Positions 1 through 64,000 of a stretch of 64,000 nt of DNA are shown piece after piece. The notes below the pieces were generated by a model. The model was not told the DNA's origin and did not search any database. It was given only the letters and a program-made list of their open reading frames with translations. The stretch is from IMG/VR virus record IMGVR_UViG_3300024259_001450, positions 124,076 to 188,075 of that record, one strand, 5' to 3'. The first letter of the stretch is position 1. The number at the start of each line of letters is the position of its first letter. The stretch is from a virus. Taxonomy: Duplodnaviria > Heunggongvirae > Uroviricota > Caudoviricetes. A program made the translations under genes and the position numbers.

Positions 1-158
1 ACTTGATAAAAGAGAGGTTTTAGATGTATTGGAAAATCCAGGTGTGCAATATTTAGTACGAAAATACTCTAAAAAATCTAGCGAATAAATATCAATAATC
101 CGAAATAAGAGTTAGGAATATTAACCGTAAATCTAACTCTTAGATACGAAAGGGGTTA

Positions 159-947
159 TTGAAAATGGCCAGATTAAGAAAGTTTCTGGTCAAGGCGACT
201 ACGGCTAAAGAAGAAGAAAAGAAGAAAAAGCAAGTTTTACTTCTTATTAAGTTAGTTAATACAGTAAGACGATCTAGGAAAAAAGAAAGAATTAATATCG
301 CTTTTAACCAGATTGTCGAAATAATGCAGAAAAAAATAAATCAGTTAGTATATAAGTTTCATATACCAGGATGTACAAAACAAGATATAGAGCAGGAGGC
401 TTTATTTGCATTACGATATAAAGCAATTAAAGATTACGATTCTTCCAGAAGTGAAAGACATGAACTGTCACCATTTGATAAATTCGCAATGTTGTGTATG
501 CGAAGGCATCTTGCCACACAGCTAAAGGCAAGTTATCAAAATAAAAGTTATACACTGAATACAGCCGCAAGCCTTGATAGAGATCGCAGTTGTGCCGCAA
601 AGTCTGAAGAGAATTTATTTCTTTCAGATATTATTTCCACTACGGATGGGGATGTAGTGGAAGCACTTAAAAAAAGAGAATACTTTGTATTGTTTATGAA
701 TCAACTGTACAAACGTCTTTCTCCATTTGAACAGGAAGTATTAAAACTATATAGTCTAAAATATTCATATAATGAAATAGCAGACATAATGAATAGCAGA
801 AGCAAGAAAAAAAGACCAGTAAAAAGCCTTGTTAAATCTGTAGATAACGCACTTTCGCGTATCAAAAATAAAGGCAAAGAAGTGCTGGAAAAATATGGTG
901 ATGAAATAGACAGAAAGAAATTTAAACGCAGAAACAAAAGTAAGTAG
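159..947 (+). CDS. Sigma-70-family RNA polymerase sigma factor (phage-encoded)
   Basis: C-terminal region-4-like HTH (…LKLYSLKYSYNEIADIMNSRSKKKRPVKSLVKSVDNALSRIKNK). Upstream region-2-like segment. Lys-rich N-terminus. Confidence 0.55.
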   Translation: MKMARLRKFLVKATTAKEEEKKKKQVLLLIKLVNTVRRSRKKERINIAFNQIVEIMQKKINQLVYKFHIPGCTKQDIEQEALFALRYKAIKDYDSSRSERHELSPFDKFAMLCMRRHLATQLKASYQNKSYTLNTAASLDRDRSCAAKSEENLFLSDIISTTDGDVVEALKKREYFVLFMNQLYKRLSPFEQEVLKLYSLKYSYNEIADIMNSRSKKKRPVKSLVKSVDNALSRIKNKGKEVLEKYGDEIDRKKFKRRNKSK

Positions 948-987
948 ATGGTGCTAGTAATGGTCGTTAACATGGTAGAAAATACTT

Positions 988-1659
988 TTGAAAGGAGTGG
1001 CCATGAAGAGTTGTTATGAGTTAGACCCTGTATTGTTCACTAAAAAAAGCGTACTCGAATCCCTTGAAATGCCTATTGTGGTACGTGTAAAGGAATTCAA
1101 AGAAGATTCTGTAAAAGATTTTGCAGAAAATATGTCTAAAGCACATCAAACCTCACAGCCTATCATTCCAATTGTTATAGATTCGTATGGTGGCGCGGTT
1201 TACGGGCTTAACGCAATGATCTCTATTTTAGAAAATGCATCAAAACCAGTAGCGACAATTGTTGAAGGAAAAGCAATGAGTGCTGGTGCTATATTGTTTG
1301 CAATGGGAACTCCAGGATATAGATTTATGGCACAACATGCTACTCTTATGTTACATGATGTGAGTTCTTGGGCTTTTGGTAAAATCGAAGAAATGAAATC
1401 AGACACTAAAGAAGCTGATAGACTTAATAAGAAAATATTCAGAATGATTTCTAAGGCGTGTGGACATAAAGACCAAAATTATTTTCTTGATATTATACAT
1501 AAAAAAGGACATGCTGAATGGTATCTAACACCTAATGAAGCTAGAAAACACAAATTAGTTGATGTAATTGGGTTGCCAGAATGCATATTGAAAGTTGATG
1601 TTAATTACATATTCAAATGTAATGGTAAGACAATTTTAGAAAGTTTAGAGAGGAACTAA
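988..1659 (+). CDS. clpP: ClpP-family serine peptidase (S14)
   Basis: Aligns with ClpP catalytic core: IDSYGGAVYG…GKAMSAGAILFAMG (Ser), …TLMLHD (His), …LVDVIG (Asp). Confidence 0.8.
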   Translation: MKGVAMKSCYELDPVLFTKKSVLESLEMPIVVRVKEFKEDSVKDFAENMSKAHQTSQPIIPIVIDSYGGAVYGLNAMISILENASKPVATIVEGKAMSAGAILFAMGTPGYRFMAQHATLMLHDVSSWAFGKIEEMKSDTKEADRLNKKIFRMISKACGHKDQNYFLDIIHKKGHAEWYLTPNEARKHKLVDVIGLPECILKVDVNYIFKCNGKTILESLERN

Positions 1660-1661
1660 AA

Positions 1662-2951
1662 ATGAAATTTAACGTAATAGTAGAAGGTTTTATTCATGGA
1701 GTATCAGCAGCAGTAGAAGCGGCAACTCGTGGTGCAGAAAAGAATTTCTCTGGTGCCGACAAGATCAATATCAAATCGTGTGTAGATGAAATAGAAGCGT
1801 CTGCCTTTGGCGGTTTGATGAGTGTCAAAACAACATTCTCTGATCTGGTTGTAGATTCTCTTGGATATAAGTTTGAAGAAGAAGGAATAGCTACAGTTAA
1901 TGCAAAAGACCTGATGACCGTGTTGAACTCTTTTGCTATAGATGAAGAAGTCATTTTCGAATTGAAAGACGGATCGAAAGATGGTAAGGCGACAAAAGAA
2001 TTGTCAATAACAATGGCTTCTGATACTGACCAGTTCCAGACCCTTCCTTGTTATGACAACTCTGTGAATTTACCAGCAAAGTCGGATGCTTTTTCTAAGA
2101 CATTAGAACTCAATAGGGAACTATTGTTATATGGTCTTGAAAAAGTCGCTTTTGCCATTGGCTTTGAGGGTACAAAGCAAACATATTTGTATGCCTCTTT
2201 GAGAACTGCTGAAGATAATATTAAATTCGCAGCAGGCACAGGCACAAGGCATATCGTGCTTGATATCAGCGGCAAGGATGTTGTGAAGTCTACACCGAAG
2301 GAATCGTCAGTTCTTCTTCATAAGTCTCATATCGCAGTGTTTTCTAAGATTTTACATGCACTGAAATCACAAACTGTGACTATCAAAGAATCGAAAGACG
2401 CTACTTCTTCGGCTTTCCAAGTTGTTATCGAATGTAGTCCCCACGAGATTATATTGATAGGTTCTGATCCTACTATTAAGTGGATAGATGAAAACGTAAT
2501 CCTTGATATGGATTATACTACAAAGATGGTGACTAGGATTGATGATTGGGCGTATGCAGCAAAAGGAACTACGGCCACTTTCAATGATCAAGTCAAGAAA
2601 GAAAGACGGGCACACAAGGCTGTTATTGATGTAGATGTCGCCAAAAAAGAAATCGATATCAAGACAAATGAAATGATGCGTTCTAATCGTAAGGTTCCTG
2701 TCGTAGAATTGGATACGAAAGAATCTACTCTACCTTCCTTTAACTGTGTTTCATCTTATCTAAGAGAAATACCTACAGTTGGAGAAGAGGGTAGTTATGT
2801 TCAGATGGAAATGATTGGCCCCAAAAAGCCTGTAGTATTCCACTATCATGCGAATAAGAACGTTGCAGAAAGGGATACTATTGAGAAGAAAGATACGGCC
2901 ACAGGTTTGACTGAAAAAATGGCCATTTTCTTTGCTACGTATTCGGCTTAA
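1662..2951 (+). CDS. dnaN: DnaN-like DNA polymerase sliding clamp (beta subunit)
   Basis: MKFNV… N-terminus. Internal blocks (FAIGFEGTKQTYLYASLRT…GTRHIV; VLLHKSHIAVFSKIL) resemble bacterial DnaN domain II. Size typical of a three-domain clamp. Confidence 0.6.
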   Translation: MKFNVIVEGFIHGVSAAVEAATRGAEKNFSGADKINIKSCVDEIEASAFGGLMSVKTTFSDLVVDSLGYKFEEEGIATVNAKDLMTVLNSFAIDEEVIFELKDGSKDGKATKELSITMASDTDQFQTLPCYDNSVNLPAKSDAFSKTLELNRELLLYGLEKVAFAIGFEGTKQTYLYASLRTAEDNIKFAAGTGTRHIVLDISGKDVVKSTPKESSVLLHKSHIAVFSKILHALKSQTVTIKESKDATSSAFQVVIECSPHEIILIGSDPTIKWIDENVILDMDYTTKMVTRIDDWAYAAKGTTATFNDQVKKERRAHKAVIDVDVAKKEIDIKTNEMMRSNRKVPVVELDTKESTLPSFNCVSSYLREIPTVGEEGSYVQMEMIGPKKPVVFHYHANKNVAERDTIEKKDTATGLTEKMAIFFATYSA

Positions 2952-2954
2952 TTT

Positions 2955-4091
2955 ATGTCTGAAAAAACTAATAGATTGTTTTGGCTGAGTGGTAGTTACT
3001 ACATGCGTCAGAATATCGTTGCTAAGATCAAAGAAAGTGTAAACGACTATGCTTTGAGTATATACGACGAATCTGATTCGGCAGAATATATCTATTCACA
3101 AATTACAGAGCCTTCTTTATTCGATGACAATAAGATCATCATCTTAAAAGCAATTCCTGATTTCGGCAAATCTCATGCTGCGAACAAAAAGAGATTATTG
3201 GCGATGTTTAATGAAATTCCTGAGAATTGTTTTGTCATTATTGATGGGGTGTCTACAAAGAAAACACCAGCATTATGCAAAGCAGTAAAGAAGATAGGAA
3301 AGGTAAAAGAGTTCGATCAGTTTCTTAAGCCTCGTGACGCATCGAATTGGGTTGGCAATCGTTTCAAAGAACAAGACAAAGAAATATCTAGTGAAGATAT
3401 CATGTTTATAGTTGAGTCTATCGGTCAAGAGGACAAGGGAGTAAATGTAGATAAGATGTACGTCTGTGTCAAGAAGATATGTGATTATCTTGGCAAAAGC
3501 AAGAAGGTGACTAAGGAATCTGTTATTAAGGCTTCTGACAAGTACAATAGATTGTTTGTGCAGGGGATTTTCAACGCATTGGATGATAAGGATTTTGTGG
3601 CGTGTTCTTCGATGTTGTATTCAGCCTGTTGTACTGATAAGATCAAGAATGTAGCTGAAACCATTTTCGCTTTATGTTCTTGGAGATTTAGGATGTTGTG
3701 GTTTGTCAAAGAATCGATAGCAAGAAAAAAGACACTAAATGATATAACGACTGAGATTCAAAATGAATTGCCGAAATTGACCAGAAAAGGCAAAGGCCCA
3801 TTTATGAATTTCACACCTGATTTGACTGCGGACGGTAAAACAAAATCGCCTTATTCTAGTTTCGTATTAAATGCATGTGTAAATGGATTTTATGGGAATA
3901 CGCCATCTATCCGAAAATATAAGAGAGAAGATATATTCAAAGCTATAAAAACTCTTGAAGAATGTATGATTAAGATGAGATTCAGCCAAGACGACGCAGA
4001 AATACTGTTGCTTTTAGATAATTTTTTCATGACATTAACAAAGAGTCCTTTTAGCTATAATGAATTGGCTCAATTGAGGAGAATGGATTGA
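2955..4091 (+). CDS. Possible clamp-loader delta (HolA)-like protein
   Basis: Lies immediately downstream of dnaN and is about 380 aa, as HolA is. Similarity is weak and context-based. Confidence 0.3.
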   Translation: MSEKTNRLFWLSGSYYMRQNIVAKIKESVNDYALSIYDESDSAEYIYSQITEPSLFDDNKIIILKAIPDFGKSHAANKKRLLAMFNEIPENCFVIIDGVSTKKTPALCKAVKKIGKVKEFDQFLKPRDASNWVGNRFKEQDKEISSEDIMFIVESIGQEDKGVNVDKMYVCVKKICDYLGKSKKVTKESVIKASDKYNRLFVQGIFNALDDKDFVACSSMLYSACCTDKIKNVAETIFALCSWRFRMLWFVKESIARKKTLNDITTEIQNELPKLTRKGKGPFMNFTPDLTADGKTKSPYSSFVLNACVNGFYGNTPSIRKYKREDIFKAIKTLEECMIKMRFSQDDAEILLLLDNFFMTLTKSPFSYNELAQLRRMD

Positions 4092-4354
4092 TGGGAGAGA
4101 AAGATTATCAATTCGATAAAATAAACAGAGAAATCTTGATTTGTATACAAGATTTATTAAGCGTAAGTAATTCCATCGAAGAATTTATCGCAGAAGGCAC
4201 ACAACCGCAATTGGATGCTATTGCCGAACACGCTGAGTCTGTTGACACTGATTGGGAAAACACTAAAAAGCATTTAGTTAAATTAATTGATATTATTACT
4301 GGGAAAGAAGAAACAGTATGGCCTGAAACTATGGGAGAGGACTTCATGATTTGA
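4088..4354 (+). CDS. Hypothetical protein
   Basis: 88-aa ORF, translationally coupled to its neighbours. Confidence 0.3.
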   Translation: MMGEKDYQFDKINREILICIQDLLSVSNSIEEFIAEGTQPQLDAIAEHAESVDTDWENTKKHLVKLIDIITGKEETVWPETMGEDFMI

Positions 4355-4572
4355 TGTCTAAGCAACGAAAGAAATTAAAGGTAGTTTTGGACCCCAAAAC
4401 AGGCATAGTTGAAATAGAACAAATCGGGTGGGACGGGGGCGACTGTTCAGGGGCTATTGATGATCTCATTAAAGCCTATGGAAAAGAAATAAAAGTTAAA
4501 AAGAAATCAGGTTGGCATAAAAAGTCAGTTAAAAAGAAAATAAAGAAAACAATTGATAGGGAAACAAGATGA
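4351..4572 (+). CDS. Hypothetical protein
   Basis: 73-aa ORF, overlaps flanking genes by 4 nt. Confidence 0.3.
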   Translation: MMSKQRKKLKVVLDPKTGIVEIEQIGWDGGDCSGAIDDLIKAYGKEIKVKKKSGWHKKSVKKKIKKTIDRETR

Positions 4573-5714
4573 AAGACTATTATTCAATTTTAGGTGTTGA
4601 GAAAGATGCTGAAGGAGACGAAATTAAGTCGGCCTATAGAAAATTGGCTAAACAATATCATCCTGATGTATCAAAAGAAGATGGCTCAGAAGAAAAATTC
4701 AAAGAAATTACAGAGGCATACGAAGTCTTATCTGATTCTGATAAAAGACGCAATTATGACCTTGGTGATGCCAACGGAGTAAATCTTAATGATATATTCA
4801 TGAATTTCCATCGAGGAGCATATGGTGGAGGTACAATGGATTTTCCACAGCAGGGTAATCATATCAAATTCCCTATGCCTCTTACTTATAAAGAGATAAT
4901 CACTAAGGATTTAATCAAAGATATTACAGTCACTCGTCAAGAGGAATGTGCCGTCTGTAAAGAGCATCCTGGGCTTAAGGAAGGGGCTTCTAAGCACGAA
5001 TGTAATGATTGCAGGGGTCAAGGTCGAATAAGGGAAGTATCTACGCATAAGGACGGTATGCAGATGATACGAGAGACTATTTGTTATAAATGTAATGGGA
5101 CTGGTAAATATATCGATAAAGATGATGTGTGTCCTGAATGTAAAGGAACCGCAAGTGTCGAAAAGGAACGCACGTTCTCTGTAAAGATACCAAGAGGTAT
5201 CCATCAAAATCAAGTTATCGCTATGCAAGGCGAGGGAAATTGCGGAAAAAATGGTGGACCGAATGGGGATATCTATGTTATAGCTGTAGAGCAACCTCAT
5301 GAAATATTTGAAAGATATGGAGACGATGTTTTCCTTAAATTGCCAATCACAATATCTCAAGCGGTATTAGGCAGCGAAGTAGAATTGCCAACTGTCTATG
5401 ATAATATTATCAAGGTAGAAATACCAGCCGGATCAGTTGCTGGCACTATGGTTAAAAAATCTGATTATGGTATGCCAATACGAGGACATGCAACAGCAAA
5501 AGGCAATATGGTAGTGGGTTTAAATATCATTGTCCCAGAAAATTTGACGGATAAAGAAAAAGCTTTATTTGAAAAAATTAGAAATATAGAGGACAAAAAG
5601 GCCGATAAAAGAATAGAAAAGATTGAAGAATACATTGAGAGGGTTAGAAATGTTCAAGAAAAGAATAGTAACGGGACAAGTGAAAGAGACGAGGCCGAAG
5701 TCGGAGTTTCCTAA
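4569..5714 (+). CDS. dnaJ: DnaJ co-chaperone (J domain plus CXXCXGXG zinc finger)
   Basis: N-terminal J domain with HPD (DYYSILGV…KQYHPDV). Gly-rich linker. Four CxxCxGxG repeats (CAVCKEHPG, CNDCRGQG, CYKCNGTG, CPECKGTA). C-terminal domains. Confidence 0.85.
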   Translation: MKDYYSILGVEKDAEGDEIKSAYRKLAKQYHPDVSKEDGSEEKFKEITEAYEVLSDSDKRRNYDLGDANGVNLNDIFMNFHRGAYGGGTMDFPQQGNHIKFPMPLTYKEIITKDLIKDITVTRQEECAVCKEHPGLKEGASKHECNDCRGQGRIREVSTHKDGMQMIRETICYKCNGTGKYIDKDDVCPECKGTASVEKERTFSVKIPRGIHQNQVIAMQGEGNCGKNGGPNGDIYVIAVEQPHEIFERYGDDVFLKLPITISQAVLGSEVELPTVYDNIIKVEIPAGSVAGTMVKKSDYGMPIRGHATAKGNMVVGLNIIVPENLTDKEKALFEKIRNIEDKKADKRIEKIEEYIERVRNVQEKNSNGTSERDEAEVGVS

Positions 5715-5883
5715 AGGCACTCAGTATAACTGTGATGGTCATATCTGGAAAGTTGTAGAAGAAGTAGTAGACAGTTCTTGTGAATGGCGTAGAGTAATTT
5801 CAACCGATTGCGGCGATGAAGAATTACTTGAAATTGAAACATTAAAGAAAGATTTAGAATCAGGTAGTATCGAATTTATATAA
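5650..5883 (+). CDS. Hypothetical protein
   Basis: ORF with an RBS-like GAGGG upstream of ATG at 5650. Overlaps the dnaJ 3' end. Confidence 0.3.
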   Translation: MFKKRIVTGQVKETRPKSEFPKGTQYNCDGHIWKVVEEVVDSSCEWRRVISTDCGDEELLEIETLKKDLESGSIEFI

Positions 5884-6080
5884 TGGATGGTAAAATCAAA
5901 TTAATCATTGATTCAGATGGCATTTCATTTCGTAGACACGCTCCACATCTTAACAAACACATTAAAGAGATTATTTTAGGAGCGACCAGCGATACTGTCG
6001 CCCTACAGGAGTTAGACACATTCTTGAACGGTTCTGAGAAAATCACACCGATTGTTGGTGAAGATTATTGGTGTGGTTAA
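5883..6080 (+). CDS. Hypothetical protein
   Basis: 65-aa ORF coupled via TAATG. Confidence 0.25.
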   Translation: MDGKIKLIIDSDGISFRRHAPHLNKHIKEIILGATSDTVALQELDTFLNGSEKITPIVGEDYWCG

Positions 6081-7000
6081 TTTTCAAAAGATTCTTTATC
6101 TATAAATCTTACACATTTTTTGATAATTTTCTTGATTAACGCTGTGTCAGTAATGACTACTTTTGTCCCTTTTTTATCTGGTTTGAATTTGGTACGGAAG
6201 TCAGTTCCTTTATAACCAGATAAAACAGTAAACCCAGGATCACCAGCTATTTCTATCCATTCTCCGTCCCAAGAAAGCGGCACAAATGATTTACCCACAG
6301 TATATCCATCAATTATATCTTTTGGGATGATCGTCAATGTGACATTTACCTTTTTTACCGTATCCAATGATGGAGTTTTTTCTTTTATGGTGTTATCAAG
6401 TTTAGTTGCCTTGTTGTACAGACCGGGCATCATGTATTTCAGATGGAATAAGAATAACGGAACTATGTCTCTCTGATATCCTCTAATTTCTTCGAATGTA
6501 AGTTGGGTACGTGGGACGAATTTTGTTAGTGTCACAATGGCTTCTGGTGTAAAATGTTCTTTTTTCAAAAACGGAGTACCGCTTACCATAAAACCTGAGT
6601 GGCTAAGAAATGGTACTTCTTTACATACAGTTGCATAGGAATATGGGAAAAAGATGTAATCTCCGATTTCTGAAACATGTTTTTTGCCATATGCATTTGG
6701 CATTTTCGGACCGGCATTTACTTCGTCTCGTGCATCTGATAAAAAATTATAATATGATTTTGCTCTTCGACTTGGCCCTCTTAAATCTGAAGAACTAATA
6801 TATGGGCATTTCGCTCCAAATACTAGGATCAAAGGACGGATGCATTCGCCCCTGGCCAAATATGGACATTTTTTCGTTGAGTCTAATGAACAAAATGATT
6901 TCTTGAGAGTCGGATGCCATTTATTATCTTTGTTAGCCTCTGCTAGATAGACTCCTATTAACTTCTTTTCTGCCATCAATTTCTCCTTATGAATTAACAC
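6077..7000 (-). CDS. Hypothetical protein (307 aa)
   Basis: Long uninterrupted ORF with no recognisable motif. Confidence 0.4.
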   Translation of the reverse strand: MLIHKEKLMAEKKLIGVYLAEANKDNKWHPTLKKSFCSLDSTKKCPYLARGECIRPLILVFGAKCPYISSSDLRGPSRRAKSYYNFLSDARDEVNAGPKMPNAYGKKHVSEIGDYIFFPYSYATVCKEVPFLSHSGFMVSGTPFLKKEHFTPEAIVTLTKFVPRTQLTFEEIRGYQRDIVPLFLFHLKYMMPGLYNKATKLDNTIKEKTPSLDTVKKVNVTLTIIPKDIIDGYTVGKSFVPLSWDGEWIEIAGDPGFTVLSGYKGTDFRTKFKPDKKGTKVVITDTALIKKIIKKCVRFIDKESFEN

Positions 7001-7475
7001 CTAGTTCTTGGAACAGATTAATTGCTTCTTGTTTGTCATCAAGTAATGCTTGCATATATGCGGTGAAACCGCTGTTATCTTTTACGGTTGTATCTATTCC
7101 TTTTTTAACCAATTCTTTTATTTTCTCCAAATCGCACACATAAACTGCTCTATGCAACTCTGTCCTACCAAATTCATGACGTTCTTCTGTTGTGCCTGTT
7201 TGTTCAAAAACATACTCACCAGTAGATGCTTCAACTCCGCGATAGTATTCCATCCAATTACTGACACGATCTTCTCGTGACAATGGTTTTTGTTTTGTAT
7301 AATCCGGGGGTTCAGGTTCTTTGAATAGAATATCTTTTTCATACATATTTTTGATTACAGAAAGGATGCGTTCTTTCTTTTCTGGTGAATATTCTTTTTC
7401 GTCCAAATTATTACTGATTAATTCCAAAAAGTCTTTTAGTTCTACCAAGATTGTTTCCTTATTTAGTTTCAACAA
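6987..7475 (-). CDS. Ankyrin-repeat-containing protein
   Basis: C-terminal ankyrin-like repeat (TELHRAVYVCDLEKIKELVKKGIDTTVKDNSGFTAYMQALL). Confidence 0.4.
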   Translation of the reverse strand: MLKLNKETILVELKDFLELISNNLDEKEYSPEKKERILSVIKNMYEKDILFKEPEPPDYTKQKPLSREDRVSNWMEYYRGVEASTGEYVFEQTGTTEERHEFGRTELHRAVYVCDLEKIKELVKKGIDTTVKDNSGFTAYMQALLDDKQEAINLFQELGVNS

Positions 7476-7639
7476 AGAATTTCTTAAACTCTTTTACTTC
7501 GTCTTTAGTTAAACGAATCGATAAATGATCATATTTATTTCTACCGAATTGTTTCACGTACATCGTTGTAACCATTTCTCCTGATTGAGATATATCAAAC
7601 GAAATGTTTCGTTCATCATTTCCAATATTTTTATGCATG

Positions 7640-7852
7640 TTATTTTTCCTCAGATTGTATTATCTCGCCTTCTACTGTCTCTGCGACGGGAAGGGGAATG
7701 TCGGCCTCGACGAAGCGAGGAGTGTTATATCCCCATCCTTCAACGACGGTGAATGCCGCGTCGTCGTCATCAGATGAGCTACTTCCATACGCAGCCCATT
7801 CTCCGTTCCTGTTTATTCCTACCGCTATTCGTACTCGTATTGTATCTTCCAT
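7640..7852 (-). CDS. Hypothetical acidic protein
   Basis: 70-aa ORF downstream of rsr on the same strand. Confidence 0.25.
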   Translation of the reverse strand: MEDTIRVRIAVGINRNGEWAAYGSSSSDDDDAAFTVVEGWGYNTPRFVEADIPLPVAETVEGEIIQSEEK

Positions 7853-7862
7853 ATTATTTCCT

Positions 7863-8075
7863 TTATTTCAATTTGGGTAAAGAAGTCAAACCATAGCCTT
7901 TCATAACTTCACCATCAATAATGACCATATTCTCTAATTCATATCCTTTATATTTTTTTTTGATTTCTTCTGCTGTTAAATGAAGGATGTGTGGTGATGG
8001 AATGTCCCAATGTTCATCATACTCGAATCCGCCTTCAATTACGATGTATGTTTTATCGCTTTTCTTTTTCTTCAT
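7863..8075 (-). CDS. Hypothetical protein
   Basis: 70-aa ORF downstream of rsr on the same strand. Confidence 0.3.
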   Translation of the reverse strand: MKKKKSDKTYIVIEGGFEYDEHWDIPSPHILHLTAEEIKKKYKGYELENMVIIDGEVMKGYGLTSLPKLK

Positions 8076-8193
8076 GCCTTTGTCCTCTGTACATTATAGA
8101 GCGTAGATAAAAAAAGAAAAGGCAACATAGTCACCTTTTCTTTTGCATGAATATAACGACTGACAACACTTGTCGTATTTATCTATCGGAATA

Positions 8194-9843
8194 TTAGAGG
8201 TTTCCTTGAACAAAGTCGCTAATGATTCGTGGGCAGTTGGCATCGAACCCGGCAATGTCGACCATTCCGCCATCATTCGGGTCTGCAACCGTGAACTCAG
8301 TAGCAGTCATTCCGATCACGATCAACTTAGAACCAATACCCATAGCCTGACGATAGTTCCGCAACGCCTTAGCAGGCTTAACATCACCACGCCAAGTTTC
8401 GTTATCAGTGATAACAACGAAAGCGTCTACAGGAACCTTATTCTTCTGTGCCCAAATCATAGGCAACGCACAGTCGGTTCCACCGAAACTCAAGTTTCTA
8501 GTCTTGTTAAGAGCGCTGTTCAAACTGTCTCTTGCAGTAATCTTCAAATCTACTAGTTCATGACAGAAACCACGAATCTCATAGTTCTTTTCAGAACGAG
8601 CAATCGTCATAGCCATTGCTGCCGCACCTTCGCTTGGTAGCAAGTTAGGAATTCCACAGATGTCACTCCAAGTCATAGAACCACTTACATCAATACCAAG
8701 CATGTAGTTAGCACCAGTAGATTCAACATAGTTGAAACTCTTGTAGAAAGCATCTTCCAAAGCGTCCTTAACTTGAGAGATAGGATTCCAAGACAAATTA
8801 CCACGGAAACCATGTCCCTTTTCGTAGGTACGCAAAGCCGCAAGCAGTGCGATAGGATGCACACGAGCAGTCTTTAGATTTTCCTCGTCTGTAAGTCTGT
8901 CAACCACTAAACGAGTCTTGTCACCCATAGAAACCAGAGTACCAGCAGCGGTCAAAGGACCAAGACTACGAATCGTAGCAGTCATAGGCATATGATTTAC
9001 TAGTTCATCCAATACTGCCTTTTCCTTCATGAACTGCGTAGGAATACTTTCACGAGAAAGCTTATATTCCTTGATGATGCTAATAGCGATCTTAGCATTT
9101 TCTGCACCCTTAATCAATTCGTGACCATAGATGTAACGCAAGTCCTCATAATCGTTTAGGTTGTCGAAACTCTTATCAAACCCTTCAACTCCCTTTGCGG
9201 CATAACAGAAAGCCAAGTCGTGCGCCTTCGTTGCAGGAGTTACATGAGCCTTACGCAGAATATCACGGTGACTCCAAGGCAATTCGCCTTCTACGGAACG
9301 AGACTGGTACTTGCAAATCTGATAAGCAACAGAACTCGCGCTCTTGTCGTTATACCAATTTGCGAAAGCCTTACGCAGACCACGGCCCCAACCAGTACCT
9401 ACCTTCATTTCCTTAACGAAGGAAGCGAAAGTGAACAAATGAGTACCGATACGACATACAGCATTCAGATGTGCCAAAGCATACTTACGAACAGCTTCAT
9501 TTTCATGAACTGCTGCAAGAGCCAATACAAAAATAGCAGTGTCGTTCTTGGCGATACGACCTTCGTGACTCATCTTAACAACTTCGTCAATAACTGCCAC
9601 ATGATCCTTACCTAAGAAGCTGATAAGGAAATCGGCGTTATTACGAGAAAGCTTACGCTCCGTAACGTAGTAACTTCCGTTTGTAGTTCCAAGTGTCAGG
9701 AACCTACGAAGACGATTGATATCACTTACTTGGTAGACGAATCCACCAGCGTTATTCTTTACCTGATTCGGTTCGTCCTGAACCATTTGATGTGCGTTCC
9801 CTCTAACTGACTTTCCAGAAATTTGAGCGATGTTCTTAGCCAT
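8194..9843 (-). CDS. rsr: Ro60/Rsr-family protein (TROVE plus vWA domain)
   Basis: N-terminal TROVE signature strongly resembles Ro60 (GGFVYQVSDINRLRRFLTLGTTNGSYY versus human [27 protein letters not shown]). C-terminal vWA/MIDAS motif (GIDVSGSMTW). Confidence 0.85.
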   Translation of the reverse strand: MAKNIAQISGKSVRGNAHQMVQDEPNQVKNNAGGFVYQVSDINRLRRFLTLGTTNGSYYVTERKLSRNNADFLISFLGKDHVAVIDEVVKMSHEGRIAKNDTAIFVLALAAVHENEAVRKYALAHLNAVCRIGTHLFTFASFVKEMKVGTGWGRGLRKAFANWYNDKSASSVAYQICKYQSRSVEGELPWSHRDILRKAHVTPATKAHDLAFCYAAKGVEGFDKSFDNLNDYEDLRYIYGHELIKGAENAKIAISIIKEYKLSRESIPTQFMKEKAVLDELVNHMPMTATIRSLGPLTAAGTLVSMGDKTRLVVDRLTDEENLKTARVHPIALLAALRTYEKGHGFRGNLSWNPISQVKDALEDAFYKSFNYVESTGANYMLGIDVSGSMTWSDICGIPNLLPSEGAAAMAMTIARSEKNYEIRGFCHELVDLKITARDSLNSALNKTRNLSFGGTDCALPMIWAQKNKVPVDAFVVITDNETWRGDVKPAKALRNYRQAMGIGSKLIVIGMTATEFTVADPNDGGMVDIAGFDANCPRIISDFVQGNL

Positions 9844-10170
9844 GATTTTCTCCCTTTCTTTTTCTCAGACCCATTCGGGTCAATTCTCACAATTGTATTA
9901 TAGCAAGAGATAGTGGAAATTTTCGTGATGTGGCAAAAAAAAATACGACCAGAAGTTCAGGGCCGTTAATACACTTTTTATCCAATAAATCAGATCAGGT
10001 TGTCACCTGTTCCCAACTTTCATTTTAATTTGCCTACAGTTGTGGTCAGCAATTTTATAATTAATAATATAGCCTTTAGGGGTTTCTGGTCGCATATATT
10101 GTAACAGGCAAGGATTGCTATAGGCGTTTTACGTGTGCTACCGTTGCACCACAGCCATAAAAGGGTAAAA

Positions 10171-10243
10171 CTTGAAATATGGCCGCTAGGAGTCGAACCC
10201 AGTTCTCGGATTTATGATATCGTTAACCTATTGGCTTCAGCCC
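10171..10243 (+). ncRNA. Candidate Y-RNA-like structured ncRNA, unit 1
   Basis: Shared 3' motif GTTAACCTATTGGCTTCAGCCC. A 5' segment (TATGGCCGCTAGG) is complementary to the 3' arm. Sits in the intergenic region next to rsr. Strand uncertain. Confidence 0.4.
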
Positions 10244-10290
10244 GTATACATGCTCGTTATGAAGTTTTCAAATAATATAATAAAAATAGG

Positions 10291-10364
10291 CAAGTTGTTG
10301 TAAATAGGATTGGTGGTGCGGCCCGCGAAGGCCGCGATCAGAGTTAACCTATAAACTTCAGCCC
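10291..10364 (+). ncRNA. Candidate Y-RNA-like structured ncRNA, unit 2
   Basis: 5' arm AAGTTGTTGTAAATAGG is complementary to 3' arm CCTATAAACTTCAG. Internal GC hairpin GCGGCC-CGCGAA-GGCCGC. TATAAT-like box about 12 nt upstream. Confidence 0.4.
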
Positions 10365-10383
10365 ATATTTAATTCTAATTTGG

Positions 10384-10442
10384 TCGAGTAGTTGTCGATA
10401 GCAATCGTTATCAGGTTAGGTTAAGCTATCAACTTCAGACCA
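10384..10442 (+). ncRNA. Candidate Y-RNA-like structured ncRNA, unit 3
   Basis: 5' arm AGTTGTCGATAGC pairs with 3' arm GCTATCAACTTC. Shares GTTAAGCTATCAACTTCAGACC with the other units. Confidence 0.4.
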
Positions 10443-10590
10443 TTAATGCTGGGGGTTGGATTTGCACCAACTTTTGCTATCTTTTCGAAAGACCTTCGGG
10501 GGGACGAACGTATCCGAAGTAGCAAATACGCCTTTCAGCGATTTCCCAGCGGATAAGACTATATAAAACTGTATTTTATTTTCAATAATG

Positions 10591-10658
10591 AAGTCAAGCT
10601 GTTGTCAATACCGTTTTTGGCCTTATTTAATGTAAGTTAAGGTATCAAACTTCAGACC
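10591..10658 (+). ncRNA. Candidate Y-RNA-like structured ncRNA, unit 4
   Basis: 5' arm AAGCTGTTGTCAATACC is complementary to 3' arm GGTATCAAACTTCAG. Same 3' consensus as the other units. Confidence 0.4.
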
Positions 10659-10711
10659 TCAGTATATTATAGCGCCAAGTGCGTTTTTTTAAGTAGCCGG
10701 TGAAAATTTTT

Positions 10712-11608
10712 TTATGAACGGTTGACATAGTTAAATCTAGACATAAACTTTTCCTTCGCTTTATATGTCTCTCTGCCAAAAAAGTCTATCGAGTTATCTG
10801 CTAAATCAATTTCTAGATTTTCCCATCTATTTTTGAGATAATTCCTTATCCATTGAAACAAAGGTTTTTCACTATTAGTATGTCCAAGTTCAATAATATG
10901 GTCAAATCTATGAGGAGTATTATCGATATTTGATGTTAATTCTCCTGTAATAAAAACATCAGCTTTAAATTCGTTCACACGCAGTGGAGTATTCTCCCAA
11001 CCAGCATGAGTCAAGGCCAATCCTCCCATTCCAGAACAATACAGAACGTCGTGAATTGGTTTATTGTTTAGGTCTTTACTCCATATGCAACCGTCTACTT
11101 TAAAACCTCTTCTTTCCAATAAATCGGATAACTCGTTAAACAACAAGGGTTTAGGCAAAAAACCATGGTAATATATTCCAGCAATTTGTTTGGTATGAGT
11201 AAATCCAAATCTTTTGGCGAAGAAGCCATTATGTCCTTTGGGTTCGATATCCATTGCGATATGCATAATAACTTGTGGCACATCTACTAGGAAATCGTGA
11301 TGGCCCACCAAGAGATCGTAATCGTTTTCAATGAAGTAATTCCTTACTTGGCCAGTAGGTGTGGTAGCTAATAGAATTTTTTTAACTATTTTATTAGGAG
11401 TATCACTAAATAATCCCCATCTGTCACAAAAAAGTTTCCACTCAGGCGACTCTTCTGGATATATCTTTGCCAAGTAATTAGTAATCTCTATTTGAGAGGG
11501 TAATCCCTCTTTTGGAGTTCTTACAAGGGGATTCCCCTTATATTGAGTAGAGTGTGGACTTTGTGGAAATCTCATATTCTGTGTCATCATTGTTCTTCCT
11601 TCAAACAA
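10712..11608 (-). CDS. Nif3/YbgI-family-like dinuclear metal-centre protein (tentative)
   Basis: Two His-rich motifs spaced as in the Nif3 family (LLVGHHDF… near the N-terminus; HIIELGHTNSE near the C-terminus). Confidence 0.4.
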   Translation of the reverse strand: MFEGRTMMTQNMRFPQSPHSTQYKGNPLVRTPKEGLPSQIEITNYLAKIYPEESPEWKLFCDRWGLFSDTPNKIVKKILLATTPTGQVRNYFIENDYDLLVGHHDFLVDVPQVIMHIAMDIEPKGHNGFFAKRFGFTHTKQIAGIYYHGFLPKPLLFNELSDLLERRGFKVDGCIWSKDLNNKPIHDVLYCSGMGGLALTHAGWENTPLRVNEFKADVFITGELTSNIDNTPHRFDHIIELGHTNSEKPLFQWIRNYLKNRWENLEIDLADNSIDFFGRETYKAKEKFMSRFNYVNRS

Positions 11609-11692
11609 TTATAGAAAAATTTTTATTTGTAAAAAGGAAAAACTTATAAAAACTAAAATAAAATAAATGATCTCCTTTCTCTCTTTCTGCTA

Positions 11693-11727
11693 GGGCGGCA
11701 ACTGTTTGAGTTGTCGCCCTTTTATAT
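11693..11727 (+). terminator. Rho-independent-terminator-like hairpin
   Basis: GGGCGGCAAC-tgtttga-GTTGTCGCCC (10-bp stem, one mismatch) followed by TTTTATAT. Confidence 0.35.
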
Positions 11728-11869
11728 AAAAGGTTTTTGGTGGCTTTGATTAAATGTATAATTATGAGTATGCAAAATATATTGGAAAGACACAAATCAC
11801 TTCTTCAACGACTATAAACTGCCGTAGATTGATTGTCCCTCCGATAATTATAAATGGAAGGAGATTAGT

Positions 11870-12568
11870 ATGCCCTACGTAATAATATCTATTGACCCAG
11901 GACTGACCGGTGGTATTGCTATTATTGATGGAAGGAAACGTCCAAAGATAACGAGAATGCCTGTTGTTTCAGTGATGAGAAATAAGAAAAAAAAGAACGA
12001 ATACAATTTAGAGAAAATTGTTGAGATTTGTAAGGAATATATTGATAAGGATGTAGTCTGCGCGGTTGAAAGACAAAGTGTAAGACCTGGCGAGGGTAAT
12101 GTATCAGGTTTTACGACTGGTGTGGGCTATGGATCATTAAAAGGAATAGCCGTTGCTTTAGGCTTTAAACTATTAACAATTGTTCCTGCTGTTTGGAAAA
12201 GGCACCATAAAGAGCTAGATACTGAATTGTTTCTTGAGTTACGAAAAGAAATTAAAGACATTAAACAAAAGAGCAAGGTAACAAAGGATAAAGCCCTAAA
12301 AAAACAGTATAAAACAGATATAGCTAGAGCTAATCGTAAATTAAAATATGAAGCCAAGAAGCAATCAAGGCTATTATGTCAGAAGAAATACTCTAGACTA
12401 AAGAATGAATTAAAATTAGTCAAAGACGATGGAAAATCTGATGCTTTACTAATGGGCTTATATGTGAGGGATAATATCAATGAACTGGTACCAACAAACG
12501 AGAATGAAGAAACAGAGCCAATATTGGCATCGAATGCTAATAAAGCAGCAAAAAAGACGAAAAGATAA
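11870..12568 (+). CDS. RuvC-like Holliday-junction resolvase
   Basis: N-terminal IISIDPGLTGGIAIID matches the RuvC/YqgF motif I. Downstream acidic residue (AVERQ). Lys-rich C-terminus. Confidence 0.5.
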   Translation: MPYVIISIDPGLTGGIAIIDGRKRPKITRMPVVSVMRNKKKKNEYNLEKIVEICKEYIDKDVVCAVERQSVRPGEGNVSGFTTGVGYGSLKGIAVALGFKLLTIVPAVWKRHHKELDTELFLELRKEIKDIKQKSKVTKDKALKKQYKTDIARANRKLKYEAKKQSRLLCQKKYSRLKNELKLVKDDGKSDALLMGLYVRDNINELVPTNENEETEPILASNANKAAKKTKR

Positions 12569-13142
12569 AGTGCCGGGTGGCCTAGCTGACGATAAGTGTA
12601 CTGAAGATTTTGACGAAGAACAGCTTCGTAAAGGTATGCGAGTCGAAATGGAACATACCAACAATAAAGAGTTAGCTAGAGAAATAGCGATGGATCATTT
12701 GGTAGAGCATCCCAAGTATTATGATGAGTTAGAAAAAATGGAAAAAAAGCTAGAGAAAGAAGCAGTTGCTTTTGATTCTTCTTCTTTGTCTACTCTGACA
12801 GATAGAAATCATTTGAATGAGAAAATCAGACGGTTTCAAACCGCTGCCGAAAAGTTGGCATTTTTGAGAAAGGCTATTGCTCAAAATCCACCTGAAGCAC
12901 AAAAAATATTAAAAGAGATCATTGATAGTAAATTACTTTCTTCTTATCCTGAATATCAAGAGATGTTGAAAGTAGCATACTATCCAACGGCAAGAGATAA
13001 CTATGACAAATTTTCAGAGATTTGTGATACCGTTTTAGAGAAAATAACAGCAGAAGTTTCGGAGATGGAAAGCATACGTAAGGATTTTACCAATAATGTT
13101 TTCCCCAAAAAAGTGAGAGAAAGGGCCAATAGGAATGGGTAA
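12480..13142 (+). CDS. Hypothetical protein with MNWY N-terminal tag
   Basis: Starts ATGAACTGGTAC (MNWYQQ…). Overlaps the 3' end of the RuvC-like gene. Confidence 0.35.
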   Translation: MNWYQQTRMKKQSQYWHRMLIKQQKRRKDKVPGGLADDKCTEDFDEEQLRKGMRVEMEHTNNKELAREIAMDHLVEHPKYYDELEKMEKKLEKEAVAFDSSSLSTLTDRNHLNEKIRRFQTAAEKLAFLRKAIAQNPPEAQKILKEIIDSKLLSSYPEYQEMLKVAYYPTARDNYDKFSEICDTVLEKITAEVSEMESIRKDFTNNVFPKKVRERANRNG

Positions 13143-13779
13143 AGAAATTCAGAAAAAGTCGGATGTTGTTCCGGCTTTGCTGGTCAATTACGCAGATGGA
13201 ATAAGCGACGGAACTATTTCAAAAAAGAATTGTAAGCTATGTCAGTCTCCATCTAGGGTGGAAGTGGAAGAAAAGTTTTTGGTAACAAATAGCTTTACTG
13301 CTGCTTCCAGAATTTTGGAGAAAAATGGAGAAGATATAGATTATTCTTCTGTTAGACGACATTTGATGAACCATTTGATTGTTCAGCAACAGCAGATGGC
13401 TGTAAAAGAATATGCTTCTCAGATTTCAAGTATTTTGAAGGAGCATTATAATATAAGGACGCAGATACTAGAACGTATCAAGATCATGAATCGAAAGATG
13501 TATGTTATCGAAGCCATGACCGAAGGACAGACTCTAGATGAAATGCGACGTAGTGCTGATGCCATAAAGAAATTAGTGGACACAATCGCTAGTGCAGAAA
13601 AAGATTTGCAAGCGATTGATCAGACTATGCAGCCTGTACAAATATTGATTAATAATTTCAAAAATATCATTCAAGAAGAGTTGAAGAAAACTAATAGCGA
13701 TGATGTCAAAGAGGTTATTAAGACTATATGGAATAAGTTAATTCATAGTGTAGAAGAGGAAATTGTTCCAAAGGGATAA
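13135..13779 (+). CDS. Hypothetical protein
   Basis: 214-aa ORF overlapping its predecessor by 8 nt. Confidence 0.4.
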   Translation: MGKEIQKKSDVVPALLVNYADGISDGTISKKNCKLCQSPSRVEVEEKFLVTNSFTAASRILEKNGEDIDYSSVRRHLMNHLIVQQQQMAVKEYASQISSILKEHYNIRTQILERIKIMNRKMYVIEAMTEGQTLDEMRRSADAIKKLVDTIASAEKDLQAIDQTMQPVQILINNFKNIIQEELKKTNSDDVKEVIKTIWNKLIHSVEEEIVPKG

Positions 13780-13935
13780 ATTATGGCTAAATTCAATTTG
13801 AAACAGTTAAAAAAAGATATAAAGAAACAGGCTTTAAAGAGAAGAATTGATCAAAGGAAGCCAACTAAAAAGACAGCAAATGCATTCCCTTCTCTGCGTA
13901 AGAAACGAGGCGGATGTGGTTGCGGAGGTTAAAAA

Positions 13936-16900
13936 TGGGAGACGCACAAGCAAAATCTGTTCACGAAAAGATAAATGAAATTCTATGTGATACTTCATTT
14001 AAATATGATCAGTCTGCCTGCTTGTGCGATTTACTTAATTCATTTCGTTATTTATCATATGAATTGATTCAAAATCCTCAGATGCTATTAGAGGATTTGA
14101 TTCAGAACAAAATAGAATCGAACAAGGGATATTACCCATTGGATGTGGTAGAATTGCGGTTGGCGTTGTCACAAGACAGAATTCCGTCTATTAAGCCAAT
14201 GCTATTTTCTTATAAGTTTACACAAAAGTATTTACAAGATTACCCCTTGCTTCTATGTATAGATATTTCTAAAGATGATTATAGCTGCTTTGGCGGATTG
14301 GCTATAGGAGAATATTATTCTTCATTGCATAACTCTTTAAAAAGAATCTATATTTCATCTAAATTGAGCAAGAAAACAATCGAAGATGTACAAAACATTT
14401 TAAAGGAAGAAGATATTAAGTGCGATATGATAGTTGATACTAAAGTTCCAGGTTTGTCTAATCCCAAATTGGCTGCTGCTTTAAATGCGTATATAGTCAA
14501 TATATCTCAGCTAGGCATTGAAGACGAAACTATACACGCCGACACTGAAGAGGAAGCAGTTGCCGATGCTATTAACCGTAAATGGGATCGTGTACAACAA
14601 GCTAAAAATCTTAGATACAGAGAACATAAGTATAGACCGCAAACATGGCTCAAACTTCGTAATACGGAATTTTGGAGCAATATGGTTAGACATGCTCATA
14701 CTGTCAAATCAATTAAAATGGCTCAATTGAATGATAATATCCAACTGTCAGAAATAGAACAAAAGATATTTAATTTCATAAAGATGGTTATAGCAGATTT
14801 GAAACAAAAAGGAATGGATGCAGAATGTAGAGTTGCTGGCGGATGGGTCCGTGATAAGCTAATGGGATATGAGAGTGACGATATTGATATCGCTACCAAT
14901 ATATCTGGTATACAGTTGGCAAACTATATGTCGAAATATGCTCGTGATCATAATATAGACGGCGTGGGGAATGCCCATGAAGTCAGTCTTGAAAAACTAG
15001 TAGATAAAGATGGTGATGAAGGCGAAGAGACATTAAAAGTCGGCGGCATAAATATCTTTGGGCAAAAGATTGAATTTGTGCCAATGAGAAAAGAAATATA
15101 TGATTCAGAAAGCAGAAAGCCAACTATAGTTTTAACTAACAATGTAGAAGACGATGTACTCCGTCGTGATTTGACAATCAACTCATTGTATTACAATATA
15201 TTGACTGGCAAAGTAGAAGATTATGTGGGCGGAAAAGAAGATTTGGAAAAGATGGTGTTGAGGACACCAGCGGGTGCATTAGAAGGATACGATGGGACAT
15301 TGAAAACGTATATTGAAGACCCTCTTAGGATGTTGAGAGTATTGCGTTTCTATACTCGTTATCCTAACGCAAAAATAGATAGTAACATTATCAAGGTTAT
15401 GGAGCAATCTAAAGACCCTAATTCTGAATTCTCGAAAGCGTATAAGGCGAAAGTTGCACCAAGTAGGTCTTCTAAAGAACTCAGAAAAATGATGCAATCT
15501 AAAGACCCAATTCCAGCAAGTAGACTGTTATTGGATTCTAACTTCTATAAATTAGTATTCAATGTAAGTCCTGAATGGTATAACATGGACATGGATCAAC
15601 AAAGTCCTTTTCATAATCTTACATTGAAAGGGCATACTCTTCGCGTAATGGAAGAGTTAAAAAACATAGCAAACGAAATCGGATTAGAAGACAACAGTGA
15701 TGAAAGAGGATTGGTTCTTTTGGCTGGTCTGTTGCACGATTTTGGAAAAATGTCACCTGATATTCGTGCCCCTAAGATTGATAAGAAAACTGGTAAGCCA
15801 GTTACATTCCAAAGGGGAGAAGAAACTGTAGAACGTATGCGTTATATACGTCACGAAGTGGAATCAGCTACATTCTTGTCTCAGACACTCAAAGACATGA
15901 ATTTCAATGAAGAGGAACGAGATTTTGTTGAATTGATTGTTAGAGGTCATATGACACCTACTAATTTGAAGAAATTTGTAGAAATGTATGAAGAGAAATC
16001 AAAATCAGGTAATTCTAGAAAAGCAAAAGATACGATGAATCGTCATTTGGGACAATTTTTACAGAGTGTAGACCAAAGGCTTGATACATTGATGATGGCT
16101 ATAGAAAATGTTAAAAAAGATACCAGAATCAGTGATGAAGATAAAGCCAATAGAATAAAAGACTTAGAAAAATGGATTACACCATATGGTCGTTTGTGGC
16201 AATGGATTATGTATCATCATCGTGCTGATTCAATGGGCAAAAGTGATATGACTGAGCGTGAAATAGAGGAAACTAAGGCGATTAATCAGAAACTTATAAA
16301 TGTAGTAAAAAACTATAGAGATACGCTGGGAACGCTTACCAGAACGCCTGTTGGAGATAAGTTTGGTAATGTAATTCGAGAAATGATGCAAGAACTTGTA
16401 CCAGACTTGCCAAGGGACGCTATGTTGAGCGATTCAAGGATTAAGCGTCCAACGCACTATATCAAGTTTATTATGATGAAAGTGATTGAACAGCAGCAGT
16501 TGGGCTATATAAAGACGCTAGACGATGCTAAAGAATTTATTCGTAAAAGTGGTCGTAACTGGGGTAATATATGGAAACAGCAAATACGGAGACAGCAAAT
16601 GTCAGAATATCATGAAACGAATCTTGCTAATAATTGGTACAAAATGCAAAAGAAAGCGGATGCTTCATCTGCGTCTGAACCATCAGGGTTTGATGGCTAC
16701 GAAGGGCAAAGCCCATTAGAAAGAGTCGATATGCCATATACAATGGAAGATAGAAGTTCTCCTCTTCCTTTCCAGGTTGGAGACAAGGTGAGAGTAAGGC
16801 AAGTCGGAATGATTTATGAGCAAATAGAAGGTCGTGTTGTAGACGCTCAGGAGAATTTGATTGTTATAGATTGGCAGACTGGTAGGTACGCAGGAAAAAC

Positions 16901-16952
16901 TGAGAAGATGACTATGGATAAGGCAACTATAAAGTTGGATGTTATCAAATGA
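13936..16952 (+). CDS. cca: CCA-adding tRNA nucleotidyltransferase (class II head plus HD domain) with long N- and C-terminal extensions
   Basis: Pol-beta-like head motif AGGWVRDKLMGYESDDIDIAT with RRDLTINSLYYN. HD motif LLAGLLHDFGK. GGAGG RBS 8 nt upstream of ATG at 13936. Confidence 0.8.
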
Positions 16953-17302
16953 TGAATTGGTTTAAAAAGGCTGATGGTGAATATAAAGTGTGGTTAGATG
17001 ACTTGAGAGAAATGCCGCCAGAATACGATATTCACGTAAAAACCGCATCTGAAGCTATTGAAGTGTTAAAAACTGGTAAAGTAACACATATGTCCTTCGA
17101 TCACGATTTGGGAGAAGGTAATGGAAGCGGGTATGATGTAGCAAGTTGGATTGAAAGAGCCGCTTATGATAATAGCATACAGCCTATAAAGTTTTCTTTA
17201 CATACACAGAATACTGTTGGAATGGAAAATATGAGTGCCGCGTTATTAAATGCCAATAGATTTTGGCGAGAACATCAAGAAAAGGAACAAGATGTGGTAT
17301 AA
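16952..17302 (+). CDS. CheY-like receiver (REC)-domain-like small protein, MNWF-tagged
   Basis: Starts MNWFKK with TGATG coupling. Conserved REC-like positions (LDDL, FDHDLG, LHTQN). Paralogous to 48491..48868. Confidence 0.4.
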   Translation: MNWFKKADGEYKVWLDDLREMPPEYDIHVKTASEAIEVLKTGKVTHMSFDHDLGEGNGSGYDVASWIERAAYDNSIQPIKFSLHTQNTVGMENMSAALLNANRFWREHQEKEQDVV

Positions 17303-17810
17303 AACAGCTAAAATTGGGTTTACAAAAGAGCAGTTGAATCGTAAACTAAAAGAATTAGTACGTAAAGATTCTTTCTTTAAATTTATGTTTAAAGAATTTG
17401 AAGTTCCTTTTGAAGCAATGGATAACGGCGGTTTAACTTTTATGGCTAAGAAATTAAACGGAAAATTTGCTGAAAGTAATGGCAAATTCATTTTTTTGAA
17501 TGAAAAATTGTTTGAAAAAGATAATTTCTTTGCAAATGGTATACATTTTGTGGTACATGAGTTATTGCACTGGTTAACAAGACAACGAGAGAAAGACTTT
17601 TATTTCACTGATCCAGAAGAAATAGATGCATTCGCTTACGGGATGGCTCACGAAATGCAGAAAGGGAAAGGAAAAGAACATATCGAAAGAGTTTTTTATC
17701 CAATTATTAAAGCCCATTTCAAGAAAAAGAAAAATGCAACAAAAATATTTAATCTAATTTTCAAGCTGGCGTTGCGAAAACAATCGAAAATGAAGAATAA
17801 TTTATCTTAA
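17292..17810 (+). CDS. HExxH zinc-metallopeptidase-like protein, MWYK-tagged
   Basis: Internal start MWYKTAKIG. HELLHW motif. Confidence 0.4.
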   Translation: MWYKTAKIGFTKEQLNRKLKELVRKDSFFKFMFKEFEVPFEAMDNGGLTFMAKKLNGKFAESNGKFIFLNEKLFEKDNFFANGIHFVVHELLHWLTRQREKDFYFTDPEEIDAFAYGMAHEMQKGKGKEHIERVFYPIIKAHFKKKKNATKIFNLIFKLALRKQSKMKNNLS

Positions 17811-17891
17811 AAAGGATATTAGCCGGAAAAATCAAAACTGTAAAATAGTAAGATTATAAGGTAAGTCCCTTAATTATGTGGGGTAAATATT

Positions 17892-18620
17892 ATGGCCAAA
17901 TTGAAACTAAAACGCTATCTTCAAGACCCATCGTACTGTGCTGTTGCCTCTTCAGCTTCGATAGTTAATTATTACAATTCTAAGCTGAATTATGAAAATA
18001 CAAAAACTATAGCAGAAGATTTTGTTGGCGGTGAGGAAGTAATGTCAGAAGGGATGTATACTGGCGAAATAGCCCAATTATTCAATCTATTGGGTTTTAA
18101 GGACGTAACGGTAGTGAGTTCATGTATAGACTACTTAGATTATAGTTGGGCCAAACTTTCCAAATCAGCGTTGATAAAGAATCTTAAAAAAATGTCTAGA
18201 ATCAGAAAAGACATGAAAGAAAATGCTAAATCGATGGTAAGATTTCTTGAAGAATCTGGATACAATAATCAGCTTATTATTGACTATAAATTTGGTGATT
18301 ATATTAGAAAAAGCATTGACAAAGGCATCCCTGTATCTATTTCATTCAAATGGACAGTATTTTTGAGGTTTGAAAAGTACAATGATAAGGGAAAACCTGA
18401 TGCATTTAAGGGAGATGACGAAGAACATGCCGTCGTTATAGTTGGCTATGATGATAAGGGTGTACATGTTGTAGACTCTCATAACAAATTTTACAAATAC
18501 AGATTAAAGAAATATCGCAAAGGAAGATACCACATTTTATGGGAAGATTTAATGTATGTGATTAGCGATGTTGTTATACCGTCTAATTACCAAGAAGACT
18601 TATTAAAATATGAATTTTAA
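17892..18620 (+). CDS. Papain-like cysteine peptidase (C39-like)
   Basis: N-terminal QDPSYCAVAS (Cys). C-terminal HAVVIVGYDDKGVHVVDSH (His), as in C39-like peptidases. Confidence 0.45.
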   Translation: MAKLKLKRYLQDPSYCAVASSASIVNYYNSKLNYENTKTIAEDFVGGEEVMSEGMYTGEIAQLFNLLGFKDVTVVSSCIDYLDYSWAKLSKSALIKNLKKMSRIRKDMKENAKSMVRFLEESGYNNQLIIDYKFGDYIRKSIDKGIPVSISFKWTVFLRFEKYNDKGKPDAFKGDDEEHAVVIVGYDDKGVHVVDSHNKFYKYRLKKYRKGRYHILWEDLMYVISDVVIPSNYQEDLLKYEF

Positions 18621-18622
18621 AT

Positions 18623-19552
18623 ATGAACTGGTACAAAACCTCACAAAGCGATATAATGCCCAAGCGATCACTGGGCAAAACTGGCTATAAGGTAAGCATT
18701 ATATCTTTAGGTGGTCAAGGCTCTCTTGAAACTCAAGGCGATGATGATAACTGTATAGACATCATACGAAGAGCCTACGAATTAGGCATTAATTACTTTG
18801 ACACTTCTCCTATCTATGGCCCATCAGAAGATTTCTATGGTAAAGCACTAGATGGGATTCGTAATGATATATTTTTGGCTACAAAGACAGATAAAAGAGA
18901 TAGAGATGGATCACTCAAAGAGATAGAGAAGTCGCTGAAGAGGCTTAAAACGGATCATGTCGATTTGTGGCAAATACACCATTTAGACACAATGGAAGAG
19001 GTAAACGAAGTTACAGCAAAGGACGGAGCATTACAAGCACTGTTAGAGATGAAAGAACAGGGTGTAGTTAAGTATTGTGGATTTACTGGTCATCAAGACC
19101 CAAAGATACTTATAGAGATGAATAAACGCCATGATTTTGATACCGTATTATGCCCCGTGAATGCAGCAGATTGCCATATGAAACCTCCATTCATAGATAC
19201 TGTTGTTAAGGCTGCAAATAGCAAGAACATTGGTGTTATTGGAATGAAAGTATTTTCACAAGGCTTCATATTCCATCCAAAAGGAATCACAACCTCTTGG
19301 GAACCATTGGCTTATTCACTTTCTCAACCTGTCAGCACTTTGATTGTAGGTCATGATAATGTGGCTCAACTTGAAGAAAATGTTGCTATTGCAAAGAACT
19401 TTAGTCCTCTGAACGAAGAAAAACAAAAGGAAATAGAAGAAAAAACCAAGAACTATATAAGAAGAGCTTCCTTTTTTAGAAGCCGATATGGAGGATATCA
19501 GTCTAGGGACAAATTGAAAGACCCGTTTGTGACTGAAAATGCTAAAGTATGA
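18623..19552 (+). CDS. Aldo/keto reductase, MNWYK-tagged
   Basis: AKR signatures GINYFDTSPIYG, LWQIHHLD, and the YCGFTGH region. Begins MNWYKT. Confidence 0.75.
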   Translation: MNWYKTSQSDIMPKRSLGKTGYKVSIISLGGQGSLETQGDDDNCIDIIRRAYELGINYFDTSPIYGPSEDFYGKALDGIRNDIFLATKTDKRDRDGSLKEIEKSLKRLKTDHVDLWQIHHLDTMEEVNEVTAKDGALQALLEMKEQGVVKYCGFTGHQDPKILIEMNKRHDFDTVLCPVNAADCHMKPPFIDTVVKAANSKNIGVIGMKVFSQGFIFHPKGITTSWEPLAYSLSQPVSTLIVGHDNVAQLEENVAIAKNFSPLNEEKQKEIEEKTKNYIRRASFFRSRYGGYQSRDKLKDPFVTENAKV

Positions 19553-22500
19553 ATTGGTATAAATCAAAAAATATTAAGATAGCTGGTGCTAAAGAAAAAA
19601 TACAGAAGTACCGTATTATAGACTCCGCTATTATCGCTTTCATCCATAAGTATGAGAATCTTATCGATTGGAATATGATTGATTCTCATCTTGCTCTAAC
19701 GGATAAAGATGCAGAATTTCACATTAATAAAGCAATTAATTCTAAACCTCTTACAGCATTATTTAACAAAATTAGATTTGGGCCTGAGTCAATTGCTCTA
19801 AAGGGAAGTAATTATTATCAAGTTGATCCTGAAAGTGAAGAAACGATTGAGATCAATAAAGAAAAACTTAGAGTTTTCCAGTTATGGTGGGACTTGATGA
19901 CTCATAAGTGGAGTAACCCTGCATTCGCATTTTTGATGTTAAAGCCAATTTTTGATTCTTCTGGTCCGAACAAAAAAGCCCCGCCTCCAGAAGTGGATGC
20001 AGAGGTTGTCAATCGTACTTATAAAGAATTAATTCAAAATCCTCAAATGAATACATTCAAAATTTATATGAAGGATTTGAAAAATGCCACATTGAGGAAA
20101 AAAGAATTTTTAGATCATATAGGCTTTGAAGAGTCAATGACTGGATGGTTACGCGTTAAAAGCAAAACAAATGATCCTGATCATTTTGAATATAACTTAG
20201 AAATTCTTAAATCTTTAAGTAGGGAAAATAACTGGTGTACCGCAAGAAATGTTGCAAATAGTTATCTATCAGAAGGCGATTTTTGGTTATATATGGTGGA
20301 CGGAACAGCTAAAGTAGCAATTAGATTGACCGGGAACAATTCTGTGATAGAAATTCGAGGTAAAAACAATCAAATTCCTAAAGACTATTGGGAAGAAGTT
20401 ATTTCGTTTTTGCACAAAAGCAATTTTGAATATCAGCATAATATCTCCTATAAAAAATTATTAGAGACTTATGGGTTCAACCAAGATTTAAGAGAGATGG
20501 ATGAAACAGGATTTGTAAATTTGATCGACACTATTGAATCTAAACCTCTCACTTATGAAAAATTAAGTGCAGAAAACAAAAAGAATTTTCCAGTATTATT
20601 AGAAGCTGCCATCAAGGGATGGACAAATCCACTCGCATTAGATATACAGAATTTTAGAACCACTCTTAAAGACAAAAGAGAAAAGGAAAAACAAAATCTG
20701 CCTGTTGATACACGCACACTAAGCAGATTAGATGATTATAAGTCAGAAGTGATTTATCGGTATAGAAGAATGCCTGTAGATATGCGGGAAAGATTATCTG
20801 ATATAATTATAGAAGGCATAAAGGATGTTTATGCATATTGTCTGACAGTAGATGATCCTTCTTCGATTTGCGATGTACCTAAAGAAATTGCAGCAAAAAT
20901 TAGCAAAAAAGAGTGGGTAAATGCCATTTACAGACTTTTTAAAGACTCTGGGGTATATGCTTTAGAATTTCATATTCCAGAAAATGTTATGAATATAGTT
21001 GATTCCAGAAAACTGAGAAATATAGTATTACGTTTATTTCTTAAAGACCCAACAGTTTGGGAACATGCTCAACAACAATGGATTGATATGATGGGAGATC
21101 AAGAGAGAAAAGTCATTGCTGACGAATTGATAAAGACACAAATTGAAAAAACTTATAGCACCACTGGTACTGCTCCTTTGATTCCAGAAGATTTAGAACA
21201 ATATATACCATTCGAAAAAATTGTAGAAGCATGGACAAAATTCGTTAGGGATTATGCTGTTCGATATGTAGAAGCCTCGATACCAGAACATATTAAATCA
21301 CAAATACCAATTGACGAGGTTGTTAGTGGATATAAAGATATGATAAAATATAATCCTGGAATTTATCTTCAAGTGCCACAAAAACTACAACCCATGATTG
21401 ATCAAGGATGGCTTCGTAGAGCAGTTTATCGATATTTCAAAATCAATATTTTCTCTATTTTCCGCAACCAAAGTGTTAGCGCTTTAGAAATGATGGAGAA
21501 ATTTTTCCCAAAAGAGTTTATAGGAAAAATGTATACACATTTCTTCAAAAAGAATCCAAGTAGTTATAACAAAATACCAGATCATTATAGAGAATATGTT
21601 CCAGAAGATGTTTTGATTGATTCATTTTCCGAAACGGTTTTGAGGCATAAAGATTCTTTAATGAAAGCATTAGAGGGGGATCAGAATATAAGTAATTTTG
21701 TGCGTTATATCAAACGTGATTATCGTGATATACCTGATAAAGTTAAAGAAAAAGTACCTAAAGAAGTTATAGAATTGTTACATTTTGCCATAAACAGCGA
21801 ATTGGCAGCAGACCCATATTCATATAAATCTCTTTCAGCAGCACATAAGGAAGTTATTACGCCTGAAACTATGGAAAGAATTAAAGAATATTGGAGAAAT
21901 TCAACCAGCAATATTACACACGCTTTTACTCAGTGTCCTCTTGAAGTCCAAAAACAACTTTTTGAAGAAAAGGGGCAATTCTATAACGATGTGGTCGCAT
22001 CTTCTTTAAGAGTAGTAACAATGAGGCCGTATATTATTTTACAGACTAGCTGGATGCATGAACCTCTTAGGGGAATGATACCGCCATATGTTTATGAACA
22101 TTTATTAAAAGAGCGACTGCCGGATTTGGGTGAAGCACTTGCAAAAGCTTTTTATGAATATAGAACTTACACCGAATATTACGCCAAGATGCCTGATATA
22201 GTTAGAAATGCTGTTCCAGAAAAAGTAAAAAAAGATATAATAATTCCTTTTTATCAAAGGCGTTATGATGCTTATGGAAGAAATGCTCTTATTCCAAAAG
22301 ATATTGTTCCATTTATAGAGCGGGTAGAACCTAAAGCTTCTGCTAACCATTGGTATAAGTATGCTCAGAATCTACCTAATGAAATAGCAAGACTTTTATT
22401 AGAGGCAGAAAAAGGATATGTCGCACCAGAAAGATTACAAAATGTATCATCGTATTTTGCCGATGAATTTACTCTAAGACAGGCTGTGTCTAAGGGTTCT

Positions 22501-22680
22501 CAAATGGCTCAAATGTCTCAGAAATATGCATTGAGTCCTAAACAGCAAGAAACCATCCAGCAATTAATGCAAGCATTTTTGGGAAAGCGTCAAGAAATGA
22601 ATGAAAATAGCGATTATCATATCGAACCAGAAACCAAAGAAAACATTTCAGAAATTCCTCAAGAACAACCAGTCGAATAG
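19549..22680 (+). CDS. Large hypothetical protein (1043 aa), MNWYK-tagged
   Basis: Uninterrupted 3.1-kb ORF starting MNWYKS with ATGA coupling. No recognisable catalytic motif. Confidence 0.5.
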   Translation: MNWYKSKNIKIAGAKEKIQKYRIIDSAIIAFIHKYENLIDWNMIDSHLALTDKDAEFHINKAINSKPLTALFNKIRFGPESIALKGSNYYQVDPESEETIEINKEKLRVFQLWWDLMTHKWSNPAFAFLMLKPIFDSSGPNKKAPPPEVDAEVVNRTYKELIQNPQMNTFKIYMKDLKNATLRKKEFLDHIGFEESMTGWLRVKSKTNDPDHFEYNLEILKSLSRENNWCTARNVANSYLSEGDFWLYMVDGTAKVAIRLTGNNSVIEIRGKNNQIPKDYWEEVISFLHKSNFEYQHNISYKKLLETYGFNQDLREMDETGFVNLIDTIESKPLTYEKLSAENKKNFPVLLEAAIKGWTNPLALDIQNFRTTLKDKREKEKQNLPVDTRTLSRLDDYKSEVIYRYRRMPVDMRERLSDIIIEGIKDVYAYCLTVDDPSSICDVPKEIAAKISKKEWVNAIYRLFKDSGVYALEFHIPENVMNIVDSRKLRNIVLRLFLKDPTVWEHAQQQWIDMMGDQERKVIADELIKTQIEKTYSTTGTAPLIPEDLEQYIPFEKIVEAWTKFVRDYAVRYVEASIPEHIKSQIPIDEVVSGYKDMIKYNPGIYLQVPQKLQPMIDQGWLRRAVYRYFKINIFSIFRNQSVSALEMMEKFFPKEFIGKMYTHFFKKNPSSYNKIPDHYREYVPEDVLIDSFSETVLRHKDSLMKALEGDQNISNFVRYIKRDYRDIPDKVKEKVPKEVIELLHFAINSELAADPYSYKSLSAAHKEVITPETMERIKEYWRNSTSNITHAFTQCPLEVQKQLFEEKGQFYNDVVASSLRVVTMRPYIILQTSWMHEPLRGMIPPYVYEHLLKERLPDLGEALAKAFYEYRTYTEYYAKMPDIVRNAVPEKVKKDIIIPFYQRRYDAYGRNALIPKDIVPFIERVEPKASANHWYKYAQNLPNEIARLLLEAEKGYVAPERLQNVSSYFADEFTLRQAVSKGSQMAQMSQKYALSPKQQETIQQLMQAFLGKRQEMNENSDYHIEPETKENISEIPQEQPVE

Positions 22681-22720
22681 TCTCTAACCTTCTATAATGA
22701 ATAGACGCAGGAGATATATC

Positions 22721-23260
22721 ATGACGCAGAAATACTACAAATATCCACGAACTTTTCATTTCCTTTGGAGTGAGAATCTTCAGAATGATGATCGTCTGCT
22801 TCCGTCGATGGATGATTTTATAGGTAAAGAAATCGTTATCACGGAAAAAATGGATGGTGAGTGCCTTGACGAAAATGTTTTGATATCAACAGACCAAGGA
22901 GAAATTTCTATTGGAGAAAAATGTTTTTGTAATGATAGAGAAAGCTTTGTCAAATATATTGTTCTTAGGTTGAGATTCCACAATACAAAAGAAAAATTTA
23001 GGGAACTTCGAAAAAGAGCAGAAGATATCGTAGATGAAGTAATATTTTTGTGGAAAAAGAAGGAAAAAGAACGTAAAGAGGGAAATACTGAAAAAGCGGT
23101 TAAAGTAGGCGGATATAAACCCGGCATTAATGAAAAGCCACTTACAGAGGGTTACCAGCCAAAAGCTTCCGCTTCTCAAGAGATCATTCCTCCTTCTCCA
23201 CCAAGAAAACGTATTAAAGTTAATCCGCAGATGTGTCCTCATTGCGGTAAGGAGATATAA
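22721..23260 (+). CDS. Rnl2-family-like (KYPxxxH…EKxDG) motif protein, short, possibly a remnant
   Basis: MTQKYYKYPRTFHF…ITEKMDGE resembles the RNA-ligase (Rnl2/PF09414) N-terminus with nucleotidyltransferase motif I KxDG. AGGAGAT RBS. The protein is only about 180 aa. Confidence 0.3.
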   Translation: MTQKYYKYPRTFHFLWSENLQNDDRLLPSMDDFIGKEIVITEKMDGECLDENVLISTDQGEISIGEKCFCNDRESFVKYIVLRLRFHNTKEKFRELRKRAEDIVDEVIFLWKKKEKERKEGNTEKAVKVGGYKPGINEKPLTEGYQPKASASQEIIPPSPPRKRIKVNPQMCPHCGKEI

Positions 23261-23724
23261 TGGACACGATGTATCAAATAGGTGATTGGGTAGAAGTGAA
23301 GTCTCGTGTTGAGTTCTATTACGACAAAGATAGGATGCGTAAAACACGAGAAGCACCCTATGATGAGCCGTGGAAAGGGCAAGTGGTTGGTGTCGCTACG
23401 AGAATGTTAGGACAATATTATCCCCCTGAGACATCATATAGCCCCAGTTATGATTCGATGACTGACTACGGAGAATATGAGCCTGCTTATCTCACTTGGG
23501 AAAAAACGGTTCGTGTTTGGCTGGTTCGCAGAGGCATGATAAATCTACCTGTAGAAGTTTCATCACAGGGACTAGAAATAACTACACCAGAAGAACAGTT
23601 ACCGTGGATGTGGACTAATCCATTAAGATGTACAAAAGAATATAGAAGTATGTTAAGTAGAGAGTCGCGTGATTGGCCTAGAGACGAAAAAGGCAGATGG
23701 ATTTCGTTTAAGAAAGGTAAATAA
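23260..23724 (+). CDS. Hypothetical protein
   Basis: 154-aa ORF coupled via TAATG. Confidence 0.4.
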   Translation: MDTMYQIGDWVEVKSRVEFYYDKDRMRKTREAPYDEPWKGQVVGVATRMLGQYYPPETSYSPSYDSMTDYGEYEPAYLTWEKTVRVWLVRRGMINLPVEVSSQGLEITTPEEQLPWMWTNPLRCTKEYRSMLSRESRDWPRDEKGRWISFKKGK

Positions 23725-23818
23725 TGTCAAGAAAGAAAAAGCATAGTAAAAGTCGTCGTAGACGCAAAATAGGTTCTCATAAGCGTCGTGCAGCAAAAAG
23801 ACGAAGTAAGGAAAGATA

Positions 23819-24727
23819 ATGAGTAAGCTGATTGTATTACGTGGTCTGCCAGGTTCTGGCAAATCGACCAAGGCGAAAGAAATTGTACAGCAAGACCATA
23901 ACGCTGTACGAGTCAATAAAGATGCGCTTAGAGATATGCTTTTCTTCATCTCAAAAAGTGATCATTCGGAATGGTCAAATAAGAGAGAAAATATTGTTAA
24001 AAAGGCACAACTTGAACTTGTGAGAACTTTACTTGCCAAACATAAAACGGTTATTATAGATGATACTAATTTAAATCAGAACACCGTCCGAAGATGGGAA
24101 GATGTAGCATTGCAAGGCAATCACAAATTCCAAATTATTACCATTGATACTGATGTAGAGGAATGCATCAAGCGTGATGCTCTGCGTGATATTACTGTTG
24201 GTGAAGAAGTTATCCGAAAATTCGCTTCTGTTCATCATATTGGTAATAACAAAGCAGACGACCAGAAGGCTTTTGACTGTCCTGATGATAAGAAAATTGT
24301 CATTTATGACTTAGACGGTACACTTGCTGATGTTGAACATAGATTGCATTTCATTAATGGTGGAGTTCGAAAAGATTGGGCTGGATTTTTCGACGGAATG
24401 AGTAAAGACCCTCTTAGAGAAGGGGTTGCCAGTCTAATTACAGATTGCTATAAAGATCACATAACTATTATAGTAACAGGGCGTCCTTCAAATTACCGCA
24501 CTAAAACAGAGAAATGGCTTAAAAAACATAACATACCATATAAGGCTCTGTATATGAGGAAAGCTGGTGATTTTAGACCTGATTATATTGTCAAACAAGA
24601 AATCCTCGATAAATTCTTGCCAAAAGACAAAATTGAGATGATCGTGGACGATAGGAAATGTGTTTTGGATATGTGGAGGTCGAATAGATTACCAGTAATC
24701 GATGTCGGCGATGGCACAGATTTTTAA
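23819..24727 (+). CDS. Polynucleotide kinase-phosphatase (T4 Pnk-like)
   Basis: N-terminal P-loop kinase LRGLPGSGKST. C-terminal HAD phosphatase motif VIYDLDGTLAD…IVDDR. Confidence 0.8.
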   Translation: MSKLIVLRGLPGSGKSTKAKEIVQQDHNAVRVNKDALRDMLFFISKSDHSEWSNKRENIVKKAQLELVRTLLAKHKTVIIDDTNLNQNTVRRWEDVALQGNHKFQIITIDTDVEECIKRDALRDITVGEEVIRKFASVHHIGNNKADDQKAFDCPDDKKIVIYDLDGTLADVEHRLHFINGGVRKDWAGFFDGMSKDPLREGVASLITDCYKDHITIIVTGRPSNYRTKTEKWLKKHNIPYKALYMRKAGDFRPDYIVKQEILDKFLPKDKIEMIVDDRKCVLDMWRSNRLPVIDVGDGTDF

Positions 24728-24787
24728 AGCGGTGACAGTAAACAGAGTAAACTTAACAAGGAGTTATTATTATGAAGAGTTATTATT

Positions 24788-25204
24788 ATGAAACAAAGTA
24801 GTGCATGGAAAAAATTAGGCAAACCAGTTGTAGTAGTTGATTTCGATGGCGTTATTATGGATTACACCAAGGGATTTCGAGGGGTTGATGTTTTCGATGA
24901 AGCCGTTGATGGAGCAGGCGAAGCATTACAAGAATTGCAAGATGCAAATTGGCATATCGTTATTTTCACCACACGGTTTGCTTCACCAGCATTGGTGGAA
25001 TGGCTCAAAGATAAAAAGATTCCATATAATGCATTGAATTCTACAGATCACAATCCTCCCAATACGTCGCATAAGCCTATTGCTACTGTATATTTAGATG
25101 ATAGAGCATGGCCTTGGGGTGGAAAACAGTATACAAAAGAAACATGGCAACAGATTGTCAAGGACTTGAAAAAGATGCAGAAAGAAATGTCTGCGTTTGC
25201 ATAA
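24788..25204 (+). CDS. HAD-superfamily phosphatase-like protein
   Basis: VVVDFDGVIMDY (HAD motif I) and YLDDR-type motif. Confidence 0.5.
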   Translation: MKQSSAWKKLGKPVVVVDFDGVIMDYTKGFRGVDVFDEAVDGAGEALQELQDANWHIVIFTTRFASPALVEWLKDKKIPYNALNSTDHNPPNTSHKPIATVYLDDRAWPWGGKQYTKETWQQIVKDLKKMQKEMSAFA

Positions 25205-25215
25205 GGAGATTTATA

Positions 25216-25524
25216 ATGATCAGTCATGCGTTTTACACAGTTGTAGTGAAATTGGCATCGTTCAAATCCATTGAAACAAAAGGATCACCTGTTCTTACTT
25301 GTGATGCTGATGAAAATATAGTGGGCATTAATTATGTAAATTGGGCAGATGTCAAAAAGGAAGTAAAAGAATTGGAAACCAAAGGTCTTGAAGATGGCAA
25401 AGATTTTGCTATCTTCCACGCGGCAGATGGCAATTTCAAGAATAAAGACTATGAAGTTGTAGAATACCCGTGGGTATCTTTGGATACAGAAAGTGAGAAT
25501 CTAGTTTATAACAATGCAGTTTAA
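25216..25524 (+). CDS. Hypothetical protein
   Basis: ORF with AGGAGAT RBS before ATG at 25216. Confidence 0.35.
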   Translation: MISHAFYTVVVKLASFKSIETKGSPVLTCDADENIVGINYVNWADVKKEVKELETKGLEDGKDFAIFHAADGNFKNKDYEVVEYPWVSLDTESENLVYNNAV

Positions 25525-25825
25525 TATTCCTAAACAAGAAGTTATATATGTTTTGTCCGAGAATTGGACATTTCATGTCGATATCGATCACATCAATGGT
25601 CAATTTTGTGACTATTTTCTGAATGATGGGATTGGGGAGGGTGTTTTTAGCAGTGACAAACAAGAAGTTATTTTGCCAGCAGGTTCAAGGATACAGGCGT
25701 CTTATCTGGATAGTACGAAAATAATGTTTAATTATTTGCCTACAAAACATCCGGAAGACCATAATGTTTTCTCTTTTTGGGTTTACTATGAAGAACTAGA
25801 GAAATTTCATTATGATAATTCGTAA
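25514..25825 (+). CDS. Hypothetical protein
   Basis: 103-aa ORF. Confidence 0.35.
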   Translation: MQFNIPKQEVIYVLSENWTFHVDIDHINGQFCDYFLNDGIGEGVFSSDKQEVILPAGSRIQASYLDSTKIMFNYLPTKHPEDHNVFSFWVYYEELEKFHYDNS

Positions 25826-26964
25826 TGTGACTTACGACGTATCTTTATCCGGATGGCTGACTTAACTTCCGCTTCGGAGATCAAAATCAAATACCCTCCC
25901 CCTCCCGCACCAGACACCTTCCATCCAAGGGCGGTGTCTGCAAACTCGTGAATTCTTTGCATTATAGCACTATCCACCATTCTTGGGAATAGTGCTATTT
26001 GTGCCTCAAATGATTTCTTGAAGAATGCTCCGAATTTTTTTATATCCTGAGACAATATAGCATCCCAACAACCATCAGCCGCATATGCTAATGCTTTTGC
26101 ATTGTGTACATCCAAATAAGTATCGCTTAATACATCATAATCATTGTGTCTAGGAAACAATGGAACCAAATAAATGCATTCTTCCAGCCAATCCAATGTC
26201 GGACCATTTGTTATACTAACAATATCTGTGGGCCAATAATGATTATCATAATAAGCCTTATTCAGTCCCGGCATCACAATCCCCATGGAGTCTTGGGCAC
26301 CAGAAACGCAAGTAGTCCCCGGTGGGTTATCAAAACAAAACAATGTTTTTGCTAATTTCTCAAAATTGCCAGATGGAATATCATTCTGCCACAATTCAAT
26401 TGCTTTCTGTCTCGTGCTTGATGCCATACCACTTCTGTCGTTAAATTCAATCGTTGGTTCAATGCTGATCGTTAACACATTGCCAGGATGATATTTAGAC
26501 ACATATGGTTGATCAAGCCATGAACCAGCCAAATCAATTCTATATGGAATATTGCTATGCTGTTTGATCGCTGTACTGCTACGAGGGGTAAGCCCCTCAT
26601 GTGGTTTTCGCCGCAAAATTTTATATTGGATGCCCAACGCTCCACAAAGGTTTTCTTTTTCTTTATAGTTTCCATCTTCATTGGTTATGAATATGTCTGG
26701 TTTAATTTCTCTGATTTCTTTATCGAAATCTAACACTCCTGAACCAGAAGAAATGAATGCATCCGAAACGTAACGAATTGCTTTGATTAGATAAAGACGC
26801 TCTTTTTCATCAACTACAGGTCGTCTTCCTTTTAATTCTTCAATTGTTTTATCTGAACCTATGGCTACAATTAGATCACCATATTTTGAGGCTTCCTCAA
26901 AGAAAGAAAGGTGGCCGCTATGAAATAGATCGAAACATCCGCTGACAAATACCTTTTTGTTCAT
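25810..26964 (-). CDS. Bifunctional cytidylyltransferase-like / GHMP-kinase-like sugar-nucleotide enzyme
   Basis: N-terminal nucleotidyltransferase motif VFVSGCFDLFHSGHLSF (HxGH). C-terminal GHMP kinase motif III KVSGAGGGGYLILI. Confidence 0.55.
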   Translation of the reverse strand: MNKKVFVSGCFDLFHSGHLSFFEEASKYGDLIVAIGSDKTIEELKGRRPVVDEKERLYLIKAIRYVSDAFISSGSGVLDFDKEIREIKPDIFITNEDGNYKEKENLCGALGIQYKILRRKPHEGLTPRSSTAIKQHSNIPYRIDLAGSWLDQPYVSKYHPGNVLTISIEPTIEFNDRSGMASSTRQKAIELWQNDIPSGNFEKLAKTLFCFDNPPGTTCVSGAQDSMGIVMPGLNKAYYDNHYWPTDIVSITNGPTLDWLEECIYLVPLFPRHNDYDVLSDTYLDVHNAKALAYAADGCWDAILSQDIKKFGAFFKKSFEAQIALFPRMVDSAIMQRIHEFADTALGWKVSGAGGGGYLILISEAEVKSAIRIKIRRKSHYELS

Positions 26965-26979
26965 ACATTTAAGATCGGA

Positions 26980-27564
26980 TTAGTATGGTAAACTTCTTAA
27001 GAAAGGTTGTACAGCAGAATCTTGCTGTTGTCTAGTTTGTTGTCCGAACTGTTCTGCTGGGCCTTCCTGTACGCTTGTAAACGGTTGTCCAGACTGGATG
27101 GCACTACCATAGTCTCTGACATGGGCGCTTTCATGTGCGGCTGTTTCTAGCAATTCTCCCAATATCCAAGAGCCTACTTGTTGGATAAGGCTGTTGACGA
27201 TATCTGGGTCAGTTTCTATTCCGTCCATTTGTGCTGTAGGAGGTAGTGAATGTTTGGCATTATCAAATACCTTTTTGACATCGACATGGATTACGCCAGG
27301 TTCATGGCTGATTGCTAACCCTTGAGCAGAAGCATCGGCAATTGGGCTAGTGTCTATTTTTTTGACATTATTTTCTATAAGAATAGGTGCTATACGAGTT
27401 TTTACTTCATCTAGTAGTTGATAGGCAGAAATCGTGACTCCTGAACCTGGTATTGCGATATTCTCACTTTGACCGGTGCCAGTGATCTCGATTGCTTTGG
27501 CTTGTTCCATCAATTGTTGATATTCAAGCCCTATATTTTGTTGTGCTTTTATAAACCAGTTCAT
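26980..27564 (-). CDS. HExxH-motif protein, MNWF-tagged
   Basis: Begins MNWFIKAQQ. TAAHESAHVRD motif. Confidence 0.4.
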   Translation of the reverse strand: MNWFIKAQQNIGLEYQQLMEQAKAIEITGTGQSENIAIPGSGVTISAYQLLDEVKTRIAPILIENNVKKIDTSPIADASAQGLAISHEPGVIHVDVKKVFDNAKHSLPPTAQMDGIETDPDIVNSLIQQVGSWILGELLETAAHESAHVRDYGSAIQSGQPFTSVQEGPAEQFGQQTRQQQDSAVQPFLRSLPY

Positions 27565-27653
27565 ATTTCTCTGTTGGTGATAAATTTACACTTATACTAG
27601 TCCTGTATTCAGTGAAAGTATATAAAACCCTTCTATAGATAAGGAGAATTCTA

Positions 27654-28430
27654 ATGAAAAGGAAAACCACAAAAGAACAAAAAGTAGCAACAGCATCAAT
27701 TCCTAGAGAAAATATTATTGCCCCTAAAGGCACAAAAATAGTTACCCAAGAAGATATTGATATGAAACAGCAAGTGATTACTAATCATTTATATCAAGTC
27801 GGTAACTTGGTAGCAGGAATTTGTTCAGCCGATTTAGACGGAGAATATAAAGAAATGCAAAAAGCTATGTTTACTAGTGTTATTGAGAGATCGTCTGATA
27901 TCATTATGGCCGTTGTTAATAATATGACGCTAGAGGACGGTACAATTGTTATAAATACTAATAGGGAAATTCCATTTTGCGAAACACCAGATTCAATTCT
28001 AGACACAGAAAAGATGCGTGATTCCGGTTTGTCTCCATTGAGCTATAAGCCAGCTAATACTCCGAATGTAATTGTTTTAGATAGGCATTCGCTTTTGGAA
28101 CACAATTTGGTTGAGAGGAGCAATACTCCTATTACCAGTGAAATGTTACATAGATTAAAAAGTAAATTGAACACCATAGATGATCCTAAAAAAGCACAAG
28201 GGCCAATAAGAATCGATATGGATGAAGCGGAAAATAAAAAGCTTCCCAAAAACAAGAACAATGAAAATCAGATGTCTACAGAAGCCTCTTCTCTTCTCGA
28301 TGATTATGTAGAGAAATATAATAAGCAAATTTTCGCTAACCGTTCAGAAGCCGCCAAAAAAGGTTGGGTAACTCGTAAAAATAACATAAAAAAGGCCAAA
28401 AGAAATGCAAAACGAAGAAAAAACAGATAA
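27654..28430 (+). CDS. Hypothetical protein with Lys/Arg-rich C-terminus
   Basis: 258-aa ORF. Confidence 0.4.
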   Translation: MKRKTTKEQKVATASIPRENIIAPKGTKIVTQEDIDMKQQVITNHLYQVGNLVAGICSADLDGEYKEMQKAMFTSVIERSSDIIMAVVNNMTLEDGTIVINTNREIPFCETPDSILDTEKMRDSGLSPLSYKPANTPNVIVLDRHSLLEHNLVERSNTPITSEMLHRLKSKLNTIDDPKKAQGPIRIDMDEAENKKLPKNKNNENQMSTEASSLLDDYVEKYNKQIFANRSEAAKKGWVTRKNNIKKAKRNAKRRKNR

Positions 28431-28713
28431 ACAATTAAAAAAAGAAAACAAAGAACTTCTCAAAGAGAACAAAAGACTCATAAAAGAGAACGAAGCCGCT
28501 AGAGCAATAGCAGAGGAAAAAGCAAATAAACATCCTTGTGAGAATTATTGGTTTCGTAGAGCATTGTACTTAGAAAAAGAGATTGAGAAAAGAGACAAGC
28601 AAATTGAAAACATGAACGTAGGAATTTCCGTAGCAGTAATCAAATTGGATATGATAGAAAATAATATAGTTACAATCATGAAAGAAGCAAAAGCATGTTG
28701 TCCAAAGAAATGA
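28405..28713 (+). CDS. Hypothetical coiled-coil protein
   Basis: Heptad-like KEN/KRL repeats. Confidence 0.3.
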   Translation: MQNEEKTDKQLKKENKELLKENKRLIKENEAARAIAEEKANKHPCENYWFRRALYLEKEIEKRDKQIENMNVGISVAVIKLDMIENNIVTIMKEAKACCPKK

Positions 28714-29108
28714 AAAAATATGCTGTAATTCAAGTGTGGCAATGTTATGATGATATAGAAGGAGTGGAATGCATTGATTCATTTGATACCAAGAAAGAAT
28801 GCAATAAGATTATCAAGTCCATGACTGATAAACGAGATGCAGAGTGGAAGAAGAGATTTGATTACATCGAAAAATATATTGATGATTTTGAAATACCAAA
28901 AATACATTACACCAATTGGAATTATGATAACTGGAAGAAATATCTTTTACAGATTCATTGGTGTTTGGCGAACGGTAGTGTTGACACAAAAAATTTTAAA
29001 GATCAATTAAAGATGTATATTAGGGGTGGAACATGTATGAATCTGAAAGATTTTAATCCGCCAGATTATTCCGAAATTGGTCAATTATTTGTAGTTAAAT
29101 TAAAATAA
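28695..29108 (+). CDS. Hypothetical protein
   Basis: 137-aa ORF. Confidence 0.35.
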   Translation: MLSKEMKKYAVIQVWQCYDDIEGVECIDSFDTKKECNKIIKSMTDKRDAEWKKRFDYIEKYIDDFEIPKIHYTNWNYDNWKKYLLQIHWCLANGSVDTKNFKDQLKMYIRGGTCMNLKDFNPPDYSEIGQLFVVKLK

Positions 29109-29124
29109 TGAAAGGTTCAAGACA

Positions 29125-29997
29125 ATGAAAAGTATTCATATCGTAGAAAAAACACTTCCGATGGCATGGGAAAAGGCAGTTTTAGCATGTTGGAAACAAG
29201 GGGAAAGTTTTCCCACTGAATATGACAAGCCTAATGATCCAAACAGCAGAGACGTTGTCGCCCTTATTCATGTTACAGAGCCATTTTCTGAGCCTAGAAT
29301 TCATAGGGCATTTCCAGGCGGGTTAGATGATTTAGAGAAATATAGAGCAGAAGTCTTATACGGTGTTCACAATCATTGGGTAGACCCTGTTGCCGGTAAA
29401 TGGGAATATACATATCATCAGAGATTATTTGAATACAATGTTCCACGAAATATTGCAGATGGCTTCACTGGACAATTGCCTATGCCAGACTCTATCATTA
29501 ATCAAGTAGGTAGATGCATAGAAATGCTAAAGAAATGTGGATATACCAGAAGGGCACAAGCAGTTACGTGGAAAGCATGGGAAGATTTAGGCATTCATGA
29601 TCCTGCTTGTTTACAGAGATTGTGGTTCAGAGTACAAGATGGAAAACTGAACATGAATATTCACATTCGTAGCAATGACGCATATAAAGCTGGATTTATG
29701 AATATGTATGCATTTATTGAATTGCAAAAATATGTTGCCGAACAAGTCGGAGTAGAACCAGGTGAATATGTGCATATCGCTGATTCATTCCATATCTATG
29801 GAAGTTACTTTGATGAATTTAAAGGTTTCCTGAAAACAGTTAAAGATAGAAAAGAAGAAGATAGAATATATACAGAAAAATTCGCAATTCCATTCTTCAT
29901 TGATGGTTGTGACACGCTTTTGGCAGAAGATGATATGCCAGAAGATAAGAGGAAATTGGTTTTGGCGAGAAAAGCAAAGCTAGAAAGTTTATCTTAA
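29125..29997 (+). CDS. Thymidylate synthase / dNMP hydroxymethylase-family (ThyA-fold) enzyme
   Basis: C-terminal half matches the ThyA/dCMP-HMase pattern: DPACLQRLWF (Cys nucleophile region) and IRSNDAYKAGFMNMYAF…GEYVHIADSFHIY. The N-terminal half is divergent and lacks the DRTGTGT folate loop. Confidence 0.6.
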   Translation: MKSIHIVEKTLPMAWEKAVLACWKQGESFPTEYDKPNDPNSRDVVALIHVTEPFSEPRIHRAFPGGLDDLEKYRAEVLYGVHNHWVDPVAGKWEYTYHQRLFEYNVPRNIADGFTGQLPMPDSIINQVGRCIEMLKKCGYTRRAQAVTWKAWEDLGIHDPACLQRLWFRVQDGKLNMNIHIRSNDAYKAGFMNMYAFIELQKYVAEQVGVEPGEYVHIADSFHIYGSYFDEFKGFLKTVKDRKEEDRIYTEKFAIPFFIDGCDTLLAEDDMPEDKRKLVLARKAKLESLS

Positions 29998-30398
29998 ACC
30001 ATATTCTTATTATACATTAAAGACATTGCCTTTAAAATGTTATGTGACATTTCTTCAGATGTGACAGTGGTATGTATACTGCCATCGCATGCACCACGAC
30101 ACCTATCTCCACGATATTCGAAATCACGACATTCTTGAGGTCTATTTTTATAAATTGTACAATCATGTGTTTCAGCCTCACATAATACACAATATCCATC
30201 ATCGCATGTATTGAGCATTAAAACATTAATTAAATCTTCGTTAGTCCCACGGATTTGCAGTACGTCATGTCGTTGTGAGACTTCATTTACATTAATATCA
30301 GCAGCTTCTATTCGTTCAATATCAATATCAGTTAATGTCACCCGACATTTACAGCATGCTGCACACCCCCGACATAAATTTGGGATTAGATTTTTCAA
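29994..30398 (-). CDS. YkgJ/UPF0153-family Cys-cluster (Fe-S/Zn) protein
   Basis: CRGCAACCKC N-terminal cluster plus additional conserved Cys residues. Confidence 0.45.
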   Translation of the reverse strand: MKNLIPNLCRGCAACCKCRVTLTDIDIERIEAADINVNEVSQRHDVLQIRGTNEDLINVLMLNTCDDGYCVLCEAETHDCTIYKNRPQECRDFEYRGDRCRGACDGSIHTTVTSEEMSHNILKAMSLMYNKNMV

Positions 30399-30407
30399 TA
30401 TTCCTCC

Positions 30408-33400
30408 TTAATGCCAGAAGGTGCCAAGCAATTCAACATTTACAATGTAAATATCACCACCATAATTATCGCCAGTCGCACCACCATTTGCATCTCGTCT
30501 CAATACGAAAAATAAACCTTGCTCTGGCAATGAATCAGGTACCGAAAACTCATATCTCGATTCATATATCTCATCAGAACTATTTAATACAGTAGTGGTT
30601 ACATCCGTAATGGTTGTTTCTGTATTTGTTCCATCCAAAATTGTACCCACTACCGCTTGCCCATACACGAAGTCGAGTGCCACATCCCCAGATGCTTCAT
30701 CGGAATTTGGTGCCCATCGCACGACATATGTTAGCGGTAAAGATGTATCTAACCCAGAAAGCACAGGGATCGCCTGACCGAACCCATCTATGCTGCCATC
30801 TTGAAATTCATTCTTTTTCACCTTAAGATTAATAATTGCCCCAAAATCAACATTGTTGTCTTTAGGGGCGAATCCGTCAACTTCATAGGTATTTCCTAGA
30901 TTAATCCCTTCAATGGTTCTCGTGTCTCTTGCGGCTCCCATATGCTCTATAAAACCATCAGCATTAATTTCAGTTCTATTTGTATGAACTTTAAATTGTT
31001 GAAAAATCGGAGCGGTAGTAATTGCGGTAGCAATTCTAAATCTAATCCAAAATCTACTGGTCCCAGTTGTTGGTGGGTCACTTTTTGCCCAATCAAATCG
31101 CGTACTATCAGTAAGATCATCAAAACGAATTTGTTCTGAACTTACTCTCTCAAATATTGCATTACCATATTGTGTATATGGGCTATTCGAGGCTGCACTC
31201 ATTTGATTAAATTCAACCCATGAACCACCACCCACAGTTCCATCCCAGTATTCAGCTATAATTCCACCTGCTCCAGGAACGGTGGCAGTCGCTATAGACA
31301 CTTTAATACCAAGAAACTGTTTGTAGTCTGTGGCATCCTGCAAATCAGATGACACATAAATTGCATTATCTTGAGCGACACCTGTAAACGTAAAAGTAGA
31401 GCCACTAGCACTAGCTGCTTCTGCACTTACGTCCACAAAAACATTCCCGGCGGTTTCAGTATAAACAAGCATTCCTCTTGTATAGCTGTCGCCCTCACCG
31501 AGTACCGTCTCTCTGCCCTTCTCTGGAGTACCGACTTGGACTTCCTCTAGGAATAAATGTCCTTCGTCTCCTTCTAGATCACTATTGAAGTCTATTTTTA
31601 CGTTATCTGGATCGGTCATTGAAAGTTTTGTGGCCAAGAATATGCACGAAGTTAGGTGAAAATCACCTGATGCTGCTTCTTGCAAAATATGCCAAGTGCT
31701 ATTATCATCTGCTGTAATACTTACTCCGTGAATAGTGTTCAAAGTTCCGTTAAGCCCAGTTCTTGCCACGTTTGTTCCGCCTAGACAATTAACAAGATGA
31801 GGATGTAGCGTTCCATCATTATCGCAATAAAGGTGGTTAGTTGCACCACTACTAAAGCTGTTGTGAATCAATAACGTGCCGCCATCAGCAAAAAAGGCAT
31901 TCCCTGTAGCACTTGAGAATATATTAGATGCACCAATCCAGCCGCTATTGGTAGAATGTAAACCATTGGTGCAACTTGATTTGAATTTTGTCTCCTCAAC
32001 TGTTATATTGCCATTGGCCGTGTCCGACTGAACACAAGTTTCAGCATTTTGAAAAACACAACGCACAATTTCAGCTTCATCGTCAGAATAAGCGGCGATA
32101 TCTCCTGTAGGTCCGTCTACTCTTAAATTATAGAGAACCGCATCATGCCCAAGCGTAATAAACGTGGCATTATTATTAGACGCTTCAATAAATGTACATT
32201 CATCGTTTACCCCCATAATTGAAACATAATCAGGGACGGTAAACGGGGCTTCTACAAACGTGCCTGGGGTTAATTGGATTACATACCGCTTGGCAGATGA
32301 AGCATCTCCCAACGCGTTGATCTGAGCAATCGCATCGGCGATTGTTGTATATTCGGCCTCTCCATCCACCGTGGATACTGTTACGATCTGTTCGGACATG
32401 CGATTATCACCGACCATAGCCCATATGCCAGTAGCACCAGACCAATAGCTGGTAATAGTGAAGCCTTGATGGTTCTTACTTATTGTCTGCGATGTGTATC
32501 CACCTATTTCTTGCACGCCGCCCACAGTTGTGACAATAACTTGGTTTGCGTCATCTGTGTGCTTATAGAACGACATCCTATCGCCGTTATTCGTAGCAGC
32601 ACTGTTGGAGATAGTAATTGTGATATCACCAGCAGTCGTATCAACAAGGAACACGCCAGTGACTGTGCCTGCGGCATCTAAATCGGTACTCACATTTATC
32701 AGCGTTACTTCCGTAGCATCAGCTACATTCTCCCATTTACCAGTTACTGAATTATATTGTAAGAATTCATGTGCGGCGACACCTGAAATGCTTACTGATT
32801 CTGCAAAATCTTTAGCGTCTTCTTTTAGATGCCAATAATTAGCAGCTTCTCCACCTTGTAGGCCACTCAAACTATTGTGGTCAGATATACCACCAGCTTT
32901 TACCCAATCGGTGCCATTAAAAATATAAGCAGAACTTTCGGAATCTATATAAGTTGAATTACCAGAGACAACTACTGTTTCATCCCATGTCGCTCCATTG
33001 TATTCATATACATTGTCTGCGGTCCAACCGTTGCCAGATACAGAACAAATATATCTATCTCCGACACCGGGGCCACCCGGCAACGCACCTGATGCATCGT
33101 GGAAATCAAGAACCGCTTCTAACCACGCACTAGCACCAGCCACGGCCCCGTCTACATATCCTTTTGTTGCAGCATCAGTATTGTCATCAATACTACCACT
33201 GATCGTGACACCAACAAAGGTGGGCTGTCCTCCGGTTAAATTAGTTTCTTGAGCAGCCGTTAAATGCTTATGATCGCCCACAGCGCCGCCCTGCAATCCT
33301 GTTAATGATTCATGATCGTAGGTCAATGCATTAATTTCAGTCTTAGTATAATAATCGTCTGGTCCATTACCAGAGTTGGTCAAATTACCCGTTCCATCTA

Positions 33401-33836
33401 AACCCGCAAAATCTCCGATTACAGGTGCTGATACTTTATCTGCTTTCCCATCGACATCTACAGTGATCTCTGCTATTTCTGCATCAACTTCAGTTTTTGT
33501 ATATGTTTGATCTTTTGTATACACATTATCGCTTAATGCGTATGGATCAAGTTCATTTTCTTCAACAGACACAACGCCTGTTTCGGCTTTAGAAACACTT
33601 AATCTGGTTCTATCTGAATCCTTATTTTTAACCAATCTGAATTGACCACTATTTAATAATGATCGCAAATCTTCTGACTGTCCGATTTCAGATGGTGTAT
33701 AATATCTCAATAAATCATGAGTATCATTTGGATTAAATGTCGGAACATATGGCAAATCGCCTATACTAATCATACTGCTAGTAGTATTAGTAACACGCCA
33801 ATACTCTCTTTTACTACTATTTCTGTCTCTACCCAT
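30408..33836 (-). CDS. Tail fibre / tailspike protein with right-handed parallel beta-helix (pectate-lyase-like) domain
   Basis: 1142 aa. Central region is rich in N/G/T/S with repeated short beta-strand motifs (…NNATFITLGHDAVLYNLRVDGPTG…). A Gly/Thr-rich C-terminal receptor-binding-like region. Confidence 0.55.
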   Translation of the reverse strand: MGRDRNSSKREYWRVTNTTSSMISIGDLPYVPTFNPNDTHDLLRYYTPSEIGQSEDLRSLLNSGQFRLVKNKDSDRTRLSVSKAETGVVSVEENELDPYALSDNVYTKDQTYTKTEVDAEIAEITVDVDGKADKVSAPVIGDFAGLDGTGNLTNSGNGPDDYYTKTEINALTYDHESLTGLQGGAVGDHKHLTAAQETNLTGGQPTFVGVTISGSIDDNTDAATKGYVDGAVAGASAWLEAVLDFHDASGALPGGPGVGDRYICSVSGNGWTADNVYEYNGATWDETVVVSGNSTYIDSESSAYIFNGTDWVKAGGISDHNSLSGLQGGEAANYWHLKEDAKDFAESVSISGVAAHEFLQYNSVTGKWENVADATEVTLINVSTDLDAAGTVTGVFLVDTTAGDITITISNSAATNNGDRMSFYKHTDDANQVIVTTVGGVQEIGGYTSQTISKNHQGFTITSYWSGATGIWAMVGDNRMSEQIVTVSTVDGEAEYTTIADAIAQINALGDASSAKRYVIQLTPGTFVEAPFTVPDYVSIMGVNDECTFIEASNNNATFITLGHDAVLYNLRVDGPTGDIAAYSDDEAEIVRCVFQNAETCVQSDTANGNITVEETKFKSSCTNGLHSTNSGWIGASNIFSSATGNAFFADGGTLLIHNSFSSGATNHLYCDNDGTLHPHLVNCLGGTNVARTGLNGTLNTIHGVSITADDNSTWHILQEAASGDFHLTSCIFLATKLSMTDPDNVKIDFNSDLEGDEGHLFLEEVQVGTPEKGRETVLGEGDSYTRGMLVYTETAGNVFVDVSAEAASASGSTFTFTGVAQDNAIYVSSDLQDATDYKQFLGIKVSIATATVPGAGGIIAEYWDGTVGGGSWVEFNQMSAASNSPYTQYGNAIFERVSSEQIRFDDLTDSTRFDWAKSDPPTTGTSRFWIRFRIATAITTAPIFQQFKVHTNRTEINADGFIEHMGAARDTRTIEGINLGNTYEVDGFAPKDNNVDFGAIINLKVKKNEFQDGSIDGFGQAIPVLSGLDTSLPLTYVVRWAPNSDEASGDVALDFVYGQAVVGTILDGTNTETTITDVTTTVLNSSDEIYESRYEFSVPDSLPEQGLFFVLRRDANGGATGDNYGGDIYIVNVELLGTFWH

Positions 33837-33931
33837 GTCTGTATAACTCCTTATTAATTTAATTCAATGTGTTTTTTATTTTTCCTTGTAAACTTTACGG
33901 TGATTGCTCGATATAATATAATGAGAAACTC

Positions 33932-34246
33932 GTGAAGAAAAAAGATAAAATTTTTGTGAAAACGACTGTATACTTAGTATACCCATATGATGAAAGTGCA
34001 TCTACGCTACAAGATATGTGCAATTTATGGAGTATTAAGCTTTTAGAGTGTGATACTACAAAAAATAAAGCGACGATTGCTTTTCCTCTAAAAGTATTCA
34101 AAAAAATGTTTGAAGAAAACCCGAGAGTTCAAGAATATGAGCCATTAGAGGGCACTGAAAGGTTTATTAAGAAAATGATAGTAAAAGAAATAATAGTTGA
34201 GGAAAATAAAAAACATGGTAAACATCAAATGCCCCAACGAAATTAA
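33932..34246 (+). CDS. Hypothetical protein
   Basis: 104-aa ORF preceded by TATAAT-like boxes. Confidence 0.3.
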   Translation: MKKKDKIFVKTTVYLVYPYDESASTLQDMCNLWSIKLLECDTTKNKATIAFPLKVFKKMFEENPRVQEYEPLEGTERFIKKMIVKEIIVEENKKHGKHQMPQRN

Positions 34247-34823
34247 ATTAGCTTCACCCAAAAAGAAAAAAGAATTCATCATCTATCTCGATATGGATGG
34301 TGTCTTAACTGCATGGACAGAAAGAGCTTGTGAAATTTCTGGCCTTGATATAAAAATCCCAGAAATTCGTGATGAACTCAAAAAAGGAGCATATCTCGAT
34401 GACATCAAAGGATATGGGGAAGATGTTTGGGACAATGTAATGGCAGAAGGACAAAGCTTTTGGGAATCTCTAGACCAATATCCTTGGGCTAAGAAGCTTT
34501 TTGACACAATGCAAAAGCATGGTAATGTATATATTCTTACGTCGCCAGGCGTTTGCACTGATGCACCAAGTGGCAAAATGGTGTGGATACAAAACAATTT
34601 CGGCGATATCGAGAAATTAATCATTTGCAAAGATAAATATCGCTGTGCCACCAAAAACACTATTTTGATTGATGATAGTTACAAAAAAATTGATGCTTTT
34701 AGAGAAGCTGGTGGTCACGCATTTTTGTGGCCGAATCCTTGTTCCCTAGAAGATGGTGATATTGATGTAGACGAAACAATTGACAAGTTGGTGGAAGAGA
34801 TAAAATCCTACAAAAAAGATTGA
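34215..34823 (+). CDS. 5'(3')-deoxyribonucleotidase-like HAD enzyme
   Basis: IIYLDMDGVLTAW (DxDGV HAD motif I), as in NT5C-type dNMP phosphatases. Confidence 0.6.
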   Translation: MVNIKCPNEIKLASPKKKKEFIIYLDMDGVLTAWTERACEISGLDIKIPEIRDELKKGAYLDDIKGYGEDVWDNVMAEGQSFWESLDQYPWAKKLFDTMQKHGNVYILTSPGVCTDAPSGKMVWIQNNFGDIEKLIICKDKYRCATKNTILIDDSYKKIDAFREAGGHAFLWPNPCSLEDGDIDVDETIDKLVEEIKSYKKD

Positions 34824-35095
34824 ATAATTTTCTCTTTACCGTCTTTAATAATGATCAACACCTTGCCGCCCGTTGATTCAAACCATCCTTTGATTTGGAT
34901 TCTATCTTTATGGATTAGCGTGTGACATGAACTACAACATATTACGACATTAGACGGTATGTATGTTCCACCATCCTTGCCGGGTACAATGCGGTGATAT
35001 TCTAATACATCAATATCTTTGTCGTCACAGATTGGACATTTCTTTGCTGCTGATTTATCTACTTCTCGATTGATAAGTTTTCTTTTTCTTCCCAT
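34808..35095 (-). CDS. HNH endonuclease (small)
   Basis: CPICDD…EYHRIVPGKDGG…CCSSCHTLIH: two Cys pairs plus H-N-H core. Confidence 0.7.
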   Translation of the reverse strand: MGRKRKLINREVDKSAAKKCPICDDKDIDVLEYHRIVPGKDGGTYIPSNVVICCSSCHTLIHKDRIQIKGWFESTGGKVLIIIKDGKEKIIQSFL

Positions 35096-35157
35096 GGTGA
35101 TACCTCATACCTATATTATCGTCATACCGATTAAACAAGTGGAGCAAGGAGATTCGT

Positions 35158-36261
35158 ATGACAAAGATTAAGAGTATCCATCTAAAAAACTATTGCGGAT
35201 ATCGAGATATATTTTTTGATTTTACTGGAAATAATCAAATAAACAAATTAGCAATGTTTGTAGGACCAAATGGTTCTGGTAAATCCAATTTATTAGAAGC
35301 AATCCAACTTTTGTCTGCTGCATCAAGATTTTCTCGCAGAGATATGTCATTGACATGGCGTAAATATACATACGATCCTGATTACAATCCCACAACTCAA
35401 GAGTATACGATAGCTTATGCTGACCATATCAAAAAAGACAAAAAAGGTAGAATAGTTATTGATAACACTAATAATCAGGCGAATAAGATGCCAGGATTGG
35501 AAACACACGATCCTGAATTTCTGAAAAAAGTTATTGGTGATCTTGAAGAAATGGAAATAACTGGTGTATTCTCCACTAACGACGGGGACAAAGAAGTAAT
35601 AGTTACTACAAGAGGCGTAAAGAAAAATGAACTGTCAGCAGGCATGGGTGCTATTTCTTTTGACTATTTTATAGACGCAGACAATCCAAATAATATGGCC
35701 AAATTTCAGTTGCCAGTTGAGAAGGAAAAAATGTTTATTGATTTGGCTGAAACTATTTATGGATACAAATGCTCTTTAGAGAAAAAAGTAAATAATATCG
35801 ATGGGGAAATTGATGAAAATGGAAATATAGTAAATGAATATTTCTTTACTGATTGCGTTTTAACAAAGCCGTGGGGAGATAGAGTTCATTTCAAACGTAT
35901 GTCAGACGGAGAAAAGAAGATTGCGACATTGATTCGCCATCTTTGTGATCCTACTTATATGGAAGAATTCGATTTGATTCTTATCGATAATTCTGTAATG
36001 CATGTCTATGCAAAGAGACACAGGCAAATGATTAAAAAGATATTGGATACATTTCCTGATAAGCAATTTATTATGACTACTCACAGTAGTATTTTAATAG
36101 ACAGTTTACCAAGTCGTTATCTATATGACGTAGAAGACTATAAAATCAAAGAGGCGAAGAAAATGGGAATAAAATTGATTTATCCTGATAGCCAATCCAA
36201 ACAATTCACTCCATCTTTCAAGCTTTCTGGCATGAATGCTGCTGAGTTCAAGATTAAATAA
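35158..36261 (+). CDS. ABC-type (AAA_21-like) ATPase
   Basis: Walker A GPNGSGKSN. Signature-like MSDGEKK. Walker B-like DLILIDN (Asn in place of the catalytic Glu). H-loop TTHS. Confidence 0.55.
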   Translation: MTKIKSIHLKNYCGYRDIFFDFTGNNQINKLAMFVGPNGSGKSNLLEAIQLLSAASRFSRRDMSLTWRKYTYDPDYNPTTQEYTIAYADHIKKDKKGRIVIDNTNNQANKMPGLETHDPEFLKKVIGDLEEMEITGVFSTNDGDKEVIVTTRGVKKNELSAGMGAISFDYFIDADNPNNMAKFQLPVEKEKMFIDLAETIYGYKCSLEKKVNNIDGEIDENGNIVNEYFFTDCVLTKPWGDRVHFKRMSDGEKKIATLIRHLCDPTYMEEFDLILIDNSVMHVYAKRHRQMIKKILDTFPDKQFIMTTHSSILIDSLPSRYLYDVEDYKIKEAKKMGIKLIYPDSQSKQFTPSFKLSGMNAAEFKIK

Positions 36262-36319
36262 TCTCTGTTGGTGCTGAACAATCTTGTACAATGGTCATGT
36301 AACATCTGAGGAGAAAACA

Positions 36320-36733
36320 ATGGTAGATTATATCCCCATCTGTGTAATTTGCGACAATACCATGATAGAGGTTGATAATGATAATGGTTATATTTGTCCA
36401 ATATGTGACCCCAAAGGGTGGAAAGACTACATGGGACGAATATATGAACAATTACAAATAGATAAAAAGGAGAGACAAATGGCTAGAGAACAAGTATACA
36501 AAGCAATCGACAGCGAAAGGGAATACCAAGACTCGATGGACGGCGTAAGTGAAGCCCCGAGTGTTGCTTCTGAATTAATATTGTTAGAAGAATATGTTGG
36601 ACGAGCAAGAAATACTTTTACAGAAACTTTTGGTGATCCTGAAGAGCAACCCACAATGAACGTAATTCGTAAAATTGCCGGGATTGCAACACGAGCCATG
36701 GAAAACCACGGGGCGCCAAATAGGGAGAAATAA
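36320..36733 (+). CDS. Zinc-ribbon protein, tandem paralogue A
   Basis: CVICDN…CPICD zinc ribbon. Shares REQVYKAIDSEREYQ and HGAPNREK blocks with the next gene. Confidence 0.4.
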   Translation: MVDYIPICVICDNTMIEVDNDNGYICPICDPKGWKDYMGRIYEQLQIDKKERQMAREQVYKAIDSEREYQDSMDGVSEAPSVASELILLEEYVGRARNTFTETFGDPEEQPTMNVIRKIAGIATRAMENHGAPNREK

Positions 36734-36734
36734 A

Positions 36735-37019
36735 ATGCCTACAAGAGAACAAGTATACAAAGCAATCGACAGTGAAAGAGAATATCAGAATTATTGGGAC
36801 AACAAACGTCTTAATGGGAATGATAATGAAACACAGATGGACAAAGACAAACCTGTTGAATGTTGGGTTCTTTGGATGGAAGAATATATCAAAAAGGCAA
36901 GAGAAGAGGCAACTGGTGATTGCACTAAAGAACGAGCATTGCACCAAATCAGAAAAGTGGCCGCTTTAGGTGTCGCTTGTATGGAATCCCTTGGGGCACC
37001 AGAAAGAGAAAAGAAATAA
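36735..37019 (+). CDS. Tandem paralogue B
   Basis: MPTREQVYKAIDSEREYQ…LGAPEREKK. Confidence 0.4.
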   Translation: MPTREQVYKAIDSEREYQNYWDNKRLNGNDNETQMDKDKPVECWVLWMEEYIKKAREEATGDCTKERALHQIRKVAALGVACMESLGAPEREKK

Positions 37020-37020
37020 T

Positions 37021-37368
37021 ATGATTACACTACAAGAAAATGCGAAATCTGGAATTGGAATCACTGTTTTATCAATTGAATTGGAAAAATATGGAGTAGA
37101 ACTTCCAATTACAATGGACGAATTTTTGGAACGCGGTCTTAACATGAAGAATATGTTAGACAAAAATTTATTAAGCAGAGAAGCCTTTGAAAAAGATATA
37201 CAAGGACATTCATTAAGATTAATAGATTTTATCGGTGTGAGAGAAAACATATCTACACTTCTAGAACTTGGTAAAAAAGATTTGGCCATAGAATATTTGT
37301 GCTATGCAAATTCATTGGGGTCAAAACTGAGATACATGGATACGATAGGAGACAAGTTGGATGAATAA
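37021..37368 (+). CDS. Hypothetical protein
   Basis: 116-aa ORF. Confidence 0.35.
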   Translation: MITLQENAKSGIGITVLSIELEKYGVELPITMDEFLERGLNMKNMLDKNLLSREAFEKDIQGHSLRLIDFIGVRENISTLLELGKKDLAIEYLCYANSLGSKLRYMDTIGDKLDE

Positions 37369-38119
37369 AAGACCCAAAAAAGCCGCAGAACTTTTGCAGA
37401 ATTATAGTGTAACATCTGGTCCACTGAAAACCATGGAAGATGGTAAAGATATTCCATCTAAACCAAGAAAAGGCAGATGGATTCAGACTTATGTTGGTAA
37501 GAAATATTTCCCATTAGACCCTCGACCAGAAGAAGTTGACATTAAAGATATCGCTCATGCTCTAGCGTTAAAATGTCGTTTTGGTGGGCACTGTAAACGA
37601 TTTTATTCGGTTGCAGAGCATTCTGTGCGATGCGTAGAGTATTTTGATAGGCATAATCATGAGAAGATACTGAGGGCTGGTGAATATAACGTGGGAGATA
37701 TCCATACTGATTGGGTCAAATTCCATGAAGATATGCATGAAATTCAAAGATGGGTTTTGATGCATGACGCAGCAGAGGCTTACTTGGCAGATGTGCCAAG
37801 ACCAGTAAAAAAGTGTATGCCAGAATTTAAGGAATTGGAAGAGAAAAATCTGGAAGCAATTGCAGAAGCGTTTGAAATGTCTTACCCAATTCCTGAAAGA
37901 ATCGATGAATATATCAAAGAGGCAGATAATGCTCTGTTAATGACAGAGAGACGAGACAATATGAGTAATCCGCCTGAGAAATGGGATATCGATGGAATTG
38001 GTATTGAGCCTGATTGTTATTTTGTTATACCAATGACAGCGGAAGAGGCGGAAAGAAGATTTTTAGATAAATTCGTATTTTTGTTTCACTACGATTTTTT
38101 AGATAAGGAGAAAGAATAA
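37361..38119 (+). CDS. HD-domain phosphohydrolase (YfbR-like 5'-deoxynucleotidase family)
   Basis: H…R…YSVAEHSVRC…LMHDAAEAYLADVP motif arrangement. Confidence 0.6.
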   Translation: MNKRPKKAAELLQNYSVTSGPLKTMEDGKDIPSKPRKGRWIQTYVGKKYFPLDPRPEEVDIKDIAHALALKCRFGGHCKRFYSVAEHSVRCVEYFDRHNHEKILRAGEYNVGDIHTDWVKFHEDMHEIQRWVLMHDAAEAYLADVPRPVKKCMPEFKELEEKNLEAIAEAFEMSYPIPERIDEYIKEADNALLMTERRDNMSNPPEKWDIDGIGIEPDCYFVIPMTAEEAERRFLDKFVFLFHYDFLDKEKE

Positions 38120-38213
38120 TGTTAGATAACAATGCACCAACCACTGGTTTGGAGTGTAAACAAAGAACACTAGATACTGATCTAGATTTAGAAAAAATTA
38201 ACGAATCAATTTA

Positions 38214-38891
38214 ATGGATAAGATAAGAGCCATATCACTATACGGTGGACCAGCCTGTGGCAAATCAACAATCATGTCTAAGCTGTTTGCTGACCTGAAA
38301 ATCCAAGGGCATAGTGTTGAATTAAGCCCTGAAGTCATTAAACCATTTACGTATATGGATTATAAGATACAAGGATATGATCAGATGTATATCCATGCAT
38401 TACAAATGCGACAAGCAGATATCTATTTAAGAGGATGCGATTTTATTGTAACAGATTGTTCACCAACAGTTAATCTATTTTATGCGTATGATTACAAGTA
38501 CCCATATGCAGATGGGCTAAAAGAAATTGTTAAAGTATATGATAAGCAGTATCCGTCTTTACATATCTTTATTGACGCACCAAGGGTGCGTGAGCATTAT
38601 CAAGAAGCTGGACGTTTTCACACATTTGATGAAGCGGTGAGCATAGATAAAGCGATGTTAGAGTTTATGACAGATTTTTATGGCGAAGATGGATTTGTTA
38701 TTTTGCCAAGAAATTATGATGAGATTCTGGAATTCGTAGAGGATAGGCTATGGGAGAGTGGGGATATGTCTACGTCTGCCATAACTATAGAACAAAAAGC
38801 AATAGCAAAAGAAGCGATAGCTGATGAAGATCGAAAAATATTTCGAGATTTAGAAATTGCAATGAATATAAAAGGAGAGAAGAATGACTGA
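38214..38891 (+). CDS. P-loop nucleotide/nucleoside kinase-like protein
   Basis: Walker A SLYGGPACGKSTI. Size and fold compatible with a dNMP/dN kinase. Confidence 0.45.
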   Translation: MDKIRAISLYGGPACGKSTIMSKLFADLKIQGHSVELSPEVIKPFTYMDYKIQGYDQMYIHALQMRQADIYLRGCDFIVTDCSPTVNLFYAYDYKYPYADGLKEIVKVYDKQYPSLHIFIDAPRVREHYQEAGRFHTFDEAVSIDKAMLEFMTDFYGEDGFVILPRNYDEILEFVEDRLWESGDMSTSAITIEQKAIAKEAIADEDRKIFRDLEIAMNIKGEKND

Positions 38892-39441
38892 AATTAAAAC
38901 CGATGTAGAAGTGATGGTTCCAAAGTCTGCTGAAATATTTGATGGAATAGTAACAAGCGATTTGGACGGAATACGAAGAGCGTATAAAGCAGCAGAATTA
39001 TTTTCCACTGACCCAAATACTCAAAATGGAGCGATCCTTGTTTCTAAGAGTGGAAACGTTTTGGGAGCAGAGGCTAATCATTTTCCTAATAATGTAGCAG
39101 AAAAAGATGAACGATGGGAAAGACCTCTTAAATATAAATATGTGGAACACGCCGAGCGGGGCATTATTCTTTATGCTGCCAAGATGGGTATAGCCACACT
39201 AGGTAAAACTATGTATTGCCCGTGGTACGCTTGCACCGATTGTGCTAGAGCAATTATACAAGCTGGAATCGGTCAAGTTGTTGGTCACCAGACAACAATC
39301 GATAATACACCTGATCGATGGATGGGTGAAATCGAATTAGCACTATCTATGTTAACAGAAGCTGGTGTCAATTATCGTTTTGTCAAAGGCGAACTTGGTG
39401 ACGTAGAAATCCGTTTCAATGGAGAGATACTACGCCCATAA
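38884..39441 (+). CDS. dCMP deaminase
   Basis: HAERGIILYAAK (H-x-E zinc ligand) and PCTDCARAI (PCxxC). Confidence 0.75.
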   Translation: MTEIKTDVEVMVPKSAEIFDGIVTSDLDGIRRAYKAAELFSTDPNTQNGAILVSKSGNVLGAEANHFPNNVAEKDERWERPLKYKYVEHAERGIILYAAKMGIATLGKTMYCPWYACTDCARAIIQAGIGQVVGHQTTIDNTPDRWMGEIELALSMLTEAGVNYRFVKGELGDVEIRFNGEILRP

Positions 39442-39450
39442 GGAGAAACA

Positions 39451-39987
39451 ATGGCTGATGAATTTGGAAGAACAACATGGGATAATTTCAACATGGCTAT
39501 TGCCATGCTGGTAACATCAAGGTCGATTGATCCGAGAACGAAACATGGTTGCTATATAATAGATAAGAATAATAAGCCTTTAAGTTTTGGATACAATGGG
39601 CCATTGAGGGGTTCAGATGATGAAAAAGTTTCATTACAACCCCCTGATAAATATTTTGAGATGGAACATAGCGAACGTAACGCAATTTTCAATTACAATG
39701 GGTCACTGGAAGGGGCTACGGCATATATCACAGGATTCCCATGTTCTGATTGCTTTAGGGCGTTAGTGCAAAGTGGAATCAAAAAAATTGTCTATGGGCC
39801 GATCACTTCTAATATGTTAGAAACAGAAGAAGGAAGAAAAGAACTTGCGGCCATTCAAAGAATGGTCGATTACTGTAAGGGAGTAGAACTTATTGAATTT
39901 CAAGGCGATTTTTGGGAATCGTTTGAAATCATGAAACAATATTTAACGACAAAAGGTATTAAACAATCTAAGGAATCATATGAGTAA
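39451..39987 (+). CDS. Second dCMP/cytidine-deaminase-family protein
   Basis: HSERNAIFNY and PCSDCFRAL zinc motifs. Confidence 0.6.
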   Translation: MADEFGRTTWDNFNMAIAMLVTSRSIDPRTKHGCYIIDKNNKPLSFGYNGPLRGSDDEKVSLQPPDKYFEMEHSERNAIFNYNGSLEGATAYITGFPCSDCFRALVQSGIKKIVYGPITSNMLETEEGRKELAAIQRMVDYCKGVELIEFQGDFWESFEIMKQYLTTKGIKQSKESYE

Positions 39988-40609
39988 AAGTTTAGATAAC
40001 CGTCGTGACAATCGTACCGAAAAACAATTTAAAAAAGACATTTCAGCGTGGGAAGCAAGAGAAGACATTTGGGCAGAAACAATGAAGGCCGAAATGGAGC
40101 AGTGCGGCCACAATGTAGAAGTTGAGCATTACGGAATAGGTGATGGCACTGGCAAGATGATTGAAAATGCGACGGTAAAAGATTTAAGTCGTCCAGATAA
40201 AAAGTTTGTTATTGATGGCGAAACTCATTTAGTGGAAATCAAAACATGTGATATGGGAAAAGATTATCCTGATCTTCCATTTATCACAATTAAAACTAAT
40301 TCAATGAAAAGTGCCATTAAGGAAGAAAACGGTAAAGTTGTAATTTGTGATCGTGAATGGTGGATGATACTTCGTAAAGATGTTTTAGAAAAATTGTTAG
40401 AAGTATATCCTCATAAACTGTATCACGGTTTTTCTCCAAATAAGAAGGCGATTAGAGTGCCTGGCAAAGATTTGGCCGGATGGCTTTCTAACAAAAGAGA
40501 AGATGGGAAGATAGAAATTAGACGATGGAATAAAGACGCTGAAAAAGTTATCAAAAAACATGCTGACAAATTGTTTAGAAAAGCAAAATATACACGCAAA
40601 GGAAAATAA
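39980..40609 (+). CDS. Possible PD-(D/E)xK nuclease-fold protein
   Basis: VIDGETHLVEIKT resembles a D…ExK motif. Weak. Confidence 0.3.
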   Translation: MSKSLDNRRDNRTEKQFKKDISAWEAREDIWAETMKAEMEQCGHNVEVEHYGIGDGTGKMIENATVKDLSRPDKKFVIDGETHLVEIKTCDMGKDYPDLPFITIKTNSMKSAIKEENGKVVICDREWWMILRKDVLEKLLEVYPHKLYHGFSPNKKAIRVPGKDLAGWLSNKREDGKIEIRRWNKDAEKVIKKHADKLFRKAKYTRKGK

Positions 40610-41675
40610 AATGAATAGAAGAAATTTCTTAAAAACTTTAGCAGTTGCTAGTGCGAGTGGGGCATTGCCTATCAAATTATTAGCATCTAACAACAAGCCA
40701 CTTCATTTAAATCAAGAAGAAAAAGAATTTGTTGCCAATCAAGTACACCATTTTATTTGTAGACATGCTGAACATTATTGGATAACAAGAATGTGTTTAC
40801 TTGTAGATGAAATTCCACCAAAGAAAAAACCTATTTATGAACGAGACTCTTATAGCAAAGGAGATTTTGCCGTTTATATGAGAACTGATTTCCCTATGTT
40901 TTTCTCACCTGTATGCCCAGCTAGGCCAAGGGAAATACAGCAACGTTGGAGATTGCCATCAAGTAATATATATCCAAGTTTTTATTGGCAAAACAGAAAA
41001 TGTATTACGGTTCCCACTTATGATATCGAAGGTACTTCTTTGCAATTCACTGAAAAAGAAATTAAAGGATTCAAAAATAAAACATTCACAAAGAGTGCCA
41101 ACGAAAAGGTGAAAAAACTTTCGGAGCATTTAGAGAAAACAGAACTGAATGATTTGATTTATCTGTTGGATTTTAACTGTTTATCAGAGATTGAAGATAA
41201 TTATTGGATGAATCCATTAAAACATTGTAAGCGTTCTCGTAATTTACAAACACATATATTTGTTTGTGATAAAAAGGAGGATTTGCACGATGCCGTCAAT
41301 GATGCTTTCGCGTTTATAGAGTGCCAAGAAGATTTGGTGGTTAATATGATTATTAATCCAAATACAATGGAAAAAATAAAGCACTTATTTACTGATGATG
41401 AACTTGAGATAAATGAATATAGGAACTCGTGGCATTTTATAAATCCTTTATACGGCTATATGTGGCTTTGCAGGATTTTAGTTCATGAGGCTGTTCCAGA
41501 AAAGTCCATATATATTATGGGTTCTCCTGATCGTTGTGGTGTATTGCCCCTAGAAAAAGATTTGCAAACACACTATAATGATGATAATACATGCACAACA
41601 TCGGAGAAAATAGGAATGTCTATTGTATATCCCAATTCTGTTATGAAAATTGAACTAGATGACTCTATAATATAA
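40610..41675 (+). CDS. Tat-signal-peptide protein (predicted exported)
   Basis: MNRRNFLKTLAVASASGALPIKLLA: twin-arginine RRxFLK plus hydrophobic h-region plus A-x-A-like site. Confidence 0.45.
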
Positions 41676-41688
41676 TAGAGGAAATAAA

Positions 41689-43713
41689 ATGCCGAAATCA
41701 CTGTTTCGCTATCCTGGCGGAAAATCAAAAAAAAGCATATTGGATAAACTCTGGGCTAAAGCGCCCAAAGAGTTTTCTGAGTATAGAGAACCATTTGTAG
41801 GCGGTGGAGGGCTGTTTTTCGATATCCCTAGCACCAAATGTAAAAAACGGTGGATTAACGATATAGACAGCAATCTAATAGCTGTCTATGATGCTTTCAG
41901 GAACCGCCCAGAAGCCTTTATATCGCTCTGTAAGGCCATCGAACCACAAAAGGCGGGCGAAACCCTAACTTCCTCTAAACCAGGCGGAAAAGAGATTTAT
42001 AACGCTCGTTTAAAAGAGGTTTTCGATAAATTCGTTGCAGATAAAGACATGGATAGGGCATTGCGTTATTTCTTCCTTAATAGGACTAATTGGGGTGGTA
42101 GAGTTGATTATGACAGACCTTCACGATTATACTATTCAAATCCTCAAGGATGGAATATCGTTAAAGGCGATACACTAGAAAAAGCAGCAAAACATATAAA
42201 AGGAGCAAGAATAACCAATCATTGTGCTTCTATCTTGCTTAAAGAACCAGGTAAGGATGTTTTTATATATTGTTTTCCAAAAGATTCTAAAGTTAAAATG
42301 GCCAACAGAACTCTTAAGAAAATACAAAATATTGAAATTGGAGATAAAGTCTTAGGAGGCAGGACAGTCAAAAAAGTCTTTTGTAATCATTATAATGGCA
42401 AAATCGTAAATATTAAAATTCAAGGCTCACCGTTTATGATAAATATTACTGATGATCACCCGATGATGGCTATAAAAAAAATAAATTCTAAACAAGAAAA
42501 AAGAAACGTTGAGAAATTAGAGAAATCGATAAAACTTATTGATGCCGGAAAATTACAAATTGGGGATTATCTATGTGTCCCTGTTGGCTGCGACAACGGC
42601 AATCAATGGAACTGGGGTTTTGAGCCGTACAAAGGTGACCCATATTACGGCGATAAAAGAAAAACCAAGATAAATAAAATATCTTTTATTCAAGATGATA
42701 TTAAAATTGCCAATATATTAGGGCTTTATTCCGCTGAAGGAACTGCCTCAAAATATATAGTGCATTTTTATTTTAGTGTAAAAGAAAAAGAAATAATCAA
42801 AAAGCTTTGTCAAGATATAGAAGATGTATTTAATTATAAGCCTGTTGTTTATGAAAAATCACCTAGCGATAGTGTAACAACTGTTGCCATCCACTCTGTT
42901 GTAATAAGCTCTTTTATCCGCAAATGGGTTAAAGGAAAAAGTCGCAGATGTGATATCCCTAATAAAAGATTCAGCAATAAAATATTGGAAGCTCCTCAGA
43001 AAATATTATTTCAGATTCTAAAATCGTGGCTTTTGGGAGATGGGGGATTTTGGAATCCCGGTAACGGTAAGGGTAAAGTAACTGGCACTAGTGCTTCTTA
43101 TGAATTAGCTTTACAAATGTATGACATAGCTCTCCAATGTAAATTGCGACCTGGCTTCAAAAAACGTCAAAACTGTTATGATGTTTATTTTTCTATTGCC
43201 GATGAAATTAAAAAATTAGGTTATGACATCGAAAGCGGCAAAAGTAGACCACAGCGTAAAATAACAAACGATTATATTTTGTCAAGAATTACAAGAATTT
43301 CAAATATTGATTTTTTAGGCAATGTTTACAATTTACATGTTGATAAAGATAATTTGATATGTGTGGATGGTGTTATGTCGCATAATTGTGATCCGCCTTA
43401 TGTCGTAAATTCTGATTTAGCTAAGAGTTCACAATTGTATGCAAATAATTTCACAGAAGAAGATCATATTAAGTTGGCAGGAATTATTAAACAATGTAAA
43501 CACAATGTGTTAATTAGTTACGACGATCATAAGTTAATAAGAGAATTATATTTGCCAAAAGATGGATTCCATATTTTCGATGAGGAATGGACATATTGTG
43601 GAACGTCGAGTTCAGAAGATGCTGGCGAAGACAATAAACAGAAAAAAGTCGGCAAGGAATTATTAATTACCAATTACGAAGTCGAAAAAGAAACAGATTT
43701 ATTTGAAGAATAA
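41689..43713 (+). CDS. dam: Dam-family N6-adenine DNA methyltransferase interrupted by an intein
   Basis: Motif I FRYPGGKSK. Extein junction …DVFIY|C…HN|CDPPYVV (E. coli Dam has VYCDPPY). Confidence 0.8.
   Translation: MPKSLFRYPGGKSKKSILDKLWAKAPKEFSEYREPFVGGGGLFFDIPSTKCKKRWINDIDSNLIAVYDAFRNRPEAFISLCKAIEPQKAGETLTSSKPGGKEIYNARLKEVFDKFVADKDMDRALRYFFLNRTNWGGRVDYDRPSRLYYSNPQGWNIVKGDTLEKAAKHIKGARITNHCASILLKEPGKDVFIYCFPKDSKVKMANRTLKKIQNIEIGDKVLGGRTVKKVFCNHYNGKIVNIKIQGSPFMINITDDHPMMAIKKINSKQEKRNVEKLEKSIKLIDAGKLQIGDYLCVPVGCDNGNQWNWGFEPYKGDPYYGDKRKTKINKISFIQDDIKIANILGLYSAEGTASKYIVHFYFSVKEKEIIKKLCQDIEDVFNYKPVVYEKSPSDSVTTVAIHSVVISSFIRKWVKGKSRRCDIPNKRFSNKILEAPQKILFQILKSWLLGDGGFWNPGNGKGKVTGTSASYELALQMYDIALQCKLRPGFKKRQNCYDVYFSIADEIKKLGYDIESGKSRPQRKITNDYILSRITRISNIDFLGNVYNLHVDKDNLICVDGVMSHNCDPPYVVNSDLAKSSQLYANNFTEEDHIKLAGIIKQCKHNVLISYDDHKLIRELYLPKDGFHIFDEEWTYCGTSSSEDAGEDNKQKKVGKELLITNYEVEKETDLFEE
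42271..43386 (+). mobile_element. Intein (372 aa) with LAGLIDADG-type homing-endonuclease domain inside dam
   Basis: Starts Cys (CFPKDSKV…), ends …VMSHN followed by extein Cys. Internal ILGLYSAEG and LLGDGG LAGLIDADG-like motifs. In-frame. Confidence 0.7.
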
Positions 43714-43761
43714 TTAAGTTAATTTTACTGACACTATAATGAAAATGAAAGGAGACGCATT

Positions 43762-44232
43762 ATGGGTGGTTTATTAATTTTGATTGGTTTTATTATCGTG
43801 TTTTTGCTCCCGTCTATAGCAGTTTGGAAATTGAGCGGCTGGGGCAAATTAGGCAATGTAGCAATTTATTTCATGTTGGCAGGAATATTGGTTGTTCCAC
43901 TTTGTTTGGGAACCCTATATATGACTACGGGCCTTGGACCCAATTATGGAAGCGGTGAAGTTGATGTAAATATTATGCACTGCAATTATGAAGGCATAAT
44001 TTGGGAAACATATGAGATAAAAGGAACTGCTGGTGAAGAGAACAGAGATTTTATCAAGTATGGTTTTTCTACCAACGATGATAAGATTGGTAAATTCTTA
44101 CAAGATAACATTGGAAAGAATGTGCGTATAAAATATAAGATATGGCTTATGGCCCCAGCTTATGTTGGAAATGACACATGGCAAATTACTGATGTAAATG
44201 ACGGAAATGGATGGCTTTCTGAAAGAGAATAA
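43762..44232 (+). CDS. Membrane protein (two N-terminal transmembrane helices)
   Basis: GGLLILIGFIIVFLLPSIAVW and IYFMLAGILVVPLCLG hydrophobic segments. Confidence 0.4.
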   Translation: MGGLLILIGFIIVFLLPSIAVWKLSGWGKLGNVAIYFMLAGILVVPLCLGTLYMTTGLGPNYGSGEVDVNIMHCNYEGIIWETYEIKGTAGEENRDFIKYGFSTNDDKIGKFLQDNIGKNVRIKYKIWLMAPAYVGNDTWQITDVNDGNGWLSERE

Positions 44233-44234
44233 AA

Positions 44235-44996
44235 ATGGATAAGACAAGTTTAGGTGACAGAATAAAAGGATACGAGGGAGTTTCTCGTAATTTCCTTGTA
44301 GGAAGAATGCCAGTAATCTGTCGCGTCGATGGACGAGCATTTCACACATTCACCAAACACTGTGAAAAGCCTTTCGATAAGAACATTATATCGGCAATGG
44401 TTCACGGTGCAAAACAGGTGGCAGATGATATGCAGGGATTCAAGGTTGGATATGTCCAATCAGATGAAGCATCGTTTGTAATCACAGATTATGATGAAAT
44501 AAACACACAAGGATGGTTTAACTACAATCTTAGTAAAATGATATCTATGTCTGCATCTGTAATGACTTTGCATTTTAATAGTTATTATAGATATCTAGAC
44601 GAGAATATTGTGGTCAATGGATCAGCAGTAACAAGGTTAAGACCTATTCCTAATGGTTATTTTGATTCTAGAGCATTTAATGTGCCAAGAGAAGATGTTT
44701 CAAATTACCTATTGTGGCGTTGCCAAGATTGGAAACGTAATAGTTTACAAATGTATGCTCGTTCTGTCTATTCTCACAAAGCATTAATGAACAAGAATCA
44801 GGACGACATGCACGAACTGTTGCACCAAAAGGGTAAAAATTGGGCTACAGATTTGAGTAATGTAGAGAAGAATGGAACATTTTTGGTGAAAACAGATGAT
44901 GGAATAGGAACAAGATCAGACATTAGACCATCGTTTGAGGAAATCAGTGCTGTTGTGGAACCATTGGTTTATCCGTTAGAGAAATTGGAGAAATAA
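44235..44996 (+). CDS. Thg1-like protein (tRNA-His guanylyltransferase family 3'-5' nucleotidyltransferase)
   Basis: VICRVDGRAFHTFTK…KPFDKNII…VGYVQSDEASFVI parallels the Thg1 catalytic motifs (VVRLDGRNFH…; YGQSDEYSFVF). Confidence 0.7.
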   Translation: MDKTSLGDRIKGYEGVSRNFLVGRMPVICRVDGRAFHTFTKHCEKPFDKNIISAMVHGAKQVADDMQGFKVGYVQSDEASFVITDYDEINTQGWFNYNLSKMISMSASVMTLHFNSYYRYLDENIVVNGSAVTRLRPIPNGYFDSRAFNVPREDVSNYLLWRCQDWKRNSLQMYARSVYSHKALMNKNQDDMHELLHQKGKNWATDLSNVEKNGTFLVKTDDGIGTRSDIRPSFEEISAVVEPLVYPLEKLEK

Positions 44997-45430
44997 TGAA
45001 CAACAGAATAACATCATTTACTGACGAAGAAAAAATAAAATTCATTGAATTGTTTAATAAAATAGCTACAGAATATACGACAGACAAGTGGGTGGCATCA
45101 CCATGTACAGATTGGGATGCCTATGAAACATTTATAGCCACAGAAGATGGTAACGATTTTGGATTTGAACATTATCTTTCGATAACCATTTATAGAAAAC
45201 AGCGTTTCTGGTCTAAGCAATTTCGTTACGAAATTAGTTGTTATGCCAGCGGGCACAGTAGTATATCAGCCAAGAAAACAGTGTCTGTCCATTTGGGGAT
45301 AGAAAAAAATTCAGAATTAGAGAATACAATAAAAAGTATTTTCAATAGGATAGAATCAGATTTCGTTAATAAAGAAAAAAACACTGTGAGTATCTTGGAC
45401 AAATTAATGAAAGAAGGAAATCACTTGTAA
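44996..45430 (+). CDS. Hypothetical protein
   Basis: 144-aa ORF coupled via ATGA. Confidence 0.4.
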   Translation: MNNRITSFTDEEKIKFIELFNKIATEYTTDKWVASPCTDWDAYETFIATEDGNDFGFEHYLSITIYRKQRFWSKQFRYEISCYASGHSSISAKKTVSVHLGIEKNSELENTIKSIFNRIESDFVNKEKNTVSILDKLMKEGNHL

Positions 45431-45439
45431 GGAAATAAT

Positions 45440-46396
45440 ATGCATACGGAAGAATTGAAGTTAGATTTTGATGACGTTTTAATACGTCCCAAACGTAGTA
45501 AGGTTCCCTCCCGATCACATATCGAATTAGAAAGAACATATACTTTCAAAAATAGCGGAAAAGAATGGACTGGTTTACCAATTATTGCCGCGAATATGGA
45601 CACCACCGGAACATTTGCCATGGCTCAAGCATTAGCAGAATACAAAATGCTCACGGCATTACATAAGCATTATTCAATCGAAGAACTGACAGATTTTTTT
45701 GCCGACAATCAAAACATATGGGATAATGTCTTTTACACTGTTGGCATTGGCGATGATGACTTTGAAAAATTGAAAGAAGTAGCGGTTGCACTATATGTAA
45801 AAATAAATGATTTTGACACAAGCAATCAACCTCCAATGTGGAGAACTAGATGCTATAAAGAAATGAAGAAAACATTTCCAAGAATGCTTTGTATTGATGT
45901 TGCAAACGGATATACGGAATATTTTTTGGAACGAGTTGAAAAGATAAGAAAAGAATTTCCGAATAGCACTATAATGGCTGGCAATGTAGTGACTTATGAA
46001 ATGGCAGAACAATTGATCCTTTCCGGTGTAGATATCGTAAAATGCGGGATTGGATCAGGAAGTGTGTGTACGACTCGTATAAAGACGGGTTGTTTTGTTG
46101 CTGGGACTAAAGTTAATACTAAAAAAGGATTAATAAATATTGAAGATATCAAAGTGGGTAATTATGTATTAACTCACGACGGAACTTATCAAAAAGTTAA
46201 GAAAAATAATAGACTAAAAGAAAAAGAAGATTTATTAGAGATAAACGGTGTGATATGCACAAAAGATCATGAGTTTTATGTAATCGATAAAAACAAAGCT
46301 GATTTAGTTAATGAAAACAATTTACACAATTTTGCATATTGGGTAGAAGCTGTTAATTTAACTGATCATCATTTTCTCATAGAAATAGAGGAATAA
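45440..46396 (+). CDS. guaC: GMP reductase N-extein fused to split-intein N-fragment (IntN, 101 aa)
   Basis: N-terminus [13 protein letters not shown]…[13 protein letters not shown]…[13 protein letters not shown] matches GuaC up to the catalytic loop. It then continues [23 protein letters not shown]…LIEIEE and stops. Confidence 0.8.
46091..46393 (+). mobile_element. Split intein N-fragment
   Basis: Begins with Cys directly after the extein KTG. Hint blocks A/B present (LTHDGTY). Terminated by an in-frame TAA. Confidence 0.7.
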
Positions 46397-46404
46397 ATTA
46401 TTTT

Positions 46405-46447
46405 ATAGTGTATAAAATAGTATAGATTTACCTATTTTATACACTAT
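46405..46447 (+). promoter_or_regulatory. Perfect 16-bp inverted repeat (hairpin) between IntN stop and the HNH gene RBS
   Basis: ATAGTGTATAAAATAG-tatagatttac-CTATTTTATACACTAT, immediately followed by GGAGAAATATTATG. Confidence 0.5.
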
Positions 46448-46458
46448 GGAGAAATATT

Positions 46459-47172
46459 ATGTCTAAAGCCAAATTTAATCTAGAAAAAAAAGATATTAAA
46501 AAGAAGATTAATTCAGGTCAAAAGGTCAAAAATATAGCCAAAGAATACGGTTGTTCTGTGGGTCTAATTTATACTTTTTGTAAAAACAACAACATAAAAA
46601 TACCCAAGTTGGATTTAGTGGGACACCAATTTAATAAACTAAAAGTAATTAAAAAAATTGGGTCTAAAAACGGGTCTATTTACTGGCTTTGTGAATGTGA
46701 ATGTGGCAAATTAAGAGAATTTCCAACAAAATCCATTAATCGAAAAGAAAATATTTCTTGTGGATGTTATTTATATTCAAAAGAAAGAAGTCGAAAAAAT
46801 AAGTTTTGGAATGGTTATGAGGACATACACGGAAAATGGTGGGGCAATATAAGAAAAGGGGCAGCGAAAAGGAGCCATCAATTTAATATAAGTATAAAGT
46901 ACGCATGGAAATTATTTTTAAAACAAGAAAAAAAATGTTCTTTAAGTGGAGTTGATATAAAATTCTCTCGATCTTCTCGTGGATTTCAAAGAGGAGAAAC
47001 CACAGCGAGTTTAGATAGAATAGATAATTCAAAAGGTTATATTAAAGGAAATGTCCAGTGGTTACACAAAAATGTTAATCTTATGAAACAAAAAATGTCA
47101 CAAGATGAATTGATCGGTTGGTGCAAACTGATAGTAGATTACAGGAAAAATAATCATGAAATTCAAACTTAA
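46459..47172 (+). CDS. Free-standing HNH homing endonuclease inserted between the intein halves
   Basis: Own RBS. Cys-rich N-terminus. C-terminal [27 protein letters not shown] (HNH_3/AP2-type). Different reading frame from guaC. Confidence 0.7.
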
Positions 47173-47959
47173 AAAAGTATTTAAAAAAAATGTAAAATCT
47201 AATCTAGAAGACGTTTATGATTTAACAGTTGAAAACAATCATTCTTATTGTGTCGAGAGCATGGTTGTTCATAATTGTGGATATCCTCAATTGTCAGCGG
47301 TGTTAGAGACAAAAAGTGCAGCACACGGATTGGATGGTCATGTCTGCTCTGATGGGGGCTGTAACGTCACAGGTGATGTCTGTAAGGCATTTGGCGCTGG
47401 TGCTGACTTCGTTATGTTGGGTGGATTCTTCGCTGGCACAAGCGAATGTGAGGGCGAATGGGAATATCACGAATTGCAAGACGAAGAACAAAAACGACAC
47501 GAATATTATTCATCTTTGAATAATTATGTACGAGAAAGCATGAGAACAAGAATTGTTGACAAGGAGAATATTCCTATTACGATTTCTTCGTATGAACAGC
47601 AAAACAGTGGTGAAGGTAAAATGTTTCATTCTTGGGAAGATGCCCTTAGATATGTAGAAACAGAACTTGAAAAAACTGCTAAAAATGTTGGTAAAAAAAC
47701 TTTGAAATTTTACGGTATGTCATCTAAGGATGCACAAGAAAAATACCATGATGGAGTAAAAAAATATAGAACTTCTGAGGGAAAAACTGTTTCAATTCCC
47801 TATAAAGGTAAGGCAGAAGATATTGTGCAAGACATTCTTGGTGGTTTAAGATCGGCTTGCACGTATGTTGGAGCGAGTAAGTTAAAGTATTTTAATAAAT
47901 GCTGTGAATTTATTCGCGTCTCAAGAACTCATAATACGGTGTATGGAAATGGTACGTAA
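47156..47959 (+). CDS. guaC: Split-intein C-fragment (IntC, 40 aa) fused to GMP reductase C-extein
   Basis: MKFKLKK…[21 protein letters not shown]|[11 protein letters not shown]…DGGC…GADFVMLGG…[11 protein letters not shown] matches the GuaC C-terminal half. Same frame as the N-part. Confidence 0.8.
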
Positions 47960-48491
47960 AGAAAAGACATTTGGGTCTTGTTTTACTGGGCTGGACATTC
48001 ATAAAGCCTCACTGGAATTAGTGCGCTCTTATAGAGAATTGGAACAAACGAATGACGACCAAAAAGGATATTTCAAATTACTGAATGTTCTGAGCAACCT
48101 AATTTATGCTTTTGAAATTATGAAAGTAAATTTGGATTGGCCTCCTCCGTTTGTCGGCCAACACCATCTATTGGAATGTGAACACTATCAAAAAGAATTG
48201 AATTTAAAAATCAATACTTTTGATAACTATTTGAAATTACGTTTAGAGTCCATATTAAAGGCTCAACCCATATCAATACGAGCAGAGCAAATTAACGAAT
48301 TGATACGGGTGACATTTGAAAGTGTCGAAAAAGATTCTTATATCATTGGATGGGAAAAAGAAGCTGATTGTTTAGCGACAGAGGCATCTAATTTTATGAA
48401 GAAAATTTCTGACGAATGCGAATCTCGCAATCCTATATTAATAAAATGGCTATTAAGCCAAGTGTACTGGGACACAATGGAGGAAGAGTAA
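47943..48491 (+). CDS. Hypothetical protein
   Basis: ORF overlapping the guaC stop. Confidence 0.35.
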
Positions 48492-48868
48492 TGAAAATAT
48501 TTGTACTAGATGACGACCATTGGCGAATTGGGTGGTTTTTAAACACTTTTGGAGCGAGAAATGTGGATTACGCCCACGGACCAATTAGGGCTATCGCAAA
48601 ATTGTGTCTTAATAAGTATGATAAAATCTTTCTAGATCACGACTTAGGTGGAGCATACACCCGTGGACCCAATGGCGATGGAATTGATGTGGTAAAAGTG
48701 ATGCATGAAGAAAAGCTTCATATTGATACTCCTATTGTCATTCATACAATGAACGAGGAAGCCGGGAAGAAAATGGAAAAAGTTTTATCTTATGAACATA
48801 AAAATGTTGAGGTCATTCCATTCTGGATATTGTCGAAAAATTATGAATCAGAGAAGGATTCCGAATAA
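48491..48868 (+). CDS. CheY-like receiver-domain-like small protein (paralogue of 16952..17302)
   Basis: [11 protein letters not shown]…FLDHDLGG…IHTMNEEAGKK. GGAGGAAGAG RBS. Confidence 0.4.
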   Translation: MKIFVLDDDHWRIGWFLNTFGARNVDYAHGPIRAIAKLCLNKYDKIFLDHDLGGAYTRGPNGDGIDVVKVMHEEKLHIDTPIVIHTMNEEAGKKMEKVLSYEHKNVEVIPFWILSKNYESEKDSE

Positions 48869-48903
48869 AAATAGTATAATTGTATGTAGAGAGGACTATT
48901 TTT

Positions 48904-50262
48904 ATGAAATCCATAATCAAAAATATATCAAAAATAGCCAATTACTTTGATAAACACCATCAAGTTAAAGAGGCTAATTTTGTAGACAAAATAAACGCAA
49001 ACCTTGTTTTAAGCTATCGTTCTACCACAAAATGGACTAAAATAGCCAGTATTGGCACTCAAGACAAACTCACTGTTAAACACGCAGAAGATGTTATCAG
49101 TGCATTTCTATCTTTAGAGAAACTGTCTAGCACCATTAAGGATTCTAAAGATTTAAAATTAGCATGGGCTTATAGTAGTGCTTTATATGGTTTACTTAAA
49201 TATGCTAAGAAAGAAAATTTATTACCAATTGTTAAAACTAGCGGTGAACGATGGGATAAGGTAAAAGATACAATGATGGGTGTTGGAAGGGGATTAAAAG
49301 ACAGTTTACTTTCTCCTTTAAATAAGCCAATTCGTAGAGAAAAATATCTTAGAAATATAAAAAGAGTAGAAAAAATGGAATTAGCAGGACAGGGTGTTGC
49401 TCAGGAAATGCATTCAAACCAAGATGACCCTCAAAAGATTCAGGAATTATTCCAGAATTTTGTTGGAAGCCTAAATGAATCATTACAATTTTTTGCAAGA
49501 GAAGCGTCTGTTTCTTCTTATGATCAAGATCAATTCAATTTCCTTTTGAGTCATGGTGTTGTAGAAACTATTCAAGAAATACAATCATTAGGCAGAACTG
49601 CCCAGACACCAGACGATTTATTTAATATAGTTATTGACGGTATTAAACAACTACAAAATACAAGAATGCAACAAGGATATGCAGCGGCTCAACAAGAAAG
49701 AGGCGGTATGCCGCAAGGACAAAGACCGCAAGGGCAAGGACAAGGACCGCAAGGACAAACTCCTATTGGCGGATATGGTCAACAGCAACAGCGTCCTTTG
49801 AATCCTCAAGACGCATATGGTAAACGAACATTTTACGTGACTCGTCAGAGAGCGGCTTCATTTTTACAAAAATACGGAGGACAAGGTAAGGAAATATTAC
49901 AAATACTTACAGTTCCAGAAGATTGGGCGCAATATACAGAAGAAAATCAAAGTCAAAAATATCCCAAAGATTTGCCACCAGCACAACATCACGCCGCAAA
50001 TGAAGCATTTAGAGATGGAATAGCTCGTTTGATTAATAGATATGGCAATAACGCAGAAGCCATATTAGACCATCTGGGCATCCCGATACGTCATAAGAGT
50101 TGGCCTAATGCAGCAAGGGCCGGAATGGGCGGAAACAGGAATACTGGCAGAGGGACTGGTGATCCGTATGATCTAGGCAATCAAGGTTTATTCAGTCAGC
50201 AGGGCAGTGAAGAAGTTAATAAGAGTTTATATGATATGAGAAATACTGGCACCGGTTATTAA
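48904..50262 (+). CDS. Hypothetical protein with Gln/Gly/Pro-rich low-complexity segment
   Basis: GGMPQGQRPQGQGQGPQGQTPIGGYGQQQQRP segment. Possible virion or internal protein. Confidence 0.4.
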   Translation: MKSIIKNISKIANYFDKHHQVKEANFVDKINANLVLSYRSTTKWTKIASIGTQDKLTVKHAEDVISAFLSLEKLSSTIKDSKDLKLAWAYSSALYGLLKYAKKENLLPIVKTSGERWDKVKDTMMGVGRGLKDSLLSPLNKPIRREKYLRNIKRVEKMELAGQGVAQEMHSNQDDPQKIQELFQNFVGSLNESLQFFAREASVSSYDQDQFNFLLSHGVVETIQEIQSLGRTAQTPDDLFNIVIDGIKQLQNTRMQQGYAAAQQERGGMPQGQRPQGQGQGPQGQTPIGGYGQQQQRPLNPQDAYGKRTFYVTRQRAASFLQKYGGQGKEILQILTVPEDWAQYTEENQSQKYPKDLPPAQHHAANEAFRDGIARLINRYGNNAEAILDHLGIPIRHKSWPNAARAGMGGNRNTGRGTGDPYDLGNQGLFSQQGSEEVNKSLYDMRNTGTGY

Positions 50263-50302
50263 TTTTTTCAAAAATTAGATAATGCAAAACTGTCTTGACC
50301 TA

Positions 50303-50315
50303 CCTATAATTAAGT
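50303..50315 (+). promoter_or_regulatory. Related promoter-like motif CCTATAATTAAGT
   Basis: Variant of the same motif, 15 nt upstream of ATG at 50330. Confidence 0.25.
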
Positions 50316-50329
50316 GAAGGAAGAATAAA

Positions 50330-50668
50330 ATGGATAATGAAGAAAGACAAAACACTCAAAATGCACCTTTGCGATATACCCCCAGAGAAGGTAGACTTCC
50401 AGATGGTAGCGGAATGTTCTATGGGTATATGTGTAAAAAACAAGCAGAACAGAATGGTTCTATGCCTATGTTCCAAGGGAAAATAGAAAGAGAACTGATC
50501 GAAGAGATGGCAAACGATGCTCGTAAGAATGAAAAAGAAAGAATTAAATTCATTCGTAGAATGCAAATAGCTGGAAATGACCAATATCTCAGAGATATGG
50601 GATATGACGTACCTCCCCTCCAAGACATCACCTGGTGGGATCGATTCAAAACTTTTCTTGGCCTATAA
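50330..50668 (+). CDS. Hypothetical protein
   Basis: 112-aa ORF. Confidence 0.35.
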   Translation: MDNEERQNTQNAPLRYTPREGRLPDGSGMFYGYMCKKQAEQNGSMPMFQGKIERELIEEMANDARKNEKERIKFIRRMQIAGNDQYLRDMGYDVPPLQDITWWDRFKTFLGL

Positions 50669-50677
50669 ACCAAGACA

Positions 50678-52696
50678 TTGAAAGGGCTAATGATGGAAGA
50701 TATGTTTGATGATGCAGTCGCTGTAGCAGAAGATTCTCAAGCAGATAGAATCAAAGAGCTTGAAAAACTCATTTTCGCAGCAAGGAAACCTTATTATAAT
50801 GGCAATCCTATTATGGAGGACTCCGAATACGATGCCCTTGAAGATGAATTGCGTGAATTAGCACCAGATTCTAAGGTCTTTGACGAAGTTGGAGCAGATG
50901 ACGGTTCTGATGATTCCGTTAAATTCTCCAAGGAAAAGCACCAAGTTCCTATGGGAAGTCAAAGCAAGTGTGCCAATGAAGATGAATTCAGAGATTGGGA
51001 CAGACTTCATAATCTCGAAAATGAATCTGTTTTGGCGACATATAAGCTGGATGGAGCATCGTTGAATGTCGTGTATGAAGATGGTAAACTCGCAAAGGCT
51101 GTGACTCGCGGCAATGGTGTCGTAGGTCGCAATATCACTTCTAATGCCAAGAATTTCATCGGTATCCCTGCAACCATTAGTATGAAAGAACGTTTGGACA
51201 TTCGCGGTGAGTGCATTCTTTCTACTGAAAATTGGAAAGCAATCGATCCTAAAGCCTTGAATCCTCGCAACTTAGGAACAGGCATTATGAGCAGAGAAGA
51301 TGGAAAAGACTCTGACAAACTAAGATTTATTGCATTTGATGTGGTTTGTGAGAAGAAAGAATTCAAAACAGAACATGAAAAGATGAAATTCCTTAGACAT
51401 ATAGGAATTGAAGTTACATGGTATAAGATTTGTAAGAATGTTGATGAGGCTATCGAATTCTATCAAAAAATAGCCAAAGGGCGAACGAATTGTGCAGTAA
51501 GATTGCATGATTACCATGTATGGATTGATGGCATTGTAATGAAATTGAATAGTGTCGCAACCCAAGAGAAATTGGGGATTAGCAGTGGTCGTCCTAAGTG
51601 GTCTACTGCTTTGAAGTTCCCCCCACCTGGGGCGATTACATACATTAAAGACGTTGAATTGGGCGTGGGACATACTGGTGCAATTACGCCTGTGGCGTGG
51701 ATAGAACCAGTACAAATCGGTGGAACCACAGTTAAAAGAGCCACGCTGAATAACTGGGATTTCATCAATATGATGGACGTAGCCATTGGCGATAAGGTAA
51801 AAATCGTCAAGGGTGGTGATATCATTCCTAAATTGGTATCAGTTATAGATAGACCCAAAAACCGCACAGTCATTCCTGCTCCGACAGAGTGCCCTGAATG
51901 CGGCGGTCCTGTCGGAAGAGATACAAATGTCACTGGCGATTTGGGAGCAGTTATTCGCTGTACAAATACTGATTGTGATGCTCAAGCTGTCGGTAAGTTC
52001 AAGAGAATGGTTAAGAGGCTGGAAATTCTCGAAATCGGTGAGAGTATTATCGTTGGAATGTATGAAGCTGGCATTATTAAAACAATTGCTGATATGTTTA
52101 GAATCGAAAACCATCGTACTGAAATTTCTAAGCTAGAAGTAGGAAATGGTGTATGGGGTGAAAGTAGAACTGATAAAATGATTGATGAAGTCAATAAGAA
52201 AAAGAAAATGACTTTGGATGTCTTTTTGGGAATGCTTGGAATCAAGGGTCTTGGACAACGAAGGGCTAAGATTGTAATGGATAACGACGTAGCCCCTCAG
52301 ACGCTTGATGAGTGGCGTTCTGGTCAGTTGGTTAAAGTCGCTGACAAGGTTGGTGTTCCGAATATCGCTGTTAATATCCAAAAGGCGATTGATGCGAATA
52401 GCAACTTGATTGATGACCTAGTAACAGTGATCACAATTACAGAGACTAAACAAAAGCAAGACGGCGTTCTGTCTGGCAAGTCGTTTGTTTTGACTGGCAG
52501 TTTTAGCCGCAAGAAAGCATTGATTCACGCTGATATCGAGAACGCTGGTGGAGAAATCCATAAGAGTGTTAGTAAAAATATTGATTATCTTGTGCAAGCA
52601 GACAAGAACAGCACAAGTACAAAAACTCAAAAAGCAGAGAAGTTAGGAATCGAAGTTATTGATGAAGATGATCTAGCGGAGATAATTAATGGCTAA
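50678..52696 (+). CDS. ligA: NAD-dependent DNA ligase (LigA)
   Basis: Adenylation motif KLDGASLNVVYEDGKL. OB and Zn finger (CPECGGPV…C…C). HhH region. C-terminal BRCT (GKSFVLTGSFS…). Confidence 0.9.
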   Translation: MKGLMMEDMFDDAVAVAEDSQADRIKELEKLIFAARKPYYNGNPIMEDSEYDALEDELRELAPDSKVFDEVGADDGSDDSVKFSKEKHQVPMGSQSKCANEDEFRDWDRLHNLENESVLATYKLDGASLNVVYEDGKLAKAVTRGNGVVGRNITSNAKNFIGIPATISMKERLDIRGECILSTENWKAIDPKALNPRNLGTGIMSREDGKDSDKLRFIAFDVVCEKKEFKTEHEKMKFLRHIGIEVTWYKICKNVDEAIEFYQKIAKGRTNCAVRLHDYHVWIDGIVMKLNSVATQEKLGISSGRPKWSTALKFPPPGAITYIKDVELGVGHTGAITPVAWIEPVQIGGTTVKRATLNNWDFINMMDVAIGDKVKIVKGGDIIPKLVSVIDRPKNRTVIPAPTECPECGGPVGRDTNVTGDLGAVIRCTNTDCDAQAVGKFKRMVKRLEILEIGESIIVGMYEAGIIKTIADMFRIENHRTEISKLEVGNGVWGESRTDKMIDEVNKKKKMTLDVFLGMLGIKGLGQRRAKIVMDNDVAPQTLDEWRSGQLVKVADKVGVPNIAVNIQKAIDANSNLIDDLVTVITITETKQKQDGVLSGKSFVLTGSFSRKKALIHADIENAGGEIHKSVSKNIDYLVQADKNSTSTKTQKAEKLGIEVIDEDDLAEIING

Positions 52697-52765
52697 AGAC
52701 CAAATAAAGATAAGCCCGTTTGTCCATTTTGCGGAAGTCCTCATGTCGAAGTACAAACTGGCCCT

Positions 52766-53269
52766 ATGACATTGGTTGGATATTCTGGCAAATTAGATAT
52801 CAATCATCATTGGGATGGTTGTCTTTGTATAGAATGCCATAAAAGTTGGACTATGGAGTGGAAAGGCGAAGAAAAACTAAAAGGATATAATGTTTGGCAT
52901 GTGGACAGTAACAACCATGTTATCGCAGGGATTCCCTCATGCTTTGAGAGTTATGTATATACATGTTCCGAATGTGGAGGGGATGTAAAAAGGCATTTTT
53001 TTGATAAAGATACGAGAAATACTGCCAAATGTTTAAGTCAAAAAATAGGCGGTGAAAGATACTACGATATCTATTTTATTTGTGAAGATTGTAAAGTCGA
53101 AGAAAAATGTTCTAATGATCATTATATATTTTATAATCCACACAAGCCAATTCGTCCTTCCAAAAACTGGTTAATTACCGGTTGGAAGATAATACAGGAG
53201 ACAGGAATAGTAGTTATTAACGACTCTGGAATTAGTCGTATTGATTTGATAGAGGAAAAAAATGAGTAA
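52766..53269 (+). CDS. Cys/His-rich zinc-finger protein
   Basis: Multiple CxxC pairs (CLCIECH, CSECGG, CEDCK). Confidence 0.35.
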   Translation: MTLVGYSGKLDINHHWDGCLCIECHKSWTMEWKGEEKLKGYNVWHVDSNNHVIAGIPSCFESYVYTCSECGGDVKRHFFDKDTRNTAKCLSQKIGGERYYDIYFICEDCKVEEKCSNDHYIFYNPHKPIRPSKNWLITGWKIIQETGIVVINDSGISRIDLIEEKNE

Positions 53270-53882
53270 AGATTACGGCAAGAAGTGCGAAAAAGTTTTC
53301 GCAAAAGAATTATCATTGATTAAAGACCAGAAGATAAGGGATTTTGTAGTTAAATGTTTTGAGGAATTGTGCCCAGATTATTTTTGGACTGTCCCAGCGT
53401 CCACCAGTGGACGTTATCATCCAGATCATTCTAATGGAAAAGGTGGGCTTGTAAGGCATGTAAAGGCGGCAATCTGGTGGGCTGAAAAGCTACTTTGTGC
53501 ATTTGATAGCGATAATGGGGAAAAAGACACTACGAATAAAGATGCTGTTATCGCAGCATTAATTCTCCATGATATGAAGAAAAATGGGGACAGCCTAGAC
53601 GACAAGAAAAAGAGCGGTTATCGCATTACACAGACTCATGGCGTTTCTTTGGGGCATCGTATTTTCGATATAGTTCTCAAGAAAAAAGCAAACAAAGTAC
53701 AATCATTAATCATTTACGCTGTCCAAAGTCATATGGGCGTATGGACAAGGCCGAATGAATATCGTCCTGACAATATTCCATTGCCATTAGCGTACCATGT
53801 CGCTCATATCGTTCATATGGCAGATTTCTGTGCTGCTCAAAAGACAGAAACTTTACCGAAAGAAGTGGGATATAAAAAATAG
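53262..53882 (+). CDS. HD-domain phosphohydrolase
   Basis: H…HPDH…LILHDMKK…H arrangement. Confidence 0.5.
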   Translation: MSKDYGKKCEKVFAKELSLIKDQKIRDFVVKCFEELCPDYFWTVPASTSGRYHPDHSNGKGGLVRHVKAAIWWAEKLLCAFDSDNGEKDTTNKDAVIAALILHDMKKNGDSLDDKKKSGYRITQTHGVSLGHRIFDIVLKKKANKVQSLIIYAVQSHMGVWTRPNEYRPDNIPLPLAYHVAHIVHMADFCAAQKTETLPKEVGYKK

Positions 53883-54767
53883 ATGGATGATAAATTAGAA
53901 CAAAAGAATATTAAAGCCGGAGCAGAACTTGCCTATTATATTCAACGAGTGCAAAGCAGTTCGGAAAATATGTTAGAAAGTTTTCAATGTCTACAAAAAA
54001 TTCTAGACGAAAAAATAGCAGAAACAATTGATGGCGACTTACAATATATGGTTCTAAATGAATATCTTTCTAATGTTGTCGATTTTCAATTTTCAATTGA
54101 AGAAATTAAAGAAAAGAATGAACGATTCTTCAAAGATTTAAGCGAAGCAGATATCAAGGGAATGAAAAAGAATAGTACGATGATGACTATTAAAGATTTT
54201 ACTAAAAATTTAGCATCATTACGTAGTGATCAATCGATAGTATTTAGACCTGTTGGTAATCCACTTGAAGTGAATAGGGTTTCGTGTGATAATCCAATAA
54301 CAGGCAGATGGGTTGGAGTTATTGTAAAAGATATTAATAAATTTTCAGGTCTATCTAAAGAGATTCAATCTAAAGTTGTTAAAACCACAAAAAGATATTT
54401 TGTTAATGCTATTGTTCAAAATGTAAAAGATAACTATTCTAATGCTTCTGGCCATTTTAATTCTTCTGGTTTGAAAATAGTAAAAAAACTAAAAATATTA
54501 GAATTGCCTCAAACAGCATATCGAGAGTTAAAAGACGCTGAACAACTTAAAGGAGTAACGGCTGGTGATTGGAATAATGGATTAGAACTTAAAATGACTA
54601 GAACTGGCTCTGGTATGCAAACAAGATATGCAGTGAAATTTATATCATCAGGCCCATTGGGCAAAAAAGAAAGAGAAATCATCAAAAAACAAGGGTTATT
54701 TGAATTAGAGAAATCAATTCCCTTGGTAGAGGACGAGAAAAAATTAAGAAAGAAATTGGGAATATAA
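53883..54767 (+). CDS. Hypothetical protein
   Basis: 294-aa ORF. Confidence 0.4.
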   Translation: MDDKLEQKNIKAGAELAYYIQRVQSSSENMLESFQCLQKILDEKIAETIDGDLQYMVLNEYLSNVVDFQFSIEEIKEKNERFFKDLSEADIKGMKKNSTMMTIKDFTKNLASLRSDQSIVFRPVGNPLEVNRVSCDNPITGRWVGVIVKDINKFSGLSKEIQSKVVKTTKRYFVNAIVQNVKDNYSNASGHFNSSGLKIVKKLKILELPQTAYRELKDAEQLKGVTAGDWNNGLELKMTRTGSGMQTRYAVKFISSGPLGKKEREIIKKQGLFELEKSIPLVEDEKKLRKKLGI

Positions 54768-55279
54768 TGACCTATAAACCTATTTTCAAATTAGGCGAAT
54801 CAGAAAACAAGAAACTGTTAGACAGTCTATCAGGATGGTTTGAGGCAACCAAATCTGCTAGTTTAAAAGCGATTTCCTTTGAACAAGCTAAAGAGAAGGG
54901 TGTCATCGAAGAAGATGGGACAGTTAATACCAAAGAAGGAAAAGTCAAGGCTAAAAAAGGGTCAATGATTTGTATGGGTATTGAAGGAGAACTGTGGGTT
55001 CAAGAAGAAAAACGCCTAGAAGATAAATATACCAAATCTAATTTTCTTTGGAAAGATGTTGTTAAAGATGTTAAATGGAGAATCTATAATCCGAAGAAAG
55101 AAGAAAATAAGGTAAGAGCCGTACAAGTCAATGACAGGGAAGAGTTTACGGTAAAAGCGTCTTGGGGAAATTTAAAAGGCAAAAAGGGCGATTACATTTT
55201 ACAAGATATTGATAATCCTGATGATGTATGGATCATCGATAAAAATATATTTTCTAAGACGTACAAGTATGTCTCCTGA
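54767..55279 (+). CDS. Hypothetical protein
   Basis: 170-aa ORF coupled via ATGA. Confidence 0.4.
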   Translation: MTYKPIFKLGESENKKLLDSLSGWFEATKSASLKAISFEQAKEKGVIEEDGTVNTKEGKVKAKKGSMICMGIEGELWVQEEKRLEDKYTKSNFLWKDVVKDVKWRIYNPKKEENKVRAVQVNDREEFTVKASWGNLKGKKGDYILQDIDNPDDVWIIDKNIFSKTYKYVS

Positions 55280-55291
55280 CTATAATGTAGT
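55280..55291 (+). promoter_or_regulatory. Conserved promoter-like motif CTATAATGTAGT
   Basis: Identical 12-mer 16 nt upstream of ATG at 55307. Confidence 0.35.
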
Positions 55292-55306
55292 GCAAGGAGA
55301 TAAAAG

Positions 55307-55678
55307 ATGTTAGATTTTATTGGCAAGATGATCGATATCGTTTTCCTATTTGGAATCCCCGTTTTGGTGGCAATCATAGGACTGGTTTCATTTTTCGCAT
55401 TTTTTGGTTATATTCAAGCCGGTGACCCACAAACAGGATTTTATGCTGGCACTGTTTTCATCTGCACATTTGCATTCTTTTTTAATTGGTGGCCTGAGAT
55501 TTTGAGTTACGAACAGGTCGCTGATACTAAGATGGCAGATATGATGATCTCTACTGTAGTGGCGTTTATCATTATGCTAATATGTATTAGGTTTAGTAGC
55601 TTGCTAATACGTAGATTAAAAATGCCTGCTGTACTTGTTTTCTTGCTTTACTTAGGTTTTCTTATTTTTGGTTTTTAA
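55307..55678 (+). CDS. Membrane protein
   Basis: Three or four hydrophobic helices. Preceded by the CTATAATGTAGT motif. Confidence 0.4.
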   Translation: MLDFIGKMIDIVFLFGIPVLVAIIGLVSFFAFFGYIQAGDPQTGFYAGTVFICTFAFFFNWWPEILSYEQVADTKMADMMISTVVAFIIMLICIRFSSLLIRRLKMPAVLVFLLYLGFLIFGF

Positions 55679-55694
55679 ATGGGAGGAATACACT

Positions 55695-55922
55695 ATGAAT
55701 CCTAAACGTAAAAGACACTCACAACAAGATCACGAAATATACCCCGAAGATCAAGACAATTTTTCAATCGATGACGATTGGGAAGAAGATTGGGAAGAAG
55801 AGGATGATTTGGATGATGAATACATCGATGATGGCTATTGGCTAGAAGAAGATGATTTTGGAAGATGTTTCGATGATGACGACGAGTTGGAAGAAGATGA
55901 AGATTTTGAAGATGAAGATTAG
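55695..55922 (+). CDS. Highly acidic (Asp/Glu-rich) small protein
   Basis: GGGAGG RBS. DDDWEEDWEEEDDLDDE… composition. Confidence 0.35.
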   Translation: MNPKRKRHSQQDHEIYPEDQDNFSIDDDWEEDWEEEDDLDDEYIDDGYWLEEDDFGRCFDDDDELEEDEDFEDED

Positions 55923-56034
55923 AAAATTGTTTAAAAAAGGAATTGATATAAAAACAATATCTGAAATTACTGGAATGTCATATTCTGGTGTTTATGCGAT
56001 GATACAGAGGAATAATATCAAAAAGGAGATGTAA
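55912..56034 (+). CDS. Small HTH DNA-binding protein
   Basis: ISEITGMSYSGVYAMIQRNN helix-turn-helix-like segment. Confidence 0.3.
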   Translation: MKIRKLFKKGIDIKTISEITGMSYSGVYAMIQRNNIKKEM

Positions 56035-56118
56035 ATAATGAATAAAGGAATCAATGTCCGCAGTGAGAACACTTTTTTCACTGCGGACCCATAACTACAT
56101 TTTGATCACGGCAATATT

Positions 56119-56721
56119 ATGAAGTATTGTCTAAGGACTAAATACATGGATGACCGTGAAAAGAACATCCTCGAAACAGGCGATGAACAAGCGAAGAGAC
56201 AACTGCGCATGTCTAGAGAGTCTATTGAACGAATGAATACGGATATCATTGATAATATTAATGCCGTTGTATATTCTAATGCAACTTTGTGGATTTTGGG
56301 AGATTTGGGATTCTTTAAGCATCATGATTCAGTACAAAAAACAATTGACAAAATAAATTGCAAAAACATATATTATGTGATGGGCAATCATGACAAATAT
56401 GCGAATATTCATCCGTGCGTAGCAAAGACATTTGATCAAGTTTTAATTCAAGTAGAAGGTCAGTATATTGTTCTAAATCATTATCCTATGCTAAGATGGG
56501 ACCATTCCCATCGCGGTTCTTGGAACCTTTTTGGGCATTGTCATTGCAACGTAAATGAATGGATTGAAAATCGTATGCCAGAGGCGAAAATGCTTGATGT
56601 CGGTGTGGATGGTCACAACTATAAGCCGTGGTCGTTTGAGGAAGTTCAAGCGTATATGGATACGAAAAAAGGCGAAGGGATATTCGAGAAAAAAGAAGCA
56701 GTTTGGACCAAGGAGACTTAA
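56119..56721 (+). CDS. Calcineurin-like metallophosphoesterase
   Basis: ILGDLGFF…MGNHD…NHYP…GHCH motif series. Confidence 0.65.
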   Translation: MKYCLRTKYMDDREKNILETGDEQAKRQLRMSRESIERMNTDIIDNINAVVYSNATLWILGDLGFFKHHDSVQKTIDKINCKNIYYVMGNHDKYANIHPCVAKTFDQVLIQVEGQYIVLNHYPMLRWDHSHRGSWNLFGHCHCNVNEWIENRMPEAKMLDVGVDGHNYKPWSFEEVQAYMDTKKGEGIFEKKEAVWTKET

Positions 56722-57818
56722 TGAATTATTTGCTAGTAGGTGGCCGATTTGGATTCGACGACGGAAGAACTTCTTCCTCATATATGGGAAAACTCTTTCG
56801 ATCTCTTCGTAAAAATATTGATACAGATGATGATGTAACAATGACAAACGGAGGCTCTTGGCAAGACCTTCTCGACATTTTCGAGACAGTGACTCAGTAT
56901 GATGTGATTTTTTGGTTCCCAGATATTCCTAACGATAACCAAAAATTAATTCTTTCGCTTAAAAAGAAACATCAAAAATGCATTCTAATTACTTCTAAAA
57001 ACAATCTTGGTGATGAATATCCTGCATTGTATCTGATTGGCAAAATGCTTAGAGTAAAAAGTAACTTGCTATTGGAATTCACAAAGAATGATAATGGTCT
57101 TTTTGAGGGAACTGTACTTGATCCTCTTGGGAATGTATTTGTCAGCAAAACGACTGACATAGACATTTTGGCTAAGACGCTGTTTGATAGAGTGGATGAA
57201 TTAACAGGATTTACTCGTATTCCGAGTGCAAGACTTGGCGATGCAATTGAAGTGCCTGACAAAAAAGAGTTCTTTAAACTTGCCAAACAATATGCAGATA
57301 GATTTCATGAGTTAGTACATGCTATTGATCAAGATAGATTCTTGGGGAATATATCATTTAGGTGTGAAGCTGGTTTTCCGTCTTTTCGCCATAAAGACTT
57401 GATCTTTGTATCCAAGAGAAACATTGACAAAAGACACATAGGAACAGAAGGATTTGTAGCTGTAAATCCATTGTCATTAGACACAGTGGAATATTATGGG
57501 GATCATAAGCCTTCAATTGATACGCCAACGCAATTACGTCTATATGACTATTATGAGAATATCAATTATATGTTGCATTCTCATGTATATATCAAAGATG
57601 CTCCATTTACGGAGTGGGTAATTCCTTGTGGTGCAGTAGAAGAAACAGGTGAAATTATCTTCGTGTTTAAGGATTGGGGTTTGGATTTCTTTAGAGTAAA
57701 TCTAAAAGGGCATGGCTCATTAATACTTTCTTCTGATGTAGAGAGGCTGAAAGATATTGATTATGTGACTAGGCCAATGCCAGAGATTTACAAAGACTAT
57801 AAGATCAAGTTGAGATAA
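56721..57818 (+). CDS. Hypothetical protein
   Basis: 366-aa ORF coupled via TAATG. Confidence 0.4.
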   Translation: MNYLLVGGRFGFDDGRTSSSYMGKLFRSLRKNIDTDDDVTMTNGGSWQDLLDIFETVTQYDVIFWFPDIPNDNQKLILSLKKKHQKCILITSKNNLGDEYPALYLIGKMLRVKSNLLLEFTKNDNGLFEGTVLDPLGNVFVSKTTDIDILAKTLFDRVDELTGFTRIPSARLGDAIEVPDKKEFFKLAKQYADRFHELVHAIDQDRFLGNISFRCEAGFPSFRHKDLIFVSKRNIDKRHIGTEGFVAVNPLSLDTVEYYGDHKPSIDTPTQLRLYDYYENINYMLHSHVYIKDAPFTEWVIPCGAVEETGEIIFVFKDWGLDFFRVNLKGHGSLILSSDVERLKDIDYVTRPMPEIYKDYKIKLR

Positions 57819-57829
57819 GGAGTAATACA

Positions 57830-58132
57830 ATGGTTCCAGGATCATTATTAGGCGATTCACCAGCCGCCAATGAGTTAATAAAAATATTAAACAAACTTAA
57901 CGATAAAAAAATGAGAAGAAAGGTGTCTTCTATTTTTCAGAGATATACATATGACATGAAGAGTATACAGAATATTGACGATAATCATACTAGAGCATTA
58001 GTGTCTGTATTATTGAGAAAACATGCTCTAGATGTCATTGAGGATACATTGTATTTTCCACAAGAAATTAAATTTTTTATGAAAAATATGGTTATAACAC
58101 TTTACAAACAGTATTTACGAGGAGAAAAGTAA
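57830..58132 (+). CDS. Hypothetical protein
   Basis: 100-aa ORF. Confidence 0.35.
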   Translation: MVPGSLLGDSPAANELIKILNKLNDKKMRRKVSSIFQRYTYDMKSIQNIDDNHTRALVSVLLRKHALDVIEDTLYFPQEIKFFMKNMVITLYKQYLRGEK

Positions 58133-58447
58133 ATGGGTGAAACAATAGCAATTGCAATTATTCTTATAGTTGCACTAGTCGCGTTGGTTGTTTTGGGCAA
58201 AAAAAATAGTTGCTCTTGTACAGGAAAAACGTTAGAAGCATTTGGAAATGGAGAAAATGAAATGAATGAAGAATACTATATCGAAACATGGGAAAGTAAA
58301 GATGGATGGCGTTGGCGTTTAATGCATGAAAATGGTAATATCCTTGCCGACAGCGAAGCATACTCTTCCAAGCAAATGATGTCAAAGACGGCAGATGGCG
58401 TAGCAGAAACATTCAAGTTGAAAATCGTTGAAGCAAAAACAGAATAA
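58133..58447 (+). CDS. YegP/DUF1508-like protein with N-terminal transmembrane helix
   Basis: …WESKDGWRWRLMHENGNILADSEAYSSKQ… resembles the YegP repeat. Confidence 0.45.
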   Translation: MGETIAIAIILIVALVALVVLGKKNSCSCTGKTLEAFGNGENEMNEEYYIETWESKDGWRWRLMHENGNILADSEAYSSKQMMSKTADGVAETFKLKIVEAKTE

Positions 58448-58450
58448 ACA

Positions 58451-58864
58451 ATGGCTAAAGAGAGAAATGACAATCAAGATATCCATTATGTAACATGGAA
58501 ACAATATGATAGTATGTTGTATCAGTTATCTCATAAACTAGAAAAACTACCCACCGGCATACAATTATATGGAATTCCTCGTGGCGGTATTCACATTGCG
58601 TTGGACTTAAATTACATATTAAAAGATACGATTTTCATTATGTCAATTCCGAGCATTCCGCCAGATCAAAAGCATGATAACATATTGATACTCGATGATA
58701 TCGTTGATTCTGGTGATACGATTGTGAAATACAGCAATTCATTTAAAACGGCTTCGTTGTTTTATCGTTACAATTCTGTGTATAAACCAGATTACTATGT
58801 TGAAGAAATATACAATGATGATTGGATTCAGTTTCCTTGGGAACGAGATTTAGGAGCAATTTAA
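58451..58864 (+). CDS. Type I phosphoribosyltransferase
   Basis: PRPP-binding motif ILILDDIVDSGDT. Confidence 0.65.
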   Translation: MAKERNDNQDIHYVTWKQYDSMLYQLSHKLEKLPTGIQLYGIPRGGIHIALDLNYILKDTIFIMSIPSIPPDQKHDNILILDDIVDSGDTIVKYSNSFKTASLFYRYNSVYKPDYYVEEIYNDDWIQFPWERDLGAI

Positions 58865-58907
58865 TTTAAAAACAAAACTTCTACGCTATAATACATTAGA
58901 GGCAAAT

Positions 58908-58980
58908 GGGCCAGTAGCTTAATTGGGAAAGCACTACACTTGCAATGTGGAGGATATGGGTTCGATTCCCATCTGTGTCC
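58908..58980 (+). tRNA. tRNA-like gene, anticodon UGC (Ala) by canonical numbering; acceptor stem imperfect
   Basis: D-stem GCTT/AAGC with GG in the loop. Anticodon stem CTACA/TGTGG, loop cTTGCaa. T-arm ATGGG-TTCGATT-CCCAT. Acceptor GGGCCAG/CTGTGTC pairs at 5 of 7 positions (3:70 G·G, 4:69 C·T). TATAAT 17 nt upstream. Confidence 0.45.
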
Positions 58981-59008
58981 AGTAAATTTTTGGAATAAGA
59001 ATAAACAG

Positions 59009-59386
59009 ATGGAACAAGAAAAACGCAAAAAAGTTGAGACGACAGAAGATATGCATGGAGTTTTTGATAACTATGCATTGCATTATCTTCGCACTTCATT
59101 AGATTCAATCGCAAGAAATCAACACATGAACAAATTGGGTGGCGTACAACCTTCCGCAGCAAAAGTTGGTGACAGTCTATCATCCTATATTGATCATTGT
59201 CATGCCAACGTAGACGCATGGGAGGGCAAGGTGTCTACTTCTGGTGATGTGTTAAGCGAAATGTCACGACAAGCCGTATTGCTAGAATTGAAAGATGAAG
59301 AAGATAAAGCTGTTGTCGTAGATTTTATCAATTTTGTAGGAATGTGTTGTGGCGTTGATTTTGGGTTATATACGAAGGATATCTAA
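59009..59386 (+). CDS. Hypothetical protein
   Basis: Start moved downstream of the tRNA-like gene (MEQEKRKK…). Confidence 0.35.
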   Translation: MEQEKRKKVETTEDMHGVFDNYALHYLRTSLDSIARNQHMNKLGGVQPSAAKVGDSLSSYIDHCHANVDAWEGKVSTSGDVLSEMSRQAVLLELKDEEDKAVVVDFINFVGMCCGVDFGLYTKDI

Positions 59387-59388
59387 AA

Positions 59389-59850
59389 ATGGACAAGTTG
59401 AAGATACAACGAGCTACTGTTGATGACCATCTAGCCATCCAACGTTTAGCCAAAAAAGCATTTCGTGGTTTCTTTTTAGAATTAGAAGATAAAAAATGGA
59501 TTTTAAATCAAATTAAAAATCATTTTTACTACATCATTAAGAACAATAACCGGCTGATTGGGATGATGTGCCTGGAAGATGATGGCACGGGTGTTATAAA
59601 CATAGAAACACTCGCCATTAGTAAATCTTATCAAAAAAAGGGATTAGGAAAATTATTAATCTCTAAAGCGATTTCAGTAGTAAAAAAGATGAATAGTCTT
59701 AGAACGAAAACCCCCCGGATAGAAATCATAACTGTTGCTTCAGATGATCGGTATAAAGCAAAAGATTTTTACTTGAAAATGGGGTTTAAAATCACCCATG
59801 AATTTGTTTTGAGTAAGAAATTGTATAGATATTTTGAAATGAAAATTTGA
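59389..59850 (+). CDS. GNAT-family N-acetyltransferase
   Basis: Acetyl-CoA motif A region (…TLAISKSYQKKGLGKLLISKAI). Confidence 0.65.
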   Translation: MDKLKIQRATVDDHLAIQRLAKKAFRGFFLELEDKKWILNQIKNHFYYIIKNNNRLIGMMCLEDDGTGVINIETLAISKSYQKKGLGKLLISKAISVVKKMNSLRTKTPRIEIITVASDDRYKAKDFYLKMGFKITHEFVLSKKLYRYFEMKI

Positions 59851-59864
59851 AAGAGGATATTTAA

Positions 59865-60188
59865 ATGGCCAAACAATATAAATCAGTTCAAAAAACACTT
59901 TTCTTTCCAATATCAGAAGATGATTTTAGTGACGCAATTGATTGGATGAAGAAACATAAAAACTCAGAATTTCGTAGGAGTTGCCCCGGCAGAGATTGGA
60001 CACAAGGACACGGTGCTTCTTTGCGTGGCGAACGAGAAATGACTGCTCAAGAAATTAAAGAAGAAAAAGCAAAAGCTAAAAAAGCTAAAGAACGAGTACA
60101 AAGACAAATAGAAGTCGCAAAGAAAAAACGTGAAGAACGTTTCAAAAAAGAAGCAACAAAATTAGGTTATAAAATAACCAAGAAATAA
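59865..60188 (+). CDS. Lys-rich hypothetical protein
   Basis: 107-aa ORF with a KAKKAKERVQRQIEVAKKKREE coiled/basic tail. Confidence 0.35.
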   Translation: MAKQYKSVQKTLFFPISEDDFSDAIDWMKKHKNSEFRRSCPGRDWTQGHGASLRGEREMTAQEIKEEKAKAKKAKERVQRQIEVAKKKREERFKKEATKLGYKITKK

Positions 60189-60199
60189 AGGAGATAAAG

Positions 60200-60493
60200 A
60201 TGAGTATCTTATGGCGTATAGTTATTTTGTTGATCATCATGGTGGTTGTAACTTCTGCTGGTGAATACTTGCATGGGGCGTGGTATCCACTACATGCTCA
60301 AAATGATGCTGCATTAGCACAAGTCAATGGAAGCAATGAAGCAGTGGTTGCTATCGAATCGGTTAGGCATTTATTGACGTATGTAGAAGCCTTGATTGTC
60401 TTTGTAGCAGGAGTTTTATTGATGGCAACCCCTATTGCAAAGGCATGGGCGATGTATAAGCCTAAAGAACAATTGTTGAAAGAACAGTCGTAA
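60200..60493 (+). CDS. Small membrane protein
   Basis: Two hydrophobic helices. Confidence 0.35.
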   Translation: MSILWRIVILLIIMVVVTSAGEYLHGAWYPLHAQNDAALAQVNGSNEAVVAIESVRHLLTYVEALIVFVAGVLLMATPIAKAWAMYKPKEQLLKEQS

Positions 60494-60525
60494 ATCATCG
60501 ATATAATAACGAAAGGAGAAAAACG

Positions 60526-61581
60526 ATGAAGTATTTGCTAGGCGGTATTGGATTTTTGGTATTTTGTGGTATTATGTGGTTTGCAACTTGCTTGAAGCCG
60601 CATGAGGTTCCGATTTTTGAGGAAATTGAAAACTCGGAAACTGTATATGTTATCCCTCTTGAGGGTGATATCGACAAGCAAGTGAAGTTCGATTCAGAAG
60701 CACAGTTAGAAACATTGAAAGTGGCTACTAAAAGAATTCTAGTACCACAAAAATGGGTTTCAACTGGTTATCTTCCTAGAAGTGGTGTGTACAAACGCAC
60801 TGTCAAGGTTATTAAAGTAGATAGAAAACCAGTAACTCGTGAATGGCTAGTAGACGAAGATAGAGGAACTAGGCAACAAGATGAAGGTATTTGGGTAGAA
60901 TCAAAAGACTCTGTAAGTTTTTCGACAGGCATTACCATTTCTGGCATGGTCGAAGAGCAAAATACCTCGAAATTCCTTTATCGTTATCCTGCTGGCAGTT
61001 TGGCAGACGTAATGGATAATGAAATTCGTAGTCATGTTCAGTCTCAGTTTTCTGACTTTTCAGCGGGATTTGATATGAGCGAATTGAGAAATCAAAAAGT
61101 TGAGATTGCTATATCAATTCGTGAAAAAGTTATTCCTATTTTTGAAGAACGAGGAATTACAATTACCACAATTGGTCTTACTGGCGGATTCGAATATAAG
61201 AATGGTGATATTCAGAAAGCCATTGATGGAGTATTCGTGGCTCAACGCGAGAAAGACGTTAATGCTGCGTTATTAGAGGCTCAAAATGATAAGAATGAAA
61301 AGATTATCATGGAAGCAGATGCAAAGGCTGAAGCCTTTAAGAAAGAAGCCAATGGAGAAGCGGCGGCTCTTTTGTTGGTTGCAAATGCAGAAGTGGAAGC
61401 CAATACGATGCGTTTGGAATTGGCCAAAACTCCAGAGTATTTGATGATGCAACAGATCGAAATCAACAAAATCCAAGCAGAGAATTGGGATGGCGTATTG
61501 CCAGTTTACTTTATGGGTGGAATGGAAAAATTGCCTATGATGATGATGAAGCTGGATGTTCCTAAAACTTTGTCTAACTAA
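60526..61581 (+). CDS. SPFH/band-7 (prohibitin/flotillin-like) membrane protein
   Basis: N-terminal TM segment. SPFH-like core. Ala/Glu-rich coiled-coil tail (…EAQNDKNEKIIMEADAKAEAFKKEANGEAAALLLVANAEVEAN…). Confidence 0.55.
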   Translation: MKYLLGGIGFLVFCGIMWFATCLKPHEVPIFEEIENSETVYVIPLEGDIDKQVKFDSEAQLETLKVATKRILVPQKWVSTGYLPRSGVYKRTVKVIKVDRKPVTREWLVDEDRGTRQQDEGIWVESKDSVSFSTGITISGMVEEQNTSKFLYRYPAGSLADVMDNEIRSHVQSQFSDFSAGFDMSELRNQKVEIAISIREKVIPIFEERGITITTIGLTGGFEYKNGDIQKAIDGVFVAQREKDVNAALLEAQNDKNEKIIMEADAKAEAFKKEANGEAAALLLVANAEVEANTMRLELAKTPEYLMMQQIEINKIQAENWDGVLPVYFMGGMEKLPMMMMKLDVPKTLSN

Positions 61582-61595
61582 TGGAGAAAATAAAT

Positions 61596-61630
61596 GGGGG
61601 AGAGATTTTCTCTCCCCCATTTATTTTTGT
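61596..61630 (+). terminator. Rho-independent terminator
   Basis: Perfect 10-bp stem GGGGGAGAGA-ttt-TCTCTCCCCC followed by ATTTATTTTTGTTTG. Confidence 0.65.
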
Positions 61631-61789
61631 TTGCAATGTATAGAGACAACATAGTAGAGAAGTATAGACTTATATATACAAATCTAAACAAAAACAACAA
61701 GCGTTTTCAGTCGAAAGAACCTTGGATGCGCCGATTAATTAGAGAGGAAGCCATTATACATATGATCCGTTATTATGGAGGAAAATAGC

Positions 61790-62206
61790 ATGGCTAATCG
61801 AGCAACTTGCTTGGACTGTGTAAGAAAACATTTAGGACAAGCATATGTCCTTTTAAGTGAATACGCTGACGATACAGAAGCCTTTGAAGAATATTTCTAC
61901 TATGCCATGGGCCATTTGGCAGAGGCTTGTGACGAATGCAAAAACGCATATCCCTTTGTAGGGCAAGTGCTTAGGGCACATCGACGCAAAATGATGGAAG
62001 ATGATGATTATTGGATTGATTTCAAACCGTTGATTCGATGGATAAATCGTTTGGCATTTTTGGAGAACGATATTGAGTTCCCAGATGGCGAATTAGAACA
62101 ATACATTGAAGAGTCTATAGAGCCTGTAAAGGATTTACTTGGAATTGAAGAAGAAAAACCGACGAAAACAAAAAAGAGCAGCAAGCAAAAAAATGAATTA
62201 CCATGA
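61790..62206 (+). CDS. Hypothetical protein
   Basis: GGAGG RBS 10 nt upstream of ATG at 61790. Confidence 0.35.
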   Translation: MANRATCLDCVRKHLGQAYVLLSEYADDTEAFEEYFYYAMGHLAEACDECKNAYPFVGQVLRAHRRKMMEDDDYWIDFKPLIRWINRLAFLENDIEFPDGELEQYIEESIEPVKDLLGIEEEKPTKTKKSSKQKNELP

Positions 62207-62207
62207 C

Positions 62208-62219
62208 CTATAATGTAGT
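62208..62219 (+). promoter_or_regulatory. Conserved promoter-like motif CTATAATGTAGT
   Basis: Identical 12-mer 17 nt upstream of ATG at 62236. Confidence 0.35.
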
Positions 62220-62235
62220 AACAGAAGGAGATATT

Positions 62236-62439
62236 ATGAATTGGGAATTACTTAGTGAGAAGCAAGGTCGTATCGAAGGACAGATTATTATTTTTTGTGC
62301 AAAAGAAGATAGAAAGACCGATTGGATTGTCAATCGTGTTAAGATGTACGAAGACGATGGGTATAAAGTTCTTGTAAAGAACGCATTTTCAAAGAAGTCT
62401 CCTCATTACACTTCTGATAGAAAGACTGAGAAAAACTAA
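62236..62439 (+). CDS. Small hypothetical protein, MNW-tagged
   Basis: Starts ATGAATTGGGAA (MNWELL). Preceded by CTATAATGTAGT and a GGAG RBS. Confidence 0.35.
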   Translation: MNWELLSEKQGRIEGQIIIFCAKEDRKTDWIVNRVKMYEDDGYKVLVKNAFSKKSPHYTSDRKTEKN

Positions 62440-62440
62440 A

Positions 62441-62704
62441 ATGAGTAAGGAAGCGAAAAAGAAAAAGATTCGCTTTCTTTTTAATGACGCGAATCTATCA
62501 GCGGCAAAAGTTATGCAAGATTTAGCAACTATGGCGAATGAAATCCCAGTGATTATTAGCAATTCGCCATCGTCAATTCCGATCATGTGGTTAAATGACG
62601 AGTGCTATACTGGTGTGATCGCTATTAGGAAAATTGTGGAAGAACTTAAATCCCAGGAGATAACAAAACATGGACAGACTCACATCGAAGGGGTCCAAAA
62701 GTGA
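62441..62704 (+). CDS. Hypothetical protein
   Basis: 87-aa ORF. Confidence 0.35.
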   Translation: MSKEAKKKKIRFLFNDANLSAAKVMQDLATMANEIPVIISNSPSSIPIMWLNDECYTGVIAIRKIVEELKSQEITKHGQTHIEGVQK

Positions 62705-63269
62705 CTATGAGTTGATTCGAGACGAGGCCGAGAAACCATACAAGCAAAGATGCAAAATGATTCAAACAAAAAACGGATTTGTAAGACCAAAGAAATACCA
62801 TATGTCTTGGGCGAAAGCCAATCAATTACGTCAAGTTTATGATCAATGTAGTATCTTTGTAAATCCGTACAGAAAAGGTGGTGTATATTACGGCCTCATA
62901 CAATCGCTTATATCTTTGGGCATTAACCAAAAACACCCATTTGTTAATGTAAAAAAACAGATGGAAATAGAAATGTCAAAGTTTCCATGTAAGAATAAAA
63001 GCAATGCATGGAAAAACTTTGAAAATAAACTCGCTGATAATAATCTAGTGGCCAGAGACGTTAATGGTCGTATTATGGAAACGGCAAGAATGTGCCAGAG
63101 AATTCGTGGTTTCAATCCGTATGGAGAGAAACTAAGACAAATGAAAACTTCCATAAATGTATACGTAGACAAAAATGGTCTACCTATGTATGAATTGTAT
63201 ACAAGATGGAAATCTTATGATGAAGTAGAACCCTTTAATGGGCTAAAAAAGAGAGGAAGAAAGAAATGA
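62670..63269 (+). CDS. Hypothetical protein
   Basis: 199-aa ORF. Confidence 0.35.
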   Translation: MDRLTSKGSKSDYELIRDEAEKPYKQRCKMIQTKNGFVRPKKYHMSWAKANQLRQVYDQCSIFVNPYRKGGVYYGLIQSLISLGINQKHPFVNVKKQMEIEMSKFPCKNKSNAWKNFENKLADNNLVARDVNGRIMETARMCQRIRGFNPYGEKLRQMKTSINVYVDKNGLPMYELYTRWKSYDEVEPFNGLKKRGRKK

Positions 63270-63631
63270 GTTTAGGAATATGGATGTTAATTATTTTGGG
63301 CGGTTATTACATTGGGGCATTTATTACCATAATGCTTGTGTCAAGCGAATTATTTGACAAAATCGATAAATGGATGTGGACTCATATACCTCCTGATCAG
63401 ACCTGTAGTAACGATTATGGTGAAGAAGACCAAAGAAAAGATTTATGGATTGCGATAGGTCTTTGGTGGGTTTTCTTGCCCATATTCGCTTTGTTTATTG
63501 CTTTGGCATCAATTATAGCCTTTGTAAAATTGCTGCATATTAAAAAAGTTCTAAAATTCATTGGAAATGCATTCCTTTGTTTATGGATATGGCCTCTAAA
63601 GAAAATCGGTATTTTAGATAAAAATTTATAG
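63266..63631 (+). CDS. Membrane protein
   Basis: Three hydrophobic helices. Confidence 0.35.
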   Translation: MSLGIWMLIILGGYYIGAFITIMLVSSELFDKIDKWMWTHIPPDQTCSNDYGEEDQRKDLWIAIGLWWVFLPIFALFIALASIIAFVKLLHIKKVLKFIGNAFLCLWIWPLKKIGILDKNL

Positions 63632-63659
63632 TTTTTTATTATCCCGAAATTAGTCTGTG

Positions 63660-63671
63660 TTATAATGTAGT
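63660..63671 (+). promoter_or_regulatory. Conserved promoter-like motif TTATAATGTAGT
   Basis: 11 of 12 identical, 4 nt upstream of ATG at 63675. Confidence 0.3.
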
Positions 63672-63674
63672 ACC

Positions 63675-64000
63675 ATGACTGAGACACTACAAATACATCG
63701 ACTGTCCGAATTATCTGGAAATGATCCTAAGAGAATGCCTACTGGTTTCAAGGATTTAGACATCGCTTATGGCATCAATCGCGTTTGCGACGAACAAGGT
63801 AACGAAATACTATGGGAAGTTGGTATGCCTAGAGGTCGTGTGACCATCTTGGCTGGTGCTGGCGGTGTTGGGAAAAGCCGTCTTTGTATGCAAATCGGTA
63901 TGCAAATGGCTAAAGGCGACCAATACCGTTCTCCTTTGACTGTTCTGTATATTCTTAATGAAGATGACCCTAACAGTCTTGCAACATGGGTTAAAGAGCA
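63675..64000 (+). CDS. RecA-fold P-loop ATPase (DnaB/RepA/AAA_25-like), 5' partial
   Basis: Walker A GRVTILAGAGGVGKS. ORF runs off the window end. Confidence 0.4.
   Translation, partial: MTETLQIHRLSELSGNDPKRMPTGFKDLDIAYGINRVCDEQGNEILWEVGMPRGRVTILAGAGGVGKSRLCMQIGMQMAKGDQYRSPLTVLYILNEDDPNSLATWVKE

Follow-up and report, generated by a model that had tools for sequence, protein, structure and literature searches.

The phage DNA analysed here, a stretch of 64,000 nucleotides (the window), encodes guaC in two adjacent, co-oriented ORFs, and a complete nuclease gene is located between them. This raises the question of what the intervening DNA is and how one enzyme could be made from two pieces. Each of the two guaC ORFs carries one half of a split intein, and the window locus is a fractured gene in the sense of Dassa et al. 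2009, with a new insertion site and a different kind of nuclease. The general arrangement, in which split-intein halves flank a nuclease gene within a host gene, has been known since 2009. As the best explanation, a mobile class 1 split intein together with a free-standing homing endonuclease gene very probably interrupts the phage guaC gene in its catalytic loop.

Architecture of the guaC locus

The features of the locus are listed in Table 1. The first 17 nt of IntC overlap with the 3′ end of the nuclease gene ORF2, which has its own ribosome binding site (RBS), a GGAG located 7 nt upstream of the ATG. In the frame of ORF1, approximately 27 stop codons are located between IntN and IntC. The initial annotation, which had described guaC as two same-frame ORFs separated by in-frame stops and by a differently framed nuclease gene with its own RBS, was verified in all its coordinates and sequence claims.

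Table 1. Features of the fractured guaC locus (positions refer to the window).
Feature	Position	Strand	Description
ORF1	45440-46396	+	318 aa; GuaC residues 1-217 and 101-aa IntN, end FLIEIEE*
guaC N-extein	45440-46090	+	Residues 1-217, ends in the catalytic-Cys loop; Pfam IMPDH 7.9e-31, NF003470
IntN	46091-46396	+	101 aa and TAA stop; block A Cys1, block B TxxH (CTKDH)
RNA hairpin (predicted)	46401-46451	+	In the 62-nt ORF1-ORF2 spacer; 3′ arm pairs with GGAG RBS (46448-46451)
ORF2, free-standing putative endonuclease gene	46459-47172	+	237 aa; frame differs from ORF1
ORF3	47156-47959	+	267 aa; frame of ORF1; 40-aa IntC followed by Cys and the remaining GuaC
IntC	47156-47275	+	40 aa, MKFKLKK...MVVHN, blocks F and G; TIGR01443 23.7 bits
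guaC C-extein	47276-47959	+	227 aa and stop; +1 Cys at 47276-47278, then GYPQLSAV; Pfam IMPDH 1.4e-31

Verification of the locus in independent assemblies

ENA, JGI and Logan assemblies yielded 13 contigs with the exact ORF1 protein. Five of the loci were compared with window positions 44235 to 48500 and are 99.98-100% identical to them, including the stop codons and ORF2, and the identical locus is present on contigs of up to 188 kb. Because the window derives from a metagenome, an artefact has to be considered, in which the real sequence would be an unbroken intein whose endonuclease domain is in frame, or the assembly would be chimeric. Its probability is negligible: the extein-frame stops between the halves are too many for a single sequencing error to account for the split, the nuclease gene is an entire ORF with a separate frame and RBS, the five loci from separate assemblies are identical or one base apart, and diverged loci show the same architecture. 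The agreement of the independent assemblies confirms that the stops are not assembly errors.

The complete phage genomic context that had been claimed for the element is itself metagenomic. The locus is absent from all 50,697 GenBank phage records, among which a nucleotide search resulted in three short unrelated matches and no close relative. A scan of IMG/VR with ORF1 revealed one locus, with a 32% match confined to the intein.

Group I introns with HNH or GIY-YIG ORFs often interrupt phage genes, and for this reason the intervening DNA could be read as a self-splicing RNA intron with a nuclease ORF instead of a protein-level element. No Rfam group I or group II intron family was matched at the gathering threshold anywhere in the window, and ORF2 is flanked by translated Hint-domain halves that are in frame with the exteins. 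A group I/II intron was rejected on the missing Rfam match, and an origin of the split at the RNA level is scarcely credible.

The host gene encodes a GMP reductase

Halves of an IMPDH/GMP reductase were detected in ORF1 and ORF3 with Pfam and NCBIfam models. The exteins were joined in silico to a 444-aa protein, which contains the catalytic GxGxGSxCTTR loop and scores 482.6 bits with the GMP reductase model NF003470 (cutoff 397). With TIGR01305 it reached 454.6 and is thereby below the cutoff of 492.15, which is probably explained by two lineage-specific insertions. According to the equivalog profile and the catalytic loop, the joined protein is assigned to the class 1 GMP reductases (GuaC).

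An intein-less allele, P0002 (442 aa), was identified on contig L007 in the same synteny as in the window (Thg1, hypothetical gene, guaC). In alignments with this allele as well as with cellular GuaC, the joined exteins show no gap at the junction, and the identity to P0002 amounts to 83% for the N-extein and 89% for the C-extein at the amino acid level. The split point is located in the middle of the catalytic loop, seven residues after the catalytic Cys. At the junction, the window has a Cys codon (TGT) and P0002 a Val codon (GTA); the change is located in a conserved active-site loop. The Val to Cys exchange was rejected as a firm claim of an intein scar, since 12 of 168 uninterrupted loops have a natural Cys here. 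The Cys may equally be a pre-existing landing pad.

The split intein and its relationship to IMPDH-1

Both intein halves matched Hint-domain profiles above the respective cutoffs, namely Hint_2 at ORF1 residues 218-256 (33.6 bits, cutoff 28.4) and TIGR01443 (intein_Cterm) at ORF3 residues 19-41 (cutoff 15.6 bits). Furthermore, the intein-like domain of PDB entry 2lwy was matched with an E-value of 8e-5, while the score for Intein_splicing (PF14890) was below its cutoff (22.1 vs 35.8). A single-sequence AF2 model of the fused IntN and IntC was uninformative (pLDDT 33); the membership in the Hint family rests therefore on the profiles and on the homology to IMPDH-1.

The first intein residue, Cys1, is ORF1 Cys218 directly after CTTRIKTG. 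It is invariant in eight aligned inteins, in which the TxxH motif, block F, VHN and the +1 nucleophile are conserved as well; in the window intein, these motifs are represented by CTKDH in IntN, VVHN in IntC and a +1 Cys. The N-terminal 17 residues of IntC have a net charge of +7 and the C-terminal 41 residues of IntN one of -7. Judged by its motifs, the profiles and the colinear host protein that results from its removal, the element is classified as a class 1 naturally split intein.

The fused IntN and IntC are 51% identical to the published IMPDH-1 intein over 141 aa (E 4e-43). Taken alone, IntN is 53% identical to the IMPDH-1 IntN, and IntC can be aligned with its IMPDH-1 counterpart. Both inteins have the split into 101 and 40 aa, the IntC start MKFKLK and a Gly at position -1. 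The IMPDH-1 split intein is reported to trans-splice efficiently in vivo and in vitro, its insertion point is GGG/SIC and its +1 residue is Ser (Pinto et al. 2020, PMC7090010). The window site CTTRIKTG/C (IKTG/CGY), in contrast, is located 10 codons downstream of GGG/SIC, with the catalytic Cys between the two sites, and has Cys as the +1 nucleophile. The likeness to IMPDH-1 noted in the initial annotation is thus real at the level of sequence, but the window intein is not an IMPDH-1 allele: the alignments indicate a homologous sequence at another integration point. Profiles, alignment and anatomy together uphold the proposal of a guaC gene that is interrupted by an IMPDH-1-related, naturally split intein, the halves of which flank a free-standing endonuclease gene of the HNH superfamily.

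Trans-splicing activity would be expected from the homology to IMPDH-1, which splices. This dependence on homology leaves room for a relic, with halves that have lost the ability to splice and a guaC that is dead or whose products function as a non-covalent two-chain enzyme like Aeh1 NrdA; a functional enzyme from unspliced gene pieces has a precedent in Dassa et al. 2009 (PMC2677866), and a phage could tolerate the loss of guaC, which is accessory to it. A relic is nevertheless quite improbable. All catalytic intein residues are intact and conserved across alleles of only 50-65% identity, both extein halves remain 83-89% identical to the uninterrupted allele and still contain the motifs of GMP reductase, and IMPDH-1 splices efficiently at 51% identity. 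Moreover, non-covalent complementation of a protein split in the middle of its catalytic loop seems unlikely.

Related loci and insertion sites

The insertion site of the window intein is referred to as site b. In metagenomes, at least 11 N-halves and 14 C-halves with the site-b junction were identified, each representing a distinct 90%-identity cluster. Including this site, related inteins occupy four sites in guaC within a stretch of 52 residues: site a (GIGxG/S) with a Vsr-like nuclease, site b (KTG/C) with a PacI-like His-Me finger nuclease, site c (SAVxE/C) with a short Vsr-like nuclease, and site d (GAG/S) with a DUF7487 ORF or none. The IntN sequences of site b group in a clade of their own within the site-a inteins in a neighbour-joining tree with midpoint rooting, which has no bootstrap support.

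Three site-b loci from other phage lineages (L008, L010 and L020) have an intact ORF2 orthologue of 227-239 aa between the halves. In a further one, L019, the same nuclease gene is now a pseudogene and the intein halves are intact, as predicted by a homing cycle. At site a, the two inspected loci, L012 and L013, both contain the same P0033 allele with an unrelated Vsr-like nuclease. Compared with the site-b loci L008 and L009, they have the same neighbourhood and homologous inteins 10 codons apart in guaC, and their nucleases belong to an unrelated family. Contig L017 has guaC split into three pieces, with two related inteins as connections; on the reading proposed below, this would mean that the paralogous inteins acquired orthogonality in nature.

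Two possible traces of mobility were rejected. A co-conversion tract was searched by comparison of the window with the intein-less L007, and the identity at the junction (71-76%, mean 81%) is within the normal scatter and gives no co-conversion signal. Among the site-b loci, intein and nuclease (52-74% identical) are about as diverged as the exteins (48-66%); this lack of excess similarity provides no evidence of recent horizontal transfer.

It is conceivable, although we propose it only tentatively, that one split-intein lineage moved repeatedly within guaC to the four sites and captured a different nuclease at each. If so, the exchange of its nuclease would redirect a split intein to a different site. 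As for the +1 nucleophile, the host would either have been forced to accept it (Val to Cys, Ala to Ser) or have supplied it through rare natural Cys variants, and the site-b intein would be a new, possibly orthogonal, Cys+1 relative of the fast tool intein IMPDH-1.

The nuclease gene and its PacI-like fold

In the ORF2 protein, a helix-turn-helix (HTH) at the N-terminus (residues ~10-43) is followed by a beta module rich in Cys (residues ~57-106, CxCxC...CGC); the C-terminal part contains a beta-beta-alpha His-Me finger, the core of which spans residues 183-210 (nt 47005-47088). A beta-beta-alpha-metal fold is present, and the best structural neighbour is PacI, at 18% identity. Where strand 1 ends, the canonical His is replaced by the invariant Arg187 (ASLDRID). 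D186, Y194 and N198 are likewise invariant, and N207 is nearly so. The designation as an HNH endonuclease in the initial annotation was therefore retained for the His-Me-finger fold only, given the invariant Arg and the lack of a Pfam HNH-clan match at E<0.1. Neither DUF559 nor NUMOD3 was matched by ORF2.

The family of ORF2 has no Pfam model and comprises 151,510 cluster representatives at E<=1e-3. It is mostly intergenic, and no characterised member was found. According to Jablonska et al. 2017 (PMC5714182), the His-Me fingers of group 20 (PacI) have no catalytic His and a Tyr in the inter-strand loop, and an N-terminal HTH is reported for them; the facts on the PacI active site were taken from two reviews. 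ORF2 resembles this group in the lack of a catalytic His, the Cys-rich presumed zinc sites and the lack of a Pfam family; its conserved Tyr and the Asp and Asn that may be available for the metal are candidate counterparts of the inter-strand Tyr and the metal ligands of the group. It differs in that PacI, a restriction enzyme of bacteria, recognises an 8-bp palindrome, and in that the ORF2 family is far larger than group 20 as described. By analogy to PacI, where Tyr replaces His, ORF2 is presumed to be a nuclease with Tyr194 as the putative counterpart.

Alternatively, ORF2 may not be an active homing endonuclease: it could be nuclease-dead, a repurposed DNA-binding protein or a nuclease with another task, for instance one that attacks competing phage or host DNA, and the element would now be immobile. 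The invariant Arg, the missing Pfam HNH match, the huge and mainly intergenic family and the lack of any sign of recent transfer can be cited for this, as can the PHROG matches of ORF2, which include the 'Srd anti-sigma factor' and 'decoy of host sigma70' families. We consider it unlikely, since D186, Y194, N198 and N207 would fit the Asp/Tyr/Asn logic of PacI, which is active without His, and since an orthologue occupies the exact slot at four site-b loci from other lineages (intact in three). The unrelated Vsr-like nuclease at the two site-a loci shows that the nuclease family tracks the insertion site, which is expected if the nuclease sets the target. Furthermore, the element is polymorphic in presence and absence between close relatives (window and P0002), and the decay of the gene in L019 indicates that the phage can do without the nuclease, as expected for a selfish homing gene.

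Hairpin and expression signals upstream of the nuclease gene

A hairpin with a minimum free energy of -23.7 kcal/mol (z -5.5) was predicted in the spacer between ORF1 and ORF2, and none of 200 shuffled sequences folds as well. The GGAG RBS of the nuclease gene is located inside the predicted stem. A related GTGTATA...TATACAC stem was predicted for L010, while L008 shows the motif at the sequence level only, with a predicted fold that did not reach significance; for the site-a loci, a different RBS-pairing stem was predicted. Hairpins of this class upstream of nuclease genes have been described before (Dassa et al. 2009, PMC2677866). In line with the folding model, the hairpin may have a regulatory role by restraining the translation of the nuclease.

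A late-promoter box of the T4/Aeh1 type, TATAAATA, was also considered for the hairpin and rejected, because the stem contains TATAAAATA instead. The sole nearby copy of TATAAATA is on the minus strand inside ORF2. Scans for sigma-70 promoters and terminators resulted in no enrichment over shuffled sequences.

Comparison with other interrupted genes

The closest known loci are the fractured IMPDH-1 and IMPDH-2 genes. Their host family (IMPDH/GMP reductase) and their three-gene layout (N-half with IntN, nuclease gene, IntC with C-half) are the same as in the window, and a hairpin likewise precedes the nuclease gene. The nucleases differ, with a His-Me-finger fold in the window and a Vsr-like (EDxHD) nuclease with NUMOD3 in the published IMPDH loci (Dassa et al. 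2009, PMC2677866). The fractured genes of gp41-1, gp41-8, NrdJ-1 and NrdA-2 share the architecture, the presumed homing logic and the phage-like metagenomic origin, but have other host genes and intein sequences unrelated to that of the window. Only GIY-YIG and Vsr-like nucleases were seen in the fractured genes of Dassa et al. 2009, who predicted, and did not observe, nucleases of the HNH type (PMC2677866).

Without an intein, a comparable gene order is found in Aeh1, where nrdA is split by the HNH-type gene mobE and the halves of the enzyme associate non-covalently (Edgell and co-workers, cited in PMC2677866). As in the window, a free-standing nuclease gene of the HNH superfamily is located between the halves of a nucleotide-metabolism gene in one operon. 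The translation of mobE is controlled by a hairpin, and a comparable one is predicted upstream of the window nuclease gene. In contrast to the Aeh1 halves, those of the window each carry an intein fragment.

For the intein itself, Npu/Ssp DnaE is a further point of comparison, a naturally split class 1 intein of ~100 and ~40 aa whose trans-splicing restores an essential enzyme. The window intein is likewise of class 1 and has similar half lengths, Cys1 and Cys+1. The DnaE halves, however, are encoded at distant loci without a nuclease gene and are fixed in a cellular lineage, and no close sequence relationship to the window intein is detectable.

Proposed mechanism and significance

Splicing, nuclease activity and the nuclease target are steps that we infer, and for a mobile split intein they would be connected as follows. 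ORF1 (N-extein and IntN) and ORF3 (IntC and C-extein) would be translated separately, and the acidic C-terminal part of IntN would associate with the basic N-terminal part of IntC. Protein trans-splicing by Cys1, the TxxH motif, the terminal HN and the +1 Cys would then release the 444-aa GMP reductase, which would differ from an uninterrupted allele at the junction only by the exchange of Val to Cys. The ORF2 product, with its HTH, Cys-rich module and PacI-like His-Me finger, would act as a site-specific DNA endonuclease, the translation of which would be restrained by the RBS-pairing hairpin. In a mixed infection, the nuclease would cut an intein-less guaC near AAAACTGGT/GTAGGATACCCT, and recombinational repair would copy the nuclease gene, both intein halves and the Cys codon.

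IMPDH-1 is among the fastest orthogonal split inteins in protein engineering. The window intein with its +1 Cys and -1 Gly, together with at least 10 diverged alleles, may be a source of new, possibly orthogonal ligation tools. In addition, the locus provides a defined candidate DNA target for the very large, His-less nuclease family of ORF2.

Fractured genes have been proposed as intermediate forms that connect contiguous inteins with split ones and with free-standing homing endonucleases. The presumed homing site of the window element is defined by the uninterrupted and syntenic P0002 on L007. In combination with the site-b loci L008 and L009 and the site-a loci L012 and L013, this allele makes the question of whether the nuclease dictates the landing site of a split intein directly testable.

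Structure of the fractured guaC locus

The initial annotation had described two guaC ORFs in the same frame, with stop codons and a differently framed gene with its own RBS between them, and its coordinates match to the base. ORF1 and ORF2 are separated by a spacer of 62 nt, ORF2 and ORF3 overlap by 17 nt, and about 27 stop codons lie between IntN and IntC, the two intein halves, in the frame of the exteins. The exact ORF1 protein is encoded on 13 contigs of up to 188 kb in assemblies from ENA, JGI and Logan, and the five of these loci that were compared with positions 44235–48500 of the window are 99.98–100% identical to them. The alternative of an assembly artefact, in which the stops would be errors, could therefore be dismissed. 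An RNA intron interrupting the gene was also considered, against which the lack of an Rfam match argues. The locus was found in none of 50,697 GenBank phage records and is known from metagenomes only; jumbo phages, XacN1, Xoo-sp13 and Cr30 among them, have an uninterrupted guaC.

Features of the window and of related loci
Feature	Location	Strand	Description
Ro60/TROVE + vWA protein	window 8194-9843	-	
Poly(A) polymerase head (PolyA_pol) + HD domains	window 13914-16952	+	1012 aa
D12-class methyltransferase with intein	window 41689-43713	+	674 aa
Thg1-like tRNA-His guanylyltransferase	window 44235-44996	+	
ORF1	window 45440-46396	+	318 aa: GuaC residues 1-217, Cys218 + 100 residues (IntN), TAA stop
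GuaC lineage insertions	window 45790-45880 and 47450-47690 (approximate)		inside exteins
Spacer hairpin	window 46401-46451		
ORF2	window 46459-47172	+	237 aa, frame differs from ORF1; GGAG 7 nt 5' of ATG
ORF3	window 47156-47959	+	267 aa, frame of ORF1; MKFKLKK...MVVHN (IntC, 40 aa), then C-GYPQLSAV... to GuaC end
Nuclease end/IntC overlap	window 47156-47172; L008 6619-6629; L010 6623-6633; L012 5881-5891		
NAD-dependent DNA ligase	window 50678-52696	+	
tRNA-Cys	window 58908-58980	+	one tRNA
P0112, uninterrupted GuaC	L014 1069-2256		TRxxTG-C-GYPQ
L017, three-piece guaC	3501-6991		ENA ERZ27301260 k141_809975
L018, site-d locus	3501-5060		JGI 3300009529 Ga0114919_10000793; KAVGVG/C...VHN/SDFVMLGG
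L019, site-b nuclease pseudogene	2737-3375		Logan SRR17165158_64950

The host gene and its empty allele

ORF1 and ORF3 contain the two halves of an IMPDH/GMP-reductase domain (Pfam), and the exteins joined in silico yield a protein of 444 aa, which is recognized as GMP reductase by NCBIfam NF003470 (482.6 bits, cutoff 397). Apart from identical proteins, the database entry most closely related to ORF1 is P0002, an uninterrupted GuaC of 442 aa (83% identity in the N-extein, 89% in the C-extein). Its alignment with the spliced window product is continuous across the junction, where P0002 has Val in place of Cys. The P0002 contig has the gene order Thg1-hypothetical-guaC, as in the window. The window GuaC carries two lineage-specific insertions missing from cellular GuaC, one following residue ~118 (about 28 aa) and one following ...CEGEWEY (about 70 aa); at the position of the second, other phage GuaCs have shorter insertions. 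Since both are also present in P0002, it represents a true empty allele of the guaC of this phage lineage. With 81% nucleotide identity between the genes, the element is thus a presence/absence polymorphism among close relatives.

A split intein related to IMPDH-1

Both halves exceed the cutoffs of intein profiles (IntN: Pfam Hint_2, 33.6 bits vs. 28.4; IntC: TIGR01443 intein_Cterm, 23.7 bits vs. 15.6). The similarity to the published split intein IMPDH-1, which the initial annotation had noted, was borne out by alignment to the reference sequence published by Pinto et al. 2020 (PMC7090010): with its halves fused, the window intein shares 51% identity with IMPDH-1 along the full 141 residues (E 4e-43). 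The two inteins share the 101 + 40 aa split point, the IntC start MKFKLK and a Gly at -1. The last 41 residues of IntN have a net charge of -7 and the first 17 residues of IntC one of +7, and the same polarity was described for IMPDH-1 by Dassa et al. (2009; PMC2677866). An alignment of eight relatives shows no variation in Cys1, the TxxH motif, block F or the terminal VHN, and all of them have a +1 nucleophile. A non-splicing relic was considered as an alternative; because the window intein is homologous to IMPDH-1, for which efficient trans-splicing in vivo and in vitro has been published (including Pinto et al. 2020, PMC7090010), it would be expected to trans-splice as well.

Insertion sites in guaC

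The window intein is not an allele of IMPDH-1: the native junction of the latter is GGG/SIC, with a +1 Ser upstream of the catalytic Cys, whereas the former is inserted 10 codons downstream with a +1 Cys. Those of the 120 best ORF1 homologues that bear an intein were assigned to site a (GIGxG/C; 32, including the contiguous mini-inteins P0018 and P0029), site b, that of the window (KTG/C; 11), site c (PQLSAVxE/C; 2) and site d (KAVGVG/C; 1). A search with ORF3 recovered 14 C-halves with the site-b junction and eight with VHN/S(A/V)C(T/E)TR. In a midpoint-rooted neighbour-joining tree of IntN, which carries no bootstrap support, the site-b inteins form one clade nested inside the site-a diversity near IMPDH-1.

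In 168 loops counted as uninterrupted, the site-b +1 position is occupied by Val (127), Ile (29) or Cys (12). Two of the Cys loops are C-halves of site-a loci; the others belong to uninterrupted phage-like GuaCs (P0112, P0265, P0310, P0316, P0326, P0340, P0346, P0349, P0353 and P0359; TRxxTG-C-GYPQ). In the window, the intein may have imposed the +1 Cys on the gene, or a Cys already present as a rare natural variant may have offered the landing site. The Cys-bearing uninterrupted GuaCs either were left behind by the precise loss of an intein or represent natural variation that pre-adapts the site to one. Full-text searches of the literature turned up no intein described for GMP reductase or for the KTG/C site.

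The putative ORF2 nuclease

ORF2 has no nuclease match in Pfam or NCBIfam and no sequence relative in the PDB; in PHROG, it matches families labelled endonuclease, HNH or endonuclease VII (1e-14 to 1e-22). An alignment of 62 homologues revealed a conserved Cys cluster (CxCxC...CGC) and the motif ASLDRIDxxKGYxxxNVQWxHKxxNxMK, in which D186, R187, Y194 and N198 are invariant, and H203 and N207 almost invariant. The AlphaFold2 model based on this alignment is confident (pLDDT 94.2) and consists of a three-helix HTH at the N terminus, a small beta module, and a beta-beta-alpha unit at the C terminus. According to reviews, PacI is a His-Me finger enzyme lacking the catalytic His, with a Tyr from the inter-strand loop, Asp and Asn as metal ligands and no Pfam family. 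ORF2 similarly has Arg187 where His is expected and an invariant loop Tyr194, with D186 and N207 available for metal, and we hypothesize a PacI-like active site by analogy. The label HNH from the initial annotation is therefore right for the fold and superfamily and wrong for the motif.

Clustered at 50% identity, the family has 151,510 representatives at E<=1e-3 and 12,155 at 1e-30; it occurs in 174 GenBank phage records, named hypothetical protein, HNH endonuclease or endonuclease among the rows listed. Distant relatives (37–43% identity) are solitary genes between unrelated neighbours. The Cys-rich beta module (profile positions ~48–108, GxxFGxLxVI...WxCxCxCG...SCGC), presumably DNA-binding, is found in up to 11 tandem copies in proteins of 550–900 aa (P0360, P0369, P0379 and others) and is thus independent and widely reused.

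That ORF2 is inactive or repurposed was considered as an alternative; intact orthologues (227–239 aa, 53–64% identity) are located between the halves at three other site-b loci, L008 (a 160-kb contig), L010 and L020, in the last of which the order Thg1 ... guaC ... NAD-dependent ligase is as in the window. At the site-a loci L012 and L013, which share the neighbourhood Thy1, rIIB, guaC, dCMP deaminase and SSB with L008, the halves enclose a NUMOD3 + DUF559/Vsr-like protein of 328–339 aa with an EVQGDYWHG motif, the nuclease type of the IMPDH-1 and IMPDH-2 loci (Dassa et al., PMC2677866). At these loci, nuclease family and insertion site go together. In fractured genes only GIY-YIG and Vsr-like nucleases had been seen, and HNH types were predicted to be possible (Dassa et al., PMC2677866); a 2025 survey of out-of-frame intein-associated nucleases lists Vsr-like, antisense LAGLIDADG and endonuclease VII-like types.

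Hairpin and overlapping reading frames

The ORF1-ORF2 spacer folds into a hairpin of -23.7 kcal/mol (z -5.5; not equalled by any of 200 shuffles), the 3' arm of which pairs with the GGAG of ORF2. It matches the hairpins reported upstream of 15 of 16 nucleases (Dassa et al., PMC2677866); the T4-type TATAAATA box is absent from it. A related stem, GTGTATA...TATACAC, is predicted for L010; in L008 the motif is visible in sequence only and its predicted fold is not significant. Site-a loci have a different stem with CUCC paired to GGAG. In both unrelated nuclease families the ORF ends within the first IntC codons (...EI*, in the window ...EIQT*, over M/L-KF(K/E)L), which may reflect translational coupling of the C-half, or simply a common insertion point within the intein.

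Related loci and possible signs of homing

The IntN nearest to that of the window (64%) is encoded at L019, where the ORF2-type gene is a pseudogene with three in-frame stops, which has lost the N-terminal HTH and in which one Zn-Cys is substituted; both intein halves and both exteins are intact despite this decay. L018 represents the fourth insertion site, where the native Ala is replaced by a +1 Ser; its halves lie 70 nt apart without a nuclease gene, and Thg1 is directly upstream as in the window. Neither a co-conversion tract between the window and P0002 nor intein or nuclease similarity in excess of that of the exteins was found, so recent movement is not evident.

At L017, two related split inteins divide guaC, which is thereby spread over three ORFs. 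A 152-aa Vsr-like nuclease is found at site c (PQLSAVVE/C); the middle ORF (178 aa) consists of IntC (43 aa), a 31-aa extein and IntN (104 aa), and is followed by a 345-aa DUF7487 ORF and then the site-d IntC (VHN/SDFVM) with the C-extein. This arrangement implies that two paralogous inteins would carry out two orthogonal trans-splicing reactions.

Other genes in the window

A second intein was detected three genes upstream, in a D12-class N6-adenine DNA methyltransferase. It is contiguous (~372 aa), contains a LAGLIDADG-type motif (LGLYSAEG) and is inserted at ...DVFIY/C...MSHN/CDPPY, directly before the catalytic DPPY motif. The phage-like window (~36% GC) also harbours a cluster of RNA/DNA processing genes (see table). 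Despite the Ro60 gene, no Y-RNA family reached the Rfam gathering threshold in the window.

Overall interpretation

Taken together, guaC is very probably a fractured gene restored by inferred protein trans-splicing, accompanied by a putative selfish PacI-like His-Me homing endonuclease that would target uninterrupted alleles. Architecture and host enzyme family, as well as a homologous intein, were already known from fractured genes and IMPDH-1; new at this locus are the insertion site, the +1 residue and a nuclease class unreported in such a role.
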